From Planctomycetia bacterium (GTDB lineage Bacteria; Planctomycetota; Planctomycetia; Pirellulales; PNKZ01): a stretch of DNA of 64,000 bases. The translations under genes and the position numbers were made by a program. Under the pieces are notes generated by a model. That model did not search any database. It was not told the DNA's origin and worked only from the letters and a program-made list of their open reading frames with translations. The DNA lies in NCBI GenBank assembly GCA_021413845.1, contig JAIOPP010000057.1, positions 81,690-145,689 of the forward strand. The letters run 5' to 3'. Positions 1-64,000 of the stretch are shown here, one piece after another; positions within the stretch are counted from its first letter, which is position 1, and every line of letters starts with the position of its first letter.

Positions 1-303
1 CCACACAAGATCATGATCCCCTGTCGACGCGCGCATACGCCCATCGCTTTGACGTATCCCTGCCGAAGCGACGTCGGTGCTGCGAGTCTTTAAGGATTGA
101 AGAATCGCGGTCATCATCAGGGCATCGCTTCTTTCGACGGCGAGGCAGCATTGAATCGCCACGCTTTCGCAGAGCGTCTTGCGAGCCTGTGCCCGCTGCT
201 CGTCAGGGTGTGGAAAGAAGTGTAACGAAAGGCCGATCAACAGCACGCCGACGACTACGCTCGCGAGCGTTAATGTGATGCGGAAAATTGCGTTGATGCG
301 CAT
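1..303 (-). CDS. Partial CDS (N-terminal 101 codons, runs off the window start): membrane-anchored protein of unknown function
   Basis: ATG at 303 on the minus strand. Translation MRINAIFRITLTLASVVVGVLLIGLSLHFFPHPDEQRAQ... has one N-terminal TM helix and stays open to position 1. It is absent from the ORF track because it has no in-window stop. Same strand as, and 87 nt downstream of, the giant protein gene. Confidence 0.45.
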   Translation of the reverse strand, partial: MRINAIFRITLTLASVVVGVLLIGLSLHFFPHPDEQRAQARKTLCESVAIQCCLAVERSDALMMTAILQSLKTRSTDVASAGIRQSDGRMRASTGDHDLVW

Positions 304-390
304 GAAAGGCCTATGGTGCGATGAGCGAACTATTTTTTAAAAAACGAAATTCAATGTAGAGCTTTCAAACTACGAGCCATCTTTCCGGCA

Positions 391-3300
391 TCATCGAGCA
401 CCAAGCGCGCTGCGAGTGTCGAATACGCTGTCGAGTTCGTCGACGTCATGCATGCGCGGGTTGCGACGTCGCTCGTATTCCAATACCGGCAATGGATCGA
501 AGGCCTTCCAGGTCGGCAACGATGATAGCAAGATCGAGGTCAACGATCCGGCCTGAAGCGACCAGACGAGATAGCCGACCGTCAAGGTAGCGGTGATCCC
601 CGCCGTGCCGACGACCAAACACTCCACGGTCGTGTAGGCTTGCTCTTCGATCGTCGCTACGATCGTCTGCCAAGGAATCGACGCCTCTTGCGACGACCAA
701 CCTTCGGAAGTCTTAGCCGCCACCGGCCCTTTCGTCAGCAGCGCGGTTCGCACTCCGTGAGTCGCCTTACTGCCCGCGCTCGAGACACTGCTCCAATCGA
801 CGTTCTCACACCGATCTGCATAGAGCGTGTCGTCATCGATCGATTCGGAGGGGAGTACCGGTGGTCTCTCGTCGTGTGTTATTTTTGACTCTCGATCAAG
901 TAACGATGCCGTGTCGAAGCCTGACATTTGACGTACGTTCTCCAACATGCCGAGCAGCGTCGGGCGTGGAAGAGAAATCGTCGGCCAAAATACAACGTCA
1001 TGCGATGATGTGCCGGGAATCAACGCGACTTCCGAACGGCCGACGCTCGAGCCACCTGCGCCGTGATCATCCATAGTTTCCGGCTGTGGACTCGGGAATA
1101 CTGCCGCTTGCGAGATCGCAATCGTTGTCTGAATGGTTTGCGAACTCATGCCGTCGCGCGGTTCGTCGGTCACAACCAGAGAGACTTCGCCGTTGGTCGC
1201 AATTCCCCGAAAGCGCAGTCCGGCAAGCGCCGCATTGACATTCGTAAGCGTGCCGCTGAACGCCAGTAACGCGCCGCTCGAGCCCGCGCCGTCGACGAAA
1301 GTGAGCCCCGCCGTTTGCGCAAGCGCGACGGTGCCGTTGTGAGCCGTCAAAGTTACGGTCAATCTCGGATCTTCGGCATACGCATCTTCGATGGTGATTC
1401 CGCTTCCCGTAGTCGGAGAAAAAACGGCGAGATAGTTATCGGCACTAAGCGCGATCGGATTTCGCAATTGAATTCGATCCGCGGTGGGTTGCACCACCAC
1501 AGCGACTTGCGCCGCGGCAGTCCGTGCCCCGCCTCCTCCATTTAGCCCGAGATCGTCGACCGACACTGCAAAGCCTGTCGATCCGCGATAACTCTCGTTC
1601 GGGCTAAACTGAAGGCCATCGAGCGCAGAGTTCAAATTGCTCAAGCTGCCGCGAACGGTGATGGCGTCGTCGCTCGTGCCGTCACCGACGACGAAGGTGA
1701 GCCCGGCAGTTTGCGCCAACGTCAATGTGCCGTGGTTCGCGTTGAGCGTAAGCTCGATCGAGCCGGAGCCCGCATCGTTATCGCCGACGACCATGGCCCG
1801 ACCGTTCGCCGTCGAGAAAATCAGCCCGGTTTGAAACGCCGTCGTTTGCGCACCCGGCAGCGTCAAACTCGGCGCGTCGTTCACGGAATCGACGGCTAGA
1901 CTTAGCGTAGCGGTCGTGATTTGTGCCGGCCCCGACCCATTATGCCCAAGATCATCGACCGAGACCTGCAACTGCGCAGCGCCATAGAAGTTCGCCGTAG
2001 GATGGAATGCCGCTCCGTTGAGCGCCGCATTCATTGCAGCGGAAGTGCCTTGAAATATCATCAAGGCATCGTCGGTTCCGTCGCCAACCAAGAACGTCAG
2101 CCCACTGGTTCCGCTCAGCGAGATCGAACCGTTCGTTCCGGCAAGAGTCATTTGCAGCGGCAGCCCGGCAGCGTCGGGATCGGCAACCGCGATTGCATTC
2201 CCTCCCGCCGTGGAAAAGACCAATGCCGTGTCTTCGTTCGTCGCCTGCGCACTCGGCAGCGTGATGATCGCGGGCTCGTTCACGTTCGTTACCGTGACGA
2301 AAATCGTTTGCGTCGTGAAGAACGTCCCATCCGACGCACGGACGATTACCTGATAAACGTCGTCCCCATCCGAATCGGCCGGGGCTTCGAAATCGGGAGC
2401 GACGACGAAGCTTAGCGCACCGGTCGCTCCGTCGATCATAAAGCGTCCGGCATCCGTTCCGCCGCTGATCGAATAGTTGAGCGAGGGGGTCGGCAAATCG
2501 GCATCGGATGCCGCCACCGTAGTTACCGAAGTCGTATTTTCCGCCGCGCTCACGTTTGCTGATGCCCCGCCACCATTGCTCGTCATCGTAGGCGTGTGAT
2601 CGTTTACCGGAGTGACCGTGATCGAGATGTTGCTCGAAGTCGTTTGTGGGCCCCCTGTGCCGCTATAGCCGAGATCGTTGCTTACGACTCCGAGCGTTGC
2701 AGTACCGGCGAAATCGAGCGTCGGCATGAACGTGAGCCCATTCAAGGCCGCATTAATATCGACGATCATGCCCGTGAACGTCATCACGGCATCGGCCGTT
2801 CCGTCGCCGGTCGAGAACGTAAGACCGGATGTGCTGCCGAGCGTCGTCGTTCCGGAAGTTGTCGTAAGGGTCACTCGAATCGGATTCGACGCCGCTCCGG
2901 CATCGGCGATGCCGATCCCATTTCCCATGCCGCTACTAAACACGAGCGGCGTGTCTTCAAGCGTGGCTTGCGTTCCCGGCAGCGTGTGGATCGGAGCTAC
3001 GTTCGTTCCATCGATGAATCGTTGCAGAAATACTCCGTCGGCGTCACCGGCGCCGTTGCCGCTCCAAGCGACGACGAAGCCGTTCGAGCTTTGCATTGCA
3101 ACCGATGGCGACTGTTGCGAACCCGTTATCGTCCGATTGACGAGAGTTTCCGATGAGATGGCAGTCCCTGTCGCGTCGAATTGACGAAAGTAGACGCCGT
3201 CGCCGCCGGCGGCATCCTGATTAGTGCTTGTCCATGCGACGACGAAACTCCCCGAAGCATCCATCGCGATGCGCGATTCACGTTGGTCTCCCGCCGTTGT

Positions 3301-4332
3301 GACGTTCATCGCCGTCTCACCACCGACCTTTGCTCCCGTTGAATCGAACCGTTGTCCGTAGACTCCGTATCCGCTTCCGTCTTGAGCTTGGCTCGACCAT
3401 GTGACGAGGAAGTTTCCGGCACCATCCGTAGCAACCGCCGCTTCGGTCTGATTTCCTGCGGTGGTCGTATTAATTCGGAACTCGGCACCTAAAGGGTTGC
3501 CGGCGGCATCGAAGCGCCGACCGTACACGCCGGTGCCTGAGCCGTCCTGTGCAGCGCTCGTCCAAACGACGATGAAGTTTCCCGCAGCGTCGTAAGCAAC
3601 CGTCGAGAGATTCTGATCGCCGGACATCGCTGTATTGACGAGAAACGCAAGCCCATCCGGGGAACCGTTCGCATGGAACTGTCGCGCGAACACGGCATCG
3701 CCGCTGCCGTCGCCGAAAGCTCTCGTCCACGAAATCGTGAAGTCGCCCGCCGCATTGATCGCGATCGAAGGATCATGGAAGTCTTCCAACAGAGCCAGCG
3801 CGACTTGCTGTTCCGGACCGATCCGGCTTCCCGCGGCATCGTAGCGCTGAAAGTAGATCCCTTCGCCGAGAATCGTGATTCCAAGCACATCGAGGATCGG
3901 GCCCGACCATGCGACGACGAATGTCCCATCGGCCGCCTTGGCAACGGCAGCTTCCGTCTGATCGCCGAGAATCGTCGTGTTTACTTGAAACTCAGCCCCT
4001 TGTTTGTTGCCCGTCGCATCGAACCGTTGTGCGTAGATCCCCGTTCCGGTTCCATCCTGGCTATCGCTTGCCCAAGCGACGACGAAGGCCCCCGTGGGAT
4101 CCGCGGCGACGGCTTGCTGCGTTTCGTTTTGAATCGATTGCACGGACGTCGTCTCCGTGTTCACGAGAACCTCGCCGCCGGCCGGAGTCGCGCTAAACAA
4201 AATGCGATCTTCGTACTCGACGCAATCGAGCCTGCGGATTGTCCCCGGCATCGCGCGAAGAGGCGTTGCACGATCGTGCCGCAGCATTTTGCGCAGTCGA
4301 CTGCCGATGCGGTGAATGATGTGCGAACCCAT
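391..4332 (-). CDS. Giant secreted/surface protein with beta-propeller-like tandem repeats, adhesin-type modules, a cadherin-like domain and a C-terminal hydrophobic anchor
   Basis: 1313-aa ORF. N-terminus has ...RRLDCVEYEDRILFSATP (LEDR-x-L-x-SA type motif). aa ~52-440 hold seven tandem ~50-aa repeats (FVVAW/FIVVW/FLVTW ... DGSG.G(V/I)Y.(Q/R)RFD..G). aa ~447-1075 hold four related ~120-130-aa modules (LPG.QAT.EDT.LVFS ... LNGL.F.P ... VND(A/H)(P/T)). A cadherin-like unit lies at aa ~585-685 (DADLPTPSLNYSISGGTDAGRFMIDGATGALSF...VTNVNEP). Hydrophobic stretch at aa ~1225-1275. Confidence 0.85.
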   Translation of the reverse strand: MGSHIIHRIGSRLRKMLRHDRATPLRAMPGTIRRLDCVEYEDRILFSATPAGGEVLVNTETTSVQSIQNETQQAVAADPTGAFVVAWASDSQDGTGTGIYAQRFDATGNKQGAEFQVNTTILGDQTEAAVAKAADGTFVVAWSGPILDVLGITILGEGIYFQRYDAAGSRIGPEQQVALALLEDFHDPSIAINAAGDFTISWTRAFGDGSGDAVFARQFHANGSPDGLAFLVNTAMSGDQNLSTVAYDAAGNFIVVWTSAAQDGSGTGVYGRRFDAAGNPLGAEFRINTTTAGNQTEAAVATDGAGNFLVTWSSQAQDGSGYGVYGQRFDSTGAKVGGETAMNVTTAGDQRESRIAMDASGSFVVAWTSTNQDAAGGDGVYFRQFDATGTAISSETLVNRTITGSQQSPSVAMQSSNGFVVAWSGNGAGDADGVFLQRFIDGTNVAPIHTLPGTQATLEDTPLVFSSGMGNGIGIADAGAASNPIRVTLTTTSGTTTLGSTSGLTFSTGDGTADAVMTFTGMIVDINAALNGLTFMPTLDFAGTATLGVVSNDLGYSGTGGPQTTSSNISITVTPVNDHTPTMTSNGGGASANVSAAENTTSVTTVAASDADLPTPSLNYSISGGTDAGRFMIDGATGALSFVVAPDFEAPADSDGDDVYQVIVRASDGTFFTTQTIFVTVTNVNEPAIITLPSAQATNEDTALVFSTAGGNAIAVADPDAAGLPLQMTLAGTNGSISLSGTSGLTFLVGDGTDDALMIFQGTSAAMNAALNGAAFHPTANFYGAAQLQVSVDDLGHNGSGPAQITTATLSLAVDSVNDAPSLTLPGAQTTAFQTGLIFSTANGRAMVVGDNDAGSGSIELTLNANHGTLTLAQTAGLTFVVGDGTSDDAITVRGSLSNLNSALDGLQFSPNESYRGSTGFAVSVDDLGLNGGGGARTAAAQVAVVVQPTADRIQLRNPIALSADNYLAVFSPTTGSGITIEDAYAEDPRLTVTLTAHNGTVALAQTAGLTFVDGAGSSGALLAFSGTLTNVNAALAGLRFRGIATNGEVSLVVTDEPRDGMSSQTIQTTIAISQAAVFPSPQPETMDDHGAGGSSVGRSEVALIPGTSSHDVVFWPTISLPRPTLLGMLENVRQMSGFDTASLLDRESKITHDERPPVLPSESIDDDTLYADRCENVDWSSVSSAGSKATHGVRTALLTKGPVAAKTSEGWSSQEASIPWQTIVATIEEQAYTTVECLVVGTAGITATLTVGYLVWSLQAGSLTSILLSSLPTWKAFDPLPVLEYERRRNPRMHDVDELDSVFDTRSALGAR
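1108..2994 (-). repeat. Coding repeats: four ~120-130-codon adhesin-type modules (one cadherin-like insert) inside the giant protein gene
   Basis: Recurring blocks: PLVFSSGMGNGIGIADAG...LNGLTFMP...VNDHTP; ALVFSTAGGNAIAVADPD...LNGAAFHP...VNDAPS; LIFSTANGRAMVVGDND...LDGLQFSP; LAVFSPTTGSGITIEDAY...LAGLRFRG. Coordinates are approximate. Confidence 0.65.
3013..4179 (-). repeat. Coding tandem repeats: about 7 copies of a ~50-codon unit inside the giant protein gene
   Basis: Protein-level periodicity read directly from the translation (units ending FVVAWASD, FVVAWSGP, FTISWTRA, FIVVWTSA, FLVTWSSQ, FVVAWTST, FVVAWSGN). Coordinates are approximate. Confidence 0.7.
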
Positions 4333-4607
4333 GACTGCGCTCCCTGATCGAACTCAACCCGACCGAATGTTCTAAGAAAGAATTAGCTCACGCGATCGGC
4401 GCTTATGTGGAACACCACGCCGGATGATGACAAGCACCACATGGACGGAACCCGCGGAAAGACGGCAGTTACGGATTGCAGTGTCGCGAGTCGACAAGAT
4501 GGATTTACGAAATGCAGCGGTCGATGAGATCGAACGACGCAACGCCCATGCAACGCCGGCATGGTGACGTCGTCTGAAACCCATGCTTTATCAAGCTCGA
4601 TCTCGCG

Positions 4608-6392
4608 ATGCCCTATCTCTTCGCAATTAGAACGATTCAACTGCTCTGCTTTTGCCTCGCGACTGCGAGCGAAGTGCGGGTCGTTGCGCAGTCGATTCGG
4701 CCCCTCCCGCCGATCTCGGCGGAGACGAGTGTCGAAACATTGCAACCTGTTCTTCCAGCCGAGGACTTCAAGCTCGCTCTCGTCGACAACGAGCTCTGGT
4801 GGGACACGGCGCTACTCTCGTCGCTCAACGCCACGGAGTGCCCGCTAGCCATCGGGCTCGAAGCGGTCGTCAATCGCGTGCTGATGTTCTCTCCCCACGT
4901 GCGGATCGTTGCCGACGAGCCAGTGATTCGCGGCGCTCAAGTCACCGATGCCGCGTCGCGCTTCGATCCTCGCGCGTTTCTCGACTCGAAGTTCACCGAC
5001 ACGAGCGATCCGGTCGGCAATTTACTTACCACCGGCGGGGCGAGCCGCTACCTCAACCAAAACTTCGTTTCGTCGGGCGGCTTGCGACAAACGTTCGCTT
5101 CCGGCGCCAAGGCCGAGGTCGCACAGAAATTCGGTTACGAAGACAGCAACTCGCGATTCTTCATTCCACCGAACCAAGGCACCTCGCGCATCACGCTTAC
5201 GATCACGCAACCCCTCTTGAACGGCTCGGGCAAAGCCTACAACCTCAGCTCGATCTACTTAGCGGAGCTCGGCGTCGGCGCAGCCGTCGGTCGGATGCAA
5301 AAGGAATTGCAAGACATCATCATCGAATCGCATCGCGCCTACTGGGATCTGCGCGTGCAACGTGCCGCATTGCTGCAAAGAGCGCGCCTCAAGCAACAAG
5401 CGATCGATGTCGTCGCCGAATTGGAGGCGCGCGTCGATTTCGACGTCGTGCAGAGCCAGATCGTGCGAGCGAGAGCAGCCGCCGCTACGCGCGAGGCCGC
5501 GGTGATCCGTTTCGGAACCAACGTCGCCAACGCCGCGACACGGCTGCGTGCACTGTTGAACGATCCGAACCTACTGAATCCTCCGCAAGAGTTGATTCCG
5601 TTCGATCGCCCGTGGTCGGAGCCTGCTGAGCCGAATGTCGCGCAATCGCTGACGGACGCTTTGCAATATCGACCGGAAATTCAACAAGCATTTATCGAGG
5701 TCCGGGCGGCGAGCATTCAAGCCGATGTTTCGCAAAACGAACTCATGCCGCTCCTTAATCTCGTCTTGGGAACCTACGTTGCCGGACTTCAAGGCAATTC
5801 CGATGTCGGCCAAGCCTGGGTCGATCAATTCAGCGTCGGCCGTCCGACCTATTGGACCGGACTACAATTCGAGTACCCGCTGTTCAATCGAGGCGCTAAT
5901 GCGCGCCTAACGCAGCGCCGCGTGGAACTTCGCCAAGCGACAAACCGCTTGCAAGCCGCCATGCTCAATATACGAAGCGAAACCGAGATCGCGGTGCGAG
6001 AGGTATCGACGCTCTACCGCGAGATGCTCGCGAAACGTGATGCGATTCGAGCCAACGCCGCCGAGATCGACTATCTCACATCGCGACGTAGCCTCATGAT
6101 CGGCGACCCGCAAACGGCCGGCGTCGTGCTCGACGATCTCTTATCGGCCCAAGAACGACGAGCCAACGCTGAGTTCGACTTCGTCGCGGTTCAGGCGGCC
6201 TACAACGTCTCGCTCGTGAACTTGAATCGAGCAACCGGCACCTTACTGCAAACGCAACAAGTCCGCATCGACGACGCTTGCCAAGGGGGCGTCCCGACGT
6301 TGCAAGTCCGCTTGGATAAATCGGAAGCTCACCTTCCTATTGCGGCCCAACTCGGCGACGGCGTGCCCGCCGGCAACGAGGTGCCACGATGA
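4608..6392 (+). CDS. TolC-like outer membrane efflux protein (OEP family)
   Basis: 594-aa ORF with an N-terminal signal-like hydrophobic segment (LLCFCLATASEV). Two OEP-type helical repeats (LTDALQYRPEIQQAFIEVRAASIQADV...; LLSAQERRANAEFDFVAVQAAYNVSLVNLNRATG). Its stop overlaps the next start (ATGA at 6389-6392). Confidence 0.8.
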   Translation: MPYLFAIRTIQLLCFCLATASEVRVVAQSIRPLPPISAETSVETLQPVLPAEDFKLALVDNELWWDTALLSSLNATECPLAIGLEAVVNRVLMFSPHVRIVADEPVIRGAQVTDAASRFDPRAFLDSKFTDTSDPVGNLLTTGGASRYLNQNFVSSGGLRQTFASGAKAEVAQKFGYEDSNSRFFIPPNQGTSRITLTITQPLLNGSGKAYNLSSIYLAELGVGAAVGRMQKELQDIIIESHRAYWDLRVQRAALLQRARLKQQAIDVVAELEARVDFDVVQSQIVRARAAAATREAAVIRFGTNVANAATRLRALLNDPNLLNPPQELIPFDRPWSEPAEPNVAQSLTDALQYRPEIQQAFIEVRAASIQADVSQNELMPLLNLVLGTYVAGLQGNSDVGQAWVDQFSVGRPTYWTGLQFEYPLFNRGANARLTQRRVELRQATNRLQAAMLNIRSETEIAVREVSTLYREMLAKRDAIRANAAEIDYLTSRRSLMIGDPQTAGVVLDDLLSAQERRANAEFDFVAVQAAYNVSLVNLNRATGTLLQTQQVRIDDACQGGVPTLQVRLDKSEAHLPIAAQLGDGVPAGNEVPR

Positions 6393-8179
6393 ACCCGATG
6401 CTGTCATCGACTTCGATGCCTTCGACTTGGTGGAACCGCACGTTTCAGCGACGTCGCCGGCCCGCTTTCGATGTTGCGGAAACACTTCACTCGTTTTCGT
6501 GTGCGGTCGAGCGACACCTCGGCATCACGCCGTTCGATTCCCAGTTGCACGCCGCTACGTTGCTTGCACAAGGTCGTGCCGTCGAGATGCGCACCGGCGA
6601 AGGGAAGACTCTCGCCGTCGCCGCAGCAGCTGCCGCCCGTGCCATTGCGGGCCGAAGCGTGCATGTTGCGACCGTCAACCGCTACCTTGCCGACCGAGAT
6701 TTCCATACGTTCGCGCCGGTCTTGCGTAGCATGGGCTTGAGCGTCGGACTAGTCGACGGCAGAGCGACTTCGGAGATCAAACGGCAAGCCTACGGCTCGC
6801 AAATCGTCTACGCGACGGGCTACGATCTGGGGTTCGACTATCTGCGCGATCAGCAACGTCGTGCGCGGCAAAACTCGTCGCGACTCGGCGATGAGCTTGT
6901 GCGTCGTTTATCCGGGATCGACAACACGCACGATATGCCGATGCCGCTCGACTTCGTCATTATCGACGAAGCCGATTCGGTGTTGCTCGACGAAGCGTCC
7001 GTTCCGCTATTGCTCGCCGAATCGACGAACCAAAATGTCAAAGATGCCGCAGCCACCGAATCGGCCGCACAGTCTTGTCGGGAGCTTAATCTTGGGCGAG
7101 ATTATCTCGTAGATTCGCATAGTCGCGTCATCTCATTAACGATGAATGGCGCCGATACGATCGAACACCGGCTGAGACCACGGCCCGAGCTTTTGCTCCT
7201 CCGGCCGTGGCGGCAGTATGTCGAACATGCGCTTATCGCGCATCTCCTGTTGCAACGCGATGTGGACTATATCGTCTTCGACAATCGGATTCACCTAGTC
7301 GACACGACGACGGGTCGCATCTTCGACGACCGACGCTGGTCCGAGGGACTGCAGCAAGCCGTTGAATGGAAGGAACGTCTCCCGTTTTCGCAGCCGACGA
7401 TCGGATCTGCGAGTATTACGCGTGCCTGTTTTTTTCGCTCTTATCGCACGATGGCGGGAATTTCCGGGACTCTCATCGAAGCGGCCGGTGAACTTCGCTC
7501 GACGTTCGGACTCACGGTCGAAGCGATCCCACCGCGACTTCCTTCGCGTCTTATCGAACTTCCGACTCGCTACTTCGCAACTCCGGAAGCGCGACGTCGC
7601 GCCGTGGCATTAGAGACGGAGGCTATGCAACGACTCGGTCGGCCAGTGCTCGTGGGCTGTCGTACGATCGCGGAAAGCGCCGCAATTGCCGAAGAATTCA
7701 AACGACGACGCATTTCGCATCGGGTACTCGATGGCCGGCAAACCGAAGCGGAAGCGGCGATCATCGCCGAAGCCGGCCGGAGCGGTATTGTTACCATCGC
7801 GACGAACATGGCCGGTCGCGGGACCGATATTCGTCTTGGTAAGAGTGCGAAGGATTGCGGCGGCCTTCATGTCATCGGCATCGAGCGCAACGATTCGGCG
7901 CGCATCGATCGGCAACTACTAGGTCGTGCCGGAAGACAAGGAGATCCCGGCTCGGGCCGCTACTTCGTCGCCGCTTCCGATTCGTTGATCGCAAATGATC
8001 CGAAGCTGATCGCTTCGATGGTTCAATCCGCCGAAGCAAACGGCGAGGCTCACGGCAACTTCGAGCAGCAATGGACCGAATGCAGGCGCGTCGTCGAGCT
8101 CGATGCTCTCAAGCGACGAGCATCTATAGAACAACGGTATTTACGACGAGCGGACTCGACGACCATTCTGCTCGGATAA
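6389..8179 (+). CDS. Truncated SecA-family ATPase (NBD1-PPXD-NBD2 only, 596 aa)
   Basis: SecA signature blocks: FDSQLHAATLLAQGRAVEMRTGEGKTL (Walker A at 6596-6610), SVHVATVNRYLADRD, IVYATGYDLGFDYLRD, IIDEADSVLLDEASVPLLL, DVDYIVFDNRIHLVDTTTGRI...RRWSEGLQQAVEWKE, MAGISGTL, IATNMAGRGTDIRLG, GGLHVIGIERNDSARIDRQLLGRAGRQGDPGSGRYF. The protein ends ~60 aa after the last block, where canonical SecA continues for ~300 aa. Confidence 0.85.
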   Translation: MNPMLSSTSMPSTWWNRTFQRRRRPAFDVAETLHSFSCAVERHLGITPFDSQLHAATLLAQGRAVEMRTGEGKTLAVAAAAAARAIAGRSVHVATVNRYLADRDFHTFAPVLRSMGLSVGLVDGRATSEIKRQAYGSQIVYATGYDLGFDYLRDQQRRARQNSSRLGDELVRRLSGIDNTHDMPMPLDFVIIDEADSVLLDEASVPLLLAESTNQNVKDAAATESAAQSCRELNLGRDYLVDSHSRVISLTMNGADTIEHRLRPRPELLLLRPWRQYVEHALIAHLLLQRDVDYIVFDNRIHLVDTTTGRIFDDRRWSEGLQQAVEWKERLPFSQPTIGSASITRACFFRSYRTMAGISGTLIEAAGELRSTFGLTVEAIPPRLPSRLIELPTRYFATPEARRRAVALETEAMQRLGRPVLVGCRTIAESAAIAEEFKRRRISHRVLDGRQTEAEAAIIAEAGRSGIVTIATNMAGRGTDIRLGKSAKDCGGLHVIGIERNDSARIDRQLLGRAGRQGDPGSGRYFVAASDSLIANDPKLIASMVQSAEANGEAHGNFEQQWTECRRVVELDALKRRASIEQRYLRRADSTTILLG

Positions 8180-8195
8180 GAGGTTTCGTTCAATC

Positions 8196-9065
8196 ATGAT
8201 GAGACTAAGGAAACAAAGCATGTCGCTACGATTCTTCGACACGATTCTCTTGCTACAGTTGGTTGTAGCAGCGCAGGCTCATGCCGAGACGTTCGAGAGT
8301 TTTACGGAACCTTCACGAACGATCGACGTCGCTCCCGCCGAGACGGGAGTCGTCGCCCGCGTCGAAGTTCGCGAGGGAGATCGTGTCCGCAAAGGTCAAG
8401 TACTGGCATCGCTCGACAAGGAAGTTCTGTTGATCGCTCGCGAAATCGCCCAAGCGTCGGTCGATGCGACGGGCCGCAAGGATGCGGCGCGAGCCGAAGC
8501 GGAATTGCGCAAGACTCGACTCGACAAGATTCGTACGCTGCGCAGCTCAGGCCATGCCGCCTCCGAAGAAACGCAACGGGCGGAGATGGAGCACACAGCG
8601 GCAAAGGGACAGCATCAGTCGCTCGAAGAGCAGGCGATCGTCGACCGGCTCGAAGTCCGGAAGATCGACTCGATGATCGAACGGCGACTTGTTCGGAGCC
8701 CGATCGACGGCATCGTCACGCACATTCACTATGATCACGGAGAGTTCGTCACTCCCATCGCGCCGACCATCGTTACGGTCGTACAGCTCGATCCCCTTCG
8801 TGCCGTATTCAATCTACCGCAGTCGGCCGCTCGCGCTTTGAAGCCCGATGCGACGGTTGTGCTGAATTTTCCCGAGGAAGAAGAAGGAGTTCCGGGGAAA
8901 GTGGAATTCATCGCGCCGGTAATCGATGCGGATAGCGGCACCGTGCGTGTGAAAGTCCTTATTGATAACATCGATCAGACACGCCTGGCTGGTCGACGTT
9001 GCACGCTCCGTCTCGACGAAGTGCCGGCGCAACAACCGACCGCACCGCAAATCGCGAATCCTTAA
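8196..9065 (+). CDS. HlyD-family membrane fusion / periplasmic adaptor protein
   Basis: 289 aa with a signal peptide (LLLQLVVAAQAHA). Lipoyl-like hairpin halves (VARVEVREGDRVRKGQVLASLD ... SPIDGIVTHIHYDHGEFV), a central coiled coil, and a beta-barrel segment (GTVRVKVLIDN). 16-nt gap to the upstream gene. Confidence 0.8.
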   Translation: MMRLRKQSMSLRFFDTILLLQLVVAAQAHAETFESFTEPSRTIDVAPAETGVVARVEVREGDRVRKGQVLASLDKEVLLIAREIAQASVDATGRKDAARAEAELRKTRLDKIRTLRSSGHAASEETQRAEMEHTAAKGQHQSLEEQAIVDRLEVRKIDSMIERRLVRSPIDGIVTHIHYDHGEFVTPIAPTIVTVVQLDPLRAVFNLPQSAARALKPDATVVLNFPEEEEGVPGKVEFIAPVIDADSGTVRVKVLIDNIDQTRLAGRRCTLRLDEVPAQQPTAPQIANP

Positions 9066-9081
9066 ACAGACTCAGAACATC

Positions 9082-10461
9082 ATGATTCCGACTTTTATTC
9101 GTTCTGATCGACGCCACGATTCGGCAGTTCAGCAACCGAACGACGACTTACGCCGGAGCCACGACACTTCAGCCGCGCTTTTGGAGCTTGCGAAGCAGTT
9201 CGTTATCGCCACGGACGATGAAACGGCTTGCCGATGCTTGGCGACAGGCTTGAAAGAGCTGGGGAATTTAGAATCCGTAGCGATCGGTTTAATTGCGGGC
9301 TCCCGATGTAGGCTCCGCGCTATCTCCGGCATAGCGACGATCGAGTCGAATGCCCCGAACGTGCGAACTTGGGAAGCGGCACTTACCGAATGCGCTACAA
9401 CAGCCAACTTCAGGCTGGATTCGGCAACCGAGGCAATGACTTCCGTCGACGGAACTCAGGAACGGCCTTGGTGCCTTCCTCTGAAATCCGGCGATGGCCG
9501 TGTTTTCGGTGCGTGTGCGATAGTACTTCCAACGGCACTCGACGACACAGCAAATCGATCGTACCTACGAACGGTCGTCGACGTGCTCGGTCCACTCTTC
9601 GCTACGGCGATGCAGGCGCGCCGCTCTTCGGCGTTGGTTGTCAGCTTGAAACGAATCGGCAATGCCATTTCCGGCCGTCGACGCTGGGCCATCGTCGTTT
9701 GTGCAATGATCGCGACGATGATCACTCCCTTGCCTTTCACCGTCCGTTGCGATTGCGAGCTACAACCCAAGCAACAACGTGTCGTTGCGGCCCCTTTCAA
9801 TGCCGTTTGGCGGCAAAGCCACGTTCGACCGGGCGATTTCGTCACGGAAGGTCAACCGCTCGGTCTTCTCGACTCGTCCGAGTTGCTGAGAGAACTTGCT
9901 GCGGCGACGGCCGATCGAGATCGAGCCGCTAAATCGAGCGACGTGAATGCCGCTGCCGGAAAAACGGCTGCCGCACAAATCGATCGTTTGGAAGTGCGAC
10001 GTGTCGAGGAACGAAGGTCTCTACTCATGCGCCGTCTGGAAAATATCGAATTGAAGAGTCCGATTACGGGAATCGTGATGAGTGGCGAATGGGAACGCGC
10101 GGAAGGGGCCCCGATCAAGCAAGGAACCGTGCTCTATGAGATCGCGCCGCTAGATCGAATCGTCGTCGAGACATTCGTTGCCGAAGGCGAGATCGAACGC
10201 CTGCGGCCGGGCTCCTCGGCTACCGTGGTACTAGATGCTCGGCCTTACGAGAACTATACCGGTACGGTCGAGCGCATCTATCCCCGAGCGGAGATTCACG
10301 ACGACGCGAACGTTTTTATCATCGAAATCACACTGGATAATCCCGACCGCGTCCTGCGACCCGGCATGAAAGGACACGTTTACGTGGAGACGGAAACTCG
10401 TTCGATAGCGAAGCTATTCACCGATCGCTTTTGGCCGACATATGCTTGGATGAGTTGGTAA
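9082..10461 (+). CDS. HlyD-family adaptor with a GAF-like cytoplasmic N-domain and one TM helix
   Basis: Start moved to ATG 9082 because the track start at 8962 overlaps the upstream gene. The N-terminal ~215 aa has a GAF-like pattern (tentative). TM helix WAIVVCAMIATMITPLPF. HlyD motifs follow: RPGDFVTEGQPLGLLD, a coiled coil, SPITGIVMSGEWERAEGAPIKQGTVLYEIAP, RPGMKGHVYVE. Confidence 0.7.
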   Translation: MIPTFIRSDRRHDSAVQQPNDDLRRSHDTSAALLELAKQFVIATDDETACRCLATGLKELGNLESVAIGLIAGSRCRLRAISGIATIESNAPNVRTWEAALTECATTANFRLDSATEAMTSVDGTQERPWCLPLKSGDGRVFGACAIVLPTALDDTANRSYLRTVVDVLGPLFATAMQARRSSALVVSLKRIGNAISGRRRWAIVVCAMIATMITPLPFTVRCDCELQPKQQRVVAAPFNAVWRQSHVRPGDFVTEGQPLGLLDSSELLRELAAATADRDRAAKSSDVNAAAGKTAAAQIDRLEVRRVEERRSLLMRRLENIELKSPITGIVMSGEWERAEGAPIKQGTVLYEIAPLDRIVVETFVAEGEIERLRPGSSATVVLDARPYENYTGTVERIYPRAEIHDDANVFIIEITLDNPDRVLRPGMKGHVYVETETRSIAKLFTDRFWPTYAWMSW

Positions 10462-10462
10462 C

Positions 10463-12664
10463 GTGAGTATGAAAATCGGTTCGCCCTCATCTCCTGCGAC
10501 GCAAACTCACATTCTTCATCCGGAACGGCTCGTCGTCGCCGCTCGTCGCGACTTAAGGGTTTCGACTCGACACGATCGCGGCGAGCTTTTCTACTTCGTC
10601 GAAGATCCGTTACGAAACAAATTCTTCCGCTTAGGAAAAGCGGAGCATGCGCTATTCTTAGCACTGGACGGAACGCGAACGCTGGCCGAAGCCGCGGCCC
10701 ACACGGCATCGGCGTCGGGCTCACAAGCTCTCACGCAAGACGAAGCAGTCTTGCTCGGGGAGTGGCTTGTACGATCAGGCTTGGCATCGAGCGACATCGG
10801 TCTTGCCTCACGTAGTCCGACGATGTCACAAGTCCCGACAAGACATGACCGGTGGAATCTTTGGTCGTTTCGGATCACGCTGGGAAGTCCCGACCGTGCG
10901 CTGGAAACCCTGGACCCGTTCGGTCGATTTCTCTTCGGGCGAACATTTCTCGTGCTCTGGTTCGCGATTCTCGCAGCGGCGCTGCTGCAAGCGTTAACGG
11001 CTTGGCCGATGCTTGCGAAAAACTCGCCCATCGACTGGGGTTGGCAAGGTGCTTTGTCGCTCTTCGCGGCTTGGTGCGGCCTCAAGATTTTGCATGAACT
11101 AGCACACGCGATCGCTTGTCGACGGTTCGGCGGCAACGTCGGCAACGTGGGACTCGCATTCGTGCTGGGAATGCCGTCGCCGTTCGTCGACGTATCGACG
11201 ATCTGCCGCGTGCCCGACAAGTGGAAGCGGATCGTCGTCTCATTGGCAGGGATTTACATCGAGATTTTCGTAGCGGCGCTGGCGATGATCGCCTGGAGTG
11301 CTTTTGAAGATCCCTTAGTAAGGCAAGGAGCACTCGCCGTCGTCTGGGCTGCAGGAATCGGATCGGTGATTTTCAACCTGAATCCGCTCATGCGATTCGA
11401 CGGGTACTTCGCACTCTCGGATGCCATGGAGATGCCTAACCTATCCGCCGTCGGCCAAGAGGAATCATGGCGGCTTCTACGACGTTTCTTGTTCGGTATC
11501 GACGAAGCGGAGATCTCCGCCAAGGGACGTCGCCCCGCCTGGGTTGCCTGGTACGGCATCGCGGCGATGCTGTGGCGCACGTTCGTTCTCGGCTCGTTGT
11601 TGCTACTAGCGATCGCGAAGCTAGGAGCATTCGGAACCATTTTTATTTCGATCCCTCTATTTCTCGCTTGGTTAGCAAAGCGCCGAACTCTCCGCCGTTC
11701 CCTAATCCGAGGTGGAGCAAACGTCGGTAGGAATCGACAACGGCAAGCCGCGACCTGCACGGCACTCGGGCTGCTCTCGGCGATCTTGTTCTACTGCTTA
11801 GATCCAAGCACGAAGGAACTCGCAGCGGTGGTCGACTATGAACCGCTCGAAGTCGTGCGAGCGGGCACAGCCGGATTCGTTCGACAAGTCTTCGTATGTG
11901 ATGGCGAGCAAGTCTTCGCGGGACGTAAGATCGCGGAATTAGACAACGCCGAATTGCTTGCCGAGATCGGTCAAGTCGAACTCGCGATCGAACAATCCAC
12001 GATTCGCTCGCGCATGCATCGGCAAGCTAAAACAACCTCGAAAGAGCAAACGGAGCGATTGCAACGCCAAGTCCTCGAAACGGAGTTGCGGGAGCTTCAT
12101 CACCAAAGAGAAGGCCTGACCATCGTCGCCGCAACGGACGGAACGATCGTCTCGCGAGGCATCGATCGCTATGTGGGGCTACGGTTGGAAAAAGGGGATG
12201 AGATCGCCTCGATCGCCGGCGACTCAGCGAAAACGCTTAAGATTGCCGTGCCGCAACGCTTGGTGACGGCGATCGCGAATGCCGAGGATCGCACTGCGGA
12301 CGTCCTGATTCACGGACATCGAAAACCGGTATCGATTCGTTTGGCGACGTGCGACCCTCAAGCCTCGACGCGCTTGATCCACCCGGCGATGAGCGTGGAA
12401 CATGGTGGCATGCTGAGCATACGCCGGCGGGAAGCGACGCCGGACGAAGCCGGAGAAGGCAAATCAAGGAACCGCCGCGATACGACGATCGCGGAAACAG
12501 TAGAACCTTGTTTTCAGATGACGGCGCGAGCGGATGAAGAAACGCTGCGAGATGTGGCCGCCGGCCGTACGGCAATCGTGAAGGTTCGCATTCCATGGCG
12601 AAGCGCGCTCCACGATTATTGGTCGCGCTCCTCGGCTTGGCTGCATCATCCGCAAGCGGAATGA
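10463..12664 (+). CDS. Fusion protein: PqqD/RRE-like N-domain + M50 (site-2 protease family) membrane metalloprotease core + C-terminal HlyD-like domain
   Basis: 733 aa, starting at GTG 10463 or ATG 10469, 1 nt after the upstream stop. aa ~20-110 read ...LFYFVEDPLRNKFFRLGKAEHALFLALDGTRTLAEAA...LGEWLVRSGLA (PqqD-like, tentative). The polytopic core carries HELAH (11093-11107) and NLNPLMRFDGYF (M50 motifs). The C-terminal ~290 aa has a coiled coil (AELDNAELLAEIGQVELAIEQ) plus beta segments (ATDGTIVSRG), as in HlyD. Confidence 0.75.
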   Translation: MSMKIGSPSSPATQTHILHPERLVVAARRDLRVSTRHDRGELFYFVEDPLRNKFFRLGKAEHALFLALDGTRTLAEAAAHTASASGSQALTQDEAVLLGEWLVRSGLASSDIGLASRSPTMSQVPTRHDRWNLWSFRITLGSPDRALETLDPFGRFLFGRTFLVLWFAILAAALLQALTAWPMLAKNSPIDWGWQGALSLFAAWCGLKILHELAHAIACRRFGGNVGNVGLAFVLGMPSPFVDVSTICRVPDKWKRIVVSLAGIYIEIFVAALAMIAWSAFEDPLVRQGALAVVWAAGIGSVIFNLNPLMRFDGYFALSDAMEMPNLSAVGQEESWRLLRRFLFGIDEAEISAKGRRPAWVAWYGIAAMLWRTFVLGSLLLLAIAKLGAFGTIFISIPLFLAWLAKRRTLRRSLIRGGANVGRNRQRQAATCTALGLLSAILFYCLDPSTKELAAVVDYEPLEVVRAGTAGFVRQVFVCDGEQVFAGRKIAELDNAELLAEIGQVELAIEQSTIRSRMHRQAKTTSKEQTERLQRQVLETELRELHHQREGLTIVAATDGTIVSRGIDRYVGLRLEKGDEIASIAGDSAKTLKIAVPQRLVTAIANAEDRTADVLIHGHRKPVSIRLATCDPQASTRLIHPAMSVEHGGMLSIRRREATPDEAGEGKSRNRRDTTIAETVEPCFQMTARADEETLRDVAAGRTAIVKVRIPWRSALHDYWSRSSAWLHHPQAE

Positions 12665-12697
12665 AGCCCTCCATATATGCCTGACGGCAATAGAGGA

Positions 12698-14776
12698 TCA
12701 TCCACGCTTCGGTCGTGGAATGCGGGTGCCACCGCCGCCCCCTTTGCCTTTTCCTTTGCGACGTCCTTTTCCCTCGCTCGCAGTCTCGGAGATGATCGCA
12801 GCCGGCTTGCCCATATGCCCCTTCATCTTGTCGATCCGGTCTCGAATGTTCGCTGCACGTTCGAAGTCGAGCTCATCGGCGGCGGCAAGCATCTCGGCTT
12901 CCAACTCCGCGATGTATTCTTCCGTAATGTATTGCGTCTCGTCGGTGCGACCTACCGCGGCATTGGCTTCCGCATGCGCCGTCTGGAGCGATTCGATTCC
13001 TTGACGAATCGATTTCCGCACCGTTTCCGGCGTAATGCCGTGGGCGATGTTGTACTCATGCTGGAGCGTTCGGCGGCGCGAGGTTTCTTCGATCGCTCGC
13101 TGCATCGACTCTGTCACCTTATCCGCATACAGCAGCACCTTCGCGTTGACGTTACGTGCCGCACGACCGATCGTTTGCATGAGGCTCGTCTCGCTGCGAA
13201 GAAAACCTTCTTTATCGGCATCGAGAATGGCGACCATCGACACTTCGGGCAAGTCGAGCCCTTCGCGCAACAAATTGACACCGATCAAAGCTTCGAAACG
13301 CCCCTCGCGCAGGTCGCGTAGATGCTCGACACGCTCGAATGCGTCGAGTTCGCTATGCAGCCATTTACACTTAACGCCATGCTCATTGAGGTAGTACGAC
13401 AGGTCTTCCGCCAGACGCTTCGTCAACGTCGTCACAAGCACGCGCTCGTCGACGGCAGACCGTAGCTTGATTTGCTCGAGCAAGTGCGGCACTTGCCCGC
13501 GCGCGGGTAGCACTTCGATGATGGGATCGAGCAAGCCGGTCGGACGAATGACTTGTTCGACGACTTCACCGCCGGTTTTCTGCATTTCGTAAGGGCCGGG
13601 AGTCGCCGAGACGTAAACTCCTTGTCGGAACTTCTGTTCCCATTCTTCGAACTTGAGGGGGCGATTATCGAGGGCGCTCGGCAAACGAAAACCGTGTTCG
13701 ACCAGCGTCGTCTTACGACTTTGATCGCCGGCGAACATGCCCCGAATCTGCGGCACCGTCACGTGCGACTCGTCAACGACGAGGAGAAAATCCTTCGGAA
13801 AGTAATCGAACAACGTTTCGGGTGCGGCGCCGGCAGGCCGGCCCGTTAGGTGTCGGCTGTAGTTCTCGATGCCCGGGCAGTAGCCGACTTCCATCATCAT
13901 CTCGATGTCGAAACGTGCGCGAGCGTTCAGACGCTGCGCTTCGAGGAGCTTCCCCGTGTTGCGAAGCTGCTCGAGCCGCATCTCAAGCTCGGCCTTAATC
14001 CCGTCGATCGCTTGCTCGATCTTCGATTCGGGCAAGACGAAGTGCTTGGCGGGATAGATGAAGATTTCGTTTTGTTGCTGAATCGTCTCGCCGCTCGTGG
14101 GATCGACATACGAGAGCGATTCGACCTCATCTCCCCAGAACTCGATGCGGTAGGCAAACTCTTCGTACGCCGGCCAGAGTTCCACGCAATCGCCTCGAAC
14201 CCGAAACTTCGTTCGCTCGAAAGCGTAGTCGTTGCGCTCGTACTGAATCTCGACGAGCCGACCCAACATTTCATCGCGGTCGACTTGCTGCCCACGCGTG
14301 AGCGAGACCATCATCGCTTTATAATCCTCGGGCGAGCCGAGGCCGTAGATCGACGACACGCTCGACACGATGATCACATCTTTACGACTGACGAGTGCGC
14401 TTGTCGCGGCCAGTCGCAAGCGGTCGATCGCCTGATTGATCGACGCGTCTTTTTCGATGTAGATATCACGCTGCGGGATGTAGGCTTCGGGCTGATAATA
14501 GTCGTAATAGCTGACGAAATAATGAACGGCGTTCTCCGGAAAGAACTCCTTAAATTCGCCGTATAGCTGCGCCGCGAGAGTTTTATTGTGCGAGAGGACG
14601 AGTGTCGGGCGGCTGATCTCTTGAATGACGTTCGCCATCGTGAACGTCTTGCCGGAGCCGGTCACACCCATCAGCACCTGCTCGCGTCGGCCCGCACGTA
14701 GCCCCTCGATAAGCGATGCGATCGCTTGCGGCTGATCACCTGCCGGCTGAAACGGGCTATGCAGTTTGAAGTCCAC
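12698..14776 (-). CDS. uvrB: Excinuclease ABC subunit B
   Basis: [17 protein letters not shown], Walker [54 protein letters not shown], and the C-terminal UVR domain ([21 protein letters not shown]). Start set at GTG 14776, preceded by GGAGAAAG. The track ATG at 14911 would add 45 non-conserved residues. Confidence 0.95.
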
Positions 14777-14961
14777 GAGTGTCTTTCTCCGTAACGTGGC
14801 GCTTGCCGAGGTCTCCGGCGACGACCTCTCTCGACGCAGGCCTTCTCCGTGCCGACCCATCAGCATACGGCATTCGTCGGTGCGGCGCGAAGGGGGAGTT
14901 TCGCGAAGCATTGCGGAAGGAAATTCGCATCGATTCCGCTTTAAGAAATGGCGCGTCGACG

Positions 14962-15402
14962 CTAATCGAATCTTACGTGCGGACGAAGCACTTCCAAGGT
15001 CTTGCGACCGATCCCTTTCACTTGCAGCAGGTCGTCGAACGATCGAAATCTTCCATTTCGTTCGCGGTGTTCGATCAACCGCCGCGCCAGCATCGGGCCG
15101 ACCTGCGGCAACTCGCCGAGTTCGGCGACATCAGCCGTATTGATATCGACGACAAAGCGGACGGCGCGCGGGCTAAGATTGGCCGCAAGCCGCTCGTCGG
15201 CATTCACTAAGTGTCCCGTCGGGCCGCCGGCGCGGAACCAGCGAATGCCCAAGCTTGCGATCGCAACGACGAGTAAAAGCGCCAGAGCCGCTTGATCGCT
15301 GCGGCGCAGGAAACGTCGACCTCGAACTTCGCTTTTTCCTTCGCTCGACATCACGATGACGCTCTCGACATGACGCCTTCCGTTGCTGCGGTTATGATCC
15401 AC
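14962..15402 (-). CDS. ComEA-family helix-hairpin-helix DNA-binding protein
   Basis: N-terminal TM ([14 protein letters not shown]). C-terminal tandem HhH: [53 protein letters not shown]. Confidence 0.75.
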
Positions 15403-15434
15403 GTATTCTATCCGAACAGGAGCGTAAGGAAACG

Positions 15435-16394
15435 ATGCCTCGCAAAGACTACCGCGACGTTCGCTGGGACGCCCAACTCGAAGACGATCTTCGGCAACTC
15501 GTACGTCTCGCCGTGCGCGAAGACCTCGATCGGCATCACGACTGGACGACGGCGCTCTTGGTGGATGAGCAGGCCGTGAGCTTCGCGGCGGTCGTGGCGC
15601 GCAAGCCGGGGATCGTCGCGGGTTTGCCCGGCGCAGCGATTACGCTCGCGGAATACGACCGACGGATCGAATGGCGGCCGCTGGTCGAGGATGGCGCATA
15701 CGTCGTCGCGGGAACGACGCTGGCCGAACTACGTGGCCCCGCGCGCAGTTTGCTTACGGCAGAGCGTCCGATGTTGAACTTGCTCGGCCGCCTTTCCGGA
15801 ATCGCCACGCTGACACGCCGCTACGTCGATGCGGTCGCCGGAACGAAGGCCCGAGTTTACGACACCCGTAAGACGATGCTCGGTTGGCGGCGTGTCGAGA
15901 AGTATGCCGTGCGCATGGGAGGGGGCTGCAATCATCGGGTCGGATTGTACGACGGCATTTTGATTAAAGACAACCATTTGGCTCAAGGAGGAGCGCACGT
16001 CGGAGCAGAGCAGGGGAGCGCACAACGTTACACGCCGGCCGAAGCGGTCGCACGTGCCAAGCAATTCATCACGCAGCGATTGCTTGAGCTACCGCTGGAG
16101 AAAGATTATTGGGAGGCGATGCTCGTAGAAGTCGAAGTCGATAGTCTCGCTCAGCTCGATCTCGTGTTGCCGGAACTGCCCGACATCGTCCTGCTCGATA
16201 ACATGCCGCCGGCCATGCTTGCCGAAGCGGTGCGACGACGCGACGCCGTAGCTCCCTCGGTGGAACTAGAAGCCTCGGGCGGAATCAACCTTGCGACGAT
16301 TCGCGCCGCTGCCGAAACGGGCGTCGAGCGCATCAGCGTCGGCGGACTCACGCATTCGGCCGACTGGTGGGACGTCGGTCTCGACTGGCTGTAG
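15435..16394 (+). CDS. nadC: Nicotinate-nucleotide pyrophosphorylase (carboxylating) / quinolinate phosphoribosyltransferase
   Basis: Blocks LTAERPMLNLLGRLSGIAT, YDTRKTMLGWRRVEKYAVRMGGGCNHRVGLYDGILIKDNH, VEVEVDSL, LLDNM, LEASGGI and ISVGGLTHS. Confidence 0.9.
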   Translation: MPRKDYRDVRWDAQLEDDLRQLVRLAVREDLDRHHDWTTALLVDEQAVSFAAVVARKPGIVAGLPGAAITLAEYDRRIEWRPLVEDGAYVVAGTTLAELRGPARSLLTAERPMLNLLGRLSGIATLTRRYVDAVAGTKARVYDTRKTMLGWRRVEKYAVRMGGGCNHRVGLYDGILIKDNHLAQGGAHVGAEQGSAQRYTPAEAVARAKQFITQRLLELPLEKDYWEAMLVEVEVDSLAQLDLVLPELPDIVLLDNMPPAMLAEAVRRRDAVAPSVELEASGGINLATIRAAAETGVERISVGGLTHSADWWDVGLDWL

Positions 16395-16564
16395 CGATCG
16401 TAGCGATCGAATCGCTCGCAAGCCGCTCGTGCGCATCGAAGCGTACCTACTTCTTCTACCGTCGGGCAGCTTTGCCTAGGCGTTGCTTTTGACATCGCTG
16501 CACCACGACCTAGGTTTGCATGTGTCGGAACCTTGGGGAGGGGACCGATGCACGGCACGGCGAG

Positions 16565-16620
16565 GACGAGCATGACGCTTGAGGGGACCTCGCCGTGCCT
16601 CTTTTATTTCCCGCGTCTGC
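16565..16620 (+). terminator. GC-rich hairpin followed by a T-rich tract (terminator or 5-prime leader structure)
   Basis: Arms gcacggcgagg (16565-16575) and cctcgccgtgc (16598-16608) with a 22-nt loop, then ctcttttatttc. It lies 170 nt after the nadC stop and 32 nt before the first pseudopilin start. Confidence 0.35.
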
Positions 16621-16651
16621 GGAACGCCCGGACGCCGCACGAGAACTTCCC

Positions 16652-17245
16652 ATGCATCCAATCGACCGCAAAACGCGAATCGGCTTCACGCTCATCGAGA
16701 CCGTCACGGCGTTGACGCTCGCTTCGGTCGCCGGTGTAACGATTCTTGCCAGCCTCGCCACGACGACCGGAGCATCGCAAGATTCGCTCGACCGCGTCGT
16801 CGCTCTCGGACTCGCGCAGCAATTGCTCGACGAAGTCTCGGGAATGAAATACGTCGAAGCTCCCGGCGGGGAATACGATACGCCGATGGGGCCCGGCAGC
16901 CCGGAAATCAGTGCCGGAGCACGTAAGCAGTTCGACGACATCGACGACTATAACGGCATCGCGACGACCCCACCGACCGATCGTTGGGGAATACGACTCG
17001 GGACGGACGACGGCAAACAATCGACGCGTAACACCAACTTTCAGATTCCTGCGACGTTTCTCAACGGCTGGAAGCAGCAAGTCGACATCAGCTATGTCAG
17101 CGACTCGAATCTTTCGACCGTGCTCACAAGCGGCTCGTCGAATCATCGCTTGATTCGCGTGCGGATTATCGTTACCGAAACAGACGGCAGCGTCACCACG
17201 CTTGCCGACTTATCAAGGGTGGTTGCCAATGTCCCGGCAGGCTGA
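16652..17245 (+). CDS. Prepilin-type N-terminal cleavage/methylation domain protein (minor pseudopilin)
   Basis: Start set at ATG 16652. N-terminus MHPIDRKTRIGFTLIETVTALTLASVAG carries the class III signal (G|FTLIE plus a hydrophobic helix). Confidence 0.75.
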   Translation: MHPIDRKTRIGFTLIETVTALTLASVAGVTILASLATTTGASQDSLDRVVALGLAQQLLDEVSGMKYVEAPGGEYDTPMGPGSPEISAGARKQFDDIDDYNGIATTPPTDRWGIRLGTDDGKQSTRNTNFQIPATFLNGWKQQVDISYVSDSNLSTVLTSGSSNHRLIRVRIIVTETDGSVTTLADLSRVVANVPAG

Positions 17246-18113
17246 CCCTTCTCGCATCGCGATTCAGTTGCGAATTCGGCCGCGAAACCGAGCGTCGCGA
17301 CGTCGTGCCATGACGTTGCTTGAGTTGATGCTCGCGATGTCGATCTCGGCGATCATGGTAGGCTCGCTTTCCGTCCTGGCGTCGGCGACGAGACAAACGG
17401 CCGAGTTTAATCAAGGCCAGTCCGATTCCGTACAGCATGGACGAGTCGCGATGCAACGGATCTCGCGCGCCGTGGCAGATGCTTATGCCACGGAGACTTA
17501 TCCCGGCGTGGTGGTCGTCGACACGACCGTCGGCTCGTATCGCTATCCGGATACGGTCGTCATCTGGCGACCGGCCGGTGGCGTGCCGGCAAATCCAGCG
17601 GGGCCGCCGCTCATCAAAGAACTCGTCATCTTCAGTCCCGACGCGACCGATCCGGGCCTGCTGCTGGAGATCACCGCTCCGACCGACACGCGCACGATCC
17701 AACTCAACGACGCTTCACTTAACACCACCTCGGGACGTACGACCATCACCGGCATTAAAACGGCCACCACGAGCGTGAAGACTCAGATTACCTCGCGAAT
17801 AAAAACCGCAAGTGCCGCAACAGCCACGGGTGGTAACACGACGAGTTCGTTGCGCGCGGCGATCCGATTCGAATGCGAACTTCATCCTTCCACGGCGGAA
17901 ATGACGTCGTTTCGTGCCGGGTCGACGGCTTGGACGGACCTTTCCTGGCCGCAAAGTATTTACAGCTCCTCGTTCGGATTACGCCAGATTTGGCTACGGA
18001 GCGAGATTCAATTAATGGGACAAGACAAGAGTTTCGACGGCACTTATACCGCCGCGACGGCCGTATTGCCGTTCTTCGGTTCGGCAACCAACTATTACAA
18101 TCTGAACAAATAA
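17229..18113 (+). CDS. Pseudopilin-like protein with a degenerate prepilin signal
   Basis: Start set at ATG 17229. RRRAMTLLELMLAMSISAIMVGSL has the conserved Glu at +5 but A|M instead of G|F. Overlaps the upstream gene end by 17 nt. Confidence 0.65.
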   Translation: MSRQADPSRIAIQLRIRPRNRASRRRAMTLLELMLAMSISAIMVGSLSVLASATRQTAEFNQGQSDSVQHGRVAMQRISRAVADAYATETYPGVVVVDTTVGSYRYPDTVVIWRPAGGVPANPAGPPLIKELVIFSPDATDPGLLLEITAPTDTRTIQLNDASLNTTSGRTTITGIKTATTSVKTQITSRIKTASAATATGGNTTSSLRAAIRFECELHPSTAEMTSFRAGSTAWTDLSWPQSIYSSSFGLRQIWLRSEIQLMGQDKSFDGTYTAATAVLPFFGSATNYYNLNK

Positions 18114-18140
18114 CGGTCTCGCCGACCCTCGGCTACTCGC

Positions 18141-19691
18141 ATGCCTCTCGAACTTTCCAACACGTCGAAACCAGCGGCCTACACGTCCGCTCGCGCGCGC
18201 GGTCGTTCGGTGTCGGGCTCTCGGTCCGGTATTGCGATCGTGCTGGTGCTTGCAATGATCGCGATGACGATGGCCGTCTCTTATTCGATGCTCCGCTCGC
18301 AAACGGCGCAGTTGAAGAGTTCCGCCGGCAGCGAACTGCGCATCGATGCCCGACAAGCGGCCCTGAGCGGACTTTCAGCGGCACTGCGAAAAATGAATCA
18401 AACGAGTTGGAGCGGTGCCGACTCGACCCTCACCGGCACGATCAATTCGAGTCAAACTTATACGGCAACCTACACGACCGGCGACGATAGCCTCGCCGTT
18501 ACCGATGCGCAAGCCGCCGATTGGCCGTATCGCGTAACCATCTTATCGACCGGCTATGCGACCGACACATCCGTTTCGACGGTGCCGACGACTTACAAGG
18601 TTCAAGCGGTCGTGGATTTGGTTCCGAAACAAGTCGCAACCAATCCGACACCATGGGCCGGTATGCAATCGTATGTGCTCTACCAAACCGGCACCGACGA
18701 CTTATCGGTTCAGCTGCCGTTGAAAGTCGATGGACCGGTTCGATTCCAAGGGAGCCTCACGAACTTCTGCACCACGTATCCTTCGCCGACCGCCTGTCGC
18801 GCACAGTATCTCTCCGATCTCAATTTGATGCGCACCAAAGGGTACGGCGATCATCGACCGTTTACCGGACCGATCAGCCTGCCGACGGCATCCACCAGTA
18901 CGACGATTCGCAGCCTGCTGACGAGCAATCTCGGCTTAACGGTTACTAATCTCGCGTCGTCGTCGAGCACGGGCTGGAATGCGCCGAGTTCGATGTCGAC
19001 GTATCAACTCTATCCCGGCGGCAGGGCTTATACGATCCCGACACTGGCGACGACGGTAAGCGGTATTTCGCTACAGCCCGACCCACGCGACAACCCGGCC
19101 GGACTTTTCTTCCGGAACGGAGATGTGACGCTAGGTAACAACACGACGATCGTCGGCACGGTCATCAGCACCGGCAAAGTGAAATTCACCGGGGTAAATG
19201 TCTCCGTACAAGGACCGACCTTGCCTGCGCTCGACGGCTCTTCGACGACGTTCCAACTGCCGGCCGTCATCGCAACGAGCGATATCGTTTTGTCCGACGG
19301 AGCATCGGCCACCGTGCGTGGCACGGTGGCGACGTTTACAAAGTTCAGCGCTTCGGGTGGATCGGAAAGTTCAAAGTTCGATCTGCAAGGAAAGTTGATC
19401 TGCAAGCAACTCGAAGTACTTTCGCGCTCGGAGTGGAATCTAGGAACTTTCTGGTGGTCGCTGGCTTGGGGTTGGTACAACGATCAATTGTCGGACCCCA
19501 ACCCGCAAAAATACTTGCCCGTTTATATGCAAGGCTGGAGCATGCATTATGCGCCGCAAATCACGATCGCCGCCCCGACGACGACTTCCTCGACGCAACA
19601 ATGGTTCACCGCCGGTAGCCCGCTCTATGCCGTGGGCACCGGTGATGTCGGTTTAAGATGGTCCGTAATGCGAATGAAAGAGATCCCTTAA
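18141..19691 (+). CDS. Large GspK/PilX-like minor pseudopilin (putative tip subunit)
   Basis: 516 aa. N-terminus ...RSGIAIVLVLAMIAMTMAVSYSML has a hydrophobic helix without Glu5, as in GspK. The rest is Thr/Ser-rich and predicted beta-rich. Position follows two pseudopilin genes. Confidence 0.55.
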   Translation: MPLELSNTSKPAAYTSARARGRSVSGSRSGIAIVLVLAMIAMTMAVSYSMLRSQTAQLKSSAGSELRIDARQAALSGLSAALRKMNQTSWSGADSTLTGTINSSQTYTATYTTGDDSLAVTDAQAADWPYRVTILSTGYATDTSVSTVPTTYKVQAVVDLVPKQVATNPTPWAGMQSYVLYQTGTDDLSVQLPLKVDGPVRFQGSLTNFCTTYPSPTACRAQYLSDLNLMRTKGYGDHRPFTGPISLPTASTSTTIRSLLTSNLGLTVTNLASSSSTGWNAPSSMSTYQLYPGGRAYTIPTLATTVSGISLQPDPRDNPAGLFFRNGDVTLGNNTTIVGTVISTGKVKFTGVNVSVQGPTLPALDGSSTTFQLPAVIATSDIVLSDGASATVRGTVATFTKFSASGGSESSKFDLQGKLICKQLEVLSRSEWNLGTFWWSLAWGWYNDQLSDPNPQKYLPVYMQGWSMHYAPQITIAAPTTTSSTQQWFTAGSPLYAVGTGDVGLRWSVMRMKEIP

Positions 19692-19706
19692 TCGAAGGAG
19701 CGACGA

Positions 19707-19958
19707 ATGCGTACGCACCCGTTTATTTCCGCCGCGATCCCCAGCACCGCGATTGCAGTCGTTTGTTGCGTGCTAGGCTTTCAACAGACGGGCTCCGCGC
19801 AACCGAAACCTCCGCACGAGCCGTTTGCCAACAGCGTCGCGCAGCAAGCGGAAATGATTCAAGAACTGCGTGAGATTAATCAGCAATTGAAAGAACAGAA
19901 CGCGTTGCTGAAAAGCGGCACGTTGCACGTCGTTATCGACATCGCTAAGAAAAAATAG
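19707..19958 (+). CDS. Small secreted coiled-coil protein, unknown function
   Basis: 83 aa. Signal peptide (AIPSTAIAVVCCVLGFQQTGSA) then a helical segment QQAEMIQELREINQQLKEQNALLK. Sits within the pseudopilin operon. Confidence 0.5.
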   Translation: MRTHPFISAAIPSTAIAVVCCVLGFQQTGSAQPKPPHEPFANSVAQQAEMIQELREINQQLKEQNALLKSGTLHVVIDIAKKK

Positions 19959-19960
19959 CC

Positions 19961-20554
19961 ATGAACTCAGCCGCCCGGACATCTCGATCTGGCTACACGC
20001 TCGTCGAGATTATGATCGCAATCTCGATCATGGGCATTATGGCCGGCGCGGCGATTCCGCTGTTCCAACCTAATGTCGCGGTTCAGCTCGAATCGACGGG
20101 TCGCATCATTGCCGCGGATCTTGCTCAAGTACGTGACTTAGCGGTCTCGAACAACAGCAACTACCGCCTGACGTTCGATCTCGCAGAGAACCGCTACTAT
20201 CTGGAATATTCGGGCACGAACGCCGCACTCGCGACTCTGCCCGCGACGATTTACCGCGACGCATCGAATACCACCACACGCCGATACACCGACCTCGACG
20301 ATCTGCCGCAACTCGGCACAAGCGTTAAACTCTATTCCGTCGTCGCCGCCGCTGCTTCTCCTACAAGCATTACGACCCTTGAGTTCGACGCCTTAGGCGC
20401 GACGGTGCAAACAGCTGAAACGCTTATCTGGCTTTCGACCGGCTCCGGAGACGGAGTTCGCTACGTCTGCATCCATGTCGATCCGATTACCGGACTGGCC
20501 CGAGTCGACGACATAACCGGCATTTATCCGTACGGATCCGGTTCCGGGAGCTAG
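19961..20554 (+). CDS. Prepilin-type N-terminal cleavage/methylation domain protein (GspH/FimT-like pseudopilin)
   Basis: RSGYTLVEIMIAISIMGIMAGAAIPLF is a canonical G|YTLVE signal. 2-nt gap to the upstream gene. Confidence 0.75.
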   Translation: MNSAARTSRSGYTLVEIMIAISIMGIMAGAAIPLFQPNVAVQLESTGRIIAADLAQVRDLAVSNNSNYRLTFDLAENRYYLEYSGTNAALATLPATIYRDASNTTTRRYTDLDDLPQLGTSVKLYSVVAAAASPTSITTLEFDALGATVQTAETLIWLSTGSGDGVRYVCIHVDPITGLARVDDITGIYPYGSGSGS

Positions 20555-20635
20555 AGTTTCGCATTCCTCGCGGTTCGCTCAGGCGGCGGCACGGCAGTAA
20601 TCGCGAATAGGCGGGAGTCGGAAAGGTTCGTTCGT

Positions 20636-21700
20636 ATGGTTTCATTGCAAGGATTTCGACGCGTCGGCCCGATCGGCATCGACTTGGGGAGCCGTTCCAT
20701 CAAGCTCGTGCAGATGAACGGCGATCGTACGCGCATCCTCGAATCGGTTCGCTGGGATCTTCCGATCGAACCGGCCGTCGACGCCGATGAACAACTACGT
20801 CGCTGGACGAAGGCGCTGGTCGATGCGCGCGAAGGCCGCAAGTTTCGCGGGCGCGATGTCGTCGTTTGTTTAGGTGCCCGCGAGCTCGCCGTGCAGAACG
20901 TGCGCGTCACGAAACCGGCTTCCGGAGAATTGGAACCGCTGATTTTGAAAGAAATCGGCGATCGCTTCGCGTATCCGATCGCCGAAAGCGACCTACGGTT
21001 TCTAGAAGCGGCCGACGTTCGACAAGGAGACACGATTCGTCGCGAAGTCATCGTACTCGGTTGCCATCGTCCGCAGTTGAATCGCTTCATGCAGGTGCTC
21101 GACGATTCCGGCCTCAAGCCGGTAGCGGTCGAAGCGGAACCGCAATCCATACTGCGTTGCTACGGCGCTCAATATCGTCGTGATGAGGATCGCGATCAGC
21201 GGGCGATCGTCGTGCATGTCGGCAACACGAACACGGCCGTCGTCATCGCGCAAGGGAATGAAATCCTCTTCATCAAATACATCGAGCTCGGCGGCAAACA
21301 TTTCGACGAAGCCGTGGCCCGGACGCTCAAAATGGAGTTACCTGCGGCTTGGGCCTTGCGTCGTAACAACGGCGATCGACGCACGGAATTGCAGGATGCC
21401 GAGATCGCACGGAGCGTGAACGAATCGATTCGTCCGGTTGTCGATCGACTGGCGAATGAAGTCTCGCTCTGCATTCGATATCACAGCGTGACGTTTCGAG
21501 GCCAACCGTTGGTGCGATTGGTGCTCGGCGGCGGAGAAGCAACGCAAAACCTCGTCGAACGCTTAGCCGCTCGCTTGGATCTGAAGTGCGAACTCGGTGA
21601 TCCGTTCCGCAGCTTTCCGACCGCCGCCGGTGCGAGCACGGGTCGTAAATCGCAATGGGACGTCGCCATCGGCATGGCGATGCGTCGTTTCGACGAATAA
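20636..21700 (+). CDS. pilM: Type IV pilus assembly protein PilM (actin-like ATPase fold)
   Basis: IGIDLGSRSIKLVQM, VAVEAEPQSILR, VVHVGNTNTAVVIAQG and LVLGGGEATQNL are the typical PilM/FtsA-like phosphate and adenosine motifs. Confidence 0.85.
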   Translation: MVSLQGFRRVGPIGIDLGSRSIKLVQMNGDRTRILESVRWDLPIEPAVDADEQLRRWTKALVDAREGRKFRGRDVVVCLGARELAVQNVRVTKPASGELEPLILKEIGDRFAYPIAESDLRFLEAADVRQGDTIRREVIVLGCHRPQLNRFMQVLDDSGLKPVAVEAEPQSILRCYGAQYRRDEDRDQRAIVVHVGNTNTAVVIAQGNEILFIKYIELGGKHFDEAVARTLKMELPAAWALRRNNGDRRTELQDAEIARSVNESIRPVVDRLANEVSLCIRYHSVTFRGQPLVRLVLGGGEATQNLVERLAARLDLKCELGDPFRSFPTAAGASTGRKSQWDVAIGMAMRRFDE

Positions 21701-21711
21701 AGGCGACGCCC

Positions 21712-22533
21712 ATGAAAACAATCGACTTTCTTCCGGAGCGTTATCGCCAAGCGACGAAGCGCAGACGCACTTCGTATTGGCGGCTCGGCGTCACGGTATT
21801 GTTTCTCGTAGCCTTTGCTGCAGCAGCCGGTGGATTGTTCCTGATCGAGCGCGATGTACGAGGCCGGTACGAACAAACCAACGCTCTGCATGCCGCGGCG
21901 CAAGCCCAGCAGATGCTCGTCGCAAACAAACAACTCGAGCTCACGGAGCTGCGCAATCGTGCCGAGTTGGCAACCTTTCTGCGCCACCCTTGGCCTCGTT
22001 CGCGCATCGTGCATGAAGCGCTTGTGAACCTCCCGCAGGAAGTAACGATCGAGCGACTACATCTCCATGTCGCGGAGCGTCCGAAAGTGCGCGTCGCCGA
22101 AGCCGCGGCCGCTGTGGAGAGCACGACGCCAAAAATAGCGAATGCGGAATCGGATCTGACGGCTCTGCGCACGGCGCTCGAGGCCGTCGATCTGCTCGTG
22201 ACCCTCGAAGGGATCACGTTCGATCAACCCGCTCTGCACGTTTATCTTCAAGCGTTGGCGGCGTCGAAATTGTTCGTGAAAGCGGAACTAACGTCGATCG
22301 AAGCAGTTACCGGCGACTCCAGCGGCGGCGAAGTCCGCTTCGCGGTGCGCATCGTCGTTCGACCGGGCTGGGGTATGCCCGGAGGCCCGAGCGCTGAGGA
22401 AGCGCAACCTGCCGATGAAGAAAAGCCGGCTGATCCGGTCGCCGAAAAAGAAAGTGCCTCTAAAGCATGGGTGGCGGATACCGCATTGCTTCAACGGCCG
22501 AACATCGATGCCGGTGGGAGGGTAATACCGTGA
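21712..22533 (+). CDS. PilN-like pilus/secretion alignment protein
   Basis: Start set at ATG 21712. The short cytoplasmic N-terminus MKTIDFLPERYR resembles the PilN INLLP motif. Single TM LGVTVLFLVAFAAAAGGLFLI. Directly downstream of pilM. Confidence 0.65.
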   Translation: MKTIDFLPERYRQATKRRRTSYWRLGVTVLFLVAFAAAAGGLFLIERDVRGRYEQTNALHAAAQAQQMLVANKQLELTELRNRAELATFLRHPWPRSRIVHEALVNLPQEVTIERLHLHVAERPKVRVAEAAAAVESTTPKIANAESDLTALRTALEAVDLLVTLEGITFDQPALHVYLQALAASKLFVKAELTSIEAVTGDSSGGEVRFAVRIVVRPGWGMPGGPSAEEAQPADEEKPADPVAEKESASKAWVADTALLQRPNIDAGGRVIP

Positions 22534-23078
22534 AGAAATCTTTTCTCACCGGTGGCTGGGGAGCGATCGTTCCACTGACGGCCGCATTCGGAGTCTATCT
22601 GTTCTTCGTGTTCCTGCCGGGCATGAAAGATATTCACCGCATGCGCAGCGAAATGGAAACGAAGGAAATCGTCGTTCAAGTAGCCGCTGCGATTCCCGAT
22701 CAATTGAAGCAGATCGATCAGGAATTCGTCGACGCGCACCGCTATTTGGAAAAGTGGCGGGGAGTTTCGAACAAGCCGAGCAATATCGCCGAGTTGTTCG
22801 GGCGGCTTTCGAATATGGCGAAAGCCTCGGGAGTCGCCACGACCACGTTTCGCCCGGAGACCAAACAAGCCTATGCCACGCTAGAACGGATCCCGCTCAC
22901 CCTCGGTTGCCGGGGGACACCGGAGCAGGTGCAAACATTGCTATCGTCGATCGAGTTGCTCAATCAGCGACTCTGGGTCGATGACGTAACGATCGAACGC
23001 AGCCGGCAGGACGGGAAGTCTGTGACGTGCGAGTTAAAACTGGCAATCTTTGCCGATAATTTTGAGATTTCGGATTAG
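22530..23078 (+). CDS. PilO-like alignment protein
   Basis: GTG 22530 overlaps the upstream stop (GTGA). Single TM (GAIVPLTAAFGVYLFFVFLPG), a coiled coil and a C-terminal alpha/beta region. Occupies the positional PilO slot. Confidence 0.6.
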   Translation: MKKSFLTGGWGAIVPLTAAFGVYLFFVFLPGMKDIHRMRSEMETKEIVVQVAAAIPDQLKQIDQEFVDAHRYLEKWRGVSNKPSNIAELFGRLSNMAKASGVATTTFRPETKQAYATLERIPLTLGCRGTPEQVQTLLSSIELLNQRLWVDDVTIERSRQDGKSVTCELKLAIFADNFEISD

Positions 23079-23146
23079 GTCGAGCCTACCAATTACCGAT
23101 ACATGAGGGGCCGGAGTCGGACGATCGCCGTTCGCCGGTATGAACG

Positions 23147-23977
23147 ATGAGTGTCGCCAAGCTATCGAAGCAACTCAAGCGTGAGCTGAAAGCGAACCCG
23201 CAAAAGGCGGGAATGCTCGGCTTGCTCTGCGCCGTGGCTGCTTACTTTTGGGGCCCGCTCGTCTTCAAGTCGGAAGAAACGAAGAAGCCGGCACCTGCCG
23301 TTGGAGCGGCGCCCGTTGCAGCGACTGCAACGGCGCCTACCGGACCGCAGTCGCCGACTGCCGGTACACCACGAATGGAGTGGCGTGTTTTATCGAGTCG
23401 GTTGCAAGCCGATCCGCTGATGCGGAGCGTGCCGGGCAAGTCGGCGAACGATGAATTGCGAAACCCGTTCGGTGCCGCCGTGAAGAAGAAAGAAGAAACG
23501 AGTGAAGACGACGTGGCCGCCTTGCTCGAAGAAGCCGCAGCTGCGGGACTCTTCGACGAGGAAAAACCCGCTCCGTCGATCAAGATGAGTGCCGCCGCTT
23601 TGAACACCTATCCCTTGACGCTGACGAGTACGTTGGTCGGGCCGAGAGCTCGAACCGCGGTTATCAACGGCAAGGCTTACGTGCAAGGAGCGGCGATCGG
23701 ACAAATCAACGAGGTAGAACTGGTTTTGGAAACGGTCGACCCACGCTCTGCAACGGTCGCTTGGAACGGAGCTCGACGCGAGCTACGCATTCCACGCCCG
23801 GGAGAAAGAGTGGCCGGCGACGACTCCGAAACAAATGACGCGAAAACGAAGGCCACGGAAGAAAACGGCGATTCGTCGAGTGAAACGGAAACGAGCGAAG
23901 ATGTGTTTCGCGCCATCCTTTCGAATTCAGGCGTGAAAGATACCGGCTCGAATCAAGTAGTGAATCCGACGCAGTAG
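23147..23977 (+). CDS. PilP/GspC-slot protein (membrane-anchored, unknown function)
   Basis: TM (GMLGLLCAVAAYFWGPLVF). C-proximal beta segment LTLTSTLVGPRARTAVINGKAYVQGAAIG...VLETVDPRSATVAWNG resembles the PilP/GspC secretin-binding HR domain. Acidic tail. Confidence 0.45.
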   Translation: MSVAKLSKQLKRELKANPQKAGMLGLLCAVAAYFWGPLVFKSEETKKPAPAVGAAPVAATATAPTGPQSPTAGTPRMEWRVLSSRLQADPLMRSVPGKSANDELRNPFGAAVKKKEETSEDDVAALLEEAAAAGLFDEEKPAPSIKMSAAALNTYPLTLTSTLVGPRARTAVINGKAYVQGAAIGQINEVELVLETVDPRSATVAWNGARRELRIPRPGERVAGDDSETNDAKTKATEENGDSSSETETSEDVFRAILSNSGVKDTGSNQVVNPTQ

Positions 23978-24018
23978 CGTCGGCATTTTCGAAGCGACAG
24001 CAACGTCAAGGAAGACGT

Positions 24019-26472
24019 ATGAAGACACTACTACGCTTAGCACTGTTGTCGTTGTGCGCCTCGGGCGGCGTATTGATCGCCATCCATCTCGCTACGAAGC
24101 GACCAGCCGAAGTCGCTGCCGTCGCCGCTCCTTCTACGGCGCCTCAGCCGACTGAAAAGCCCACCGACATCGAGACGACGGCACCGAGCGCCTCCGAATC
24201 GCAACGCATCAAGGCCGTGGCCAACGCACAGCGCTTAGCGGCACGCGTTCCACGGTTCGAGTTGATCCAGCCTCGAGTCGCTGCCGAGTATCAGCCCGAG
24301 ACGCGCAACACACGCAATCCGACGGAAGCCCGAGCGCCGCAGTATGTAGCACAAGCTCCGGCGACGGATCCGAACGCCGGCCTTGGTGCCTTGCTTAACG
24401 TACTCCAGCAGAGCCAAGCCAATCCCCAGAACCAAGCCGGCCCGGGCATCTCGCCGACACAGACTCTCGATCTGTTGAAGATGATCCAGAATCGGAGCGA
24501 GCAACACAACCAAGAAATCCAAGCGCTCCAGGCACAAGCCGCAGGGTTGAAACCACCGGCCGCGACTCCGCCTGCCAACGGGCCTGCATTGGGTGCCCCG
24601 ATCGCGCCACCAGCGGCCCCCGCACCGGCACGGCTGGAAGAAGCTTTGCCGACCGATAGCAAAACCGTTGAAAACAAACTCGATGCAACAGGCCGAGCGG
24701 CCGAAATTACCGTCTCGCCAGGTCCGAAGGGGGAGATGGTCGATGCCCCCGGCGCGGTCGCTTCCGAAGGAGACGGCCGGCTCACGATCAATGCCCGCGA
24801 CGTCGACATTCGGATTTTGCTTGAGCAACTTGCCGAACAAGCGGGCCTGAACATCTTGGCCGGTCAAAGCGTGGTTGGTGCGGTGAGTCTTAATCTGCAG
24901 CATGTCGGCGTCGAAGATGCACTCGACGCCATTCTCAAGCTCACTCGCTTCGTTGCTCGCCGCGACGGTGAGTTCTACTACATCGGCACCTCGGAAGATT
25001 TCGTGGCGATGGAGAAGGCGCAAGACCGCATCAGCACGCGCGTCTATCGGCCCAACTATATCAATGCGAAGGAATTGGCGACGGTGCTCACTCCGCTACT
25101 GACTCCGGTCACCGGCAAGATCAGCATCACGGCCCCGGCCCATATCGGCATCGCTTCCGATACCGCACAAGCCGGCGGCGATTCCATGTCGCAACAAGAT
25201 GCCTTGGTCATTCAAGACTACGACAACGTTTTGGGGCAAATCGACCAAGTCGTGAAGGATCTTGATCGTCGGCCCGCTCAGGTTTCGATCGAAGCGATGA
25301 TCGTCAGCGTAACGCTCAACGACGCCAACAGCTTCGGGGTCGACTTCCAAGTGTTGCGCGACAAGCAGAACGTCCGCTTCGGTTGGGGAAGTCCGCGACA
25401 GGCTCCGCTCGAAGGTGGCGGAACGGTCGATCCGACGACCGGCGGCCAAGTCGGCTCGTTCCAGTTCGACACCGGCGGCCTTAAATTCGCGTTTCTCGAC
25501 GACAGCCTCGGCGTGTTTCTTAACGCGCTCGAAACGGTCGGCGATGCCAACGTCATCGCGTCGCCGAAGCTGCTTTGCTTGAATAAGCAGAAAGCGGAAA
25601 TCTTGATCGGCCAAAAGCTCGGCTACATCAGCACCACCGTCACGCAAAACTTCTCCACGCAGAACGTCGAGTTTCTCGAAGTCGGAGCTCAGCTGCGTCT
25701 GCGACCGTTCATCTCCAGCGACGGCCTGATCCGCCTCGAAGTCCATCCGGAACTTTCCGAAGGCTCGGTCGTCGTCAACGGCGGGTTCACGTTGCCGCAA
25801 AAGACGTTGACCGAAGTAACGACCAACGTCATGTGTCCCGACGGTTGCACCGTAATCCTCGGCGGCTTGATGCGCGAGAACCTTCGTTCGACGACGACGC
25901 AAGTGCCGTTCATGGGGAGCTTGCCCGGCGTCGGGCCGTTGTTTCGCAGTAAGACGGAAAACGTCGAACGAGTCGAGATTCTTATCTTGCTTACGCCGCG
26001 CATCGTCAACGACGGGCAAATCGCAGCCGAAGGGGCCAAGTTCGAGGCCGATGCCAAGAACATGGAGACCGCGAAGTTCCATCGCATGACACCGCTCGGC
26101 CAAGCCCACCTAGGTCGCGACTATACCGATCGTGCTCGCACGGCGCTCGCGAACAATAACCGAGCCCTCGCACTCCGCTATGCGAAACTCGCCGTGCACT
26201 ACGATCCGCTCAATCGAGATGCGATCCGTGTGTTGCACGACGTCAACACGGCCGGGGGCGCGACTGCCGTCTCGCAAGGGTTCGGCGTCCAAGCCGTGAT
26301 CGGCGAGGGCGAAGAGCCCGTGATCGACGGTGAGATGCCGGCGTGGATGTTGGAAGATTTAGGTCGTAGCGAAGGTGTCGTCTTGCCCGAGCATCCAGGC
26401 GATCCGGGCGTTCCCGGCCGTCGCACGGATGTCGTTCGTCCCGAGGTGTTTCGAAATGAAAAGCGCAAATAA
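24019..26472 (+). CDS. Secretin (PilQ/GspD family outer membrane channel)
   Basis: Signal/TM segment, P/A/Q-rich linker, STN-like LTINARDVDIRILLEQLAEQAGLNILAG. Secretin core: VSIEAMIVSVTLND, NVIASPKLLCLNKQKAEILIGQ, TVILGGLMRE, VPFMGSLPGVGPLFRSK, ILILLTPRIV. Confidence 0.9.
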   Translation: MKTLLRLALLSLCASGGVLIAIHLATKRPAEVAAVAAPSTAPQPTEKPTDIETTAPSASESQRIKAVANAQRLAARVPRFELIQPRVAAEYQPETRNTRNPTEARAPQYVAQAPATDPNAGLGALLNVLQQSQANPQNQAGPGISPTQTLDLLKMIQNRSEQHNQEIQALQAQAAGLKPPAATPPANGPALGAPIAPPAAPAPARLEEALPTDSKTVENKLDATGRAAEITVSPGPKGEMVDAPGAVASEGDGRLTINARDVDIRILLEQLAEQAGLNILAGQSVVGAVSLNLQHVGVEDALDAILKLTRFVARRDGEFYYIGTSEDFVAMEKAQDRISTRVYRPNYINAKELATVLTPLLTPVTGKISITAPAHIGIASDTAQAGGDSMSQQDALVIQDYDNVLGQIDQVVKDLDRRPAQVSIEAMIVSVTLNDANSFGVDFQVLRDKQNVRFGWGSPRQAPLEGGGTVDPTTGGQVGSFQFDTGGLKFAFLDDSLGVFLNALETVGDANVIASPKLLCLNKQKAEILIGQKLGYISTTVTQNFSTQNVEFLEVGAQLRLRPFISSDGLIRLEVHPELSEGSVVVNGGFTLPQKTLTEVTTNVMCPDGCTVILGGLMRENLRSTTTQVPFMGSLPGVGPLFRSKTENVERVEILILLTPRIVNDGQIAAEGAKFEADAKNMETAKFHRMTPLGQAHLGRDYTDRARTALANNNRALALRYAKLAVHYDPLNRDAIRVLHDVNTAGGATAVSQGFGVQAVIGEGEEPVIDGEMPAWMLEDLGRSEGVVLPEHPGDPGVPGRRTDVVRPEVFRNEKRK

Positions 26473-28228
26473 TCGCTTCGTACGAACCTTTGCCTGCGGT
26501 GCCGTGGCGCTTGTCGTCGGCGGCTGCGCGGTCGGCGGCGTGCCGCTTTTTAAGAAGTCGGAGAAGACCGAAGAGGCGCTTCCCGACGTGCATCCGATTC
26601 GCAAAGAGCGGGCATCGTTGGCAGCGAAGAAGTTCGACGTCGAACGGAACGCCGCCGAATATCAAGCCGCCGCGGCTGAATGGCGCCAGGGGAATTTCAA
26701 AGCTTGCCGCGACGGTATCGACAAGATTCTGTATCGCGATCCGGCGCATCGCGACTCTCTCATTCTGCTCGCCGAGTTGGAACTCGAGCATGACCAGCCG
26801 GAACTCGCCGTCGACATCTTACGGCGCGGAATTGCTGCGCACCCGAAAGATGGAGAAATGAGCTACAAGCTCGGCCTTGCGCTGGAATCGGCCGGAGAAA
26901 GTTCGGAAGCGCTTCATCATTTCCACATGGCGGTTCAACTCGCCCCGCAAGAAAAAAAATTCGCCGATGTCTTCAAACATGCGGAAGAGCACGCCAAACA
27001 ATCAGCCGCTCAGGATGGCGAACAAGTCGCCGACGGCAAAGTAGCCCCGGCGACGCCGGACGACAACGAGACTTCCGACAATTCCGGTAGCGAGCCGACG
27101 ATTCAGCTGACCGCCAACCAATCACCGCTGGAGGTCGATCCGCAAAGCTCGACAAAACCATCGTCGAGCGTGTCGTCGCCGATCGAGTTGGCCGTTGCCG
27201 ACTGGGAAGCGGGACGCAAAGAAGCTTGCGCTAAAACCGTCGGCGAAATCCTCGCCCACGATCCCAAGCACATCGATGCGAACATCTTGCAAGTCGAACT
27301 CGATCTCGACGCCGGCCGCAGCGACGAGGCCCGAGCGCGCATCGAACGACTCGCCATTCGCAATCCGCAAAATGCCCAAGTCCGACGAGCCTGCGCGTTA
27401 GCCTATGAAGCGTTGGGCGACGCGGCACGTGCCGCCACATCGTTTGCAGCGGCGGAAACTCTGGAACTCGGCGCGATCGAAGACGCTCCCAGGGTCGCGA
27501 TCTCGGCTCGTGCAAAACGAATCAAGCCGACTTCCATCGAGCCCGCTTCCATCAAAGTGGTATCGATCTCCGAGACCTTACAGCAAGCGACGCCGATGCC
27601 GACGGAATCGTTGCAATCGGAATCATCGACCATCGAACCGCCGAATCTCCTGGCCGCCGACACCCTCGCACCGGCGCTGCCGATCTTGGGTCTGGAAGTA
27701 GATGAGCCCGAAGCGCCCGTGAAAGCGACCGTTTCCACGGTATCAACGGTTCGCAACTCGGTCGTCGATCGGTTAACCAACACCGGTGCGGTGCCGCGCC
27801 GGAGCGCTCAGCAATTACTCGACAAGGGAGAAGTATTTCTTAAGGCCGGACGCTTCGACGACGCCCAACGAGAACTCTCCGCGGCGATTTCCGCGAATTC
27901 TTGCGTAGTTAAAACCGCATCGGCCGCGGCCCTAGCACCGTTAAGATACGAACAATCGGCGCTCGCGCTCGATCTTGCGCGGGAGGGTGTTAAGAAATTC
28001 CCCGATTCTGCGGGTCTACACCGGATTGAGGGGACCGCGGCGCTCCGCTTGGGGCGGCACCTGGAGGCGGAGGCGGCTTTGCGACAATCGTTGTCTTTGG
28101 ACAACTCGCAAGCACTGACCTATTTTTTGCTGGGCTCCGTCTACGACCGCCTGGGAAACCAAGAGGCGGCGGACCGGCATTTACGCCAAGCGGCGCGACT
28201 TGATCGTCGATACGCTGTGCGAAAATAG
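26456..28228 (+). CDS. TPR-repeat lipoprotein (possible pilotin/PilF-like accessory)
   Basis: Start set at ATG 26456. Lipobox LVVGGC. TPR-like repeats at both ends (AELELEHDQPELAVDILRRGIAAHPKDGEMSYKLGLALESAGESSEALHHFHMAVQLAP; LGSVYDRLGNQEAADRHLRQAARLD). Confidence 0.75.
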   Translation: MKSANNRFVRTFACGAVALVVGGCAVGGVPLFKKSEKTEEALPDVHPIRKERASLAAKKFDVERNAAEYQAAAAEWRQGNFKACRDGIDKILYRDPAHRDSLILLAELELEHDQPELAVDILRRGIAAHPKDGEMSYKLGLALESAGESSEALHHFHMAVQLAPQEKKFADVFKHAEEHAKQSAAQDGEQVADGKVAPATPDDNETSDNSGSEPTIQLTANQSPLEVDPQSSTKPSSSVSSPIELAVADWEAGRKEACAKTVGEILAHDPKHIDANILQVELDLDAGRSDEARARIERLAIRNPQNAQVRRACALAYEALGDAARAATSFAAAETLELGAIEDAPRVAISARAKRIKPTSIEPASIKVVSISETLQQATPMPTESLQSESSTIEPPNLLAADTLAPALPILGLEVDEPEAPVKATVSTVSTVRNSVVDRLTNTGAVPRRSAQQLLDKGEVFLKAGRFDDAQRELSAAISANSCVVKTASAAALAPLRYEQSALALDLAREGVKKFPDSAGLHRIEGTAALRLGRHLEAEAALRQSLSLDNSQALTYFLLGSVYDRLGNQEAADRHLRQAARLDRRYAVRK

Positions 28229-28369
28229 TCGCGACGGAGATTCCCTGCCGAACTCGAAGCGCTTGCTTCCGAAGCTGGGCGATGAACCCGAGGGGTTGAT
28301 CGCTTAAGACTTGGGAACGGAGCGAAACGAGCGGCGGTTTCCAGGGAACCTTCACTACCGTCGTCGACT

Positions 28370-29842
28370 ATGAATAAGAATCGCATCTCGCCGTATGCTT
28401 GGCTTATCGCGTGCTTTACGCTGATTGCATGCCTGACCGTGGCAATGGCATGCACGCTCAGGAATTCGCAAGCAGGCTTGCTCCTCTCGATGATCGCAGT
28501 CATCGCCGCGGCGGCATCGGGCGGCATCTGCATCTGGACGATTCGGCGCATCTGTCGCGAGCAAGCGATCGCCCGCCGCTATCTGGAACTTCTCGTCCAC
28601 AGCGACGATCCGGCTCTGGCCTCGATCATTAATCTGGAAGCGCTGCCGGCCGTCGATGAACATTCGACCTGGATGCGGCCGTTGACGCAGATTCGCGACT
28701 ATCTCGCCTCGTTTCACGAACGCCAAGCCGGTTGGGATGCAACTCGCTCGGCGTTGGAAGTCCGTCTACAACGGACCACGGCGCAGGCCGAACTCATGTC
28801 GACCGTCCTGGCGAATATCGGCGAGCCAGTGTTCGCGATGAACGCCTACGAGGAAATCGAACTCGCCAACGAGCATGCGAAGAAGCTCCTGCATTTATCG
28901 GACGGCGATGAGAAGCGCCCCCTCTCGAAGATCCTGCCGTGCGGCAAGCTCACCTCGATGGTGAACGACGTGCGTCGTCGCAACGTGCCGACGCAACGCT
29001 GCGACGATTTCGAGCTCGACGATGCCGATGGAAACAAACGCTGGTATCGCGCGACCGCCTCGAACTTGCTGGCCGATGTCACGGCAAGCGAACAAGGCTC
29101 GGGCGTCGTCGTATTGCTGCGAGACATCAGCGTGCAGCGAGGCATGCAGCAACAGCACGCCGAGTTCGTTTCGGCCGCCAGCCATGAAATGAAAACACCG
29201 CTCGCCGGCATCAAGGCTTACGTCGAACTCCTTGCCGACGGCGATGCCGAAGACGAAAGCTCGCGCGAAGAATTTCTCGGCGTCATCAACAACCAAGCCG
29301 ATCGCCTGCAACGCTTGATCGAAAACTTGCTGAACATCGCCAGAATCGAAGCAGGGGTCGTGAAGGTCAGCAAGCAAAGCCGGGGAGTGAACGAGATCCT
29401 GAACGAAGCGATCGGCGTCGTACAACCCTCGGCCGATGCAAAGCATATTACGCTGGTCTCCGACCTCAGCCCGTTATATCTCGGAGCGCTCGTCGATCGA
29501 GACATGCTCATGCAAGCGGTAATTAACTTGCTGTCGAACGCCGTGAAGTACACGCCGTGCAAAGGTCGCGTAACGCTCCGCAGCCGACTCGCCGACCAAG
29601 AGATCCATATCGAAGTCGAAGATACCGGCGTCGGCCTGAACGAAGAAGATTGTGTGAAGGTGTTCGATAAGTTCTATCGGGTCGACAAAGACAAAAACAT
29701 GGCCGCAGGGACGGGGCTCGGTCTGCCGCTCGCACGCCATATCGTCGAAGACGTCCATAGCGGGCATCTTACCGTTCGCAGCAAGGTCGGCGTGGGAAGC
29801 ACGTTCAGCATCGCGATTCCGAATGTGGGACGAAGCGTTTAG
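28370..29842 (+). CDS. Sensor histidine kinase (2 TM, PAS-like, HisKA, HATPase_c)
   Basis: H-box SHEMKTPLAGI, N-box LLSNAVKYT, G-boxes EDTGVGL and GTGLGLPL. Confidence 0.9.
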   Translation: MNKNRISPYAWLIACFTLIACLTVAMACTLRNSQAGLLLSMIAVIAAAASGGICIWTIRRICREQAIARRYLELLVHSDDPALASIINLEALPAVDEHSTWMRPLTQIRDYLASFHERQAGWDATRSALEVRLQRTTAQAELMSTVLANIGEPVFAMNAYEEIELANEHAKKLLHLSDGDEKRPLSKILPCGKLTSMVNDVRRRNVPTQRCDDFELDDADGNKRWYRATASNLLADVTASEQGSGVVVLLRDISVQRGMQQQHAEFVSAASHEMKTPLAGIKAYVELLADGDAEDESSREEFLGVINNQADRLQRLIENLLNIARIEAGVVKVSKQSRGVNEILNEAIGVVQPSADAKHITLVSDLSPLYLGALVDRDMLMQAVINLLSNAVKYTPCKGRVTLRSRLADQEIHIEVEDTGVGLNEEDCVKVFDKFYRVDKDKNMAAGTGLGLPLARHIVEDVHSGHLTVRSKVGVGSTFSIAIPNVGRSV

Positions 29843-29881
29843 TTTCCGTTTGCCGAAGCGATCTTCAAGAGGAGATAAGTC

Positions 29882-30262
29882 ATGAGCAGACACGTTTTAC
29901 TTTGCGACGACGAGATCGCGATTATTCGCGCAGCGGAAATCAAACTCACACGTGCCGGCTTTCGCGTCACCTGCTGCTCCGACGGCCAAGAGGCGTTCGA
30001 GACGATTCAACGAGACAAGCCCGACTTGCTGATCTCGGATTGCCAAATGCCTCGCATGGGAGGGCTGGAGCTTATTCGCCGACTGCGAGCAGACGAAGCG
30101 ACGTGCGACTTGCCGATCATGATGCTCACGGGCAAGGGCTACGAATTACCGCGTGAAGAATTGCAGACGAAGTACGGCGTGATCGAAATCATCGCAAAGC
30201 CGTTCAGCCCACGCGACGTATTGAAAATCGTCGAGAACCTTTTCGTTGCGAGCTCGACATGA
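29882..30262 (+). CDS. Single-domain response regulator (CheY-like receiver)
   Basis: LLCDDE ... PDLLISDCQMPRMGGLELIRRLR ... MLTG ... KPF. No output domain. Confidence 0.9.
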   Translation: MSRHVLLCDDEIAIIRAAEIKLTRAGFRVTCCSDGQEAFETIQRDKPDLLISDCQMPRMGGLELIRRLRADEATCDLPIMMLTGKGYELPREELQTKYGVIEIIAKPFSPRDVLKIVENLFVASST

Positions 30263-30585
30263 ACCTTACGACGGAAATTTTCGGCGCTTGCATGGTCGTT
30301 CACGCGCCCCAAGACCTGGGACGCGAGCAAGCCGAACGATTTCAGAACTTCCTGCACTCGCTCGAGCGAATTCAGATCATTCTCGACATCGACGACGTCG
30401 AGCAAATCGACAGCTCCGGGCTCACTGCACTCGTCGAGACGCAGGAGCATCTTCGTACGCTCGGCGGCGACTTGAAGATTGCGACGGACAGCGCCGTGAA
30501 TCGGAAGATATTGGAAATCACGCGTATCGACCGGCAATTGGAAGTCTTCGAGAGCGTGATCGACGCAGTGAAGAGCTACCGCTAA
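30259..30585 (+). CDS. STAS-domain protein (anti-sigma-factor antagonist, SpoIIAA-like)
   Basis: 108 aa. ILDIDDVEQIDSSGLTALV carries the conserved DSSG phospho-serine motif. ATGA overlap with the receiver gene. Confidence 0.85.
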   Translation: MNLTTEIFGACMVVHAPQDLGREQAERFQNFLHSLERIQIILDIDDVEQIDSSGLTALVETQEHLRTLGGDLKIATDSAVNRKILEITRIDRQLEVFESVIDAVKSYR

Positions 30586-30652
30586 CCCCCGATATCGTTC
30601 AGACGCGCCTCGCAACCACGTTCGCACGCTCCACGCTCGCACGGCATAACCT

Positions 30653-32404
30653 ATGAGTTCTTCTCTTCATCCCGGTGCCGCTCCTGTCAAGCTCGGCGAC
30701 TTGCTGCTGCGCCACGGGTATCTGACCGAAGACGGGCTGCGCGCAGCCCTCGATCAGCAGAAGAAGGATGGGCGAGGAAAGTTGCTCGGCGAAATCCTCG
30801 TCGATATCTCGGCTTGCTCGGAAGATCAGATCGCCGAATGCATCGCGGCGGAATACGGAGTGCCGTTTGCGAAGCTCGAGCTTCGACTTTGCGATCAGAA
30901 GATCGTGGAAGTGTTGCCTCGCGAATTCATCGAAAACAACTTGGTGATGCCGCTGTTCGTCGTGCGGAACATCCTCACGCTCGCGCTCTCCGAACCGTCG
31001 AACTTGTTCTTGATTGAAGAAGTCGAGAAGCTGACCGGCTTGCGAGTGCAGACCGTCGTGGCGACGGCGAAAGACATTCGCCGAATGATTACGTCGCTGC
31101 CGAACTCGAAGGTGTTCGTCATCGACGACATCATCGAAGAATCCCAGTCGGGCGACGTCACGCTGATCGAAGACGCCGTCGAAGATATCAGCGATATGGC
31201 CGAAGTGGCCGGTCAATCGCCGGTCATTCGGCTCGTGAACTACGTGATCTACAACGCGGTGAGGGAAGGTGCCAGCGATATTCATATCGAGCCGGCCGAA
31301 AAGTGTGTGCGCGTGCGCTACCGGATCGACGGCCGACTGTATAAGTCGCTCGAAGTGCCGGTGACGCTGCTCAGCGCGCTCACGAGTCGCATCAAAATCA
31401 TGGCGGGGCTCGACATCAGCGAACGTCGGCTTCCGCAAGACGGTCGGATCCACGTCATGCTCGACGGTCGAAAGATCGACTTGCGTTGCAGTACGTTTCC
31501 GATGAATCGAGGCGAAAAGACGGTAATTCGCGTGCTCGATACGCGCAGCGTGTCGCTCGTGCTCGAAGACCTCGGCTTCTCGGAAGACATTCTCTCAGGC
31601 CTGACGCAATTGATCAAAGCGCCGAACGGCATCGGCCTCGTAACCGGCCCGACCGGCAGCGGAAAATCGACGACGCTCTACGCGATGCTGAACAACATCA
31701 GCTCGATGGAGAACAACGTCTGCACGGTCGAAGACCCAATCGAATACAACTTGCCGCTGATCAATCAATTTCAGATTCAAGAGCGCGTCGGGCTGACGTT
31801 CTCGAAGGCCTTGCGTACGCTGTTGCGGCAAGACCCGGATGTGATCATGGTCGGTGAAGTGCGCGACGAGGAAACCGCGCGAACCGCAATTCAAGCCGCC
31901 CTAACGGGCCACTTGGTGTTCAGCACGCTGCATACGAACGATGCCTGCTCGTCGATCACACGGCTCATCAACATGGGGGTCGAATCGTATTTGATCGGTG
32001 CGGCATTAAACATGGTGCTGGCTCAACGGCTGCTCCGGAGAATTTGTCCGAAATGCAAAGCCGCGTACGAGCCGCCTCGCACCATGCGCAAAGCGATCGA
32101 AAAGATGGGCTTCGAGATCGACGAATTTTACAAAGGGGTCGGCTGCAAGAACTGCCGCAACACCGGTTACAGCGGCCGTATCGGCGTGCATGAGTTGCTC
32201 GTGGTCGACGACGAGATTCGCGACATCGTCGTGACGAACCCCACGGTCGCGGCCGTGCAAGCCGCCGCCAACCGCAAGGGCATGGTCACGCTCAAGCAAG
32301 ACGGATTCCGCAAGGTGCGCGAAGGAATTACCACGATCGAAGAGGTGTTGCACATCGCCGGCGATATTCGCGACGCCGGAGAAATCATGAGCGGCACGAC
32401 GTAA
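30653..32404 (+). CDS. Type II/IV secretion ATPase (PilB/GspE family) with an N-terminal T2SSE_N/MshEN-like domain
   Basis: Walker A GPTGSGKST, Asp box, Walker B DPDVIMVGEVRD, His box LTGHLVFSTLHTND, tetracysteine CPKC...CKNC. Confidence 0.95.
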   Translation: MSSSLHPGAAPVKLGDLLLRHGYLTEDGLRAALDQQKKDGRGKLLGEILVDISACSEDQIAECIAAEYGVPFAKLELRLCDQKIVEVLPREFIENNLVMPLFVVRNILTLALSEPSNLFLIEEVEKLTGLRVQTVVATAKDIRRMITSLPNSKVFVIDDIIEESQSGDVTLIEDAVEDISDMAEVAGQSPVIRLVNYVIYNAVREGASDIHIEPAEKCVRVRYRIDGRLYKSLEVPVTLLSALTSRIKIMAGLDISERRLPQDGRIHVMLDGRKIDLRCSTFPMNRGEKTVIRVLDTRSVSLVLEDLGFSEDILSGLTQLIKAPNGIGLVTGPTGSGKSTTLYAMLNNISSMENNVCTVEDPIEYNLPLINQFQIQERVGLTFSKALRTLLRQDPDVIMVGEVRDEETARTAIQAALTGHLVFSTLHTNDACSSITRLINMGVESYLIGAALNMVLAQRLLRRICPKCKAAYEPPRTMRKAIEKMGFEIDEFYKGVGCKNCRNTGYSGRIGVHELLVVDDEIRDIVVTNPTVAAVQAAANRKGMVTLKQDGFRKVREGITTIEEVLHIAGDIRDAGEIMSGTT

Positions 32405-32455
32405 TCATCGCGGGGCGTGTGAAGATTTTCAGAGTGCTGGTTTCGGAGATGGCTC

Positions 32456-33652
32456 GTGTCGGCTGCAACATTTGAATACCGCGTTCGCGATGCCCTCGGC
32501 AAAGAGCACGAAGGGACCGTCGACGCGCAGAATCAAGAAGACGCCGTGCAGATTTTGCGACGCGACGGTTTTCAAGTGATCGAGATCGAGGAAGGTGGCG
32601 GCGGAGGTATCCTCGCGCCGGGCATCAAGCGCACCGACATCATCTATCTCACGTGCCAACTCGCGATCATGGTCGACACCGGCATCACGCTATCGACCGC
32701 ACTGCAAGGAATTCTCGAGCAAGAGAAAAACCTGACGCTGCGTAAAATTCTCGTCGAGATGCGTAAGTCGGTCGAATCCGGCGGTGACTTCTCCGAGGCA
32801 CTCGCGAAGCATCCCAAGTATTTCGACAAGACGTACGTCTCGATGATCAAAGTCGGCGAGGCGACCGGAACGCTGGCCGAAATGCTCGAACGGGTCGCGC
32901 TCTATCTTCGCAAAGAGATGGAGATGCGCAGCAAAGTAAAGTCGGCGATGGCATATCCCGCCATCATGGCGTTCATTGCGATCAGCGTGACGATCTTTTT
33001 GTTGACCTACATCTTGCCGCAGTTCTCGCCGCTGTTCGCGAAGAAGGGAATGAAGCTTCCCGGACCGACGAAGATCAGCATGGCTCTTTCCGACGCGCTA
33101 ATTCACCATTGGTATTGGTGGATCGCCGGGATCGTCGGACTTATCGTCTGCTACGTGTGGGGACGACGCACGCCGCAAGGCCGCAAGATTTGGGACTCGT
33201 TCGTCATCAGTGCGCCGCTCATCGGTAGCGTGACGCGAAAAGTCGTCATCAGCCGGTCGTTGCGAACGCTCGGCACCATGCTCAACAGCGGGCTCTCGAT
33301 GCTCGAGGCACTCAAGCTCACGGCCGAAGTTTCAGGCAATTACTACTACGAACAACTCTGGCTGAAGGTGCTCGACGAAGTAACGCAAGGAAACGAGATC
33401 TGCGAATCGCTTCGGACTAGCAGCCTCTTCCCGCCGATGATCGTGCAAATGATCTCGGCCGGCGAGCAAACGGCGCAACTCGGCCAGGTGCTCGAAAAGG
33501 TGAGCAACTACTACGATCATGAAGTGGAATCGTCGATCAAGACGGCCACCGGCATGATCGAGCCGATTCTCATCAGCGTCATGGGGGTCGTCGTCGGCAC
33601 GATCGGCCTGGCGCTCTTGCTCCCTGTCTTCTCGCTAAGCAAGGCGCCGTAA
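32456..33652 (+). CDS. Type II/IV secretion platform protein (PilC/GspF family)
   Basis: 398 aa. Two T2SSF-type repeats (GITLSTALQGI...; GLSMLEALKLTAEV...), three TM helices, and a C-terminal EPILISVMGVVVGTIGLALLLP. Confidence 0.9.
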   Translation: MSAATFEYRVRDALGKEHEGTVDAQNQEDAVQILRRDGFQVIEIEEGGGGGILAPGIKRTDIIYLTCQLAIMVDTGITLSTALQGILEQEKNLTLRKILVEMRKSVESGGDFSEALAKHPKYFDKTYVSMIKVGEATGTLAEMLERVALYLRKEMEMRSKVKSAMAYPAIMAFIAISVTIFLLTYILPQFSPLFAKKGMKLPGPTKISMALSDALIHHWYWWIAGIVGLIVCYVWGRRTPQGRKIWDSFVISAPLIGSVTRKVVISRSLRTLGTMLNSGLSMLEALKLTAEVSGNYYYEQLWLKVLDEVTQGNEICESLRTSSLFPPMIVQMISAGEQTAQLGQVLEKVSNYYDHEVESSIKTATGMIEPILISVMGVVVGTIGLALLLPVFSLSKAP

Positions 33653-33689
33653 TCGAACGCGGCGAACGCGTTTGGAGATGATCTCTGCT

Positions 33690-33731
33690 TTCAAGTGCGA
33701 CGGCTAGCGCATGCGATGCCGCGCACTTGAA
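33690..33731. terminator. Strong hairpin between the convergent pilC/gspF-like and rpsU genes
   Basis: Arms ttcaagtgcg (33690-33699) and cgcacttgaa (33722-33731), extendable to ~14 bp with one bulge. Only a weak T tract, so termination is inferred mainly from its position between convergent genes. Confidence 0.4.
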
Positions 33732-33751
33732 TTCTCGATACCGGACGCTGC

Positions 33752-33940
33752 TTATCCGGTGATCGCACGACGCGCACGTCGTTCCGAACGGAGGCGGGCA
33801 CGGCGACGTGTCTCGCTCGGCTTCTCGTAATATTCCTTACGGCGCATTTCCTTCTTGATCCCGCTGCGCTCTACCAACTTACGGAAACGACGGACCGCTT
33901 CCTGGATCGATTCTTTGTCCCGAACAGTCAGCTTTACCAC
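33752..33940 (-). CDS. rpsU: 30S ribosomal protein S21
   Basis: (M)[57 protein letters not shown]. Start set at GTG 33940, preceded by AAGGAGGA. The track start at 33976 adds 12 unlikely residues. Confidence 0.9.
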
Positions 33941-34358
33941 AAATCCTCCTTTGCCTCGGATCGAAACGCCACCCACACTCGACTAGGAACGATTCTAGTA
34001 TGTGTCGGTAAACACCTTATGTAAAAACAAGATCAGCCGAAAGAACTCGCCAGTCTATCGCTTCGGCAGTTCCGTGTCCACCGCTTAGAGAATGCCCCGG
34101 CGAACCCCGAAAAAGAGACGTTCTCGGTCCGAGCAGGGGGTGCCAAGCTCCCTAGGTCGGAATTCTGCATTGCCGGCTGCCGGCATGACGCGGCGTCGAG
34201 CCCCCGACGGGCCGAACGCCGGAGACGAGAAACAGGGCGAAGAATCCGCAATATCCGGTCGATGGTTTTCAGAGAGACCCCGCGCGGAGTGTCGCACTTC
34301 CTGCTGATCGGCAGGTCATGCGACGCTCTTCCATCATCGCCTTGGCAGAGGTTCCCTC

Positions 34359-34658
34359 GTGACGCAAGAATCGAACTCCGCGAATCTTCTGGCCGACTTA
34401 GAAACACGCCAAGACGAATTATTGCGACTACTCGATGAACTTGAGCAGCGGACGAAGCAGGCCTTGGCAAACCTGCTGGCTCCCGCCAAGCCGGCGATCG
34501 CATCAGGTACGCTGCAACATGTCGCGCAGCAGCTCGTCGCCCCGCCACTCGGCAAAGGCGATGTCGCGGCGACGGAACCGCGCGTAGTCGTCGCGGAAAA
34601 CGCGGCCTCGAAAGAAGAGCCGAAGATCGCGCGCTCGCGGCGGAAAAAAGCGGCTTAA
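34359..34658 (+). CDS. Hypothetical coiled-coil protein with a basic C-terminus
   Basis: 99-aa ORF with a GTG start and GAGG ~11 nt upstream. Codon usage resembles neighbouring genes. Preferred over the overlapping Arg-rich 217-aa minus-strand ORF. Confidence 0.45.
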   Translation: MTQESNSANLLADLETRQDELLRLLDELEQRTKQALANLLAPAKPAIASGTLQHVAQQLVAPPLGKGDVAATEPRVVVAENAASKEEPKIARSRRKKAA

Positions 34659-34944
34659 CGGCCGCGAGCGTTTGCCGAGCATTCATCCGGTGGCGCGCGG
34701 CTACTCATCGCCCGCTTTTTGACCTGAAAATTTGCGGTAGCATCCGCAGCGCTCGGTCTTCTTTCAGGTTCGTAAGACTGTCGCCGTTTTCGAGGTTACT
34801 AAGCGTTAACGTCGCTGGATTGCGCTTTCGGCGTTCTGCTTCTAGCGGGAAGCTAAAGCGTGTGCCGCCGAATACCGCGCCGCACCGTGAAGGCCGCGAT
34901 TATCGCCTCACGAAAAGATGGATTCGCAAAAGGAACAGCGTCCC

Positions 34945-35253
34945 ATGAAAAGTCGCATCGTTTGCTCGCTCATCGTCTCGGCCATCGCGCTCTCGCTCAT
35001 TGCACCGCAAGCCGCGGAAGCTCGCGGGCGCGGGGCGCCAAGCCCGTTCGTGATGACCCCCGACGGCCTAATTCCGAAGTCGGTTTTCTATCAAGACATG
35101 ATCCTGATGCCGGGCACGCTCGAAGCCTACCGCCGACAAGAACAGCAATACTACGACCGGATGAACAAGAATAAGAACAACACGGATGCGACGAGAACGA
35201 CGGGCGTCAGGAATACGGCCGTGAAGCCGACGATCACGAAGAAGAAAAAGTAG
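34945..35253 (+). CDS. Small secreted protein, unknown function
   Basis: Start set at ATG 34945. Signal peptide MKSRIVCSLIVSAIALSLIAPQAAEA. Lys/Thr-rich C-terminus. Followed by a perfect terminator. Confidence 0.55.
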   Translation: MKSRIVCSLIVSAIALSLIAPQAAEARGRGAPSPFVMTPDGLIPKSVFYQDMILMPGTLEAYRRQEQQYYDRMNKNKNNTDATRTTGVRNTAVKPTITKKKK

Positions 35254-35286
35254 CCGCCGACTTCGATACGAAGTATTCGGTAAATG

Positions 35287-35330
35287 AAACAGGGTGCGCG
35301 ACTTGAATGTCGCGCACCCTGTTTTCGTTT
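35287..35330. terminator. Bidirectional rho-independent terminator
   Basis: Perfect 16-bp stem aaacagggtgcgcgac / gtcgcgcaccctgttt with the 6-nt loop ttgaat. T-rich runs flank it on both strands. Located between convergent genes. Confidence 0.8.
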
Positions 35331-35363
35331 AACGAACCAAAGCACTTTGCTTAGGTGTTGAGC

Positions 35364-35588
35364 TTAGCTGCCGGTTCCGGTCGCCGAAGGAGCGACGGCG
35401 GCAGGCTTCGTGGTCTCGGTCTTGACTTCCGTCTTCGAAGAGCCGCCGTCCGGCGTGCTCGTCGAGGTCTTGGTTTCGGTCGTCTTCGTGGTCGCGCTGG
35501 CGGCCGTACCGGTCGGCTTTCCAGCCTTGTCGTCGCAACCGGTGAACCCGAGGCACAGCAACGCGGCGAGTAGAGCAAACTTCTTCAT
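35364..35588 (-). CDS. Small lipoprotein, Thr/Ser/Lys-rich low complexity
   Basis: MKKFALLAALLCLGFTGC lipobox. AAGGA RBS upstream. Confidence 0.7.
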   Translation of the reverse strand: MKKFALLAALLCLGFTGCDDKAGKPTGTAASATTKTTETKTSTSTPDGGSSKTEVKTETTKPAAVAPSATGTGS

Positions 35589-35838
35589 CTTAAAATCCTT
35601 TTCGAAAAGAGTGGGCGATGCGACGGCTGAAATCGTTTTCTTGAAGTCGAGAAAGATCTACACGATGGAGTGCGTCAAAGCGCCGTAACCGTGTTCATCG
35701 CTCGAGGTCGAAGATCCGTCGATCTAGAATTAAGAGCCGAGATGGCCCCGGTTTTATTCCCTGATAAAAAAACAGCGGGGGATGAAGCTGAAATGCTGCA
35801 TCCCCCGCGTGTATGAAATCAACGGCGACTTCCAACGA

Positions 35839-35961
35839 CTAGTGCTTAGCAGCGGCCGAACCGGCGCTACCACCAGCAGCCGAACCGGTCGGCCTGGCAG
35901 GCTCGCTGCAACCGGCGACACCGAGACAAACCAACAACGCAATCATGGCAAGCTTCTTCAT
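35839..35961 (-). CDS. Very small lipoprotein (40 aa), paralog of the neighbouring lipoprotein; below the ORF-track size cut-off
   Basis: My own translation: MKKLAMIALLVCLGVAGCSEPARPTGSAAGGSAGSAAAKH, stop TAG at 35839-35841. Lipobox LGVAGC. AAAGG lies ~9 nt upstream of the ATG. Confidence 0.55.
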   Translation of the reverse strand: MKKLAMIALLVCLGVAGCSEPARPTGSAAGGSAGSAAAKH

Positions 35962-36241
35962 AGTAATTAACCTTTCGCCTAATCGACCCTACGGCTCTGC
36001 TCGCCCGACAGGTCCATCCTGCTAGCGGAAGCCGTAATACATGATCCCCGAGGTACGGGGAATTATTCCCTGAAGAATCAAAATAAATTATGATGCGTAG
36101 CGAACGTATTAAAGACCGCCAAGCAATGGGCATCAGTCTAGCGATGCCGGCACCCCGCGCAAAGTATGGGGAGTCGATTCCTCCCGAAATTCTTCCTTAT
36201 CCAGTCTGCCAATATGATTTCGTTCGATTATTCCGGCTTAC

Positions 36242-36267
36242 GGAATAACCGAGCCCGCTCGAGTCTC
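36242..36267 (+). promoter_or_regulatory. Candidate ECF-type (autoregulated) promoter GGAAT-N16-GTCTC
   Basis: GGAAT at 36242-36246 and GTCTC at 36263-36267 with a 16-nt spacer, ~20 nt upstream of the ECF sigma start. Pattern match only. Confidence 0.25.
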
Positions 36268-36287
36268 TTACCTTAGGGATCGCCATT

Positions 36288-36866
36288 TTGGACGGTTCGA
36301 CGAGCGCCGATATCACGCGTCTGGTCGCGGAACATCATGCGGCGGTCTACCGCGCGGCTTTTCGACTTTCAGGGTCGACTGCCGATGCGGAAGACCTAAC
36401 GCAGCAGACGTTCCTCACGGCTCACCGCAGCCTAGGGCAGCTTCGCGACCAGCGAGCCGCTCTCGGTTGGTTGATGGCGATTCTTCGCAGCTGTTTTTTG
36501 AAGGCGTATCGCAAACGTCGTCCCCTTTCGGCCGACCATTGCGATCTGGATCTCGAGCTTTGCGCGGCAAGCATTCCGCCGGAGAGCGAGATCGATGCCG
36601 AGCAATTGCAAAATGCGCTCAACGAACTTTCCGCCGACGCGCGTTTGATGCTGACGATGTTCTACTTCGAGGATCTTTCCTATCGCGAGATTGCAGCAGC
36701 GACCGACACGCCGATCGGCACCGTCATGAGTCGGCTCTCCCGAGCGAAAGAGCAACTGCGGCGAAAACTGAGCGAGAAAGAAACCACCGAACGAAGCAAC
36801 TTGAAAGCAAGCGAACCCCGGCTCCCCGATCGCTTTGTGGAAGACGAACTGACGACCCGACGATAG
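36288..36866 (+). CDS. ECF-family RNA polymerase sigma factor
   Basis: Region 2 (AEDLTQQTFLTAHRSLGQLRD) and region 4 HTH (LSYREIAAATDTPIGTVMSRLSRAKEQLRRKL). TTG start. Confidence 0.9.
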   Translation: MDGSTSADITRLVAEHHAAVYRAAFRLSGSTADAEDLTQQTFLTAHRSLGQLRDQRAALGWLMAILRSCFLKAYRKRRPLSADHCDLDLELCAASIPPESEIDAEQLQNALNELSADARLMLTMFYFEDLSYREIAAATDTPIGTVMSRLSRAKEQLRRKLSEKETTERSNLKASEPRLPDRFVEDELTTRR

Positions 36867-36936
36867 CGACCCAACGATGGCGAACTAAGCGACGATCTCC
36901 AGAGCGCGCGATACTTAAGGCAACGCGAAGGGCACG

Positions 36937-37869
36937 ATGGCTGACCGACCCGAACAATCCGCTTCCGATACGCCGCTGACGTCGGCACCATCGTTGTCGC
37001 CGGCCGCCGCTTACCTAGCGTTAGATGCTTGTCGTCCCGGCTCCGAAGATCTTGATCGCGAGCTACCGCCGGAAACTTCCGCAGCGGTGCGAGCCGCGAT
37101 GCGAGCGGACGAACAGCTAGCCGCGCAATACCGTTCGCTGCAGCAATTCGACCACGTCGTCGCTACCGCATTCAGCGCCGTCTCCGTTCCCACGAATTTG
37201 TTGAACCGGCTCACCGCCGCAATCGCGCAGCAGCAAGCCGAGCAAGAGTTCGAGCAGGTCGCCGCGCGTAGTACCGCTGAAATCGGTGCTGGGGAAATTG
37301 CCGCACCGCTAGAACTTGCCGAGAACGGCGACCGGCAACTTTCGCGACGTCGTTGGCTACGAATTGCCGGCGGCGCCCTCGCGTCGACCGCGGCCGGACT
37401 AAGTTTCTTGTGGTGGCGGCAAGCGACGGAGCGGCCCGACCTCACGCTGGAAGATGTACTCGATCAGACGCTTGCCTACCATCAATCGAGCGACGCACAG
37501 CCCCGCGAGGCCGTTCCCGTTTCTCGTGTTCCCGCTCCGGCCGAATTTCCGATGAGCCGATTGCTCGTCGGTCTTAGAAGCGTGCAGCGGTGGCGGAAGC
37601 TTGACGGCCGTTTCCTGGGCCGCGCCGGTGTCGCTTACGAACTGGCGGGCCCGAATGAAAAGTCGGCGACGCTCTACGTCTTGGCTGCGGAAGGCCGACG
37701 CGGCTCGCCCGACATCCCGTCTCTTCCGGATCAGCCGTTAAACCCTATCACGACCGGCGGCTTCACGTTGGCCGGCTGGCGCGAAGCGGAGCGGATCCAA
37801 CTGCTGGTCGTCGAAGGAGACGCGGAACGCTACCGCGGCTTCCTCACGCATCCCCGCGACGTCGCCTAA
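36937..37869 (+). CDS. Putative anti-sigma factor (single-pass membrane protein)
   Basis: Immediately downstream of the ECF sigma gene. Cytoplasmic N-domain, TM WLRIAGGALASTAAGLSFLWW, and a periplasmic C-domain. No recognisable zinc-binding HxxxCxxC motif. Confidence 0.55.
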   Translation: MADRPEQSASDTPLTSAPSLSPAAAYLALDACRPGSEDLDRELPPETSAAVRAAMRADEQLAAQYRSLQQFDHVVATAFSAVSVPTNLLNRLTAAIAQQQAEQEFEQVAARSTAEIGAGEIAAPLELAENGDRQLSRRRWLRIAGGALASTAAGLSFLWWRQATERPDLTLEDVLDQTLAYHQSSDAQPREAVPVSRVPAPAEFPMSRLLVGLRSVQRWRKLDGRFLGRAGVAYELAGPNEKSATLYVLAAEGRRGSPDIPSLPDQPLNPITTGGFTLAGWREAERIQLLVVEGDAERYRGFLTHPRDVA

Positions 37870-37912
37870 CGTAGCAAGCACGCTTCGCGCGTGCCCGCGG
37901 CTTAGTTGCACG

Positions 37913-37945
37913 GCCTTGCCGGCAAGGCTCGCGTCTTCGTTACTT
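37913..37945 (+). terminator. Hairpin (gccttgcc/ggcaaggc) plus a T-rich tail after the anti-sigma gene
   Basis: 16-nt palindrome at 37913-37928 followed by tcgcgtcttcgttactt. A second small hairpin (gcacgc ttcgc gcgtgc) lies at ~37877-37893. Confidence 0.35.
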
Positions 37946-38080
37946 CCGGTATAAACGGAAAAGTTTCTCAACCCTGTCGGGTGCGCCGGCCGAATCGGAT
38001 TGTAGGCGCGAGTATCCCGTCGACCGACGGCCGCGCCGAAAGAGCTTTACGTCGGCAGGTCGATCTCGGGGGAAACTCAG

Positions 38081-38824
38081 ATGAAAGTCGTCTACTCGTT
38101 GTTCGCGTCGCTTGTCGTCGGTGCGATCGTGCTTCCGATGTCGCTGGCGCAAACCCCAAACACGACACCTCTCCGCTATCCTTCGATGGCGCAGTCGACG
38201 ATCGAGGTGAAGACGGCCCGCTCGGCCGCTCCCACGCCGACCCCAAAGCCTGCGAGCACGGGAACGGCGAGTAAGGGCACTCTACCTACTGGGACGCCGA
38301 CCACGATCACTGCGCCGAGCATCCCGGTAGTGAGCACCCCGGCACCAAGTTCTCCGACTCCGAGCACTCCGGTAAGTAATTCACGGATCGTAACCGAGAC
38401 GCGCCCAACGACGACGCTTCCGACGAACACTTACACGCTTCCACCACACGAGACGGCCACGACGCCGATCGTCCTCGGGCCGACACAGCATGTGCCGTTG
38501 TCGCTCGGGGCGCTGACGCCGACCCCTGAGATGTGGTTCTACGAACAAATGCGGCAAGATTATAACAATCCGCAACTACAGGTACGCCGCAACTCCGAGC
38601 GAGCCGCCGCAGAGCGCAAGGCGCGTATCGCTTCCTGCGAATGGTACGGCGTAAGCCCTTCGCGTCCGATGGCGTATACGACGCCGCACATGTACCACTA
38701 CTCGCCGACCTGGGCTTCGAATTCGCGCCGCCCTTATTACTGGGGCGGCACGCCGACGACGGCCATCTCGATCGATGCTCGGCAAGTTCCGGCCATGGGC
38801 GTTTCCGGAATCGGTACTTGGTAG
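38081..38824 (+). CDS. Secreted Thr/Pro-rich protein, unknown function
   Basis: Signal peptide MKVVYSLFASLVVGAIVLPMSLA. Long T/P/S low-complexity region. Tyr/Trp-rich C-terminal domain. Confidence 0.6.
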   Translation: MKVVYSLFASLVVGAIVLPMSLAQTPNTTPLRYPSMAQSTIEVKTARSAAPTPTPKPASTGTASKGTLPTGTPTTITAPSIPVVSTPAPSSPTPSTPVSNSRIVTETRPTTTLPTNTYTLPPHETATTPIVLGPTQHVPLSLGALTPTPEMWFYEQMRQDYNNPQLQVRRNSERAAAERKARIASCEWYGVSPSRPMAYTTPHMYHYSPTWASNSRRPYYWGGTPTTAISIDARQVPAMGVSGIGTW

Positions 38825-38912
38825 AGTCGTCGGGAGTTGCCGGCCGAGCGTCGGTAGTTCATCTTAAGCGTTTCCGCTTCGGCGATTCTTTTCGCCGCAT
38901 CGCAACGTCGAG

Positions 38913-40121
38913 ATGATTATGCCGCCGCTAGAATTCTCCGCTCGTCGCTACGACACGCTTGAGTTCGTCACCGTCTCGATCGATCGAGGCCGCATCAGCC
39001 GCGTTCGTCCGCTCACTGTCGAGCAAATTGCGAACCTCGGGCCGCGAGCCGCACGATTGCCGTGGGTCGCTCCCGGGTTCGTCGACGTGCAGGTGAACGG
39101 TTGGGGAGGGCAAGAGTTCAGCTCTTTCGAGCTCACTCCGGAGCGTGTTGCCGCAGTCACGCGCGAGCATTATCCGTTCGGCGTTACGGGCTACTGCCCG
39201 ACACTCACGACGCAAAGCTACGCTTGCCTCGCGCATGGGCTAAGCACGATCCATTCCGCCTGCGAAACGATTCCGGAAGTGGCTCGGTACGTCGTCGGCA
39301 TCCATCTCGAAGGGCCGTTCTTCTGTACCGAAGACGGCCCGCGCGGCGCGCATCCGAAGGAACATTGCCGCGATCCCGACTTCGACGCTTTTCGTCGGCT
39401 GCAAGATGCGGCCGGCGGGCGGATTCGGATTCTCACGATGTCGTGCGAGTTCCCCGACTCGGCAGAGTTCATCGCGCGCGTAAGCGAGACCGGCGTTTGC
39501 GTGGCGATCGGCCATACGGGCGCCGATGGGGCGCAGATCCGCGCCGCCGTCGATGCGGGAGCGAAGCTCAGCACGCATCTCGGAAACGGCGCACATCGCA
39601 TGCTCCGACGACATCCCAACTATCTCTGGGACCAACTCGCGGAAGATCGCCTGACGGCGAGCCTTATCGTCGATGGGCATCACCTGCCGGGCGAGGTCGT
39701 GAAGTCGATGGTGCGCGCGAAGACGCCCGAGCGCGTCATTCTTGTCAGCGACGTTTCAGGGCTCGCAGGGCTTCCAGCCGGTCGCTACCAATCAAGCGGC
39801 TGCGAGCTTGAGATTCTCGCCGACGGCCGGCTCGTCATCGCCGGGCAAGATCAACTACTGGCCGGCGCATCGCTTCCGATCGGGTTCGGCATTGCGAACG
39901 TCATGCGGTTCGCAGGAGTAGATCTGCAGACGGCGGTGACGATGGCCTCGACAGGTCCGGCCCGCCTCATCGACGCTCCGCACGGCGGACTGCGCCCCGG
40001 CGATCGAGCCGATCTCGCGCTCTTCACGTTGGACGGCGGAAGCACGACCGGAGCAAACCTTTCGCTTAAGGTGCAAGCGACGATCGCCGGCGGAGAGCTT
40101 CTCTTCGGCTCAGTAAGCTGA
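38913..40121 (+). CDS. nagA: N-acetylglucosamine-6-phosphate deacetylase-like amidohydrolase
   Basis: GFVDVQVNGWGG, GIHLEGPF, AIGHTGA, HLGNG, DGHH and the LVSD blocks typical of NagA. Confidence 0.8.
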   Translation: MIMPPLEFSARRYDTLEFVTVSIDRGRISRVRPLTVEQIANLGPRAARLPWVAPGFVDVQVNGWGGQEFSSFELTPERVAAVTREHYPFGVTGYCPTLTTQSYACLAHGLSTIHSACETIPEVARYVVGIHLEGPFFCTEDGPRGAHPKEHCRDPDFDAFRRLQDAAGGRIRILTMSCEFPDSAEFIARVSETGVCVAIGHTGADGAQIRAAVDAGAKLSTHLGNGAHRMLRRHPNYLWDQLAEDRLTASLIVDGHHLPGEVVKSMVRAKTPERVILVSDVSGLAGLPAGRYQSSGCELEILADGRLVIAGQDQLLAGASLPIGFGIANVMRFAGVDLQTAVTMASTGPARLIDAPHGGLRPGDRADLALFTLDGGSTTGANLSLKVQATIAGGELLFGSVS

Positions 40122-40274
40122 AAACTCAGTAAACGAAAAAACTGCTCGAACCTGCTCTTGGCCTCGTCGTGATCTATTGCAACTTCGTTCTTGAAAACGA
40201 TGACGCAAGTTCAGCGAACGAAATCCTATGAGCGATTCGAGCAGCCTATTTCTATAAAATTGTAAACTGCGACC

Positions 40275-40547
40275 TTAGTTTGCAACTTCTACACGGTCGA
40301 TCAGCCGAACGACTCCGGCGACCCGCTTGCAGCGTTGTTGCGAAAGTTGCTTTTCGTAATAAGTCCGCACGGTGCCGCGGAGCGTGACGATTCCATCGAC
40401 CGCATCGACTCGCAATTGGCGAAGCCCCGGCATATTGCTATCGGTGAGAAACGAGACGACTCGACGTCGCAGATCGACGTCACGATCCGATTCGTTTGCT
40501 GCTACGGCAATCACCCCGGCGATCGAACTGCTGTCTGATGAAACCAC
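40275..40547 (-). CDS. BON-domain protein
   Basis: DVDLRRRVVSFLTDSNMPGLRQLRVDAVDGIVTLRGTVRTYYEKQLSQQRCKRVAGVVRLIDRVEV matches the BON pattern (G.V.L.G.V....k..a......v.GV..V.n.i.v). Confidence 0.7.
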   Translation of the reverse strand: MVSSDSSSIAGVIAVAANESDRDVDLRRRVVSFLTDSNMPGLRQLRVDAVDGIVTLRGTVRTYYEKQLSQQRCKRVAGVVRLIDRVEVAN

Positions 40548-40952
40548 TTTTCACACTCCCTAATTCTCGAAGAACCGAACGGTCCCGGCGTCGGTGCCGC
40601 AGACGCGAGCCCTAGTCAAATGCAAAGTGCATACCAAGCCGAGAGGGCAAGCGGTGTTTTCCATCCAGGCCTTTTAAGCCCTATTCGCATCGCAAGCCGA
40701 GCGAACATCTTAGGAACCGATTGTTGAATTCACCTTAGGAAATGAATAGTTCTTGGTGACATGGGTTTGCGCCATTCCAGTGCATCGGCCGCCTGAGCGC
40801 GAGGCAGCCGGCATTGAAAGAGGGTCTGCCGTAAAACCTTACGCAGACGAAACATTTCACGTCGTCTTCGTCGCCACTACCGAGGACGACTTCACCGATC
40901 GACGATTAACCATCGCCGGCTTGAAATCGACCACCGTGCGTCGGGAAAATTC

Positions 40953-42332
40953 TTAGGAGCCGCTCCACGAAAAACCCAGTCCCGACTCGGTGAGACACGA
41001 CGTACCGACCATCCCGTCGGTGACCTTGAACATCGACGGATAGCGATCGCGCCACCCTTCGTTGGCCTTAGGGCAGTATTGCCGGCCGTTCCCCTCGATC
41101 GCTTGCACGGATGGAATACGTGCCGAGAGGCTCGCCGAGTGCAAGAACGAAGCGCCGGGACAAGAGAGATCTTGCACGCAAAGAAACATCCCGTATTTCT
41201 GCGCAGCCGCTCCCATGAGCAGAGCTTCGGTATGCCCCTTACACGCCTTGAGCGCCACGCCGGAATAGCCGAGTTCGCGACAGAGCATCAAGCTTTCGAG
41301 ATCGAGTAGCGACTCATCGATGACGACCGGCTTGATCTTCGCGGCCGCGTGCATCTTATTTTCGGGATGCGCCTTAAGATCGCGGTGCGTCGGTTGCTCG
41401 ATGTAATGCACTCGACGAAAAGCTGCCGGCGACTCCGCTTCGACTCGCGCCAGGAAGTCGAGAATGTATTGCACGTTGCCGCACTTTTCGTTGAAATCTA
41501 AAGAATAATGCCAAGTATCGCAGCCCCGTGCCGCTTGTGCCGGAGTTGAGACCTTCTCGACTTCAACGACTCGCCTTACGTCCCAATCCAAGTCGTCGCC
41601 GTTGAGCTTGATCTTTAAGTGCGTCAACCCGTTGAACGCGATCCACTCCGGCAACGAGTTCGGCAAGCCGTCGTCGAGGCGATTCACGACGTCGGAATCG
41701 GCCAACGGATCCAACGCGCCGACCAAGTGATACAGCGGCATCTGCGGTTTCGGCGTGCGCAGCGTATAGCGATCGAGATACTCGCCGGCGAATTCAGGCG
41801 TGAGATAATGCGCCAAGTCGTGCGACATGAACTCAGGCCCAAGCAGGTTATAGGAATTCGCGCCGAGCGTGCGGCCTTGTGCATCGTGGATCGCCGCTTC
41901 GAGCGGACTTGCGGCGACGAGTTGCGCAAGGCGAGGCATCGGTGCAGCGAGTCCGAGATCTTTGACGACCTCTACGGCGATCTTTGCATGCAACTCACTA
42001 AGAGCGACCGTGATATCGAGCGGATGGCCGAATTCGCGATAACCGCCGGCCTGCTTCGCGAACCGCTCCGCGAATTCGACGAGCGCCCGTTCGGTGTCCG
42101 GTGCCGGAACCGCGCCGGGCCAAGCCCATACGTTTCCCATCGGCATGGAGCCGAACCCTCGACCGCGCTTACCGGCTCGCGTCTCGACATCGACGAACGT
42201 GTGGAATAATGTCACGTCGGTAACGACTCGTCCGCCGAATTTGATCGGCGAACGATACGCAAATCGCTCTACCTTCGTCTCGAGGGAAAGTAGGCGAATA
42301 TCGGCAGGCTTCGACACGGTTGCACTCCGCAC
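40953..42332 (-). CDS. Enolase-superfamily enzyme (mandelate racemase / muconate lactonizing enzyme-like)
   Basis: Catalytic/metal ligand blocks in order: LKIKLNG (KxK), SLDFNE (Asp), YIEQP (Glu), VVIDES (Asp/Glu), ALKACKGH (Lys). Substrate specificity unknown. Confidence 0.75.
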   Translation of the reverse strand: MRSATVSKPADIRLLSLETKVERFAYRSPIKFGGRVVTDVTLFHTFVDVETRAGKRGRGFGSMPMGNVWAWPGAVPAPDTERALVEFAERFAKQAGGYREFGHPLDITVALSELHAKIAVEVVKDLGLAAPMPRLAQLVAASPLEAAIHDAQGRTLGANSYNLLGPEFMSHDLAHYLTPEFAGEYLDRYTLRTPKPQMPLYHLVGALDPLADSDVVNRLDDGLPNSLPEWIAFNGLTHLKIKLNGDDLDWDVRRVVEVEKVSTPAQAARGCDTWHYSLDFNEKCGNVQYILDFLARVEAESPAAFRRVHYIEQPTHRDLKAHPENKMHAAAKIKPVVIDESLLDLESLMLCRELGYSGVALKACKGHTEALLMGAAAQKYGMFLCVQDLSCPGASFLHSASLSARIPSVQAIEGNGRQYCPKANEGWRDRYPSMFKVTDGMVGTSCLTESGLGFSWSGS

Positions 42333-42468
42333 TCGGAAAAAGACGACGACTCGGAGCGTCGTCGAAAAGTGCGACGCTTAAGAGGCGCGAATTCTAGCCG
42401 ATCGCAGAGGCCGGCGAAACCGGCGATGCCGCGCCCTTGTTAAAACGTAAAGGGAGCGAACGATTCGC

Positions 42469-43101
42469 TTAAACTAGATTTTTGCGCACGGCCCAAACCG
42501 CAGCTTGCGTCCGATCGTTCACGCCGATCTTGCGCAGGATGTGCTGCACGTGTTCCTTCACGGTCTCGTAGCTGATCCCGAGCGCTTGGCCGATTTCTTT
42601 GTTCGTGAGGCCATGCGCCAATTGCCGAAGCACTTCCGATTCGCGTTGCGTCAGCGGCACTTCGATTTCGCCAGCCATACGCGGCGTCGCAAGCGCGCCG
42701 GTAACTCGGCGCAACTCTTCGCGCGTCCAAACGTCTTCGCCGGCGGCAGTCTTGCGAATGGCCGCGATCAGGTCGTGACGTGAGGTTGATTTCAAGAGAT
42801 ACCCGTTCGCTCCCAATGCCACGGCCCGAGCCACATAGGTCGGATTATCATAGGTCGAGAGCATCACGATCTTCACTTGCGAGTCGTCGATCCGCAGCCG
42901 GCTCAGCACGGTGAGCCCGTCCATTTCCGGAATGCGGACGTCGAGCAACACGACGTTCGGCTTCCATTTCTTCACCGCGGCGATCGCTTGTTCGCCGGTG
43001 CCGACATCGGCGACGACGGAGATATCCGATTGGGATAACAAGCCGGCGATTCCTAAACGAACCACTTCGTGGTCATCGACGATGAGAACTTTGATGCTCA
43101 T
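42469..43101 (-). CDS. NarL/FixJ-family response regulator (receiver + LuxR-type HTH)
   Basis: VLIVDDHEVVR, VVLLDVRIPEMDG, and the HTH LTQRESEVLRQLAHGLTNKEIGQALGISYETVKEHVQHILRKIG. Confidence 0.92.
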   Translation of the reverse strand: MSIKVLIVDDHEVVRLGIAGLLSQSDISVVADVGTGEQAIAAVKKWKPNVVLLDVRIPEMDGLTVLSRLRIDDSQVKIVMLSTYDNPTYVARAVALGANGYLLKSTSRHDLIAAIRKTAAGEDVWTREELRRVTGALATPRMAGEIEVPLTQRESEVLRQLAHGLTNKEIGQALGISYETVKEHVQHILRKIGVNDRTQAAVWAVRKNLV

Positions 43102-43103
43102 GA

Positions 43104-44369
43104 TTACGTTTCGTTGGTGTCATACGGCGTGGGGTTGGTCGGCAACACGATGTCGATCGACGTCCCCCGTCCCGTCTCGCTCTCGATGCGAATCGTTCCG
43201 TTCAATAGTCGCGTTCGTTCTTCGATTCCTCGCAGACCGTAGCGTTTCGCCTTCCGGTTCCCGATTTCGAAACCGCAACCCCAGTCGCGAACCGTCAAAC
43301 TCAACTGCTGATCTCGTTGTTCGAGCTTCACCGCGGCTCGCTTCGTCGCCGCGTGTCGCACGACGTTGTTCAGAGCTTCCTGCACGATGCGGAAAATCGT
43401 CGATTCGACCACCGCCGGGAAACGACGGGCTTCGAGTTGATGCGTGAATTCGATCTCTAGACCGTCCTTGGCCTCGTGATTCGCGACCAAATAGTCGATC
43501 GCACCGACGACCCCCAACTCATCGATCACGGGAGGGCTTAAGCCGCCTACGAGACGTCGGGCTTCTTCAAGAGCGTCGCGCAATAGCTGCGTGGCGGTTG
43601 TTACGTCTTCGTGTTTCGCGTCGGCTTGAGCGACGTCGCGGGCGTTGCAAGCTTCGAGCCGCAAGAGCGCTCCGGTCATGAGTTGCACGATGCCGTCGTG
43701 CAGATCGTAGGCCGTGAGTGTTCGATCGCGATCTTGCACGGCGATGAGGTGGCGTAAATAAAGCCGTTCGGCAGCCAACGTTTGTTGCATCTGCTTCGTC
43801 GCCGTGTTGTCGCGAAACAACACGACTCCACCAGCCAAGCCGCCTCGTTCATCCTTCACGGGCGCGGCAGTTACCTTGAGCCAGCGCCCTTCGGGAATGC
43901 TTTCATTTCGGACGATCATCTCGACATCGCGCGAACGGAAGCCCCACATAGCGCGGATGAGCGGAAGTTCGTCGTGCGGAAACTGCGTCTGACCGTCGGG
44001 TAGGAAAAGGCCGTAGGCCTCGGAAAGGTCGGGGACTTGTCCTTCGGCAATTCCTCGGCCGAGAATCTGCTCGCCCGCCGGATTGAATTGCGTGAAACGA
44101 CCCGTTTGATCGACTGCCGCAAGTCCATCGGCTAGACTGTCGAGGATCGATTGAAGCAGGTCTGCTTTTCGTTGCAGGGCTGCCGAAGAATGCGAATCGT
44201 CGGCTTGCTTCGCGTCGCTAAGCTGCTTTATTTCGCTCGAAACGGACGCCGTGCCGATGGGCGGAGAATGAAGCTTCGTAGAATCGGTGGGCAACGTGCT
44301 ACTCACGCTCGCGCTCCGCACGATCGAAGATTTCGACAGGTCGTTCGTTCCGTTGGCAGGCATGGGCAA
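43104..44369 (-). CDS. Sensor histidine kinase (PAS + HisKA_3 + HATPase_c)
   Basis: PAS-like region, H-box AYDLHDGIVQLM, N-box EALNNVVRHA, G-box VRDWGCGF. 2-nt gap to the downstream response regulator. Confidence 0.9.
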   Translation of the reverse strand: MPMPANGTNDLSKSSIVRSASVSSTLPTDSTKLHSPPIGTASVSSEIKQLSDAKQADDSHSSAALQRKADLLQSILDSLADGLAAVDQTGRFTQFNPAGEQILGRGIAEGQVPDLSEAYGLFLPDGQTQFPHDELPLIRAMWGFRSRDVEMIVRNESIPEGRWLKVTAAPVKDERGGLAGGVVLFRDNTATKQMQQTLAAERLYLRHLIAVQDRDRTLTAYDLHDGIVQLMTGALLRLEACNARDVAQADAKHEDVTTATQLLRDALEEARRLVGGLSPPVIDELGVVGAIDYLVANHEAKDGLEIEFTHQLEARRFPAVVESTIFRIVQEALNNVVRHAATKRAAVKLEQRDQQLSLTVRDWGCGFEIGNRKAKRYGLRGIEERTRLLNGTIRIESETGRGTSIDIVLPTNPTPYDTNET

Positions 44370-44675
44370 GCCGTGCTAGACGACGATGTCATTGGTAGTG
44401 CCTTGTGCGACATCGCCCTCGCCGAAAAGTGCAGTAAACAGCAATGGTATAAAAACACTACGCCTTGTTGCTGCTATTGAACCCAAGTGAACGCATTTTA
44501 GGCCGCTCAAATAGGTTATGATTTAGCAATAATTCAACGCCCTATAAAAGTGGATTTCCCCATATCTCGCGGGATAGGATCGATCTCTTCTACTCCCCCG
44601 GTCAGATTATAGCCCATTGGTATATCGATGCACTCCCTCACTTAGAGGGGAACACCCCGTCAAGTCCGGAGAACG

Positions 44676-45125
44676 ATGAATAAGGCATTCGTTAAAGAGG
44701 CAGAAGGAAATGGGGGGCGTTGTCCTCGCTGCGGAAGCTTGGGGTTAGGTGTGCCCGCAGTTACCCTCGCGGCATTCGTTCAGACTGAAAGGCGACATGA
44801 AATCTCCGAAACAGCCTACTTCTGCGAGTTTCCGCGCTGCGAAGTGATCTATTTCGATGACTTCGAGCGATTCCTCGTCTCAACCGATTTACTGCGCTCG
44901 GTGTGGCCGAAAGACTCCGACGCCCCGCTCTGTGGCTGCTTCGGACTTAGCGCCGACGACGTGGCCGACGACGTCCGCGAAGGGACCGTTGCTCGAGTGA
45001 AAGCCGCTGTTGCCAAAGCGAATTCAGCGAATACGCACTGCCTCACCATGTCGGCCAAAGGGCGAAATTGCGCTGCCGACATCCAGCGTTATTACTTCAA
45101 GCTTCGCTCGCAGTTCGGCTCGTAA
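44676..45125 (+). CDS. Cys-rich metal-binding protein (CopZ N-terminal zinc/Fe-S domain-like; tentative)
   Basis: CPRCGS ... YFCEFPRCEVIYFDD ... LCGCFGLSADDV ... HCLTMSAKGRNCAADI. The Cys spacing recalls the putative iron-sulfur metallochaperone / zf-CopZ family, from memory and not searched. Confidence 0.45.
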   Translation: MNKAFVKEAEGNGGRCPRCGSLGLGVPAVTLAAFVQTERRHEISETAYFCEFPRCEVIYFDDFERFLVSTDLLRSVWPKDSDAPLCGCFGLSADDVADDVREGTVARVKAAVAKANSANTHCLTMSAKGRNCAADIQRYYFKLRSQFGS

Positions 45126-45260
45126 GCCAACCTCCAAGGCGAAAGCAACGATCCCGTTTCGTCAGACGCAAGTCTTACGATAGAATGTGGATAGAGTGCG
45201 TAATGGTCACGTCTTAGTCATCCGTGCCGTTCACACAATCCACTAGGTACCGAGGCGCTT

Positions 45261-45533
45261 ATGTCGCAAGCCATCGTCAATCCGGCCGATGTTCGCCGGT
45301 TTGCCAATAACTTGAAGGTGTTCTGTAGCGAACTCCAATCGCAAACCTCGTTGCTGCGAGCACAAATGGGCAGCCTCGGGCAAACGTGGCGCGACCAGGA
45401 GCACGAAAAGTTCGTGCAGGAATTCGATCAGACGATGCAGGTCGTCGGACGTTTCCTCGAGTCTTCGAGTCAACACATTCCGTTTTTGCTCCGCAAAGCC
45501 GAGCGCGTCGAAGAATATCTCCAACAGCGGTAG
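45261..45533 (+). CDS. WXG100-like small helical protein (W43-R-D45 variant)
   Basis: 90 aa. MSQAIVNPADVRRFANNLKVF...LGQTWRDQEHEKFVQEF... has a WXG100-like N-terminal pattern and a central Trp at the same position as ESAT-6 W43. Predicted helix-turn-helix. GAGG RBS. Confidence 0.6.
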   Translation: MSQAIVNPADVRRFANNLKVFCSELQSQTSLLRAQMGSLGQTWRDQEHEKFVQEFDQTMQVVGRFLESSSQHIPFLLRKAERVEEYLQQR

Positions 45534-45542
45534 ACGCGCAGC

Positions 45543-46175
45543 ATGGATTCACAGGCACGCGTCGGCTCGGTCGACGCCTTTCGAGATTTTCGGGCCGTCT
45601 ATTCCAAGTTCGGCGATGCCGCGCGCAATGCGCTTCTCGCGGCCGAGTTGGAAATTCGTCGCATGCTCGACTGGCTTGAGAAGGATCAAGTCGGCTATTG
45701 GAAAAACGAGATTCGGCGACGCGAAGAAAAGGTCAACGAAGCCCATGGGGCGCTGCATCGTAAACGCATCACCGCCACGTTCGGCAACGTAGCTTCCGAC
45801 TCGGAAGAAATATTGATGCTGCGTCGCGCGCAAGCCAAGCTCGCTGAGGCCCAAGAGAAATTGAAACTCGTCAAGCAGTGGTACATCACGGTCGAGCAAG
45901 AAGTTCAGGAATACCGTGGCCCCGTCGCCCAATTGAATAACCTGCTCGACTCGAGCGTGCCGGCCGCGCTGTCGTCGCTCGATCGGATGACCGACATCAT
46001 CGAGTCGTATCTCGCGATCGCAACGCCGGGCGCGAGCGTCACCGGCCTCTCACTGACCGGCTCGGAAACGACATCGGCGAACCTTTCTACGGGACCGACC
46101 GCGAAAAACGCAGAGACGTCGGCGACCGAAGGCGTCGCTCCGATAGCTCGCGATGCAGGAGCACAAGCACCGTGA
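45543..46175 (+). CDS. Hypothetical all-helical protein (210 aa) in the WXG100/FtsK-like operon
   Basis: 9-nt gap upstream and a GTGA overlap downstream. Coiled-coil-like sequence (EIRRREEKVNEAHGAL, RRAQAKLAEAQEKLKLVKQW). Disordered Thr/Ala-rich tail. Confidence 0.6.
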   Translation: MDSQARVGSVDAFRDFRAVYSKFGDAARNALLAAELEIRRMLDWLEKDQVGYWKNEIRRREEKVNEAHGALHRKRITATFGNVASDSEEILMLRRAQAKLAEAQEKLKLVKQWYITVEQEVQEYRGPVAQLNNLLDSSVPAALSSLDRMTDIIESYLAIATPGASVTGLSLTGSETTSANLSTGPTAKNAETSATEGVAPIARDAGAQAP

Positions 46176-46405
46176 AACAGGGAGATCTTACCCCCGTCGT
46201 CGGATCGCTTCGCTTCGCGATCAAAGACTTACGCGCCAAATGGGACGAGACGAAAGAGATCTGGAGCGACGACGTCGCCCGACGCTTCGAGGAAACGCAT
46301 GTTGCGCCGCTCGACGAGCCGGTCGAAACGGCATTGAAGGCGATCGAGCGGCTCGGGCTGACCCTCGTAAAAGCGTACGACGCTTGCTCGCCCGATCGAC
46401 AATGA
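46172..46405 (+). CDS. Second WXG100-like small helical protein (W31-S-D33)
   Basis: 77 aa. ...TKEIWSDDVARRFEETH... shares W-x-D-x5-F-x-E with the 90-aa protein. The GTG start overlaps the upstream stop. Confidence 0.55.
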   Translation: MKQGDLTPVVGSLRFAIKDLRAKWDETKEIWSDDVARRFEETHVAPLDEPVETALKAIERLGLTLVKAYDACSPDRQ

Positions 46406-46422
46406 CCGAAGCTCGAACCTGA

Positions 46423-49400
46423 ATGAGACAACCTGAGGAATTCATGGCGGAACCCGAACTCGTTCAGCAGCAAAACGCGGTGTTGCGCGATCTCGTCGGC
46501 ATGGTCGAACGTCGCAAGGCTGCCGGCGAAGAAGCCGAAGCACGTTATCAACAACGACTCTCCGAAGCGCGGCTCGCGCACGAAGCAGCGGGAAATCGGG
46601 CTCACGACGAATTCGGGAAGAAGCGGGCAGTCTTGGATCGTGAGTTCGCAGAGGTTCGCGAAGCGGTCAACGGCCGACTCCGGCTCGAATACGAATCATG
46701 CGAACGCGAGTATCACACGTCGACCCGCGACGTTAACGATGCCTACTCGGGAGAAATGCGCTCGGCCAAACACAACCATGAGCAGGCCCGCTGGGAAGGC
46801 AATACGGTCTACGATGCGAAGAAGCATGTCCCTCGACGCGAATTCAAAGAACGTGAGAAGCAGATCAAGCTCAAGTCCGAGCGGATCGCGGAACTCGAAA
46901 CGGCCTTCTTCGAACGACTGATCGAGTTGCGTCGGCCGCTGCCGAGCCGCGTCGTCGACGACGAACGACCGATCGAAGAGATGGATCCGGGAGAACCGCT
47001 GGAAGAACCGGCCAAGCAATGGCAAGAGCACGCTCAAACGGCCGAAGCGCTGTTGGGAAAATTGCGAACGAAGTTCGTACCGTCGCTCTTTCGAGGCATT
47101 GCGCCGTTGTGGGTTGCGGCATTCCCAGCGGCACTGGTAGCCGTGCCGGTAGGGTTTGCCGTCGAGTGGAAGGACCCCTTACCGATCGGGATCGCAGCCG
47201 GATGCGGATTGCTGGCGGGGATCGGCCTTTGCATTTGGTTGTGGAAGCTCGGCAAGAAACAAGTCGTGCAACTGCACGCGGGGTTTCTCAAGACGATGAT
47301 CGCCGTCGAAGAACTTCGGCGCCGCTGGCTCTGCCAAGAATTAAATCGCACCAGGAAAATGCAAGCCGAAATCAAGAAGCGTCACGACGACGATCTGGCG
47401 CAAGCCGACTTCGATTTCAAGACTCGCGAGCAAGTCTCCGTGGAGACTCGCGATCGGAAGCGTGCGGCGTTGGAACAGAAGTATGTGCCGCAACTAGCAC
47501 AGATGCGGGAGTTGCACGAAGGGCATGTCCGCAACGCGCAGGTCAACTTTCCGCAGCGTGCCGCCGATCTGGAAACGGCACGAGAGAAAGCCCTGGTCGC
47601 GGCCGACGACGACTTGCAGCAAGCGAAGAACGACGCCCAGGAACTACTCGATCAAGATTGGCAACGGATTTCCGCGCTCTGGCATACCGGCGTCGAACGC
47701 ATTCGCTCGGAGACCGAAGAGATCGGCCGCGTTTGTCGCGGCTTGTTCCCGACATGGAACGATAAGAGTTGGGACAAATGGGAACCGGGCGAGGGGATCG
47801 CTCCGGTTTTGCAATTCGGTAAGTTCGATGTCACGCTCGATCGTCTTCCGGGCGGAGAGCTACCGGTCGATCGACTCGGCAATCGCAATCCGCCGCGTTA
47901 TACGTTGCCGGCGATGTTGTCGTTTCCCGAACGCTGCTCGATGCTCATCAAGACGAGCGGCTCCGGCCGCGCCGAGGCGGTGCAAACGCTGCAAACCGTG
48001 ATGATGCGATTCCTCACGTCGTTGCCGGCCGGAAAAGTTCGCTTCACGATCATCGATCCCGTCGGGCTCGGACAAAACTTCGCCGGCTTCATGCATCTCG
48101 CCGACTTCGACGAGAAGCTCGTCGGTAGCCGCATCTGGACGGAGCCGCAGTTCATCGAACAGCGACTCGCCGACCTCACTTCGCACATGGCGAACGTGAT
48201 TCAGAAATACTTACGCAACGAATTCGACACCATCGAAGACTACAATCGCCATGCGGGCGAAGTCGCCGAACCGTATCGCATTCTCGTCGTCGCCAACTTT
48301 CCGTTCAACTTTACGGACAATGCCGCGCGGCATTTGATGTCGATCATTTCCAGCGGCGCTCGGTGCGGCGTTTACACGCTGATGAGCGTCGACATGAAGC
48401 AGCGACTCCCGCACGGCTTCAATCTCTCGGATCTCGAGCAAAACGCGGTAAAGCTCGTCTGGAAAGACCAACGCTTCGTCTGCAAAGACGGCGACTGGGA
48501 ACATCTTCCGCTGCTGCTCGATGCGCCTCCGTCGCAAGACCGGTTCACGCAACTGTTGCAACGGGTCGGCGAACGTGCCAAAGCCGGCAGCCGCGTCGAG
48601 GTGCCGTTCGAATTCATCGCCCCACGCGACAACGATTGGTGGTCGAAGCAAAGCGGTTCGGAGATCGATGTCCCTCTCGGCCGTGCCGGAGCGACGAAGC
48701 GCCAACACTTGCAACTCGGCCACGGCACATCGCAACACGTCCTCATCGCCGGTAAGACGGGCTCCGGTAAGTCGACGATGATGCATGCGCTCATTACGAA
48801 CGTAGCGCTCTATTATAGCCCGCTCGAAGTCGAGCTTTACCTGATCGACTTCAAGAAAGGGGTCGAGTTCAAAACTTATGCGACGCATGATCTGCCGCAT
48901 GCCCGCGTCGTCGCGATCGAGAGCGAGCGCGAGTTCGGCCTGAGCGTACTGCAACGACTCGATGTCGAACTCAAGCTGCGCGGCGATCTGTTTCGCGATC
49001 TGAACGTGCAAGATGTGAAATCCTACCGTGAAGCGACCGGGAAGCATCTGCCGCGCATGCTATTGATCATCGATGAATTCCAAGAGTTTTTCATCGAAGA
49101 CGACAAGATCGCTCAAGAAACGTCGTTGCTGCTCGATCGCTTGGTGCGGCAAGGTCGTGCGTTCGGCGTGCATGTGCATCTCGGCACGCAAACGCTCGGC
49201 GGAGCCTATAGCCTCGCCCGCACGACGCTCGGCCAAATGGCGATCCGCATCGCGCTGCAATGCAGCGAAGCCGACTCGCACTTGATTTTGAGCGAAGACA
49301 ATCCGGCGGCCAGACTTCTCACGCGTCCCGGCGAAGCGATCTACAACGACGCCAACGGGCGCGTCGAAGGGAACCATCTGTTTCAAGTCGTTTGGCTGAC

Positions 49401-50397
49401 GGATGACAAACGAGAAGATTACCTCAAACGGATCCGCGCGCTTGCCGAACAGCGCAACGTGCTTCCGGCAACGCCGCAGATCGTGTTCGAAGGAAATGTG
49501 CCGGCGAATATCGAGAAAAACCATCTACTCACGGCCGCGCTCGATGCGCCTCGTTGGGCCGAGCAACTCACTGCGGCCCACGCTTGGCTCGGCGAAGCGA
49601 TCGCGATTAAAGATCCGACGATGATCACGTTCCGCCGACAAGGGGGCAGCAACGCACTTATCTTGGGTCAGCAAGGCGAAGCGGCTTTGGCGATGGAAGT
49701 CGTGGCGCTTACGAGCCTCGCGGCGCAGCACTCGGCCGATACTCAGCGCGGGGCTTCGTTCTACGTGCTCGACGGTTCGCCGCCGGATGCGATGCACGCC
49801 GGCTACTGGCAACGAGCAAGCGCGACCTTTCCGCATCGCTGCCAAGTCGGCGGCTTGCGCGATACCGGCCGGCTGGTCGGTGAGATTTCCCAAGAACTCA
49901 CGAAGCGCCAGGCCGATGGAGCGGTCGGCGTCGGCGAAATCTACCTCGTCGTCCACGATCTCCAGCGCTTCCGCGATCTGCGTAAAGCGGAAGATGATTT
50001 CGGCTTCGGTCGCGGCGAAGAGAAACCGAATCCCGGCAAGCAGCTTGCCAATATTCTCCGTGAAGGGCCGTCGCTCGGGATCCACACGATCATTTGGTGC
50101 GACTCGCTGAACAACTTCCAACGGACCTTCGATCGGGCCGCGATGCGCGAGTTCGAAGTCCGCATTCTGTTCCAAATGAGCCAAGCCGATTCCGCCAACC
50201 TCATCGACTCTCCCGCAGCCGGCCGGCTCGGGCCGAACCGGGCGTTGCTCTACAGCGAAGAGCAAGGGAGGCTCGAGAAGTTCCGGCCGTACAACGTGCC
50301 CGACGACGAATGGCTGAAGACCACCGGAGCGCGACTGCTCGCGAAGCGTGACGAAGCACCGGCCGGCGCCGCTCCGGCAGATGCTGCAACTACTTAG
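46423..50397 (+). CDS. FtsK/SpoIIIE-family membrane ATPase with three P-loop domains (EssC/EccC-like)
   Basis: 1324 aa. ~225-aa coiled-coil N-region and two TM helices (aa ~226-247 and 253-274). Domain 1 is degenerate (IKTSGSGRAE). Domain 2 is canonical (Walker A GKTGSGKST at 48751-48777, Walker B LLIIDEF at ~49060, GRAFGVHVHLGTQ, RIALQCSEADS). Domain 3 is degenerate (ILGQQGEAAL, LVVHDLQRF). An alternative start is ATG 46444, preceded by GAGGA. Confidence 0.9.
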   Translation: MRQPEEFMAEPELVQQQNAVLRDLVGMVERRKAAGEEAEARYQQRLSEARLAHEAAGNRAHDEFGKKRAVLDREFAEVREAVNGRLRLEYESCEREYHTSTRDVNDAYSGEMRSAKHNHEQARWEGNTVYDAKKHVPRREFKEREKQIKLKSERIAELETAFFERLIELRRPLPSRVVDDERPIEEMDPGEPLEEPAKQWQEHAQTAEALLGKLRTKFVPSLFRGIAPLWVAAFPAALVAVPVGFAVEWKDPLPIGIAAGCGLLAGIGLCIWLWKLGKKQVVQLHAGFLKTMIAVEELRRRWLCQELNRTRKMQAEIKKRHDDDLAQADFDFKTREQVSVETRDRKRAALEQKYVPQLAQMRELHEGHVRNAQVNFPQRAADLETAREKALVAADDDLQQAKNDAQELLDQDWQRISALWHTGVERIRSETEEIGRVCRGLFPTWNDKSWDKWEPGEGIAPVLQFGKFDVTLDRLPGGELPVDRLGNRNPPRYTLPAMLSFPERCSMLIKTSGSGRAEAVQTLQTVMMRFLTSLPAGKVRFTIIDPVGLGQNFAGFMHLADFDEKLVGSRIWTEPQFIEQRLADLTSHMANVIQKYLRNEFDTIEDYNRHAGEVAEPYRILVVANFPFNFTDNAARHLMSIISSGARCGVYTLMSVDMKQRLPHGFNLSDLEQNAVKLVWKDQRFVCKDGDWEHLPLLLDAPPSQDRFTQLLQRVGERAKAGSRVEVPFEFIAPRDNDWWSKQSGSEIDVPLGRAGATKRQHLQLGHGTSQHVLIAGKTGSGKSTMMHALITNVALYYSPLEVELYLIDFKKGVEFKTYATHDLPHARVVAIESEREFGLSVLQRLDVELKLRGDLFRDLNVQDVKSYREATGKHLPRMLLIIDEFQEFFIEDDKIAQETSLLLDRLVRQGRAFGVHVHLGTQTLGGAYSLARTTLGQMAIRIALQCSEADSHLILSEDNPAARLLTRPGEAIYNDANGRVEGNHLFQVVWLTDDKREDYLKRIRALAEQRNVLPATPQIVFEGNVPANIEKNHLLTAALDAPRWAEQLTAAHAWLGEAIAIKDPTMITFRRQGGSNALILGQQGEAALAMEVVALTSLAAQHSADTQRGASFYVLDGSPPDAMHAGYWQRASATFPHRCQVGGLRDTGRLVGEISQELTKRQADGAVGVGEIYLVVHDLQRFRDLRKAEDDFGFGRGEEKPNPGKQLANILREGPSLGIHTIIWCDSLNNFQRTFDRAAMREFEVRILFQMSQADSANLIDSPAAGRLGPNRALLYSEEQGRLEKFRPYNVPDDEWLKTTGARLLAKRDEAPAGAAPADAATT

Positions 50398-50433
50398 CCC
50401 CGTGTCGTTGACGCCCCGTTCGCCGGAGCAAGT

Positions 50434-52077
50434 ATGAAACCGTTCTCATCGTGCGTCGCCGTGCTCTTAGCAATCGCCGCGATGCCGGCCCTTGCGCAAG
50501 GCCAAGCGAAACCTGTCCCGAACGCCGCGGGACTACCGCTTCATGCCGATGTCCTCTTCGCAGGAGCGACGATCTACGACGGCACCGGTGGCGCGGGGTT
50601 CGTCGGCAACGTCGCGATTCGCGGCGGCGAAATCATCGCCGTCGGCGATACGAGCGCGGTCACGGTCGTCGAGCAGAAGATCGATTGCCGGGGCCTCGCC
50701 ATTGCGCCGGGCTTCATCGATTTGCACACGCATAGCGATGGCCCCATCGTTGCTCCGACGACGCGTGCCAACGTCAATTACCTGACTCAAGGCTGCACCA
50801 CGATCGTGACCGGCAACTGCGGCTTCGGGCGACTCGATGTCGCAGCGTATCTCAAACAAATCGACGAGGCGGGAGCGGGCACGAACGTCGCCCATCTACT
50901 TCCCCACGGCACGGTGCGCGATAACGTTTTAGGGAAAACGGCTCGCGATCCGACGCCGGCAGAAGTCGAGAAGATGTGCGGCCTCGCAAACCAAGCGATG
51001 CGCGACGGAGCCTGGGGCATGGCGACCGGGCTCATCTATGTGCCGGCGACTTACTCGAAGACCGACGAGATCGTGGCGGTAGCGAAGGTCGTCTCGGCAC
51101 ATGGCGGTATCTATGCGAGCCATATTCGGAACGAAGCGAAACAACTTCTGACGGCGATCGAAGAGGCGCTCGAGATCGGACGCCGCGGCGACCTACCGGT
51201 GCATATCTCGCACTTCAAAGCCAACGGCCACGAGGCTTGGGGAACGCTGCATCTCGCCGCCGAACTGATCGAGAAAGAACGCAAGGCCGGCCGGAAAGTA
51301 ACCGCCGATCAGTATCCCTACACGGCATCGTCCACGAGCCTGGAAGCGACGCTCCTGCCGGCTTGGAGCCGAGAAGGGGGGCGAACTTCGATCGAAGCAC
51401 GCATCGCCGACCCTGTGCAGCGAGCGAAAATTCGACGCGAAGTCGAGTTGGAACTAGCTGGTCGAACGCGCGTGCAAATCGCGGGCTACGGACCGCGGCG
51501 CGACTGGGTCGGCAAGAGCATCGACGAGATCGGAGCGATGGAAAAGCGCGAACCGGTCGAGATCGTGCTGGAAATGGAAGCCAACGGCGGAGCGCGCGTC
51601 GTGAGCTTCGGCATGAACGAAGACGACGTGCGCCTCGCGATGCGCTTACCGTGGGTTGCTACGGCCTCGGACGGCAGCGCGAAGATGCCCGACGCCGACA
51701 TGCCGCACCCGCGCAGCTTCGGCACGTTCACCCGCAAGCTCGGAGCCTATGCCGTGCGCGAGAAAGTCATCTCGGTAGCACAAGCCGTGCGCAGTTCGTC
51801 AGGTCTTCCCGCCGATATCTTGGGGCTGAAAGATCGGGGCTATCTCAAACCTGGGCAAGCGGCCGACATCGCCGTATTCGACCCTCAGCAGGTGATCGAC
51901 CGGGCAACGTTCGAGAAGCCGTATCTCTATTCGACGGGAATGCGATATGTCTACGTGAACGGCAAGCCGGCGATCTACGAAGGAACGCCGACAGGGGTGC
52001 TGGCCGGGAAGTCGCTGCGGCACGATTCACGAAAGAGGGGAGGGGGCGAGAGCCAGGGTTCGGAGAAGAAGCCTTAA
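50434..52077 (+). CDS. N-acyl-D-amino-acid deacylase (D-aminoacylase) family amidohydrolase, secreted
   Basis: Signal peptide MKPFSSCVAVLLAIAAMPALAQG. Blocks APGFIDLHTHSD, ASHIRNE, VHISHFK, WVATASDG and SFGTF are typical of the family. Confidence 0.85.
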   Translation: MKPFSSCVAVLLAIAAMPALAQGQAKPVPNAAGLPLHADVLFAGATIYDGTGGAGFVGNVAIRGGEIIAVGDTSAVTVVEQKIDCRGLAIAPGFIDLHTHSDGPIVAPTTRANVNYLTQGCTTIVTGNCGFGRLDVAAYLKQIDEAGAGTNVAHLLPHGTVRDNVLGKTARDPTPAEVEKMCGLANQAMRDGAWGMATGLIYVPATYSKTDEIVAVAKVVSAHGGIYASHIRNEAKQLLTAIEEALEIGRRGDLPVHISHFKANGHEAWGTLHLAAELIEKERKAGRKVTADQYPYTASSTSLEATLLPAWSREGGRTSIEARIADPVQRAKIRREVELELAGRTRVQIAGYGPRRDWVGKSIDEIGAMEKREPVEIVLEMEANGGARVVSFGMNEDDVRLAMRLPWVATASDGSAKMPDADMPHPRSFGTFTRKLGAYAVREKVISVAQAVRSSSGLPADILGLKDRGYLKPGQAADIAVFDPQQVIDRATFEKPYLYSTGMRYVYVNGKPAIYEGTPTGVLAGKSLRHDSRKRGGGESQGSEKKP

Positions 52078-52096
52078 TCGGTTCGCCGGCGCGCGA

Positions 52097-53527
52097 TCAG
52101 ATGTCGTCTCCTTGAATGTAGATCTCTTCCTTGAAATACCGCGACCAAACGGAAAACGCCACCGCCACGACGAGCATCAGCGTCGTGAACAGCGCGAAGT
52201 ATTGGATGTCGGTGATCTTGCTGTTACCGTCTTCATCACTGATCGCGTGGTTGATGTACGCCGTGAGCACGTTTCCGAGTGAAACGCTCAGCAGATAGAA
52301 CGCCATCACGAGCGACTTCATCCGTCGCGGTGCCTGCATGTAGGAATACTCCAGGCCGGTGATGGAGACCATCACTTCGCCGGCTGTGATGATCGCATAG
52401 GCCAAGATCTGCCACAGCGCCGTCGGCTTCACGCCCACCGCTCGCCCATCGACGATCTTCATCTCGATCAACAGCGACACGCCGAATGCGGCCGCCGTGA
52501 ACAGGAAGCCGATGCCGATCTTGCGGAGCGGCGTCAACCGAAACCAGCGATTCAGCGTGGGATAGACGACGTAGTTGAACAGCGGAATGAAGATCATCAC
52601 CAAGAGCGGATTCACCGCTTGCAATTGAGCGGGCAAAAGATCGAGCCCGAAGATATGACAGTCGAGCTCCTTCGCTTGCTGTACCCACGAGGAGCCGTGC
52701 TGATCGTAGAGCGTCCAAAAGAAGAGGATGAAGAAGTACAACGGCAACAGTCGCAAAAACGTTCGGCGCCCTTCCGGGCCAGTCACTTCCTTGAGAAACG
52801 ACGCGCCGCCCGGCGGGATGTGGGCATACTTATGACGCCCGAGCCAGAAGACGATCGTTGCGATGAACATCAGCACGCCCGGCAGCCCGAAAGCGTAAGC
52901 GGCGCTGGAATGCGATTCGGGAATCAAGTCGGCGAAGATCCATTTGCGAGCCAAAATCATCGGCGTTAGGAGCGAGGAGAAGAGGGCGCCGAAGTTGATC
53001 GAGAAGTAGAACCAACCGTAGACTCGCTCGAGCAGGTGCTTGTTGAGAGGACCGAACTGATCGCCGACGTGCGCCGAAACGCACGGCTTGATGCCGCCGG
53101 TGCCGATGGCGACGAGTCCGAGGCCGACGAACAGCCCGAGCCGCGTTTCATCGAGCGCGAGTGCCAGATGCCCGAAGCAATAGACGAGCGAGAGCCAGAT
53201 GATCGTGCGATACTTGCCCCAAAGATAATCCGCGAAGAACGCGCCGATGATCGGGAAGGCATAGGCGCTCGCTTCGAAGATATGAAAGTAGAAGTTCGCG
53301 TCGGCGTCTTTCATCCCGCGAGGCTGCCCGGCCCCCATGATCAGGTAGTCGGTCATGAAGACCATCAGGATGGCTTTCATACCGTAGAAGCTAAACCGTT
53401 CGGCCGCTTCGTTGCCGACGATATACGGAATGCCGGGCGGCATCGTGGAGATCGGTTCCGGCGCCGTGCGGTAGCCGGCGTGCATATCGGCGGCAACACC
53501 GGAAGAAGCGGGGGGGGAGTCAGGCAT
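52097..53527 (-). CDS. Proton-dependent oligopeptide transporter (POT/PTR2 family)
   Basis: NEAAERFSFYGMKAILMVFM (the ExxERFxYYG-type motif), GAFFADYLWGKYRTI, GTGGIKPCVSAHVGDQF, and multiple TM helices. Confidence 0.9.
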   Translation of the reverse strand: MPDSPPASSGVAADMHAGYRTAPEPISTMPPGIPYIVGNEAAERFSFYGMKAILMVFMTDYLIMGAGQPRGMKDADANFYFHIFEASAYAFPIIGAFFADYLWGKYRTIIWLSLVYCFGHLALALDETRLGLFVGLGLVAIGTGGIKPCVSAHVGDQFGPLNKHLLERVYGWFYFSINFGALFSSLLTPMILARKWIFADLIPESHSSAAYAFGLPGVLMFIATIVFWLGRHKYAHIPPGGASFLKEVTGPEGRRTFLRLLPLYFFILFFWTLYDQHGSSWVQQAKELDCHIFGLDLLPAQLQAVNPLLVMIFIPLFNYVVYPTLNRWFRLTPLRKIGIGFLFTAAAFGVSLLIEMKIVDGRAVGVKPTALWQILAYAIITAGEVMVSITGLEYSYMQAPRRMKSLVMAFYLLSVSLGNVLTAYINHAISDEDGNSKITDIQYFALFTTLMLVVAVAFSVWSRYFKEEIYIQGDDI

Positions 53528-53736
53528 AGCGGGGGCTCTGGCAAGCGATGGGAGGTCGGAGCGACGGCCAGTTTATCCGATCTACAATTGCGCCCCAACT
53601 GCAAGGTGCATATTCTCTCCGCCGTATTCACGTCGTCACGCATGATCGAATAGACTACTGGTCGCCTCGGCCGATCGCCGGGCCTTTCCCAAGTTCCGTT
53701 TCTGCGATCGAACATTTTCGCTGCTACCGGTCACCG

Positions 53737-55125
53737 ATGATCGACTTTTTCGAATTCAGCCGTGAAATGCTTTGCTTAGCCAACCAGCAAGGCTATTTCA
53801 CGCGCGTGAATTCGGCCTGGACTCGAACTCTGGGCTGGTCGGCCGATGCGCTCACGAGCCGGCCTTATCTCGATTTCGTGCATCCCGATGACCTGAGCGC
53901 CACGATCCGAGAAGCCGCGTTGCTGAGAAACGCAAACCATGAAACGATCTGGTTCGAGAATCGCTATCGCTGCCTCGACGGTTCGTATCGCTGGCTGAGT
54001 TGGCGCGTCACGGTAGTGCCCGAAACGCATCAATTGGTCTGCTCCGCGCGCGACATCACCGAACGTCGTACGGCTCAAGAAGCCTTGCGCGAAATGGCAG
54101 AGCGCTTTCGAGTCTTCATGGACAATAGCCCGACGACGGCCTGGGCCAAAGACGAAGAGGGCCGCATCGTCTTTCTCAACCGCGCGGCGGAAACGATGTT
54201 CCACTTTACCGGCCGCGACGACTGGTACGGCAAGACCGACTTCGACTTCTGGCCGCGTGAGGTGGCGGAAAAACTGCAAGAGAACGATCGTAAGGTCTTA
54301 GCAAGCAACGAATCGTTTCGGTTCTTCGAAGACACAGTCTCGACGGACGGGCGACTTTATCGTTGGGTGACGGTTTTGTTTCCTTACCGCGATCGACTGG
54401 AGCGGAAGTTCGTCGGCGGAATCGCAATCGATATTTCCGAGCTAAAACAAGCGGAAGAAGCACTGAAGCAAGAACGAGATCTGTTGCGCAATCTACTTGA
54501 GTTGCAAGAGCGCGAGAAACAACATCTTTGTCACGAATTTCACGACGGGCTGATCCAATATGCGGTGGGCGCATTGATGTCGCTGGAAGGCTCGACGCGT
54601 AATCGGCCCGTCGACGACCGTACGCACGAGATCGCCGCGGCGATCGTCAACTTGCGCAAGGGAATCGAAGACGGCAGACGAGCGATTCGCGGAATCCGTC
54701 CGTCCGTGCTCGACGACTCGAACCTGGATGCCGCGCTCGAAGACTTGATCGATCAATTCAAGGGCTCGGGCATCATGATCAAAGTCGATTGCGATCCTCG
54801 CATCGGCTCGCTGTCGAAGTCGCTGCAGACGACCCTTTACCGCGTCGTGCAGGAAGCATTGAATAACGCTCGAAAATACAGCGGCACCGATGTGGTCCGT
54901 ATCGAGTTGAAGAAAGCGGACTCCGAACTGCATTTAGAGATCCGCGATTTCGGCTGCGGCTTCGAGGTCGGGCCTGCGCGTAAACGAGGCTTCGGACTAT
55001 TGGGCATGACCGAACGTGTGCGCCTCCAAGGGGGCGACATGACGATCACCAGCGAGTTAGCGGTGGGCACAAAGATCGTCGCCCGACTACCGATCCCGAT
55101 GTGCGAACCTGAAACGACGAGTTGA
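53737..55125 (+). CDS. Orphan sensor histidine kinase (2 PAS + HisKA_3 + HATPase_c)
   Basis: Start set at ATG 53737; the track start at 53548 would leave only 20 nt of divergent intergenic space. H-box CHEFHDGLIQYA, N-box EALNNARKYS, G-box IRDFGCGF. Confidence 0.85.
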   Translation: MIDFFEFSREMLCLANQQGYFTRVNSAWTRTLGWSADALTSRPYLDFVHPDDLSATIREAALLRNANHETIWFENRYRCLDGSYRWLSWRVTVVPETHQLVCSARDITERRTAQEALREMAERFRVFMDNSPTTAWAKDEEGRIVFLNRAAETMFHFTGRDDWYGKTDFDFWPREVAEKLQENDRKVLASNESFRFFEDTVSTDGRLYRWVTVLFPYRDRLERKFVGGIAIDISELKQAEEALKQERDLLRNLLELQEREKQHLCHEFHDGLIQYAVGALMSLEGSTRNRPVDDRTHEIAAAIVNLRKGIEDGRRAIRGIRPSVLDDSNLDAALEDLIDQFKGSGIMIKVDCDPRIGSLSKSLQTTLYRVVQEALNNARKYSGTDVVRIELKKADSELHLEIRDFGCGFEVGPARKRGFGLLGMTERVRLQGGDMTITSELAVGTKIVARLPIPMCEPETTS

Positions 55126-55169
55126 ATGGATTCCGGTGCTGAACGGATTAGCTCGCCGTGAAGCTTGCG

Positions 55170-55622
55170 CTATTGCGTCAGCAAGTTCGCGTCGTCGATC
55201 CAAACGCCGCCGGTCGCTGGATGGTAGAGCCAGCCGGCATCGTCGGCCCCGCCGGCAGCGGTCGGCGGATTCGCATTGGCCGTCGTGACCTTAGCGCTGC
55301 CGGTCAGCGGATTCACCGGCAGGGTTTGCATATAGGGCCCGTATGGGAAGGCCGAGGTCGTGCCGATCGTGCCTGCAGCGTTTGACTTGAGGGCAAGATC
55401 GCCGAGATTCGTCGGCAGCTTGCCGCTGTGATGAAGCTTGTAGAGTTCGATCTGCGATCGCAGCATCTTCAGGTTGAACTTCGCTCCGTTCGTCTTCGCA
55501 TCCTTCGTCGAATCGGTGAACTGCGGCAGAATCACTCCGGCCAAGATCGCCACGATGACGACGACGATCATCACTTCGACGAGTGTGAAACCGCGTCGGA
55601 TCGTTAACACACGTCGACTCAT
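55170..55622 (-). CDS. GspG/PulG-like major pseudopilin (prepilin-type N-terminal methylation domain)
   Basis: RRGFTLVEVMIVVVIVAILAGVILPQFTDSTKDAK...LRSQIELYKL is a canonical G|FTLVE signal with a GspG-like N-terminal half. 150 aa. Confidence 0.85.
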   Translation of the reverse strand: MSRRVLTIRRGFTLVEVMIVVVIVAILAGVILPQFTDSTKDAKTNGAKFNLKMLRSQIELYKLHHSGKLPTNLGDLALKSNAAGTIGTTSAFPYGPYMQTLPVNPLTGSAKVTTANANPPTAAGGADDAGWLYHPATGGVWIDDANLLTQ

Positions 55623-55955
55623 TTACGTTCGGCCTCGGCGAGATCGGCTCTTCACTGCGCGCAAGTTCGACTCACTTTGAACCTTAGCTCGTACTCCTTG
55701 GGTTGAGTTGTCGTTTTCCCCCAAATAGGGTTAAACGCAGCTTGTTTGGGTTCAAAAAGTAATCGATTGCATGGCAAATATCGGTTTCGCCGGCGACGAA
55801 TATGCTGAAAATCAGCTTGAAAATGGCCGGAAGTCCTTTTTGAAATGGGTGCGTCGGGGCGTTGCGAGGTTAAAATCTCGGCGGCCTGCCCGAATGCATC
55901 CCTTGCCCGCCTCCCGCTTCATCCCAAGAAGCCTCGCCTAGGAATTACCGCCCCG

Positions 55956-57560
55956 ATGGAAAACGCCGTCAGCTTCGCCCGGTTTCGTATCTCCGCGATC
56001 GTCGCCCTTGCCATGTTCGCAGGGGTCGTCTCGCTCTCGGCAGACGAACTCCAAGACCTCCAGGCGAAAGCGGAGAAGGGGGATGCCGCGGCTCAATACG
56101 AGTTGGCAGGGCGCTACGCCGGCGGTAAAGGGATCGAAAAGGATGAGCAAGCTGCGCTCAAGTGGTATCTCAAAGCCGCAGAGCGCGATTACGTTCCGGC
56201 TTACATCAGTCTGGGTTCGATTTACTCCCACGGGTTCGGCGTCAAGCAAGATTGGGCCGAGTCGATCCGCTGGTTTCGCAAAGGGGCTCTAGCCGGAAAT
56301 CGGATCGCACAGCACAACCTCGGGCTCGACTACAACTATGCGCACGGTGTCGAGCAAGATTTCGCCGAAGCTGCACATTGGTTTCGCTTAGGTGCCGAAC
56401 AAGGGCAACCGCGCTGCCAATATAATCTCGGCCAACTCTACGAAGCAGGTCAAGGGATGCCTGCGAGCAAACTGGAAGCGTTCATCCTCTATAGCCTCGC
56501 TTCGGCCCACGATAACCAAAACCACATTTTCGGCGAGCCGAAGGCGAAAGAGATCGTCGCGAAGCGCGAAGCAATCGTAAAAACCCTTACGCCCGCAGAG
56601 CTGGAAACCGCACGTCAACGGATCGCGACGTTTCAAGCCAGCGTGCCGGTGCATCCTCGACGATTCGGCGCTCCCGACGGCAACATCGGCACGACGCGCG
56701 GCTGGTACATTTGGCGCAGCTTTAATCCCGACACATGGGAAGCCGAAGTCACCCACGATCGCCCGCAAGACTCGGGCACACCCGAGGTTTTTAAGGTTCG
56801 GATGTTGCCGTGGGCGACGACCTATCGTTATCTCGCTTATGGTGCGGGCCCCGAAGGATTGCTTCCCGGCGAACGCGTGAACATCTTCTTCAATCCCGAC
56901 GAACATCACAAACGCGGCTACCTCGTTCACTTTCAGGATGAAATTTGCCAGATGAAAGGGCACGGCCACTCATGGGAAGTTTGCAAACTCACGGCCGGCG
57001 GTTTCACGGCCCGTGTCGTCGCCGGCGATAAACCGATGGACGATCAGGAGCGCGAATTCGCCTTCGATCCCGAATGCCGTGTCTGGTCGAAGGGCGAGCT
57101 CGTGCCCAAGGCGAAGTTAGCGCAAGGAGATCACGTTTACATGACCTGGTGCGTCCGCGACGGCAAACAAGTCGTGAAGCTGCTGAGCGACGAAACGAGC
57201 CTGGAAGCGATCAAGAAATTAGAGTCGGAGCGGCTCGCCAAGACGATCGCCGCGGAAGGACTTGCCGGCCGCTTAGAGAGCGTCGACGGCGACCGAATTC
57301 ACTTCATGATCTTCGCCGAACATTGGTCGCAATCGCAGCAGCTTAAAGAGGGATCGCGCGTACGCATCAGCGGAACCGGCAAGGGATTCCATCCCGAAGG
57401 GCCGACGGTCGAAGCGACCGTCACGTTCCGCAAGAACCGAGGCACCTATGGCTCCGGCGTAACGGACTTGCTACTAAAACCAACACGCACGGAAGACCTA
57501 CCGCAATTTCGTGCTCTCCTCAACTCGCCCGTGCTGCGGGTGATTCGCGTCGAGCCATGA
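55956..57560 (+). CDS. Sel1-repeat protein with an uncharacterised C-terminal domain
   Basis: Start set at ATG 55956. Signal/anchor ISAIVALAMFAGVVSLSA. At least 5 Sel1 repeats (GDAAAQYELAGRYAGGKGIEKDEQAALKWYLKAAE ... NRIAQHNLGLDYNYAHGVEQDFAEAAHWFRLGAEQG ...). Confidence 0.75.
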   Translation: MENAVSFARFRISAIVALAMFAGVVSLSADELQDLQAKAEKGDAAAQYELAGRYAGGKGIEKDEQAALKWYLKAAERDYVPAYISLGSIYSHGFGVKQDWAESIRWFRKGALAGNRIAQHNLGLDYNYAHGVEQDFAEAAHWFRLGAEQGQPRCQYNLGQLYEAGQGMPASKLEAFILYSLASAHDNQNHIFGEPKAKEIVAKREAIVKTLTPAELETARQRIATFQASVPVHPRRFGAPDGNIGTTRGWYIWRSFNPDTWEAEVTHDRPQDSGTPEVFKVRMLPWATTYRYLAYGAGPEGLLPGERVNIFFNPDEHHKRGYLVHFQDEICQMKGHGHSWEVCKLTAGGFTARVVAGDKPMDDQEREFAFDPECRVWSKGELVPKAKLAQGDHVYMTWCVRDGKQVVKLLSDETSLEAIKKLESERLAKTIAAEGLAGRLESVDGDRIHFMIFAEHWSQSQQLKEGSRVRISGTGKGFHPEGPTVEATVTFRKNRGTYGSGVTDLLLKPTRTEDLPQFRALLNSPVLRVIRVEP

Positions 57561-57586
57561 ACGACGCGCGAAAGTGAACAGGGCGA

Positions 57587-58801
57587 CTACTTCCCTTTTT
57601 TCTCGGAGGAATGCTCTGTAGCGCGCTCCGCAGTTTCGGAAGTCAACCCATTGAAGGTCTTGATAAAGTCCGCAAGCGGCATGGTGAACCGGCCCCCTTT
57701 TGTGGGATAGCCGTTCTCTAGGCCGGGCGTTCCTTGGGGCTCGAAATGATTGCACCACGGGTTCCACACCTCGACGGTTTGCGACGCGTGATCGTAATCC
57801 AACACGGCTAACACATGGTCGCTCGGAATGCCGGCGGGCAAGTGCTTCGGCGATAGCGTGCCGGTCGTAGTGATGTGCTTCGCGCGCTGCGCCGTAGTCA
57901 GAATCTCCGCGACTTCCTTCATCAAATGTGCGACCTCGCTCTTCGTCGGCGGCTCTTCCGGATTTTTTCGAAACAAGGTGAGCTTCGCCCGATGGCCGGT
58001 GAGAATGGGTATGACGTCGCGCGAATGTCCTCCCCGACTCAATACGTCGAGCGACAATTCATCGGGCCGACTTCGCTTGTGTGATGCAGCCCAACGGCGG
58101 CTGAAGGCTTGCTCCAGAATGTTCAGCCAGAGCCCTTGATCGCCGGCAGTCGAACCGAGCAGGACTTGCGCGTCGGTGAGATGACGGGCTTCGACCGTCT
58201 CGCCGTCGCCGAACTCCACGCGATAGGAACCATCTGCCGAAAGTGAAACGATACTCCGAATATGGTCGGGCCGGCGATGCACCGCAGAGCCGATCGTCGC
58301 CAGGAAGAAGCAGTCGCCCAAGCGACCTTGCTTAAACCCTTCGAGACTCGGCGCACCGGACGAGAATGCGGTCGTCGGTCGTTCGCGGACATGCTCGATA
58401 AAGCCGGCATACCAAATCCGAAAATTAGGGACGGCCGTTTCTTTATCGCGACGTCCCTCAGCGTGCTCCGCCGTTTTGCGAAGCAGGAAATCAAGCGTCA
58501 AAGGAGGCCAAGTCGGCGTTCCTGCCGCATTCTTAACCCGGCGCTGGTACAGATGAATCGCCGCCAAGGCGGCAGCATCGGCACCGCGAGTCGTCAGATC
58601 GATCAGCGCGGGATTGATCTCGTCGGCTTCTAGCTTGTCGTTCCGATTACGATCCCAGTGCGCGAATTTGCTTTGAACCGTTTCATCGAACGTCGGACTA
58701 CCGGATGGCTCGGCGGCAAGTAGCGCAGTCGCCATGAGCATCAACGATGCCGTTAAAGCTTGCGTCGTTGCAATCGCGCTCCGCTTGATTACCGTCGACA
58801 T
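57587..58801 (-). CDS. Calpain-like cysteine protease (peptidase C2-like) with an EF-hand-like loop, secreted
   Basis: Signal peptide (LTASLMLMATALLAA). EF-hand-like loop DRNRNDKLEADE. Catalytic blocks QGRLGDCFFLATIGSA (Cys), SDHVLAVLDYD (His) and VEVWNPW (Asn). Confidence 0.7.
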   Translation of the reverse strand: MSTVIKRSAIATTQALTASLMLMATALLAAEPSGSPTFDETVQSKFAHWDRNRNDKLEADEINPALIDLTTRGADAAALAAIHLYQRRVKNAAGTPTWPPLTLDFLLRKTAEHAEGRRDKETAVPNFRIWYAGFIEHVRERPTTAFSSGAPSLEGFKQGRLGDCFFLATIGSAVHRRPDHIRSIVSLSADGSYRVEFGDGETVEARHLTDAQVLLGSTAGDQGLWLNILEQAFSRRWAASHKRSRPDELSLDVLSRGGHSRDVIPILTGHRAKLTLFRKNPEEPPTKSEVAHLMKEVAEILTTAQRAKHITTTGTLSPKHLPAGIPSDHVLAVLDYDHASQTVEVWNPWCNHFEPQGTPGLENGYPTKGGRFTMPLADFIKTFNGLTSETAERATEHSSEKKGK

Positions 58802-58922
58802 CGAAAAGGCCTCGGATGGGGGTTGGGGCTCTTTTCGATTTTGATTACCTAGATTTTGAAATCAACCCCGAGCCTAGCGCTATCCGCCGCGGGAATCGCT
58901 AAAGCATGCGAGTTCGGCGAAG

Positions 58923-60701
58923 TTACCGGCTTCGCTTCGTCACCGTTACGCTTTGGATATAGTACTTGTTGTACTTGTCGCCGTCGGATTCAAGGTTGAA
59001 GTTGAAGCCCCAGTAGTTCACGAATTGGGCGTCGTCGAGTTTCCACGTAATCGTGTGCCATTGCTTATTATCAGGCACGGTATACCAGCCGCCGGCGGTC
59101 TTGAAGCCGGTCGTCGATTCGTAGACGAGCTTGAAGCCTGAGTTCTCGTTCGCCGGATTGCGGCGGACGACGGCCGTGATCTCAAGCGGCACTACGTCAT
59201 GGCTTAAGAAGTTGGGATCGACCGTAAAGACGTTGCCGCCGGGTACGTTTCCGGCCCGAGCCGAGCCGCCGTAGGCGATCACGGCGGCGGCGACATCGGC
59301 ACCGGAACCGGTGTGCAATCCTCGCTCGACCATCGTCTCGCCGAACGTGATCGAAACGGATTCGGCGTTCGTGTAGTCGCCGCCCCAAGGAAACGGCTTG
59401 GCCAGGTTCGATTGCGCTTGATCGACGAGCGACTGCGGCACGTCCAGCACGAGGATCGGGGCGACCGTCAACTCATAGCTGCGTGCCTCTACGAGGTTAC
59501 TCGTCGTCGGATTGACGATCCGCACCTCTCGTTCGAACTCGACGCGCTCCGGTTTCCCGGGCCGCGACCAAGTCGCGAGAAACTTTCCGTCGACACCTTG
59601 AAAGACGAAGCCGTAGTGCCGATCGTTGAGGAGCACCCAACCCAAATACTTCGGGCGATTCCCGAAGTAGCGAATCATCTGCTGCATCGCGGTGTACGCC
59701 GGTCGGGGCGTACCGTGGACGTCGATCAATCCCATCGGGCCGCTGTCGCCGTCGCGCCCTTCGAACCATTGGATACACGCGACGCCTTGCGCAATTCCCA
59801 TCACGTAGGCCTTGATGAGAGCATGTGCTTGGTTGTCGGCACCTTTAGCGGCGTCGGAGCCGAGTTCCGTGAAGATGATCGGTACGCCGGCCTTCGCAGG
59901 GTTGCGCGCCGCGAGCATTTTGCGCACAGTCGGCACGATATGCATGTACACGGCTTCCGAACCCCTGTTATCGGAGATGCCGTTGAGAACTTCATACGGA
60001 TGCAACACGATGTAGTCGAAATGGTCTTTCGCGCCGGCTTCGATCGCTTGCTCCAAGTAGTTCACATGCGCACTCTTGGCGGCCAAGCCGATTAGGTTGC
60101 CGGGATCGATCGCCTTGGCGGCGTCGTACGCGCTGACGACGATCTTCGCATAGTCAGCCGGCGTTTGATCGCGGCCGGTGCCGTTCGGCGGCTCATTCCA
60201 AATTTCAAAGTGCTTCGCCTTTCCCTTCACATGCGCAGCGACTTGCGAAACGTAGTTCGACCAAGCCTTCAAGTTGTTCACGGGCAACGTGCCCGGTGCA
60301 TCGAGCCGGTTCCACTTGGGGCTGCCGTGCATGAGCAAACCGAACTGATATTTTTGATCGGCGAGGTACTGTATCTGTCGATCGAACTCGTCCCAGGTCC
60401 ACTTTCCTTCCTCGGGCTCCAATGCCCCCCAAGCCGCTTGCGGCGAACGATAAACGCTCAAGCCGATCGCAGACATTTGCGGGATCCAAGTCGCATTGTC
60501 GGCCAGCGAGCGATTGCGAACATGACAGCCGCCGACACCGAAAGGGCTCGGAAATGCCTCAGCACTGGATGTCGACTCTTGCGGCGCTACGGCAGCCGCA
60601 ACCGTCGCCAATAGAAATATCCCGACGAATCCGACGAACGGAATGGTCTTGAAAGATCGAACGCTTCGGATCAAGCATGCCGAACGGCAACGGTACATCA
60701 T
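58923..60701 (-). CDS. Glycoside hydrolase, clan GH-A TIM-barrel type (family not assignable by eye) with a C-terminal beta domain
   Basis: Signal/anchor. HFEIWNEPPNG (acid/base Glu in the NEP motif) and PIIFTELGSD (nucleophile Glu). About 200 aa of C-terminal extension. Confidence 0.65.
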   Translation of the reverse strand: MMYRCRSACLIRSVRSFKTIPFVGFVGIFLLATVAAAVAPQESTSSAEAFPSPFGVGGCHVRNRSLADNATWIPQMSAIGLSVYRSPQAAWGALEPEEGKWTWDEFDRQIQYLADQKYQFGLLMHGSPKWNRLDAPGTLPVNNLKAWSNYVSQVAAHVKGKAKHFEIWNEPPNGTGRDQTPADYAKIVVSAYDAAKAIDPGNLIGLAAKSAHVNYLEQAIEAGAKDHFDYIVLHPYEVLNGISDNRGSEAVYMHIVPTVRKMLAARNPAKAGVPIIFTELGSDAAKGADNQAHALIKAYVMGIAQGVACIQWFEGRDGDSGPMGLIDVHGTPRPAYTAMQQMIRYFGNRPKYLGWVLLNDRHYGFVFQGVDGKFLATWSRPGKPERVEFEREVRIVNPTTSNLVEARSYELTVAPILVLDVPQSLVDQAQSNLAKPFPWGGDYTNAESVSITFGETMVERGLHTGSGADVAAAVIAYGGSARAGNVPGGNVFTVDPNFLSHDVVPLEITAVVRRNPANENSGFKLVYESTTGFKTAGGWYTVPDNKQWHTITWKLDDAQFVNYWGFNFNLESDGDKYNKYYIQSVTVTKRSR

Positions 60702-60891
60702 CGGAGTTCACACAGTACGAGATTGGTTCTGGAAATCTGCCTTCCGCTCTAAATACCGGCGAGGAAGTTATGCGGACGACCGGGGAGCAATCAGGCACGC
60801 TCTGGTGCCTCAGCCCAATAAAAAAAGTCAGCGATGAACAGCGTAGAACACGCTAGAACATCGCTGACCGTAACTCCGAGCGTCGTAGAAG

Positions 60892-60965
60892 TGGGCGACA
60901 CAGGACTCGAACCTGTGACCCCTACCGTGTGAGGATAGTGCTCTAACCAACTGAGCTAGTCGCCC
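60892..60965 (-). tRNA. tRNA-Val (anticodon CAC)
   Basis: Manual fold of the reverse complement: GGGCGAC-TA-GCTC-AGTTGGTTA-GAGC-A-CTATC-CTCACAC-GGTAG-GGGTC-ACAGG-TTCGAGT-CCTGT-GTCGCCC-A. 74 nt. U33 and A37 are present and the T-loop is TTCGAGT. CCA is not encoded. Confidence 0.9.
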
Positions 60966-61067
60966 GAACGCTTCGGGTTCGCGACGACTCGGAGCCTTTA
61001 CTTTCGCCATCGTCAACCGGCGAAGCATCGCCGGAGCGAAAGTTATACGAAAACCGGCGGCGTTCGA

Positions 61068-61334
61068 CTAGGCCGCGCCTTCGGCCGGAGGTGGCTCGAA
61101 TTTCGGCGTCGAAACTTCTTCGCGGTCTTCGATGCTACGAGCTACGCGCGACGACGACGAACTGCTGCTCACGCGCGATGCACTGTTCACTTCTTCGTCG
61201 ATGCCGTGCATGCCCTTCTTGAACTCATTGAAGCCCTTGCCGACCGACTTGGCGACTTCCGGCAGCCGATTGCCGAACAGCAGGATAGCGAGCACGCCGA
61301 TAATGACCATTTCCATCGGACCGAGGCCAAACAT
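61068..61334 (-). CDS. tatA: Twin-arginine translocase subunit TatA/E
   Basis: Start set at ATG 61334, preceded by GAGGAG. MFGLGPMEMVIIGVLAILLFGNRLPEVAKSVGKGFNEFKKG, then a Ser-rich acidic tail. Confidence 0.85.
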   Translation of the reverse strand: MFGLGPMEMVIIGVLAILLFGNRLPEVAKSVGKGFNEFKKGMHGIDEEVNSASRVSSSSSSSRVARSIEDREEVSTPKFEPPPAEGAA

Positions 61335-61410
61335 GAGAAACTCCTCTGCGAATCTTTGCACTAAGCGTTGAGTAGGTACGATGCGCGAGCTTACGCGCTA
61401 AGGTATATAA

Positions 61411-61617
61411 CTAATTCTTCGGCGGCACGGTTCCCTTTTCGGAATCGTCTTCGATTCCGGAAACGCCCCGCTTGAATTCGACGATGCTCTTGCCGAAAGA
61501 TCGCGCTAAGCCCGGCAGGCGGTTCCCGAACAAGAGAAGCACGACCAGCGCAACGACCGCTAGTTCGAGAGGACCGACGCCGATGATCGCCAGAAGCGGG
61601 CTCATGATACGACTCAA
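61411..61617 (-). CDS. tatA: Second TatA/E-family paralog
   Basis: ...GVGPLELAVVALVVLLLFGNRLPGLARSFGKSIVEFKRG. The start is ATG 61617 or ATG 61605. Confidence 0.8.
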   Translation of the reverse strand: MSRIMSPLLAIIGVGPLELAVVALVVLLLFGNRLPGLARSFGKSIVEFKRGVSGIEDDSEKGTVPPKN

Positions 61618-62236
61618 TTAAAAGTGATCGAACGAGGAGGAAGAGTCGCCGACGCCGGAGGTCGAAAAGCGAGGCAACGGTGGGACGTCGGAACGATGCC
61701 GCATGCCGCCGAACTGAGAACAATCGACGCAACCGCCGGCAAAACTCCGACAACTCGATTTTACCGCCGCGAGAAAGGCAGTCAATGAGATTCCCGGCCC
61801 AATACACGTTCGCCGACCATCCGTAAGACGTTACCGATGCCACGCTTACGCTGCGAAAAGCTCGTCGCGACCGCGATTACCGGAACATCCCGTCCGGCAA
61901 GTTCGGCCTCGCAAGGCGGCCTTGGCTCTTTTACACGCTTCTCGAAGGCCGATCCAGGCATTTCAGCGAGACACATCGGCTTGTGTTGCGCTCCATCGAA
62001 ACTTCGACACGCCCGCTCCCGTCGTGCGTGTCAACGCAATCGATCGGGTAGATGCCGCAGTACGTTGCCAAGTTCGAATGCGTCGTGCGACTCGAAGTCA
62101 AGCGCATTTCTTAGCCCCTCAAATTGCACTCCGTTCGCCACTGGCGACGCCGGTTGCGCGGCTCGTATAATCGAGGCTTCGTTCACGTCCTTCGCCGACA
62201 TTCTGCGCGGCGACCGCTGGCCCAGAAGGATTTGCA

Positions 62237-62644
62237 ATGCCCGTGCTCATGGAGTTGTCGCGGATCATCATCAGTGAGATCAACGACCAACAGGTGATCT
62301 ACCTAAAAGAGGTCGATGGCGAGCGGTCGTTTCCGATTCTGATCGGCATTTTCGAAGCGACGAGCATCGACCGTTGCGTGAAAGGGGTTTCTAAGCCGAG
62401 GCCGCTGACCCACGACTTGGTCGTCAACGCCGTTCAAAATCTCGGCGGAGAGTTCGAGAGCGTACACATCACGGAATTGAAAGATCACACCTACTACGCC
62501 CGACTTCGCGTAAAGCAAGAAGGGGAGTTCGTCGAGATCGACAGCCGCCCCAGCGATGCGATCGCCGTGGCCGTGACGTGCGTACCTCCGTTGCCGATCT
62601 ACGTTTCCGAAGACGTCTTGAACGAAGTGCTAGGCGAGACGTAA
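62237..62644 (+). CDS. Bifunctional nuclease (BFN/DUF151) family protein
   Basis: VIYLKEVDGERSFPILIGIFEATSI ... RPLTHDL ... HITELKDHTYYARL ... IDSRPSDAIAVAV is the characteristic DUF151 pattern. Confidence 0.85.
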   Translation: MPVLMELSRIIISEINDQQVIYLKEVDGERSFPILIGIFEATSIDRCVKGVSKPRPLTHDLVVNAVQNLGGEFESVHITELKDHTYYARLRVKQEGEFVEIDSRPSDAIAVAVTCVPPLPIYVSEDVLNEVLGET

Positions 62645-62850
62645 GCCAGACTGCCCGGCGAGACGTTTTGTTTACGAACCTGGTCGTTGATCGACCAGGT
62701 TCTTCGACACGCTGCGACACCGGAATAACCGGAACGCGCCGTTTAATCGCGAAAATTCCTCGGTTGCCGAGATCGACTCTGGCCGGATGCCGGGGCGCGA
62801 ACTATTCTTGAACGCAATGTCGCTGAACACGCGGCTGAGGATGCGTTGCC

Positions 62851-64000
62851 ATGAATCATCGAGCCATCGTCGCGTTTGCAGGCCTTCTCGTCGGGGCGGC
62901 GACCGTGTTCGCTCTTGCTTATTACGGCAAGCTTCCAGGCATCAAAACGTCGACGACCGTCGCTTCCACGACGGACAACTATGTCGACGATGCCGGCAAC
63001 TCTTCAGCCAAGGTCCCTCTTACGCGCGTCGTGGCGCTGGCCCGACTGGAACCTGCAGACGGCACGCTCGAACTCGGCGGCGTGCCCGGCGATCGGATCG
63101 AAAAAGTTGCCGTGAAGCCGGGACAGAGCGTGCGCCGCGACGAAGAACTGGTCGTCTTGGAGAGTCGCAAGTTGCGGCAACTCGAACTCGAAGCCGCGCA
63201 ATCGCAACTCGCCGAAGCGGTCGAGCGGCTTCGCACCGAACAAAACTACGGCGACACGCTCGTTCGTGAAGCCGAGGCCGGTCTTGAAGAAGTTAAGCTC
63301 GACGACCTCGAGGTCGCTGCGCAAGAAACGCGAATCAAATCGTTGCAGTTGCAGGCCGAAGCGGCCGAGCGAAGTCTCGCCCGCACGTCGAAGCTCAGTG
63401 AAGCGGTATCGTCGCCGCAGCAACTCGATCAGGTCCGACTCGCGCGCGATCAAGCGGCCGCGGAATTCGCCGCCGCGCAAGACCAGATCAAGAAACTCAA
63501 AGCCGGTCGCGACCTCAAGCATCGCATCGCGAAATTGAAGCAAGAGGAAGCGATCGCAGGCCGAGGCAAGATCGATGCCGCCGTGCCGTTGGAATCGCTC
63601 CGCAAAGGAGTCGCCGCCGCGACGGAACGACTCAAGCAAAGCACGCTTCGCGCGCCGACCGACGGCTACGTCTTGGAAGTCCTCGGCGACGAAGGCGACG
63701 CAGTCGGCCCGACGCCGATCGTCCGCATGGGTAACGTGGCGCGCATGGTTGCGGTCGCCGAAGTCTATGAGACGCAAGCCCACTCGGTAGTGAAAGGGCA
63801 ACCCAGCGAGCTTACGGCCGACGCACTTCCCGCAAAGCTGGTCGGCAATGTCGATCGGGTCGGAACGGTCGTCGGCAAGAATCGGCTGCTCAGCGTCGAT
63901 CCGACGCATGGCGCCGATTCGCACGTCGTCGAAGTTCGCATCGCGCTCGATGAGGCTTCCTCGCGCGCGGCCGCGGTGTTCGTCGGTATGCAAGTTACTG
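62851..64000 (+). CDS. Partial CDS (383 codons, runs off the window end): HlyD/DevB-type membrane fusion protein
   Basis: My own translation from ATG 62851: MNHRAIVAFAGLLVGAATVFALAYY...RVVALARLEPADGTLELGGVPGDRIEKVAVKPGQSVRRDEELVVLES... a long coiled coil ...STLRAPTDGYVLEVLGDEGDAVGPTPIVRMGN...VVEVRIALDE. It is not in the ORF track because it has no stop. Confidence 0.8.
   Translation, partial: MNHRAIVAFAGLLVGAATVFALAYYGKLPGIKTSTTVASTTDNYVDDAGNSSAKVPLTRVVALARLEPADGTLELGGVPGDRIEKVAVKPGQSVRRDEELVVLESRKLRQLELEAAQSQLAEAVERLRTEQNYGDTLVREAEAGLEEVKLDDLEVAAQETRIKSLQLQAEAAERSLARTSKLSEAVSSPQQLDQVRLARDQAAAEFAAAQDQIKKLKAGRDLKHRIAKLKQEEAIAGRGKIDAAVPLESLRKGVAAATERLKQSTLRAPTDGYVLEVLGDEGDAVGPTPIVRMGNVARMVAVAEVYETQAHSVVKGQPSELTADALPAKLVGNVDRVGTVVGKNRLLSVDPTHGADSHVVEVRIALDEASSRAAAVFVGMQVT

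What the first reader, a model, noticed from the sequence alone, without database searches (positions are those of the whole stretch)
4608..12664. Five-gene TolC / truncated-SecA / triple-HlyD / M50 operon: tripartite-exporter architecture with no ABC, RND or MFS pump
Seen: five co-directional genes with a 4-nt ATGA overlap (6389) or gaps of 16 nt or less (8179->8196, 9065->9082, 10461->10463). They encode an OEP/TolC-like OMP, a 596-aa SecA-family ATPase, a signal-peptide HlyD adaptor, a GAF-like-TM-HlyD adaptor, and a PqqD-like + M50 (HELAH, NLNPLMRFDG) + HlyD-like fusion. Established: TolC ducts and HlyD-type adaptors normally partner with an inner-membrane ABC (T1SS), RND or MFS energiser, and SecA normally docks on SecYEG. 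Inference: the only ATPase here is a SecA paralog and the only polytopic inner-membrane protein is the M50 fusion. The operon may therefore encode an undescribed envelope-spanning export/processing machine. In that model a SecA-like motor would feed an unfolded polypeptide or peptide to an S2P-like membrane module coupled through HlyD domains to a TolC-like channel.
Basis: partly seen in the sequence, partly recalled or inferred. Interest (0 to 1): 0.9.

Follow-up and report, generated by a model that had tools for sequence, protein, structure and literature searches.

The report
SecA-like, ABC-less exporter beside giant adhesin
The five genes are real and form a TolC/adaptor export machine with a short SecA-like ATPase and a membrane protease in place of the usual pump; the gene module was already described by comparative genomics in 2015, and here it appears linked to neighbouring giant adhesin-like proteins that share an N-terminal 'LE-D/P-R-x-L-F-S-A' tag.

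Summary
Observation confirmed. Five co-directional genes (4608-12664, +) encode an OEP/TolC protein, a 596-aa SecA paralog (NBD1+PPXD+NBD2, no wing or two-helix finger, ATPase motifs intact), a small HlyD adaptor, a GAF-family/TM/HlyD adaptor, and an RRE(PqqD-like)/site-2-protease/HlyD fusion.

It is not undescribed. Kamneva, Poudel & Ward (PLoS One 2015, PMC4452313) reported this module and drew the same inference: a SecA-like ATPase replaces the ABC protein and the M50 protein is the membrane component. I found no experimental follow-up.

- SecA is adjacent in 52 of 85 relatives.
- One ABC-like ORF occurs in 86 loci.
- ATPase motifs are at least 90% conserved in 49 short SecAs.

New evidence here:
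- The third most common neighbour is a giant cadherin/DUF4347 protein.
- It carries an N-terminal LE[DEP]RxL[FLM][SD]A motif (NCBIfam LEPR-XLL) and no Sec signal peptide.
- The window's copy is the divergent 1313-aa gene at 391-4332.
- The fusion's N-terminal domain models as a leader-peptide-binding RRE next to an S2P core with invariant HExxH...D.

Best reading (inferred): a dedicated exporter and leader peptidase for LEPR-tagged giant surface proteins. The locus is a new member of a computationally known, experimentally uncharacterised kind.

The parts
1..303 (-). 5' end (first 101 codons) of a gene that runs off the window's left edge. It is an ortholog of the membrane-anchored N-terminal part of a PAS-GGDEF-HD (c-di-GMP turnover) protein that sits next to the module in Lignipirellula cremea. 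Possible regulator; association is tentative.
   Evidence: Clustered with L001:4833-7538 and homologs in 7 loci. When extended by Logan contig L091, it shows 36% identity over 199 aa, E 3e-36.
391..4332 (-). 1313-aa cadherin / 'tandem-95' repeat protein, divergently transcribed from the operon. It is the candidate cargo. It has no N-terminal signal peptide.
   Evidence: Pfam Cadherin 1e-6; NCBIfam tand_rpt_95 2e-11. It carries the only LE.R-type motif found in the six-frame translation of the whole 64-kb window. Homologous giant proteins are the third most common neighbour of the module, in 29 loci. No hydrophobic 15-mer lies near the N-terminus.
4183..4215 (-). N-terminal tag YEDRILFSATP (residues 40-50 of the 1313-aa protein), preceded by a basic stretch. 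It is the local version of the LEPR-XLL motif.
   Evidence: Motif alignment of 31 neighbours gives the consensus (K/R)R.L.LE.LE[DEP]R[VIL]L[FLM][SD]A.P. NCBIfam NF012209 LEPR-8K is reached by the L001 and L005 neighbours (17.2 and 18.6 bits, cutoff 17) but not by the window copy.
466..621 (-). C-terminal hydrophobic segment plus a conserved 'PTWxxFDPLP[VI]L' element of the 1313-aa protein (residues about 1238-1289). Possible membrane anchor or sorting element.
   Evidence: Hydropathy peak at 1238-1256. 37% identity, E 5e-10, with the C-terminus of the 2553-aa LEPR protein of L031.
4333..4607 (.). 275-bp divergent intergenic region between the candidate cargo gene and the operon; presumed promoter region.
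   Evidence: ORF coordinates. The consensus promoter scan was uninformative.
4608..6392 (+). 594-aa outer-membrane factor (OEP/TolC family) with an N-terminal signal peptide.
   Evidence: Pfam OEP 7e-21; TIGR01844 3.6e-21, below its cutoff. Hydrophobic N-terminus. An OEP is adjacent in 28 of 85 related loci.
6389..8179 (+). 596-aa short SecA paralog: NBD1 + preprotein-crosslinking domain + NBD2 and a roughly 60-aa helical tail. It lacks the helical wing domain, the two-helix finger and the C-terminal linker. It has no TM segment.
   Evidence: Pfam and NCBIfam hits, 452 bits against the 800-bit secA cutoff. It aligns to B. subtilis SecA residues 72-546 only. The motifs GEGKT, DEAD, GxxGT, TNMAGRGTDI and GRxxRQGDPG are at least 90% conserved in 49 family members. 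The top 120 homologs are all 568-725 aa.
8196..9065 (+). 289-aa periplasmic adaptor (HlyD/RND_mfp type) with a signal peptide.
   Evidence: TIGR01730 at 138.5 bits, above the 94.9 cutoff; HlyD_D23 4e-18. N-terminal hydrophobic segment at residues 8-26.
9082..10461 (+). 459-aa protein: cytoplasmic GAF-family domain (shortened here), one TM segment (201-223), and a periplasmic HlyD adaptor.
   Evidence: HlyD_D23 1e-23; TM segment. 14 of 22 orthologs hit Pfam GAF. It is adjacent to the M50 fusion in nearly every locus surveyed.
10463..12664 (+). 733-aa fusion: cytoplasmic RRE/PqqD-like leader-binding domain (residues about 24-116), a 7-TM site-2-protease-like zinc protease core (about 160-448), and a periplasmic adaptor with an alpha-hairpin (about 450-733).
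   Evidence: NF041824 daptide_HExxH 3e-47, below its cutoff. AF2 pLDDT 91. Foldseek matches: MexA/MacA/AcrA for the C-terminal part; 3b4r S2P and the RRE-leader complexes 6jx3_B and 5v1v_A for residues 1-450. The family holds 7479 clusters at 50% identity with E<=1e-30.
11093..11107 (+). HELAH zinc-binding and catalytic motif (H211, E212, H215).
   Evidence: Invariant in 109 homologs.
11375..11407 (+). NLNPLMRFDGY (residues 305-315), the S2P-type third zinc-ligand motif (D313).
   Evidence: L309, R311, D313 and Y315 are invariant; N305, N307 and P308 are at least 90% conserved.

Best explanation
The operon is a member of the conserved 'secondary SecA_DEAD / HlyD / GAF-HlyD / M50-HlyD (/OEP)' module. 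This module is a type-I-like, envelope-spanning protein export apparatus that has no ABC transporter.

Shown here:
- All parts are intact, conserved and syntenic across Planctomycetota, Verrucomicrobiota, Proteobacteria, Myxococcota, Bacteroidota and Campylobacterota.
- The short SecA keeps a complete ATPase and preprotein clamp but has lost the parts that dock on and insert into SecY.
- The largest membrane protein is a fusion of a leader-peptide-binding RRE fold, a site-2-protease core with invariant catalytic residues, and a periplasmic adaptor with an alpha-hairpin.
- The module is recurrently next to giant cadherin/DUF4347 repeat proteins. These have no Sec signal peptide and share an N-terminal LE[DEP]RxL[FLM][SD]A (LEPR-XLL) motif.

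Inferred:
- The adjacent 1313-aa LEPR-tagged protein is the cargo.
- Its N-terminal tag is bound in the cytoplasm by the RRE domain.
- The SecA-like motor threads the unfolded chain N-terminus first.
- The S2P active site, near the cytoplasmic face, removes or processes the tag.
- The three adaptor domains (small HlyD, GAF-HlyD, M50-HlyD) form the periplasmic tube that docks on the OEP trimer.
- The GAF domain and the neighbouring c-di-GMP enzyme provide regulation.
For: - Gene content and junctions.
- Published description of the module: PMC4452313.
- Synteny in 5 of 5 SecA-anchored relatives.
- Synteny in 85 M50-anchored loci: SecA in 52, OEP in 28, LEPR ORF in 29, plus 6 N-terminally cut giant ORFs.
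- No ABC: one ABC-like ORF in 86 loci. No pump beside SecA-less loci.
- SecA truncation and motif conservation.
- RRE, S2P and adaptor folds. PqqD Pfam hit in 5 of 18 aligned family members.
- Invariant HExxH...D.
- Topology: 7 hydrophobic helices and a basic loop at 407-427 before the last TM place the RRE in the cytoplasm and the adaptor in the periplasm.
- Motif specificity: 24 of 25 matches lie within the first 160 aa of ORFs, out of 581,830 aa scanned. There is a single match in the whole window, in the adjacent gene.
- LEPR-8K HMM hits.
- No hydrophobic signal in 0 of 31 LEPR N-termini.
Against: - No experiment exists for any member.
- Adjacency is not proof of a cargo relationship.
- Only about a third of loci show a LEPR protein within 10 kb. 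Many loci are truncated, and genomes probably hold several such proteins.
- 17 of 54 evaluable loci have no SecA within 10 kb, so the motor role of SecA is not universal or is supplied in trans.
- The window's own cargo candidate falls below the LEPR-8K HMM threshold.
- The RRE structural matches have weak Foldseek E-values (0.2-0.4), despite probability 0.99 and TM 0.66.
- Nothing shows what forms the inner-membrane conduit.
- Three of five reverse look-ups ended at contig ends with no module on the visible side.
Confidence: 0.55

Rival explanations
1. A RiPP or bacteriocin maturation and export system. The RRE domain binds the leader of a small precursor peptide, the HExxH intramembrane protease removes it (as in daptide or epipeptide pathways), and the HlyD/OEP parts export the product. 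The giant neighbours would be coincidental.
For: - The best NCBIfam match of the fusion is the daptide biosynthesis intramembrane metalloprotease (3e-47), with the YydH/LiaK epipeptide protease at 9e-7.
- RRE fold matches to lasso-peptide B1 proteins.
- NCBI names some homologs 'PqqD family peptide modification chaperone'.
Against: - The daptide model scores 161 bits against a 300-bit cutoff.
- Clustering of 86 loci found no recurrent small precursor gene or modifying enzyme. The conserved neighbours are SecA, OEP and giant proteins.
- A SecA-type polypeptide motor is not expected for a short peptide.
- The giant neighbours carry a leader-like N-terminal tag of their own.
Confidence: 0.12
2. 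A LapA-like regulated retention and release system. The giant adhesin is exported by another route or by this duct. The M50 protease, under GAF and c-di-GMP control, cleaves the N-terminal tag to release or anchor the adhesin rather than to permit export.
For: - c-di-GMP genes recur nearby: PAS-GGDEF-HD in L001 and at the window's left edge, PilZ in L002, L003 and L087, and RR-HD in L005.
- A GAF sensor domain sits on one adaptor.
- Giant repeat adhesins with a TolC-type OMF resemble Lap/MpIBP systems (own knowledge; PMC8277102 reviews these).
Against: - No ABC exporter, LapD or LapG homolog is in the loci.
- The protease active site and the RRE are predicted on the cytoplasmic side, not in the periplasm where LapG acts.
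- The c-di-GMP gene cluster was found in only 7 loci.
Confidence: 0.15
3. A regulated-intramembrane-proteolysis or small-molecule efflux device unrelated to protein export. The S2P domain would cleave a membrane regulator, or the adaptors and OMF would serve an unlinked pump. The short SecA would be a chaperone or a decaying remnant.
For: - Classical S2P enzymes act in signalling (own knowledge).
- The small adaptor meets the RND_mfp subfamily cutoff.
- SecA is absent from about a third of loci.
Against: - SecA catalytic motifs are at least 90% conserved across 49 members, and its length is uniform.
- No RND, MFS or ABC partner lies beside the loci.
- The protease is covalently fused to a TolC-docking adaptor in thousands of clusters.
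- No anti-sigma or sigma pair is conserved nearby.
Confidence: 0.08

Closest known systems
Secondary SecA_DEAD / T1SS-related conserved locus (Kamneva, Poudel & Ward 2015, PLoS One, PMC4452313)
   Same: Same gene set: a short SecA lacking the wing/scaffold, a HlyD protein, a GAF-HlyD protein, a weak-M50-HlyD protein and sometimes an OEP. Same phyla. Same proposal that SecA_DEAD replaces the ABC ATPase and that the M50 protein provides the membrane part.
   Different: That paper named no substrate. Its text has no hit for cadherin, adhesin or PqqD, and it states the biological role is completely unknown. This window adds a new planctomycetal member; its best species-level relative shares only 34% identity in the M50 fusion. 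The LEPR-tagged giant neighbour is an addition made here.
Canonical type I secretion systems (HlyBD-TolC; LapBCE adhesin exporters)
   Same: Tripartite logic: an outer-membrane factor plus periplasmic adaptors with alpha-hairpins. The likely cargo is a giant repeat adhesin without a Sec signal. c-di-GMP genes lie nearby, as in Lap systems.
   Different: There is no ABC transporter. The ATPase is SecA-like. The membrane component is an S2P protease fused to an adaptor. There are three different adaptor proteins. The putative signal is N-terminal (LEPR-XLL), not a C-terminal or RTX signal.
SecA / accessory SecA2 translocase ATPases
   Same: Homologous NBD1-PPXD-NBD2 with all helicase and ATPase motifs. 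About 35-40% identity to B. subtilis SecA over 500 residues.
   Different: Lacks the helical wing domain, the two-helix finger and the C-terminal tail. Scores far below every NCBIfam SecA/SecA2 cutoff. Encoded with adaptors and an OMF rather than with SecY2/Asp or SecYEG.
RiPP leader-peptide machinery (RRE/PqqD domains; daptide and YydH/LiaK HExxH intramembrane proteases; C39-peptidase ABC exporters)
   Same: An RRE fold and an HExxH membrane protease sit in one polypeptide. The logic 'recognise an N-terminal leader, cleave it, export' parallels peptidase-containing ABC transporters.
   Different: The likely substrate is a protein of 1,300 to more than 11,000 aa. No modifying enzymes are present. 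The protease is S2P-like, not C39. The energiser is SecA-like, not ABC.
SecA_DEAD/PPXD domains embedded in giant Omnitrophota proteins (West-Roberts et al. 2023 preprint, 10.1101/2023.11.21.568195)
   Same: A SecA motor lacking the scaffold/wing is associated with giant surface-related proteins and is suggested to aid their own export.
   Different: There the SecA domains are part of the giant protein itself. Here the SecA is a separate 600-aa protein in an operon with adaptors, a protease and an OMF.

Membership tests
Secondary SecA_DEAD / T1SS-related module (PMC4452313) | SecA_DEAD + PPXD protein lacking the wing/scaffold domain | tested here: met
   596 aa. Aligns only to B. subtilis SecA residues 72-546. 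Pfam shows no SecA_SW hit.
Secondary SecA_DEAD / T1SS-related module (PMC4452313) | Co-encoded HlyD, GAF-HlyD and weak-M50-HlyD proteins, with an optional OEP | tested here: met
   The same order is found in L001, L004-L008, L012, L015, L017 and L022.
Secondary SecA_DEAD / T1SS-related module (PMC4452313) | A canonical full-length SecA also present in the genome (making this one 'secondary') | not testable with these tools
   Only one SecA-like ORF lies in the 64-kb window. The rest of the genome is not available.
Canonical type I secretion system | Inner-membrane ABC transporter (HlyB type) | tested here: not met
   No ABC signature in the window's locus. One ABC-like ORF in 86 related loci.
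Canonical type I secretion system | Membrane fusion protein and TolC-family outer-membrane factor | tested here: met
Canonical type I secretion system | Substrate with a C-terminal, uncleaved secretion signal or RTX repeats | tested here: inconclusive
   The candidate cargo has an N-terminal conserved tag and a C-terminal hydrophobic element, and no RTX hit. The direction of export is unknown.
Housekeeping SecA / SecA2 (NCBIfam TIGR00963, TIGR04221, TIGR03714 and others) | Score above the curated equivalog cutoff; presence of HSD/HWD and the two-helix finger | tested here: not met
   452 bits against 800; 427 against 725; 369 against 930. The C-terminal third is absent.
Housekeeping SecA / SecA2 | Intact Walker A and B, motif III, motif V, motif VI | tested here: met
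Site-2 protease (Peptidase M50) | HExxH in a TM helix plus a downstream NxxPxxxxDG zinc ligand | tested here: met
   H211, E212, H215 and D313 are invariant in 109 sequences.
Site-2 protease (Peptidase M50) | Pfam PF02163 gathering score; S2P fold | tested here: inconclusive
   The window protein scores 17.3 bits against 27.2. All 18 aligned members hit M50 at E<=0.01. The top Foldseek hit for residues 1-450 is M. jannaschii S2P 3b4r, E 2e-3, TM 0.45.
Daptide HExxH intramembrane protease (NF041824) | Equivalog cutoff of 300 bits; a daptide precursor and modification genes nearby | tested here: not met
   161.5 bits. No such neighbours in 86 loci.
RRE / PqqD-like leader-binding domain | Three-strand plus three-helix winged-helix fold; Pfam PF05402 | tested here: inconclusive
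   The window protein has no PF05402 hit. Of the 18 aligned members, 5 hit, best 4e-6. The model's secondary-structure order is b-b-b-a-a-a. Foldseek matches 6jx3_B and 5v1v_A at probability 0.99, TM 0.66-0.67, but E 0.2-0.3. Leader binding itself was not tested.
LEPR-XLL domain proteins (NCBIfam NF012209 LEPR-8K): status of the 1313-aa neighbour | N-terminal LEPRxLL-type motif scoring at least 17 bits | tested here: inconclusive
   The window protein is not reported at E<=1, but it carries YEDRILFSATP in register with 30 other neighbours. The L001 and L005 neighbours reach 17.2 and 18.6 bits.
Lap-type adhesin system | LapD c-di-GMP receptor and LapG periplasmic protease acting on an N-terminal retention module | tested here: not met
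   Neither LapD- nor LapG-like genes appear among the conserved neighbours. Only generic GGDEF, HD and PilZ genes are found.

The most novel reading that the evidence does not exclude
The module is a distinct, ABC-independent, double-membrane-spanning protein secretion system. A SecA-derived motor and an RRE/site-2-protease/adaptor fusion would recognise an N-terminal LEPR-XLL leader and export giant adhesins of 1,300 to more than 11,000 aa N-terminus first through a HlyD/TolC duct, cleaving the leader on the way. This would amount to a new numbered secretion system with a defined targeting signal. It is widespread in Planctomycetota, Verrucomicrobiota and several proteobacterial lineages.
Probability: 0.4. 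Interest if true: 0.85.

Novelty: new member of a known kind. Interest (0 to 1): 0.6.

Why it matters
Tripartite TolC systems are thought to need an ABC, RND or MFS energiser, and SecA is thought to work only with SecYEG. This module has neither an ABC/RND/MFS pump nor a SecY partner, yet it is conserved in thousands of sequence clusters.

It has been known on paper since 2015 without any proposed substrate. Linking it to LEPR-XLL-tagged giant adhesins, and to an RRE leader-binding domain fused to the protease, turns 'function completely unknown' into a testable model. The model names a tag, a receptor domain, a protease and a motor.

If confirmed, it would explain how Planctomycetes and other bacteria put enormous signal-peptide-less proteins on their surface. 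It would also define a new targeting signal useful for secretome prediction.

Tried and rejected
- Consensus promoter and terminator scan of 4200-12900: fewer hits than in shuffles, so uninformative.
- Whole-model Foldseek of the 733-aa fusion: all top 50 hits came from the adaptor part. A second model of residues 1-450 was needed to see the S2P and RRE.
- Homolog search with a LEPR+DUF4347 N-terminus: it returned only short or partial proteins. Three of five context look-ups ended at contig ends and say little.
- 'Local loss of an ABC/RND pump': rejected.
- 'SecA pseudogene remnant': rejected.
- 'RiPP cluster': considered because of the daptide-protease and PqqD similarities. Judged unlikely because no precursor or modification genes recur.
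- Literature searches found no follow-up to the 2015 paper and no paper connecting the motif to this module. Terms searched: LEPR-XLL, DUF4347, the M. extorquens locus tags, and SecA/HlyD/M50/PqqD combinations. The 2021 Chemical Reviews survey of tripartite systems does not discuss the module.
- Long N-terminal extensions of some OEPs (790-1000 aa) and a roughly 107-aa ORF between adaptors in some loci gave no Pfam hits.

Full report
**1. Observation**

The window holds five co-directional + strand ORFs at 4608-6392, 6389-8179, 8196-9065, 9082-10461 and 10463-12664.

There is an ATGA start/stop overlap at 6389, two 16-nt gaps and a 1-nt gap.

Profile searches confirm the domain content:
- OEP/TolC: 7e-21.
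- SecA_DEAD 7e-64, PPXD 2e-23, P-loop_SecA 1e-44.
- A small adaptor that passes the TIGR01730 cutoff.
- A second adaptor with a single TM segment and an unassigned 200-aa N-terminal domain.
- A 733-aa protein whose Pfam M50 hit is sub-threshold. It matches the NCBIfam daptide HExxH intramembrane protease model at 3e-47, and it has a HlyD-like C-terminal half.

The flanks are a divergent 1313-aa cadherin-repeat gene (391-4332, -) and a convergent uvrB gene. No ABC, RND or MFS gene is present.

**2. The parts in detail**

*The short SecA.*
- It aligns to B. subtilis SecA residues 72-546 only, which is NBD1, PPXD and NBD2.
- It therefore lacks the helical wing domain, the two-helix finger that enters SecY, and the C-terminal tail.
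- It scores far below every NCBIfam SecA and SecA2 cutoff.
- Its closest 120 database relatives are all 568-725 aa.
- In 49 family members from the loci studied, the Walker A, DExD, motif III, motif V and motif VI residues are at least 90% conserved.
- It is thus a functional ATPase family and not a remnant.

*The 733-aa fusion.*
- It is modelled with high confidence: pLDDT 91, pTM 0.80.
- The C-terminal 280 residues match periplasmic adaptors (MexA, MacA, AcrA, EmrA), including an alpha-hairpin.
- A separate model of residues 1-450 (pLDDT 90) finds the M. jannaschii site-2 protease first.
- It then finds RRE domains crystallised with RiPP leader peptides: lasso-peptide B1 6jx3_B and TbiB1 5v1v/5v1u. 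These matches have probability 0.99 and TM 0.66-0.67 but weak E-values.
- H211, E212, H215 and D313 are invariant in 109 homologs.
- Scanning the 18 aligned members against Pfam gives M50 in 18, HlyD_3 in 15 and PqqD in 5.
- Seven hydrophobic helices and a strongly basic loop before the last one place the RRE and the active site on the cytoplasmic side. The adaptor lies in the periplasm. This topology is my inference.

*The 459-aa protein.*
- Its N-terminal domain has no Pfam hit itself, but 14 of 22 orthologs hit GAF.
- 'GAF-like' therefore holds at family level. The window copy is shortened.

**3. Conservation**

*Contexts anchored on the short SecA.* Five of five contexts contain the GAF-HlyD and M50-HlyD genes. 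Three also have the OEP and the small adaptor.

*Scan anchored on the M50-HlyD fusion.*
- A scan of one genome per species found at least 600 loci.
- The 80 retrieved span Planctomycetota (Pirellulales, Planctomycetales, Phycisphaerae, Brocadiia), Verrucomicrobiota, Alpha-, Beta- and Gammaproteobacteria, Myxococcota, Campylobacterota and Bacteroidota.
- In 85 loci with a complete fusion, a short SecA is adjacent in 52. Among loci with sufficient flank, it is adjacent in 37 of 54.
- An OEP is adjacent in 28.

*Gene orders.* Two orders exist. OEP-SecA-HlyD-GAFHlyD-M50 occurs in Pirellulales-type loci, including the window. HlyD-GAFHlyD-M50-SecA occurs in Phycisphaerae, Verrucomicrobiota and Proteobacteria.

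*Absence of a pump.*
- Only one ABC-like ORF occurs in 86 loci.
- The genes beside SecA-less loci are unrelated: a sigma factor, a methyltransferase, TPR, a peptidase S11, chemotaxis genes and an IS66 element.

*Family size.* An exhaustive profile search finds 7479 clusters at 50% identity with E<=1e-30. The best 150 are almost all 700-750 aa.

**4. Prior knowledge**

The module is not undescribed. Kamneva, Poudel and Ward (2015, PMC4452313) reported 'secondary SecA_DEAD domain proteins' that have lost the wing/scaffold domain. These sit in a conserved locus with HlyD, GAF-HlyD and weak-M50-HlyD proteins, and sometimes an OEP. [quoted passage not shown]

They proposed that the SecA_DEAD protein supplies the ATPase and that the M50 protein may supply the membrane pore. 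They stated that the biological role is completely unknown.

The text of that paper has no hit for cadherin, adhesin or PqqD, and it names no substrate. I found no follow-up work. The 2021 review of tripartite systems does not discuss the module.

A 2023 preprint notes SecA_DEAD/PPXD domains without scaffold/wing inside giant Omnitrophota proteins. It suggests these domains have a role in exporting those proteins.

**5. What this analysis adds: a candidate cargo and signal**

*Giant neighbours.* Every SecA-anchored relative has a giant neighbour of 1,964 to 11,296 aa with DUF4347, Cadherin, Big_9 or CLIPPER domains. Unsupervised clustering of all ORFs in 86 loci ranks this giant-protein family as the third most common neighbour, in 29 loci, ahead of the OEP.

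*A shared N-terminal tag.*
- Their N-termini share a tag with consensus (K/R)R.L.LE.LE[DEP]R[VIL]L[FLM][SD]A.P. It lies 15-70 residues from the start.
- The neighbours in L001 and L005 reach the curated cutoff of NCBIfam NF012209, 'LEPR-XLL domain'.
- The tag is strongly N-terminal. Of 25 regex matches in 581,830 residues of long ORFs, 24 lie in the first 160 residues.
- None of 31 tagged N-termini has a signal-peptide-like hydrophobic stretch. The window's OEP and small adaptor, used as positive controls, do.

*The window's copy.*
- The only match in all six frames of the 64 kb is YEDRILFSATP at residues 40-50 of the divergent 1313-aa cadherin/tandem-95-repeat protein.
- This copy is below the HMM threshold.

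*Reverse test.*
- Of 120 DUF4347 N-terminal homologs, 78 match the regex, and others are near-misses or truncated.
- Five were picked only for contig length. Two have the module immediately upstream: one with SecA and one without.
- The other three sit at contig ends and show no module on the visible side.

*c-di-GMP genes.*
- They recur nearby: GGDEF-HD, PilZ and RR-HD genes.
- The truncated gene at the window's left edge is an ortholog (E 3e-36) of the PAS-GGDEF-HD gene found beside the Lignipirellula module.

**6. Mechanism**

*Shown.*
- An intact OMF.
- Three adaptor domains.
- A soluble SecA-type ATPase with a preprotein clamp but without SecY-interacting parts.
- A catalytically competent S2P core fused to an RRE fold and to an adaptor.
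- Recurrent adjacency to signal-peptide-less giant proteins with a conserved N-terminal tag.

*Inferred.*
- The tag is a leader recognised by the RRE.
- The SecA-like motor drives N-terminus-first translocation.
- The S2P site processes the leader at the cytoplasmic face.
- The adaptors bridge to the OMF.
- GAF and c-di-GMP inputs regulate the system.

*Open points.*
- What forms the inner-membrane conduit is unknown.
- Whether SecA is essential is unknown, since 17 of 54 evaluable loci lack it nearby.
- The role of the cargo's conserved C-terminal hydrophobic 'PTWxxFDPLP' element is unknown. It is shared with the L031 protein.

*Rivals.* The rivals are a RiPP exporter, a Lap-like release device, and a signalling protease or efflux accessory. 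They are less consistent with the conserved neighbours and with the absence of precursor, modification, LapD/LapG or pump genes.

**7. Verdict**

Its claim of novelty is not right, because the module was published in 2015.

The locus is a new, fairly divergent member of a computationally known but experimentally uncharacterised kind.

The interest lies in the still-open mechanism and in the cargo/leader hypothesis developed here. That hypothesis makes the system directly testable.

Noticed in passing
window 24019-32404: A type II secretion / type IV pilus-like cluster downstream: secretin (24019-26472), TPR protein (26375-28228), histidine kinase (28370-29842) and a PilB/T2SSE ATPase with an MshEN domain (30653-32404).
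   Followed up: no
window 46423-50397: A 1324-aa protein with a single FtsK/SpoIIIE domain (residues 748-925) and long unassigned flanks.
   Followed up: no
window 466-621 (-); L031 about 12630-12790: The window's 1313-aa protein and the 2553-aa LEPR protein of L031 share a C-terminal hydrophobic segment plus a 'PTWxxFDPLP[VI]L' element (E 5e-10). Other giant neighbours (L004, L029, L035, L042, L019) instead end in a conserved 'PIF[ST]G..EPGTTL..IYD...AD.GGNW..FP...PH.M.I' domain. There are thus two C-terminal classes of unknown role.
   Followed up: partly
L020, L021, L023, L083, L048, L087: Complete LEPR-giant / OEP / HlyD / HlyD / M50-HlyD loci with no short SecA within 10 kb and no alternative ATPase or pump nearby. 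It is unknown what energises them.
   Followed up: partly
L001 12117-13285: In Lignipirellula cremea, two SMI1/SUKH immunity-like genes are inserted between the short SecA and the small adaptor. This hints that some cargo may carry toxin domains.
   Followed up: no
L012 1937-4945; L021 3976-6495; L023 4353-6737: The OEPs of several related loci are 790-1000 aa, with a 500-650-aa N-terminal extension that has no Pfam hit. ORF starts were not verified.
   Followed up: partly
L004 12918-13241 and three other loci: A small ORF of about 107-135 aa recurs between the small adaptor and the GAF-HlyD gene in 4 loci. It has no Pfam hit and is absent from the window.
   Followed up: no
L086 6626-8596: The short SecA of this long-read metagenome contig is split into two ORFs (365 + 244 aa). 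This is probably a frameshift or assembly error rather than decay.
   Followed up: no
window 60891-60965 (-): tRNA-Val (CAC), the only tRNA in the window.
   Followed up: no

Follow-up and report, generated by a model that had tools for sequence, protein, structure and literature searches.

The window analysed here, a 64,000-nucleotide (64-kb) stretch of a Planctomycetia bacterium genome, contains a five-gene operon on the plus strand that encodes a TolC-like outer-membrane factor (OEP), a SecA-like ATPase, a HlyD-type protein, a GAF-type HlyD protein, and an M50 protease–HlyD fusion. Along the operon, a 4-nt overlap is followed by gaps of 16, 16, and 1 nt. The OEP (4608..6392; 594 aa) begins with a signal-like sequence and matches PF02321 at 7.4e-21, and its TIGR01844 match (3.6e-21) stays under the cut-off. 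The SecA-like protein (6389..8179; 596 aa), identified by Pfam/NCBIfam, phmmer, AF2, and Foldseek, is followed by a small periplasmic adaptor of the HlyD/RND_mfp type (8196..9065; 289 aa). Its TIGR01730 match (2.3e-40, above cut-off) bears out the first-pass annotation, which had called this ORF, 16 nt downstream, HlyD. The second adaptor (9082..10461; 459 aa when read from its ATG at 9082; HlyD_D23 1.5e-23) crosses the membrane once (TM residues 203-221), with an N-terminal domain in the cytoplasm and a HlyD domain in the periplasm, and its start codon is backed by the identical 16-nt spacing in the related locus L089. A GAF domain search of the window protein gave no match; BLASTP aligns it end to end (1e-65) with a Lignipirellula homologue that has a weak GAF match, and the Ramlibacter homologue carries a clear GAF domain. 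The window operon encodes neither SecY2 nor Asp proteins nor any known protein-conducting channel, and no ABC transporter is found in it or in the related loci with listed genes. A dedicated partner in the same operon had been anticipated, and the tight gene packing does supply candidates, although the TolC-like protein, the two further HlyD-domain proteins, the M50 protease, and the giant neighbor described below had been overlooked.

The SecA-like gene starts with the ATG at 6389, within an ATGA that overlaps the OEP stop codon and with a GAGG 8 nt on its 5' side; a longer 5' end is blocked by an in-frame TAA at 6317-6319. The 596-aa product matches SecA_DEAD (PF07517, 6.8e-64) and P-loop_SecA (PF21090, 1.2e-44), and its PPXD (residues 223-326; 7055..7366, plus strand) covers model positions 6-110 of 110 of SecA_PP_bind (PF01043, 2.1e-23). 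Every motor motif listed in the first-pass annotation (MRTGEGKTL, IIDEAD, TIATNMAGRGTDI, and GRAGRQGDPGS) is present. A 24-member family alignment shows no variation in the residues of Walker A, DExD, motif V, and motif VI, among them G70, G72, and K73 of the Walker A block MRTGEGKTL (residues 67-75; 6587..6613, plus strand) and D193, E194, and D196 of the DEAD (Walker B) motif (residues 193-196; 6965..6976, plus strand). The AF2 model (pLDDT 84.3, pTM 0.81) finds its best Foldseek match in SecA in the SecY-engaged, closed-clamp form (5eul_A/6itc_A, TMq 0.81-0.82), and a family-specific insertion of ~20 residues lies in NBD1. The SecA_DEAD, P-loop_SecA, and SecA_PP_bind matches agree with the earlier statement that the ATPase motor and the preprotein clamp are retained, and the motor looks functional by its motifs, complete PPXD, and predicted fold.

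The GRAGRQGDPGS block ends at residue 522 and is followed by 74 residues rather than the ~60 first counted. These include one long helix (residues 559-595; 8063..8173, plus strand; DSSP of the model and family profile) that corresponds by homology to the beginning of the long scaffold (HSD) helix of SecA, in which R577 is invariant and E570 nearly so in the same alignment. This 37-residue stub is all that remains after NBD2: Pfam gives no SecA_SW match, the wing domain, two-helix finger, and C-terminal tail are absent, and the family profile, aligned to B. subtilis SecA (3jv2), ends near residue 615. A SecA paralog lacking the SecY-engaging C-terminal half is thus real, with both profile and model ending early; the first description of the loss holds for the wing, finger, and tail but not for the scaffold, part of which persists as the conserved stub. 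At the other end, phmmer against the PDB aligns residues 39-534 with residues 72-546 of B. subtilis SecA and leaves residues 1-38 unaligned, a net N-terminal shortfall of about 33 residues relative to canonical SecA, not the ~70 originally claimed. Most members of the truncated family retain the canonical N-terminus, which is short only in the window protein and its closest relative, P0002. The C-terminal truncation of this SecA is natural and leaves a protein like the engineered E. coli N68 with a little of the scaffold helix added, and we reasonably infer that it probably cannot use SecYEG in the canonical way. The canonical SecA of the host genome lies outside the 64-kb window.

The best 120 homologues of the SecA-like protein are all truncated forms of 568-725 aa, mostly from Planctomycetota, and none of them (0/120) contains SecA_SW. 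The window protein was rated the shortest seen, although this range begins at 568 aa. Such proteins were first described, with the same partners, under the name "secondary SecA_DEAD domain proteins" by Kamneva, Poudel and Ward (PLoS One 2015, PMC4452313), who defined them by the presence of SecA_DEAD with SecA_SW absent or only a fragment. Their conserved neighborhood consists of HlyD/biotin-lipoyl, GAF-HlyD, and weak-M50-HlyD genes, sometimes with an OEP, and the gene set was reported in five phyla; the family is found among Planctomycetes and further Gram-negative phyla. They placed the clade beside actinobacterial SecA2, proposed an ATPase that stands in for the ABC transporter in a T1SS-like system, and noted that the M. 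extorquens operon is mostly unexpressed during exponential growth. The window locus has both SecA_DEAD without SecA_SW and the conserved neighborhood; its protein shares SecA_DEAD, PPXD, and NBD2 with the published family and has likewise lost SecA_SW, differing in that most members have ~35-45 N-terminal residues that it does not. Since the essentials are identical, the window protein counts, by domain content and gene neighborhood, as a new member of this family. The truncated SecA and its partner operon have accordingly been known since 2015, and the 596-aa form, belonging to a large and recurrent family, is not the rarity it was first taken for. The text of the 2015 paper contains none of the words "cadherin", "cargo", or "adhesin", names no cargo, and does not describe the RRE/PqqD-like domain; in the later literature, we found no experimental work on any component of the system. 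New here are the invariant site of the M50-HlyD protein and the PqqD/RRE-like domain of its relatives, the motif-bearing neighbors, and the counts of SecA-like presence and absence.

Among related loci, oep-secA-hlyd-gafhlyd-m50 is the commonest arrangement that includes the SecA-like gene. The small HlyD gene directly follows the SecA-like gene in 31/35 cases, and an OEP gene precedes it in 22/35. Of 63 loci for which 6 kb or more of sequence upstream was available, 34 carried HlyD, GAF-HlyD, and M50-HlyD without a SecA-like gene within 10 kb, 10 of these 34 being arranged as oep-hlyd-gafhlyd-m50. It follows that the motor either comes from elsewhere in the genome, in trans, or is dispensable. 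The same gene set is present in Alpha- and Betaproteobacteria. In the Ramlibacter record L087, the SecA-like gene is frameshifted and mis-called as a fusion, and a radical SAM gene is located close to the Mesorhizobium locus.

The last gene of the operon (10463..12664, plus strand) encodes a 733-aa fusion of an RRE/PqqD-like domain, an M50/S2P-like metalloprotease, and a HlyD-type adaptor (NCBIfam daptide_HExxH, 3.3e-47). It has about five TM segments with the adaptor part periplasmic, and the C-terminal part of its AF2 model (pLDDT 85.8) matches MacA/MexA/AcrA/EmrA folds. The HExxH zinc site (H211, E212, and H215; 11093..11107, plus strand) is invariant in 34 family sequences and in 6 loci. 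Downstream lies NPLMRFDG (N307-G314; 11381..11404, plus strand) with the S2P-type third-ligand Asp313, where N307, L309, R311, D313, and G314 are invariant. The protein thereby has, within membrane segments, both HExxH and, downstream of it, the Asp of an NxxPxxxxDG-type motif, the combination that marks M50/S2P proteases, and by these invariant residues the partner protease looks active. The Pfam M50 score of the window copy is below the gathering threshold (17.3 vs 27.2), and all 34 of 34 family members match this model at E <= 0.01. The M50 part is closest to the daptide and YydH/LiaK leader-processing metalloproteases. PF05402 (PqqD) is matched by 8/34 family members, a PqqD/RRE match is also found in a paralogue, and relatives are annotated as "PqqD family peptide modification chaperone"; the N-terminal domain, PqqD/RRE-like in these relatives, is thus predicted to be of a peptide-recognition type. 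With 7,674 representatives of 50%-identity clusters for the M50-HlyD family at E <= 1e-30, the system is widespread as judged from sequence databases.

Divergently oriented and separated from the operon by 276 bp is a 1313-aa cadherin/tandem-95-repeat protein (391..4332, minus strand; Cadherin 1.1e-6, tand_rpt_95 2.2e-11), a candidate cargo. Equivalent giants adjoin related loci and have conserved termini in common. Near its N-terminus, the window neighbor carries the LEPR-XLL-like motif YEDRILFSA (residues 40-48; 4189..4215, minus strand), preceded by a basic, non-hydrophobic segment without a Sec-type h-region. This motif was identified by regular expression and by alignment with 24 HMM-positive neighbors, the 24-residue N-terminal model NF012209 (LEPR-XLL, NCBIfam) giving no match to the window neighbor; its divergent L006 orthologue also falls below this HMM. 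The N-terminal LE[DEP]RxLF/L-S/D-A motif occurs in 30 large or giant neighbors in 29/87 related loci and in 1/1136 other ORFs of 150-899 aa. Motif-bearing proteins account for 30/412 ORFs of 300 aa or more, none of the 30 lies more than 3.5 kb from the system (median gap about 300 bp), and 24/31 motif N-termini match NF012209. The canonical LEPRLLLNA is seen in a 10,068-aa Mesorhizobium neighbor. Toward the C-terminus, a conserved hydrophobic segment with the motif TVGYLVWSLQAGSLTSILLSSLPTWKAFDPLPVL (about residues 1240-1284; 481..615, minus strand; motif search) recurs in the L012, L074, and L075 giants, where it lies 24-46 aa short of the C-terminal end, and its matches, 4/4518 ORFs, are all system neighbors. 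Where this hydrophobic motif lies, the window neighbor has no C-terminal T1SS-type signal, and no RTX match was obtained. We found no published link between the LEPR-XLL motif and the SecA-like/HlyD/M50 system. From motif enrichment, the operon appears to be linked to the giant surface-type neighbor; adjacency alone is no proof of a cargo relationship.

The SecA-like protein was compared with known systems. It possesses the DEAD motor (NBD1 and NBD2) and PPXD of housekeeping SecA but not the scaffold and wing (SecA_SW) with the two-helix finger. The housekeeping models (TIGR00963/NF009538) give 452 and 432 bits, where 800 and 814 would be needed, and the SecA2 models TIGR04221, TIGR03714, TIGR04397, and NF012136 score 427/725, 369/930, 416/1085, and 318/1100 bits against cut-off. 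Every one of these family scores is far below its curated cut-off. The accessory SecA2 proteins of Actinobacteria and Firmicutes (PDB 4uaq, 6sxh) are likewise paralogous second SecAs with comparable sequence similarity. SecA2 proteins have a dedicated substrate set, measure about 760-790 aa, retain both the scaffold and the two-helix finger, and function through SecYEG or SecY2. The window protein, by contrast, lacks the scaffold bulk and the finger, and SecY2/Asp genes are missing from its operon. Among its structural matches is E. coli SecA N68 (PDB 5k9t), which shares the DEAD motor and PPXD and has lost the C-domain. N68 has a de-repressed ATPase and no known translocation activity; unlike this laboratory construct, the window protein comes from a conserved gene found in nature and has the ~37-residue scaffold-helix stub, the NBD1 insertion, and dedicated operon partners. 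The operon shares HlyD-type adaptors and a TolC-like channel with type 1 secretion and a giant repeat protein as candidate cargo with the giant-adhesin T1SS, but it has a SecA-derived ATPase in place of an ABC transporter, three different HlyD-domain proteins, and a neighbor without the RTX repeats or C-terminal signal of T1SS substrates. As in PCAT-type bacteriocin exporters, a protease module sits on an inner-membrane component and the candidate substrate bears a leader-like N-terminal motif, whereas the module here is not a C39 cysteine peptidase but a membrane metalloprotease of the M50/S2P type that comes with an RRE-like domain. LEPR-XLL proteins (NF012209) are very large with an N-terminal LEPRxLL-type motif, from which the window neighbor and its L006 orthologue diverge.

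We give about an even chance to the interpretation that the SecA-like protein serves as cytoplasmic ATPase in a type-1-like, Sec-independent, envelope-spanning exporter of the adjacent giant protein. The RRE-M50 protease-HlyD fusion and the GAF-type HlyD protein would form an inner-membrane platform, the small HlyD protein would serve as adaptor, and the TolC-like protein would provide the outer-membrane channel. The SecA-like protein would take the place of the nucleotide-binding domains of an ABC transporter, and its PPXD/NBD2 clamp would grip the substrate in unfolded form. The RRE-like domain would recognize the giant repeat protein through its N-terminal LE[DEP]RxL[FL] leader, and the M50 active site might process it. 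The sequences show the domain content, the intact catalytic motifs, where the truncation falls, how the operon is built, the synteny, and the enrichment of the motif in neighbors; we infer for this scheme physical contacts among the components, the make-up of an inner-membrane pore, a direction of threading, cleavage, and transport driven by ATP hydrolysis. In power-stroke models, the two-helix finger, missing here, is the pushing element, and we know of no S2P-type core that conducts polypeptides.

The absence of the SecA-like gene in cis from many loci suggests that the protein may be accessory and not a translocation motor, namely a holdase, unfoldase, or targeting factor that uses ATP, keeps very long substrates, nascent or completed, unfolded, and hands them to the membrane complex, transport being driven otherwise, for example by proton-motive force or folding outside the cell. 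Retention of the clamp with loss of the finger would suit such a role; the translationally coupled linkage to small HlyD (31/35) and the strict conservation of all ATPase motifs speak against it, both suiting an integral subunit as well. We consider this reading somewhat unlikely. The protein might instead still work with the housekeeping SecYEG, as in SecA2-only systems, so that special substrates cross the inner membrane, the M50 protein is the leader peptidase dedicated to them, and a second step carries the protein onward out of the periplasm through the HlyD/TolC duct. Such a route would agree with the intact PPXD and motor, the closed clamp of the model, the alignment of SecA2_Mycobac over residues 28-571 (far under cut-off), the published placement beside actinobacterial SecA2, and the lack of an obvious inner-membrane protein channel in the operon. 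The losses of finger, wing domain, C-tail, and, in the window copy, ~33 N-terminal residues argue against it, as do the low scores with all SecA and SecA2 models, the candidate cargo without a hydrophobic Sec-type signal ahead of its motif, and the engineered N68, which is not known to support translocation, making it unlikely.

Export or maturation of small ribosomal peptides (RiPP-like), with the giant neighbors coincidental, is a very unlikely function of the apparatus. The kinship of the M50 part with daptide and YydH/LiaK proteases, the "PqqD family" naming of relatives, and the radical SAM gene near the Mesorhizobium locus point in that direction; the strong enrichment of large motif-bearing proteins beside the system and the common termini of the giants point away from it, and on non-systematic inspection the operon showed no small, conserved ORF for a precursor. 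That the short length reflects a frameshift, misassembly, or decaying pseudogene is effectively refuted, even though the Ramlibacter L087 record shows that a frameshifted SecA-like gene does exist. A C-terminal half has no space beside the gene because the OEP overlaps it by 4 nt and HlyD begins 16 nt after it, and the family profile matches no other ORF of the window, in line with the first-pass report of no continuation in another frame. The best 120 homologues are uniform in length, the tail is conserved, the fold is predicted confidently, and P0002 has the identical gene structure, ATGA overlap included, in two independent assemblies.

The 596-aa SecA-like ATPase encoded at 6389-8179 (+) carries the SecA_DEAD (6.8e-64), SecA_PP_bind (2.1e-23, full length) and P-loop_SecA (1.2e-44) domains, and the Pfam search gave no match to SecA_SW in it. 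The NCBIfam SecA and SecA2 models match it strongly, all far under their cut-offs (452 bits for TIGR00963 versus a cut-off of 800), and the SecA motif blocks reported by the first-pass annotation are all found at their places. Residues 39-534 align with residues 72-546 of B. subtilis SecA based on a phmmer search of PDB. The profile of the 24-sequence family (A1) covers B. subtilis SecA (3jv2) between residues of about 17 and about 615, with the family tail falling on the beginning of the long scaffold helix. The AlphaFold2 model (pLDDT 84.3, pTM 0.81) ends with one helix (559-595), up to which, and no further, SecA structures match it in Foldseek. The best superposition is with the SecY-engaged SecA structures 5eul_A and 6itc_A (TMq 0.81-0.82, rmsd 3.6-3.7 Å), and SecA-N68 (5k9t), an engineered truncation, is a further match. 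From the ends of the profile, the model and the Foldseek matches, it follows that the wing domain, the two-helix finger and the C-terminal tail are absent. The first-pass annotation, which had the whole C-terminal half missing, was thus correct for these three elements and went too far for the scaffold, of which a conserved stub is retained (R577 invariant and E570 nearly so in the 24 sequences). Its structural interpretation, an ATPase with a preprotein clamp that lacks the SecY-engaging part, is borne out by the Pfam domains, the profile alignment and the model. The proposed loss of ~70 N-terminal residues has to be reduced to a net deficit of about 33 compared with canonical SecA; most family members keep the canonical N-terminus, which is short only in the window protein and its closest relative. 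Compared with B. subtilis SecA, the family has an additional ~20 residues inserted in NBD1, after FDYLRD and ahead of the DEAD box. In the window protein this insertion spans residues ~157-187 with lower model confidence (pLDDT ~65) and nearly invariant L166 and G167, and it might be a partner-binding element.

The ATG start codon overlaps the stop of the preceding gene (ATGA) and has GAGG 8 nt ahead of it; an extended N-terminus is precluded by an in-frame TAA at 6317-6319. All of the best 120 homologues are 568-725 aa long, none with SecA_SW. The nearest relative (62% identity) was found in two independent assemblies, in both of which it shows the same short N-terminus, the 4-nt upstream overlap and the downstream genes of the window. 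As the first-pass annotation had noted, there is no hidden C-terminal half: no other ORF of the window matches the family profile, and the abutting flanking genes leave no space for one beside the gene. A split SecA with its C-domain as a separate ORF of the operon was rejected, all five ORFs belonging to other families, and so were the small extra ORFs of two related loci (L003 and the Ramlibacter locus L087) as C-domain carriers, since they are not conserved.

The operon consists of five genes close-packed in about 8 kb. The SecA-like gene is preceded by a TolC-like OEP gene (4608-6392, +; Pfam and NCBIfam matches) and followed by a small HlyD/RND_mfp adaptor (8196-9065, +; TIGR01730, 2.3e-40), a second adaptor with a cytoplasmic N-domain and one TM (9082-10461, +; Pfam match and TM prediction) and M50-HlyD, a fusion of an M50/S2P-like metalloprotease of about 5 TM with a C-terminal HlyD adaptor (10463-12664, +; Pfam, NCBIfam and TM prediction). 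A convergent UvrB gene (12698-14911, −) lies at the operon end. A promoter and terminator scan of 4200-12800 gave fewer sites than in shuffles and was hence uninformative. In the M50-HlyD model (pLDDT 85.8) the adaptor part matches MacA, MexA, AcrA and EmrA; a Foldseek search with the full model returned adaptor-domain matches only and nothing for the other parts. The HExxH motif (H211, E212, H215) and NPLMRFDG (D313) are invariant among 34 homologues. The closest curated relatives are daptide_HExxH (3.3e-47) and YydH/LiaK of NCBIfam, which are leader-processing intramembrane metalloproteases of RiPP pathways. The N-terminal ~100 residues are predicted to form a beta-beta-beta-alpha-alpha-alpha arrangement, Pfam PqqD matches this region in 8 of the 34 family members and in one paralogue, and some relatives are named 'PqqD family peptide modification chaperone'. 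The PqqD fold is that of the leader-recognition elements (RRE) of RiPP systems. Neither Pfam GAF nor PqqD matches the window's own proteins at E ≤ 10, so the RRE/PqqD and GAF labels of these proteins rest on their homologues. The GAF-type adaptor of the window has an N-terminus about 150-170 aa shorter than that of most homologues (459 versus about 620-660 aa); its operon mate, the SecA-like protein, is likewise the shortest of its set. The M50-HlyD family comprises 7,674 representatives of 50%-identity clusters at E ≤ 1e-30.

Scanning species-representative genomes with the M50-HlyD alignment identified 80 loci, mainly in Pirellulaceae and other Planctomycetota; together with the window and six loci obtained by metagenome look-ups, 87 loci were surveyed, and their ORFs were called and classed by profiles. 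The M50-HlyD of the window has a best match of only 34% identity among GTDB representatives, and the names of the SecA-like protein's homologues point to Planctomycetota. The taxa also include Verrucomicrobiota, Desulfobulbaceae, Beggiatoa, Ca. Venteria, Arenicella and Brocadiia. The hlyd-gafhlyd-m50 genes form a near-universal core, and the commonest SecA-containing order, oep-secA-hlyd-gafhlyd-m50, is that of the window; the small HlyD gene directly follows the SecA-like gene in 31 of 35 cases. Despite the presence of the three core genes, 34 of the 63 loci that have 6 kb or more of sequence upstream lack a SecA-like gene within 10 kb, and ten of these 34 have the order oep-hlyd-gafhlyd-m50. 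One Mariniblastus contig holds a core copy with the SecA-like gene (L038) and another without it (L031). From this, the motor must be either dispensable or supplied in trans. An 812-aa SecA_DEAD-HlyD gene of Ramlibacter montanisoli (L087:12515-14953) was considered as a Rosetta-stone fusion and rejected as a probable frameshifted or mis-called gene; an Arg-rich, out-of-frame-looking linker follows ...RIDRQLFGRG, and the HlyD part begins with its own signal peptide (MNRTLISLLTLALPWSAWA). In Lignipirellula cremea, two SMI1/SUKH-type, immunity-protein-like genes lie between the SecA-like and small HlyD genes (L001:12117-13285).

The first-pass annotation considered a SecA of this length unusual, which does not hold, as the family is published and widespread. 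'Secondary SecA_DEAD domain proteins' without all or most of SecA_SW were described by Kamneva, Poudel and Ward (PLoS One 2015, PMC4452313), co-encoded with HlyD, GAF-HlyD and weak-M50-HlyD proteins and sometimes an OEP, and the window operon is a further member of exactly this locus type. The truncation itself is thus no discovery. The same paper proposed that the SecA-like protein is an ATPase standing in for an ABC transporter, suggested that the M50 protein might make up the membrane part, noted that partners can be encoded elsewhere, and recorded such a SecA_DEAD protein in Chlorobi as well. We found no later experimental or computational follow-up to this locus, and no link between SecA, LEPR-XLL and PqqD, in the literature searched. 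The words 'cargo', 'cadherin' and 'adhesin' occur nowhere in the text of PMC4452313, so the link to giant cargo does not come from that paper.

Very large repeat proteins adjoin the system (the core genes with or without secA and oep) at every locus first inspected. These giants carry cadherin, Big_9, DUF4347 or CLIPPER domains, range from 1,313 to >11,000 aa and share an N-terminal motif: YEDRILFSA in the window's divergent neighbour, a 1313-aa cadherin/tandem-95 protein (391-4332, −; residues 40-48, nt 4189-4215), LEARIMLSA and LEDRVMLSA in L001, LEDRLLFSA in L002, LEARVLYSA in L004 and YEDRTLFNA in L006. The segment ahead of the motif is basic and non-hydrophobic and is thus not a Sec-type signal. 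Applied to the first 300 residues of the ORFs of the 87 loci, a motif regex was positive in 22 of the 39 ORFs of ≥900 aa that are not system genes, in 8 more neighbours that are incomplete at the locus end, and in just 1 of the other 1136 ORFs (150-899 aa). The 30 positive neighbours all lie ≤3.5 kb from a system gene, with a median of about 300 bp. NF012209 of NCBIfam, the 'LEPR-XLL domain' of very large proteins, matches 24 of 31 motif N-termini (best E-value 6e-8); the window's neighbour fits by regex and alignment only, with no HMM match. The canonical form, LEPRLLLNA, is present in a 10,068-aa protein encoded near the system of Mesorhizobium neociceri. At its other end, the window's neighbour bears a hydrophobic motif, ...GYLVW...LPTWKAFDPLPVL (residues about 1240-1284, nt 481-615). 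Its pattern, ...GY(V/L)(I/V)W...G.L..S..S..P.W...DPLP(I/V)..., is common to the giants of L012, L074 and L075, lies 24-46 residues before the end and occurs in 4 of 4518 ORFs. A second, unrelated C-terminal module of ~95 aa, ...PHxM...YN.S..G.(F/Y)N.R.YF.P...H..N...W...YE(F/L)..., is conserved in the giants L003:1-6804, L054:3-4994, L070:1-5079, L071:3-4547, L081:2-5026 and L086:3-6008, which are all encoded immediately ahead of the OEP gene in the same direction and whose N-termini lie outside the loci.

Given this observed composition, conservation, synteny and motif enrichment, we put at about even chances a scheme in which a type-1-like conduit for the giant neighbour has the truncated SecA as its cytoplasmic ATPase and M50-HlyD as leader reader; its contacts, pore, directionality, cleavage and energy coupling we infer. 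Three HlyD-domain proteins and the TolC-like channel would form the conduit. The LE[DEP]RxL[FL] leader of the giant would be read by the RRE-like domain of M50-HlyD, the M50 site may take off the leader or may instead cut the conserved C-terminal hydrophobic segment, and the SecA clamp and DEAD motor would feed the unfolded chain. The layout would be analogous to that of peptidase-containing ABC exporters, with the SecA motor replacing their NBDs and the M50 protease and RRE replacing their C39 peptidase. More tentatively, and with doubts prevailing, a SecA without finger, wing and C-tail may drive a Sec-independent, one-step conduit across both membranes that has the RRE-S2P protease-adaptor as its inner-membrane part and is dedicated to LEPR-XLL giants, whose leader would be RRE-read and perhaps M50-clipped.

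The frequent lack of the SecA-like gene in cis counts most against any motor model. A non-translocating holdase or targeting factor would sit more easily with it and less easily with the intact motor blocks, and we regard this role as unlikely. An accessory SecA that depends on SecYEG would agree with the superposition onto SecY-engaged structures and would have to work without the finger, which makes for a rather improbable reading. The RiPP kinship of M50-HlyD would suit a small-peptide exporter of RiPP type beside which the giants stand by coincidence; set against the motif enrichment, this appears quite improbable. That the short gene is an artefact or pseudogene is practically negligible, a frameshift being ruled out by the upstream in-frame stop, the abutting genes, the uniform homologue lengths and the identical structure in the nearest relative.

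The system is very common, as the size of the M50-HlyD family alone shows. If the link between giant cargo and RRE reader holds, it would provide a testable substrate and would account for how some of the largest bacterial proteins (up to 10,000 aa and more) are exported with neither a Sec signal nor an ABC exporter. A one-step conduit, if true, would form a separate class of secretion system and would offer a natural test for polypeptide movement by the SecA clamp and DEAD motor in the absence of the finger. Power-stroke models of SecA have the two-helix finger push the polypeptide, and ratchet models have diffusion biased by the motor and clamp; a natural finger-less SecA bears on this dispute and would allow a direct test.

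Several minor features were observed. In translation, residues ~80-440 of the window's giant neighbour show ~55-residue repeats (FVVAW.S..QDGSG.GVY.QRFDA.G...G.EF.VNT.T.G.Q). Motif-bearing DUF4347/cadherin giants lie on both sides of the Lignipirellula cremea operon (L001). A SapC-family gene (L088:804-1586) adjoins the 10,068-aa LEPR-XLL giant of M. neociceri, and SapC and TolC genes have been described beside giant proteins of Chlorobium chlorochromatii (2026 preprint, 10.64898/2026.03.19.712371). Of RNA genes, the 64-kb window holds a single tRNA-Val(CAC) (60891-60965, −), with no match to rRNA or other Rfam families. A cluster resembling type II secretion or type IV pilus systems (~20600-33700) includes a secretin (24019-26472), a TPR protein (26375-28228), a histidine kinase (28370-29842) and a T2SSE/MshEN ATPase (30653-32404), and a 1324-aa protein with an FtsK/SpoIIIE domain (1.5e-33) is encoded at 46423-50397 (+).

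Follow-up and report, generated by a model that had tools for sequence, protein, structure and literature searches.

The closest described relative of the locus studied here is the "secondary SecA_DEAD" module related to type I secretion systems (T1SS), reported by Kamneva, Poudel & Ward (2015, PLoS One; PMC4452313), who called its role "completely unknown". Its genes encode a truncated SecA_DEAD protein, a Peptidase_M50/HlyD protein, a HlyD/biotin-lipoyl protein, a GAF-HlyD protein and sometimes an OEP, and its hosts include Rhodopirellula baltica (RB142/RB146). Fusions of a RiPP recognition element (RRE) with a site-2 protease (S2P) are known from daptide biosynthesis, as described in the daptide paper. 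The LEPR-XLL class of giant proteins includes the Chlorochromatium symbiosis proteins, which are said to be without a known transport signal; in the searchable literature we found this motif mentioned in passing only.

Here we analyzed a stretch of 64,000 nucleotides of planctomycetal DNA, referred to as the window, which originates from a freshwater metagenome. Its five-gene operon, in the order TolC>SecA-like>HlyD_A>HlyD_B>fusion (Table 1), is a member of the 2015 module, a relationship that the first-pass annotation had missed: it has the same gene set in the same phyla, with all five genes at 4608-12664 and no ABC transporter. The 2015 study did not recognize an RRE/PqqD domain, proposed neither substrate nor signal and made no link to LEPR-XLL. 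The presence of an RRE in the module and its two-way link to LEPR-XLL-type giant proteins appear to be new. Literature searches on PqqD+M50+HlyD, SecA+HlyD+site-2 protease and SecA-like+MFP+TolC returned nothing relevant, and the fusion architecture is mentioned neither in the RRE-Finder paper nor in the 2021 Chem Rev T1SS review. We propose, with a probability of roughly 0.55, that the fusion is a leader-recognizing, leader-cleaving adaptor subunit of an ABC-independent, type-I-like exporter for LEPR-XLL-tagged large repeat/adhesin-type proteins. As part of this explanation, the cargo in the window is most likely the divergent neighbor ORF 391-4332.

Table 1. Features of the operon, the fusion protein and the neighboring gene, in positions of the window.
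Feature	Position	Strand	Evidence
Candidate substrate, 1,313-aa repeat/cadherin-type protein	391..4332	-	motif HMM, repeats, divergent arrangement elsewhere
C-terminal hydrophobic anchor with conserved GYLVW…PTW..FDPLP motif	463..621	-	hydropathy
LEPR-XLL-like leader motif, aa 34-53, ...RRLDCVEYEDRILFSATPAGG	4174..4233	-	translation; motif HMM 17.6 bits
TolC-like outer-membrane factor	4608..6392	+	Pfam OEP 7.4e-21; TIGR01844 3.6e-21
Truncated SecA-like ATPase, 596 aa	6389..8179	+	SecA_DEAD 6.8e-64, SecA_PP_bind 2.1e-23, P-loop_SecA (Pfam)
HlyD_A, short secreted periplasmic adaptor	8196..9065	+	TIGR01730 2.3e-40; Pfam HlyD_D23, Biotin_lipoyl_2
HlyD_B, adaptor with cytoplasmic GAF-like N-domain, one TM	9079..10461	+	Pfam HlyD_D23 1.5e-23
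RRE–site-2-protease–HlyD fusion gene	10463..12664	+	ORF, translation, >120 full-length homologues, AF2 pLDDT 91
RRE/PqqD-fold domain, about aa 22-114, predicted cytoplasmic	10532..10810	+	AF2, Foldseek, family profile, Pfam on homologues
Site-2 protease (M50) membrane core, about aa 133-414	10865..11710	+	motifs, NCBIfam, AF2
HExxH motif (HELAH, H209/E210/H213, ATG numbering)	11093-11107	+	translation
NxxPxxxxDG motif, NLNPLMRFDGYF	11375-11404	+	translation
Seventh TM helix (aa 423-444), K/R-rich cytoplasmic loop before	11735..11800	+	AF2 helix, hydropathy, charges
Periplasmic adaptor (HlyD/MFP-type) domain, aa 445-731	11801..12661	+	Foldseek, family profile

The fusion ORF is real, and every string quoted from it in the first-pass annotation was found in the translation. 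It encodes 733 aa from a GTG or 731 aa from an alternative ATG at 10469, leaving 1 nt or 7 nt, respectively, to the stop of the upstream gene. The three-part fusion read there from the sequence alone was borne out, with an RRE/PqqD-fold N-domain, an S2P core and a HlyD-type adaptor that follows one more transmembrane (TM) helix. The AF2 model of the whole protein (pTM 0.81) consists of a β3-α3 N-domain at residues 23-102, a polytopic core of helices (158-414) that includes a re-entrant β-hairpin (227-240), and a last TM helix (423-443) leading into a 287-aa lipoyl/α-hairpin/β-barrel domain. This architecture is far beyond chance and not a one-off, because an exhaustive profile search returned about 10,000 protein clusters with it (10,028 cluster representatives, E<=1e-30), the best 150 of which are all about 700-750 aa long and match the profile over its full length without a break. 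A genome scan confirmed at least 569 fusion loci in species-representative genomes. Single-sequence Pfam searches with the window protein found M50 and HlyD only below threshold and PqqD not at all; they are insufficient for this fusion, and family-level profiles and structure were therefore needed. Automatic annotation by NCBI at times names the homologues "PqqD family peptide modification chaperone"; "efflux RND transporter periplasmic adaptor subunit" also occurs as an automatic label.

The N-terminal domain has the RRE fold, as judged from AF2 and Foldseek, a check that the first-pass annotation had called for. The model of residues 20-140 (pLDDT 85) contains strands 11-17, 20-27 and 32-36 and helices 38-46, 53-67 and 71-83, that is, the winged-helix-like arrangement of a three-stranded antiparallel sheet followed by three helices that characterizes RREs. 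Its best Foldseek matches in the PDB are the leader-bound RREs of TfuB1 (6jx3_B), TbiB1 (5v1v/5v1u), CteB (5why) and LynD (4v1t). Their probabilities are high (0.8-1.0), but the E-values are weak (0.02-0.6); the TM (target) values are 0.59-0.67 for the stand-alone RREs TfuB1/TbiB1 and 0.09-0.15 for CteB/LynD, large enzymes of which the RRE makes up a single domain. While the window N-domain sequence alone gave zero Pfam matches at E<0.01, similarity to PqqD is found at the family level: the family profile matched PqqD 3g2b end to end (E=5.5e-5) and TfuB1 (0.026), and 12 of 60 homologous N-domains matched Pfam PqqD (PF05402) on their own, the best at 3.9e-9. Leader-peptide binding by the domain is inferred, without binding data.

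Both M50 motifs are intact and lie where they had first been placed. In the AF2 model HELAH 209-213 sits inside helix 192-219 and N303…D311-G312 at the end of helix 282-303, which meets the S2P pattern of an HExxH in a TM helix and an NxxPxxxxDG (LDG) in a later one. Compared with NCBIfam, the core matched daptide_HExxH (E=3e-47) and YydH/LiaK (8.8e-7), and residues 45-400 can be aligned to the daptide protease model, in which RRE and S2P are arranged in the same way. The window protein misses the gathering score of Pfam M50 (PF02163; 17.3 bits vs a cut-off of 27.2), a family that is precomputed on many fusion homologues. Adaptor matches dominate the full-length Foldseek/PDB lists and mask the core there. 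Regarding topology, the model and the charges lead us to infer a 6-TM S2P core with both ends in the cytoplasm and a seventh TM helix that would carry the adaptor out, the loop ahead of which has 9 K/R and 0 D/E. Residues 358-414 are one continuous helix in the AF2 model, and both the TM5/TM6 hairpin and the count of seven helices are inferred. The arrangement is compatible with RRE and HExxH on the same side of the membrane, a point on which the original interpretation could have failed.

That the best curated matches are RiPP leader peptidases, and that RiPP pathways are the best-known setting of RRE domains, raises the idea of a RiPP-type system in which the RRE–S2P part cuts the leader off a small precursor, as for MpaP in daptides and YydH in epipeptides, and the HlyD domain and TolC export the peptide. 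The chaperone name given by NCBI to some homologues points the same way. Nevertheless, we consider this quite improbable, given a score far under the equivalog cut-off (161 vs 300) and the outcome of clustering 5,984 flanking ORFs from 80 loci, in which neither a recurrent modifying enzyme nor a conserved short ORF was found beside the cassette. The clusters obtained were giant proteins, regulators and DUF3467, a recurrent neighbor whose profile found no relative in the PDB. One small-ORF cluster from Phycisphaerae was considered as a precursor and rejected, its conservation being explained by a DegT-type aminotransferase gene that overlaps it in antisense orientation.

Cleavage by the S2P core is likewise inferred, as no cleavage has been measured. 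Kamneva et al. had put forward a mainly structural M50 core, an inner-membrane pore or scaffold in place of the ABC transporter for which proteolysis would be dispensable (PMC4452313), and the fusion is indeed the only polytopic membrane protein of the operon. However, the zinc-ligand and catalytic residues H209, E210, H213 and D311, together with N303 and P306, are invariant in an alignment of 107 full-length homologues. Since identity in this alignment drops to about 20%, their invariance argues for selection on catalysis. A dispensable protease therefore seems improbable to us, although a structural role of the core is compatible with the export of tagged proteins proposed above and does not exclude it.

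The C-terminal domain is an adaptor by architecture, with the TM helix 423-443, hairpin helices 494-519 and 523-548 and flanking β domains. Foldseek matched it to MexA, MacA, EmrA and AcrA (E 5e-10 to 1e-7), and the family profile matched an RND adaptor, MacA, EmrA, LipC and HlyD in the PDB with E down to 6e-21; the curated cut-offs are missed (TIGR01730 28.3 vs 94.9; HlyD_3, PF13437, 16.8 vs 22.2). Two further adaptors are encoded upstream in genes that overlap or nearly abut, the fusion being the last of the five. HlyD_B, whose ORF opens at TTG 8962 and likely starts at ATG 9079, has its TM helix at aa 204-222, and its GAF-like part is supported only by alignment of residues 53-180 with the Pfam-GAF region of a Nitrospira orthologue. 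The stop of the TolC-like gene overlaps the start of the SecA-like gene. The product of the latter comprises NBD1, the preprotein-binding domain and NBD2 without scaffold, wing and two-helix finger; it aligns only to residues 59/72-546 of B. subtilis SecA, with intact Walker A and DEAD motifs. No component of the operon is obviously an inner-membrane channel.

The surroundings of homologues are secretion-type neighborhoods and not the unrelated functions that would have spoken against the first interpretation. HlyD_B immediately precedes the fusion in 73 of 79 loci, and within 80 species-level loci HlyD_A is present in 55, the SecA-like gene in 41 and TolC in 18. A version of the cassette on an E. 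coli plasmid has no adjacent SecA-like gene; a cassette version is present in 24 of 5,426 complete E. coli genomes. Genes for ABC, RND and MFS pumps are absent from the operon, and ABC-like ORFs are rare near related loci (2/80 cassette loci and 1/120 loci fetched by the leader motif). Classical type I secretion, with a HlyB-type ABC transporter as inner-membrane component, is thus not what the operon encodes. The lack of any pump gene also bears on a small-molecule tripartite efflux pump or a signaling device based on regulated intramembrane proteolysis, either of them unrelated to the large neighbor. The automatic efflux labels of homologues and the GAF-type sensor domain on HlyD_B would suit such functions, which we regard as barely plausible: there is no anti-sigma/ECF sigma pair nearby, and neither function would account for the tight linkage of the cassette with LEPR-type giant genes.

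This linkage is observed in both directions. Starting from the cassette, 22 of 80 loci contain a long ORF with the N-terminal motif, and 19 of these 22 ORFs lie less than 700 bp away (median gap 470 bp). The motif regex matched 20 times in 9,685 ORFs, 19 of them N-terminally in long ORFs, and reversed-sequence controls gave 0 matches. NCBIfam LEPR-8K scores above its cut-off in loci L025 and L074 and in Methylosinus. On Pontibrevibacter and Pseudosulfitobacter plasmids the gene that immediately precedes the cassette (31.8 and 38.7 kb) carries the independent PGAP annotation "LEPR-XLL domain-containing protein", and a giant gene of 24-27 kb also precedes the cassette in Methylosinus and Alisedimentitalea; the annotated N-terminus of the Alisedimentitalea protein has no clear motif. 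In the reverse test, a DNA pattern for EALEPRxLLSA was the sole criterion for retrieving 120 metagenome loci, and in 22 of them the upstream flank contains cassette genes, which score up to 884 bits with the family HMM (13 of 53 when only flanks of >=2.5 kb are counted). About three quarters of the loci have no LEPR-type gene inside the available flanks. The N-terminus of the giant protein on the E. coli plasmid (ALESRQLFDGA) resembles the motif by eye, but its motif HMM score of 3.6 bits is not significant, and it counts for little here.

In another reading the module only processes the giant proteins: the fusion would trim or quality-control the N-termini of LEPR-type proteins, or tether these proteins, and their export would fall to another machine such as Sec or a classical ABC-type T1SS that acts on a C-terminal RTX signal. 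Alternatively, the module would export something else that acts on them. Some LEPR-type proteins end in RTX repeats (L072 and a Vibrio protein), which are typical of classical T1SS cargo with a C-terminal signal (PMC10868602). Moreover, the module is without an evident inner-membrane channel, and the SecA-like gene is missing from half of the fetched loci as well as from the E. coli plasmid version. Still, the protease shares its operon with three adaptors, a TolC and a SecA-type motor whose preprotein-binding domain is intact, these genes often run in the same direction as the giant gene, and ABC-like ORFs are almost never adjacent. We therefore judge processing without export unlikely, though it deserves to be kept in mind.

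In the window itself, the gene 275 bp from the operon and divergently transcribed offers a candidate cargo with cadherin and tandem-95 repeats. Near its N-terminus it carries a LEPR-XLL-like motif, VEYEDRILFSATP. Against a leader-motif HMM derived from 20 other loci, this ORF gave the only significant match among the ORFs of the window (E=9e-4), the next having E=7.0. A search for shared leader motifs had been named in the first-pass annotation, which found no convincing precursor-peptide gene and left the substrate unknown. It had missed this candidate adjoining the operon, a protein of 1,313 aa and not a small precursor peptide. Its motif (YEDRILFSA) has diverged, and the curated NF012209 model reported nothing for the ORF at E<0.01. 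A giant-type neighbor divergent to the cassette recurs in about 9 Pirellulaceae/Planctomycetota loci, and the C-terminal GYLVW…PTW..FDPLP motif of ORF 391-4332 recurs in the giant proteins next to the cassette in L022 and L023; used as a query, the final 109 aa of this ORF matched merely two fragments. The N-terminal tag of ORF 391-4332 is probably read and cut by the fusion during export.

For such an exporter we envisage that the cytoplasmic RRE would bind the leader, which is Arg-rich and of the form LE[DEP]R-x-L-x-[SD]A, by β-strand addition and that the adjacent S2P active site, facing the cytoplasmic leaflet, would remove it. The truncated SecA-like ATPase, having kept motor and preprotein clamp, might then drive the unfolded polypeptide N-terminus first, and the space between the inner-membrane assembly and the TolC-like channel could be spanned by three HlyD-type adaptors, namely HlyD_A, GAF-HlyD_B and the C-terminal part of the fusion. 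Export, the direction of threading and the identity of the inner-membrane conduit are inferred, just as binding and cleavage of the leader are. The first-pass interpretation is supported, because fold, topology and homologue context, the three grounds on which it could have been refuted, did not refute it; recognition, cleavage and hand-over remain inferences. More tentatively, and with somewhat less than even confidence, the module may be a distinct secretion pathway rather than a variant T1SS: the LEPR-XLL leader would be the sorting signal, the RRE its receptor and the S2P its "signal peptidase", and a SecA-derived motor without the SecY-docking parts would push giant polypeptides via an S2P–adaptor inner-membrane assembly directly into TolC. 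If true, it would put both an RRE and an S2P to work in protein secretion for the first time.

RRE domains are regarded as hallmarks of small-peptide (RiPP) biosynthesis, whereas here one appears in a putative trans-envelope exporter and is tied to proteins of 1,300 to >12,000 residues. The proposed export function gives the orphan 2015 module a concrete and testable role and the LEPR-XLL giant proteins a candidate machinery. With about 10,000 sequence clusters in many phyla the secretion route would be widespread, its function being inferred, and plasmids of the Roseobacter group and Methylosinus as well as E. coli genomes provide tractable carriers. Further culturable candidates are Methylobacterium extorquens AM1 (META1p2399-2402), Ruegeria pomeroyi (SPO2714-2718) and Rhodopirellula baltica (RB142-146), and the E. 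coli version is of the pKL53-L plasmid type, that of Methylosinus on pMSC49a.

Among known systems, the daptide leader peptidase resembles the fusion protein, with RRE and S2P in the same order in one chain, homologous residues 45-400 (E=3e-47) and leader removal at the cytoplasmic face, which for the fusion is inferred. In contrast to it, the window protein scores below the family cut-off (NF041824, 161.5 vs 300 bits), adds the seventh TM helix and the periplasmic adaptor domain, and belongs to diderm hosts with TolC; it is presumed to act on a protein of 1,300 to >12,000 aa rather than on a short peptide, and neither daptide genes (MpaB/C/D/M) nor ELExMEAP precursors were found in the operon or the other scanned ORFs of the window. 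With NF012209 ("LEPR-XLL / LEPR-8K"), a model for an N-terminal LEPRxLL signature of ~24 aa on large repetitive proteins, the link is through the cassette neighbors, which in many loci are above its cut-off or so annotated, whereas the version in the window neighbor has diverged and falls below the curated model. Similar to SpoIVFB-type S2Ps, the fusion has a 6-TM core with ends facing the cytoplasm and an extra soluble domain that would gate a cytoplasm-derived substrate; however, this domain is an N-terminal RRE and not a C-terminal CBS domain, and the chain runs on beyond the core to end in a periplasmic adaptor. Finally, the module shares with PCATs and HlyB–HlyD–TolC systems the fusion of leader recognition and cleavage to an export machine, HlyD-type adaptors, a TolC-type exit duct and, as presumed here, giant repeat/RTX adhesin-like cargo. 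It differs in having a SecA-derived ATPase and no ABC transporter, an intramembrane zinc S2P instead of a C39 cysteine peptidase, an N-terminal LEPR-XLL-type signal in place of a C-terminal or double-glycine leader, and three different adaptor proteins.

The final gene of a tightly packed set of five encodes a real open reading frame whose translation is as quoted in the first-pass annotation. It opens with a GTG one base past the stop of the upstream gene; an alternative ATG lies at 10469, from which residues are numbered here. A three-part architecture had been proposed, with a PqqD/RRE-like N-domain, a site-2 protease (S2P) carrying both motifs and a HlyD-type adaptor, and profiles and models support it, with HELAH at the nucleotides originally assigned. 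A profile of 60 homologous N-domains matched PqqD (3g2b) over its entire length (E=5.5e-5) and the lasso-peptide RRE TfuB1 at 0.026, and 12 of the 60 individually matched Pfam PqqD. The AF2 model of residues 20-140 (pLDDT 85) has the order beta3-alpha3. Its closest PDB folds are the RREs of TfuB1, TbiB1, CteB and LynD, in structures solved with the leader peptides, at high probabilities but E-values of just 0.02-0.6.

The evidence shows a catalytically intact S2P, equipped with an RRE and joined to a periplasmic adaptor. Among 107 aligned full-length homologues, with identity down to about 20%, H209, E210, H213, N303, P306 and D311 never vary. On the fusion sequence alone, Pfam M50 and HlyD_3 remain sub-threshold at 17 bits each, and the NCBIfam model for the daptide intramembrane metalloprotease covers residues 45-400 (E=3e-47; 161 bits, under its 300-bit equivalog cut-off), with YydH/LiaK at 8.8e-7. 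The full-length model (pLDDT 91, pTM 0.81) comprises a helical core in the membrane, in which a re-entrant hairpin comes after the HExxH helix, a final TM helix (423-443) and the C-terminal domain, which resembles MexA, MacA, EmrA and AcrA by fold (E about 1e-9) and PDB adaptors including HlyD and LipC by profile (down to 6e-21). Because the loop ahead of the last TM holds nine K/R and no D/E, and the daptide model's match ends just before it, the most economical topology is a six-TM core whose two ends lie on the cytoplasmic side together with the RRE and the active site, and a seventh TM that places the adaptor domain in the periplasm. For TM5/TM6 the hairpin is an inference, since AF2 draws 358-414 as one long helix.

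The architecture is a common one: exhaustive searching with a profile returned 10,028 cluster representatives (E<=1e-30), and the best 150 are all about 700-750 aa and matched end to end. Scanning a single genome for each species confirmed at least 569 loci; Planctomycetota, Verrucomicrobiota, several proteobacterial classes, Nitrospira, Myxococcota, Bacteroidota and others are among the matches listed. A more distant homologue (about 26% identity) on an Azospirillum plasmid is solitary, without adaptor, SecA-like or TolC neighbours; cassette membership is therefore not universal in the family.

The evidence further shows that the operon is a TolC/SecA-like/adaptor set without an ABC transporter, followed by a convergent uvrB. 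Its ATPase aligns to B. subtilis SecA only over residues about 59/72-546, a stretch made up of both nucleotide-binding domains (NBD1 and NBD2) and the preprotein-binding domain. Its Walker A and DEAD motifs are intact, but it lacks the scaffold, the wing and the two-helix finger. In the second adaptor, the N-domain aligns to the part of a Nitrospira orthologue that Pfam assigns to GAF. Across 80 fetched loci the fusion occurs in 79, and in 73 of these the gene for the GAF-like adaptor directly precedes it. That adaptor is present in 76 loci, the short adaptor in 55, the SecA-like gene in 41 and TolC in 18, and the window's gene order was found again in eight.

Several observations accompany the cassette. 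In RefSeq the truncated ATPase goes under "prepilin peptidase" or "DEAD/DEAH box helicase"; Walker A, DEAD and motif VI signatures of SecA are present in these sequences. Plasmid records also use "SecA", which sequence inspection confirms as the SecA-like protein, and name the fusion "site-2 protease family protein", "PqqD family peptide modification chaperone" or "HlyD family…". A DUF3467 protein of ~110 aa (PF11950, 3e-21) lies just 5' of the GAF-like adaptor in 10 of the 80 loci and on two annotated plasmids; the window has none, and a profile search against the PDB found no relative. A SapC-family protein is inserted into the cassette at two loci, and in Chlorobium chlorochromatii "sapC" (Cag_662) directly precedes a LEPRxLL giant gene (2026 preprint). 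Elsewhere, the window's type II secretion/type IV pilus-like set (24019-32404) and a 1,324-aa FtsK/SpoIIIE-family protein look ordinary.

Features in the window and at related loci (L-numbers, fetched loci; window coordinates in nucleotides)
Feature	Location	Strand	Remark
TolC-like	4608-6392	+	window operon
SecA-like ATPase, 596 aa	6389-8179	+	window operon
Short HlyD adaptor	8196-9065	+	window operon
HlyD adaptor, cytoplasmic N-domain and one TM	9079-10461	+	window operon
Fusion	10463-12664	+	window operon
HELAH	residues 209-213; 11093-11107	+	translation
NLNPLMRFDG	residues 303-312	+	translation
Candidate substrate, 1,313 aa	391-4332	−	motif HMM
LEPR-XLL-like motif	residues 34-53 of candidate	−	…RRLDCVEYEDRILFSATP…; motif HMM
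Candidate's C-terminal anchor	463-621	−	
Secretin	24019-26472		
TPR protein	26375-28228		
T2SSE ATPase	30653-32404		
FtsK/SpoIIIE-family protein	46423-50397		
DUF3467 examples	L072:7557-7898; L032:3658-4020; L082:12770-13051; L085:9657-9977; others		PF11950
SapC-family insertions	L081:17176-17997; L053:9006-9875		
SecA-like ATPases under other RefSeq names	L081:17990-20014; L085:14135-16051; L082:17046-19031		
Giants sharing the anchor	L022:3-4694; L023:5186-12847		planctomycete
Solitary fusion homologue	L084 (pAB510f 146450-148684)		Azospirillum sp. B510
Giant gene, 38.7 kb	Pseudosulfitobacter plasmid		LEPR-XLL domain-containing protein
Giant gene, 31.8 kb	Pontibrevibacter plasmid		LEPR-XLL domain-containing protein
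Giant gene, 26.5 kb	Methylosinus plasmid		LamG-like; N-terminus 29.8 bits on NF012209
Giant gene, 24.4 kb	Alisedimentitalea plasmid		calcium-binding protein

When all flanking ORFs of the 80 loci were clustered, the commonest additional family consisted of very large proteins, many running past the contig end, with up to >3,000 aa visible, whose N-termini share L-E-[DEP]-R-[VIL]-[LM]-x-[SD]-A. Among 9,685 ORFs the strict regex found 20 matches, 19 of them near the N-terminus of long ORFs; the reversed control sequences gave none. A motif-bearing giant gene is present at 22 of the 80 loci, within 700 bp of the cassette at 19 of these, and several giants exceed the cut-off of NF012209 (NCBIfam LEPR-XLL). 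Judged by their domains (cadherin, Big_9, He_PIG, LamG, DUF4347, sometimes RTX repeats), these proteins are adhesin-like.

Independent checks agree that operon and giants with an N-terminal LEPR-XLL-type tag are tightly linked in both directions. On four plasmids the giant gene lies directly upstream of the cassette and co-directional. In the reverse test, 120 metagenome loci were fetched solely by a degenerate DNA pattern for EALEPRxLLSA; it lay <=130 codons from the ORF start in 119, with >=300 codons or the contig end following in 102. Cassette genes, scoring up to 884 bits on family HMMs, occupied the upstream flank in 22 of the 120 (13 of 53 where the flank was >=2.5 kb); just one locus had an ABC-like ORF. 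Positions left unspecified were conserved too: an Arg-rich run (−7 to −4), F/L at −3, L/F at −1 and D at +11. The Arg-rich run and F/L-x-L/F recall the Tat RRxFLK n-region; no hydrophobic h-region follows in these loci.

A related set occurs in 24 of 5,426 complete E. coli genomes, mostly plasmid-borne (L086, L210; NZ_CP081687.1, NZ_CP030920.1), in the order 13.4-kb Ig-like gene, TolC, two adaptors, fusion; mobile-element debris comes next, with no adjoining SecA-like gene. The giant's N-terminus (ALESRQLFDGA plus a DUF4347-like region) is weakly tag-like. The fusion gene is likewise present on plasmids of Citrobacter and Kosakonia.

Over the 64-kb window, a motif HMM built without the window sequence gave a single significant ORF (E=9e-4; runner-up E=7.0), divergent from the TolC-like gene at 275 bp, a layout seen at about nine further planctomycete loci. 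The first-pass annotation had found no convincing precursor peptide here; it had missed this candidate. The candidate ends in a hydrophobic anchor with the motif GY[LV][VI]W..[QR][AG]G … P[TA]W..FDPLP[VI], also found in two more cassette-adjacent giants and matched by no curated model; it may be a retention or sorting element.

The likeliest mechanism, which we hold only slightly above even odds (roughly 0.55), is that the RRE would bind the tag, the S2P would cut it and the operon would export the tagged giants. The recognise, cleave and hand-over logic suggested earlier holds, with binding, cleavage and export all inferred and none demonstrated. The main alternative, that the fusion merely processes the giants while other machinery exports them, gains from the RTX repeats in some tagged giants and from the lack of any evident inner-membrane channel. 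That the system serves a small-peptide RiPP pathway is unlikely, because neither modifying enzymes nor conserved short precursors lie beside the cassette. Export by the operon is compatible with data from Chlorochromatium, where two LEPRxLL giants are said to have no known transport signals and a horizontally acquired secA (Cag_1676) is co-expressed with them (2026 preprint); that Cag_1676 is a truncated paralogue is unconfirmed. Otherwise the literature searched mentions LEPR-XLL only in passing.

As a gene family the fusion is not new. An N-terminal RRE joined to a site-2 protease is already known from daptides (daptide paper), and Kamneva, Poudel and Ward (2015; PMC4452313) described the same module, listing R. 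baltica RB142/RB146 among its examples; no other paper combining SecA_DEAD with HlyD was found in the literature searched. In their proposal the SecA_DEAD protein takes the place of the ABC ATPase and the M50 protein is a possible pore; they called the biological role "completely unknown" and mentioned no PqqD/RRE domain and no substrate. What appears new relative to that module is the RRE assignment and the connection with a defined N-terminal tag that giant proteins carry, both directly testable.
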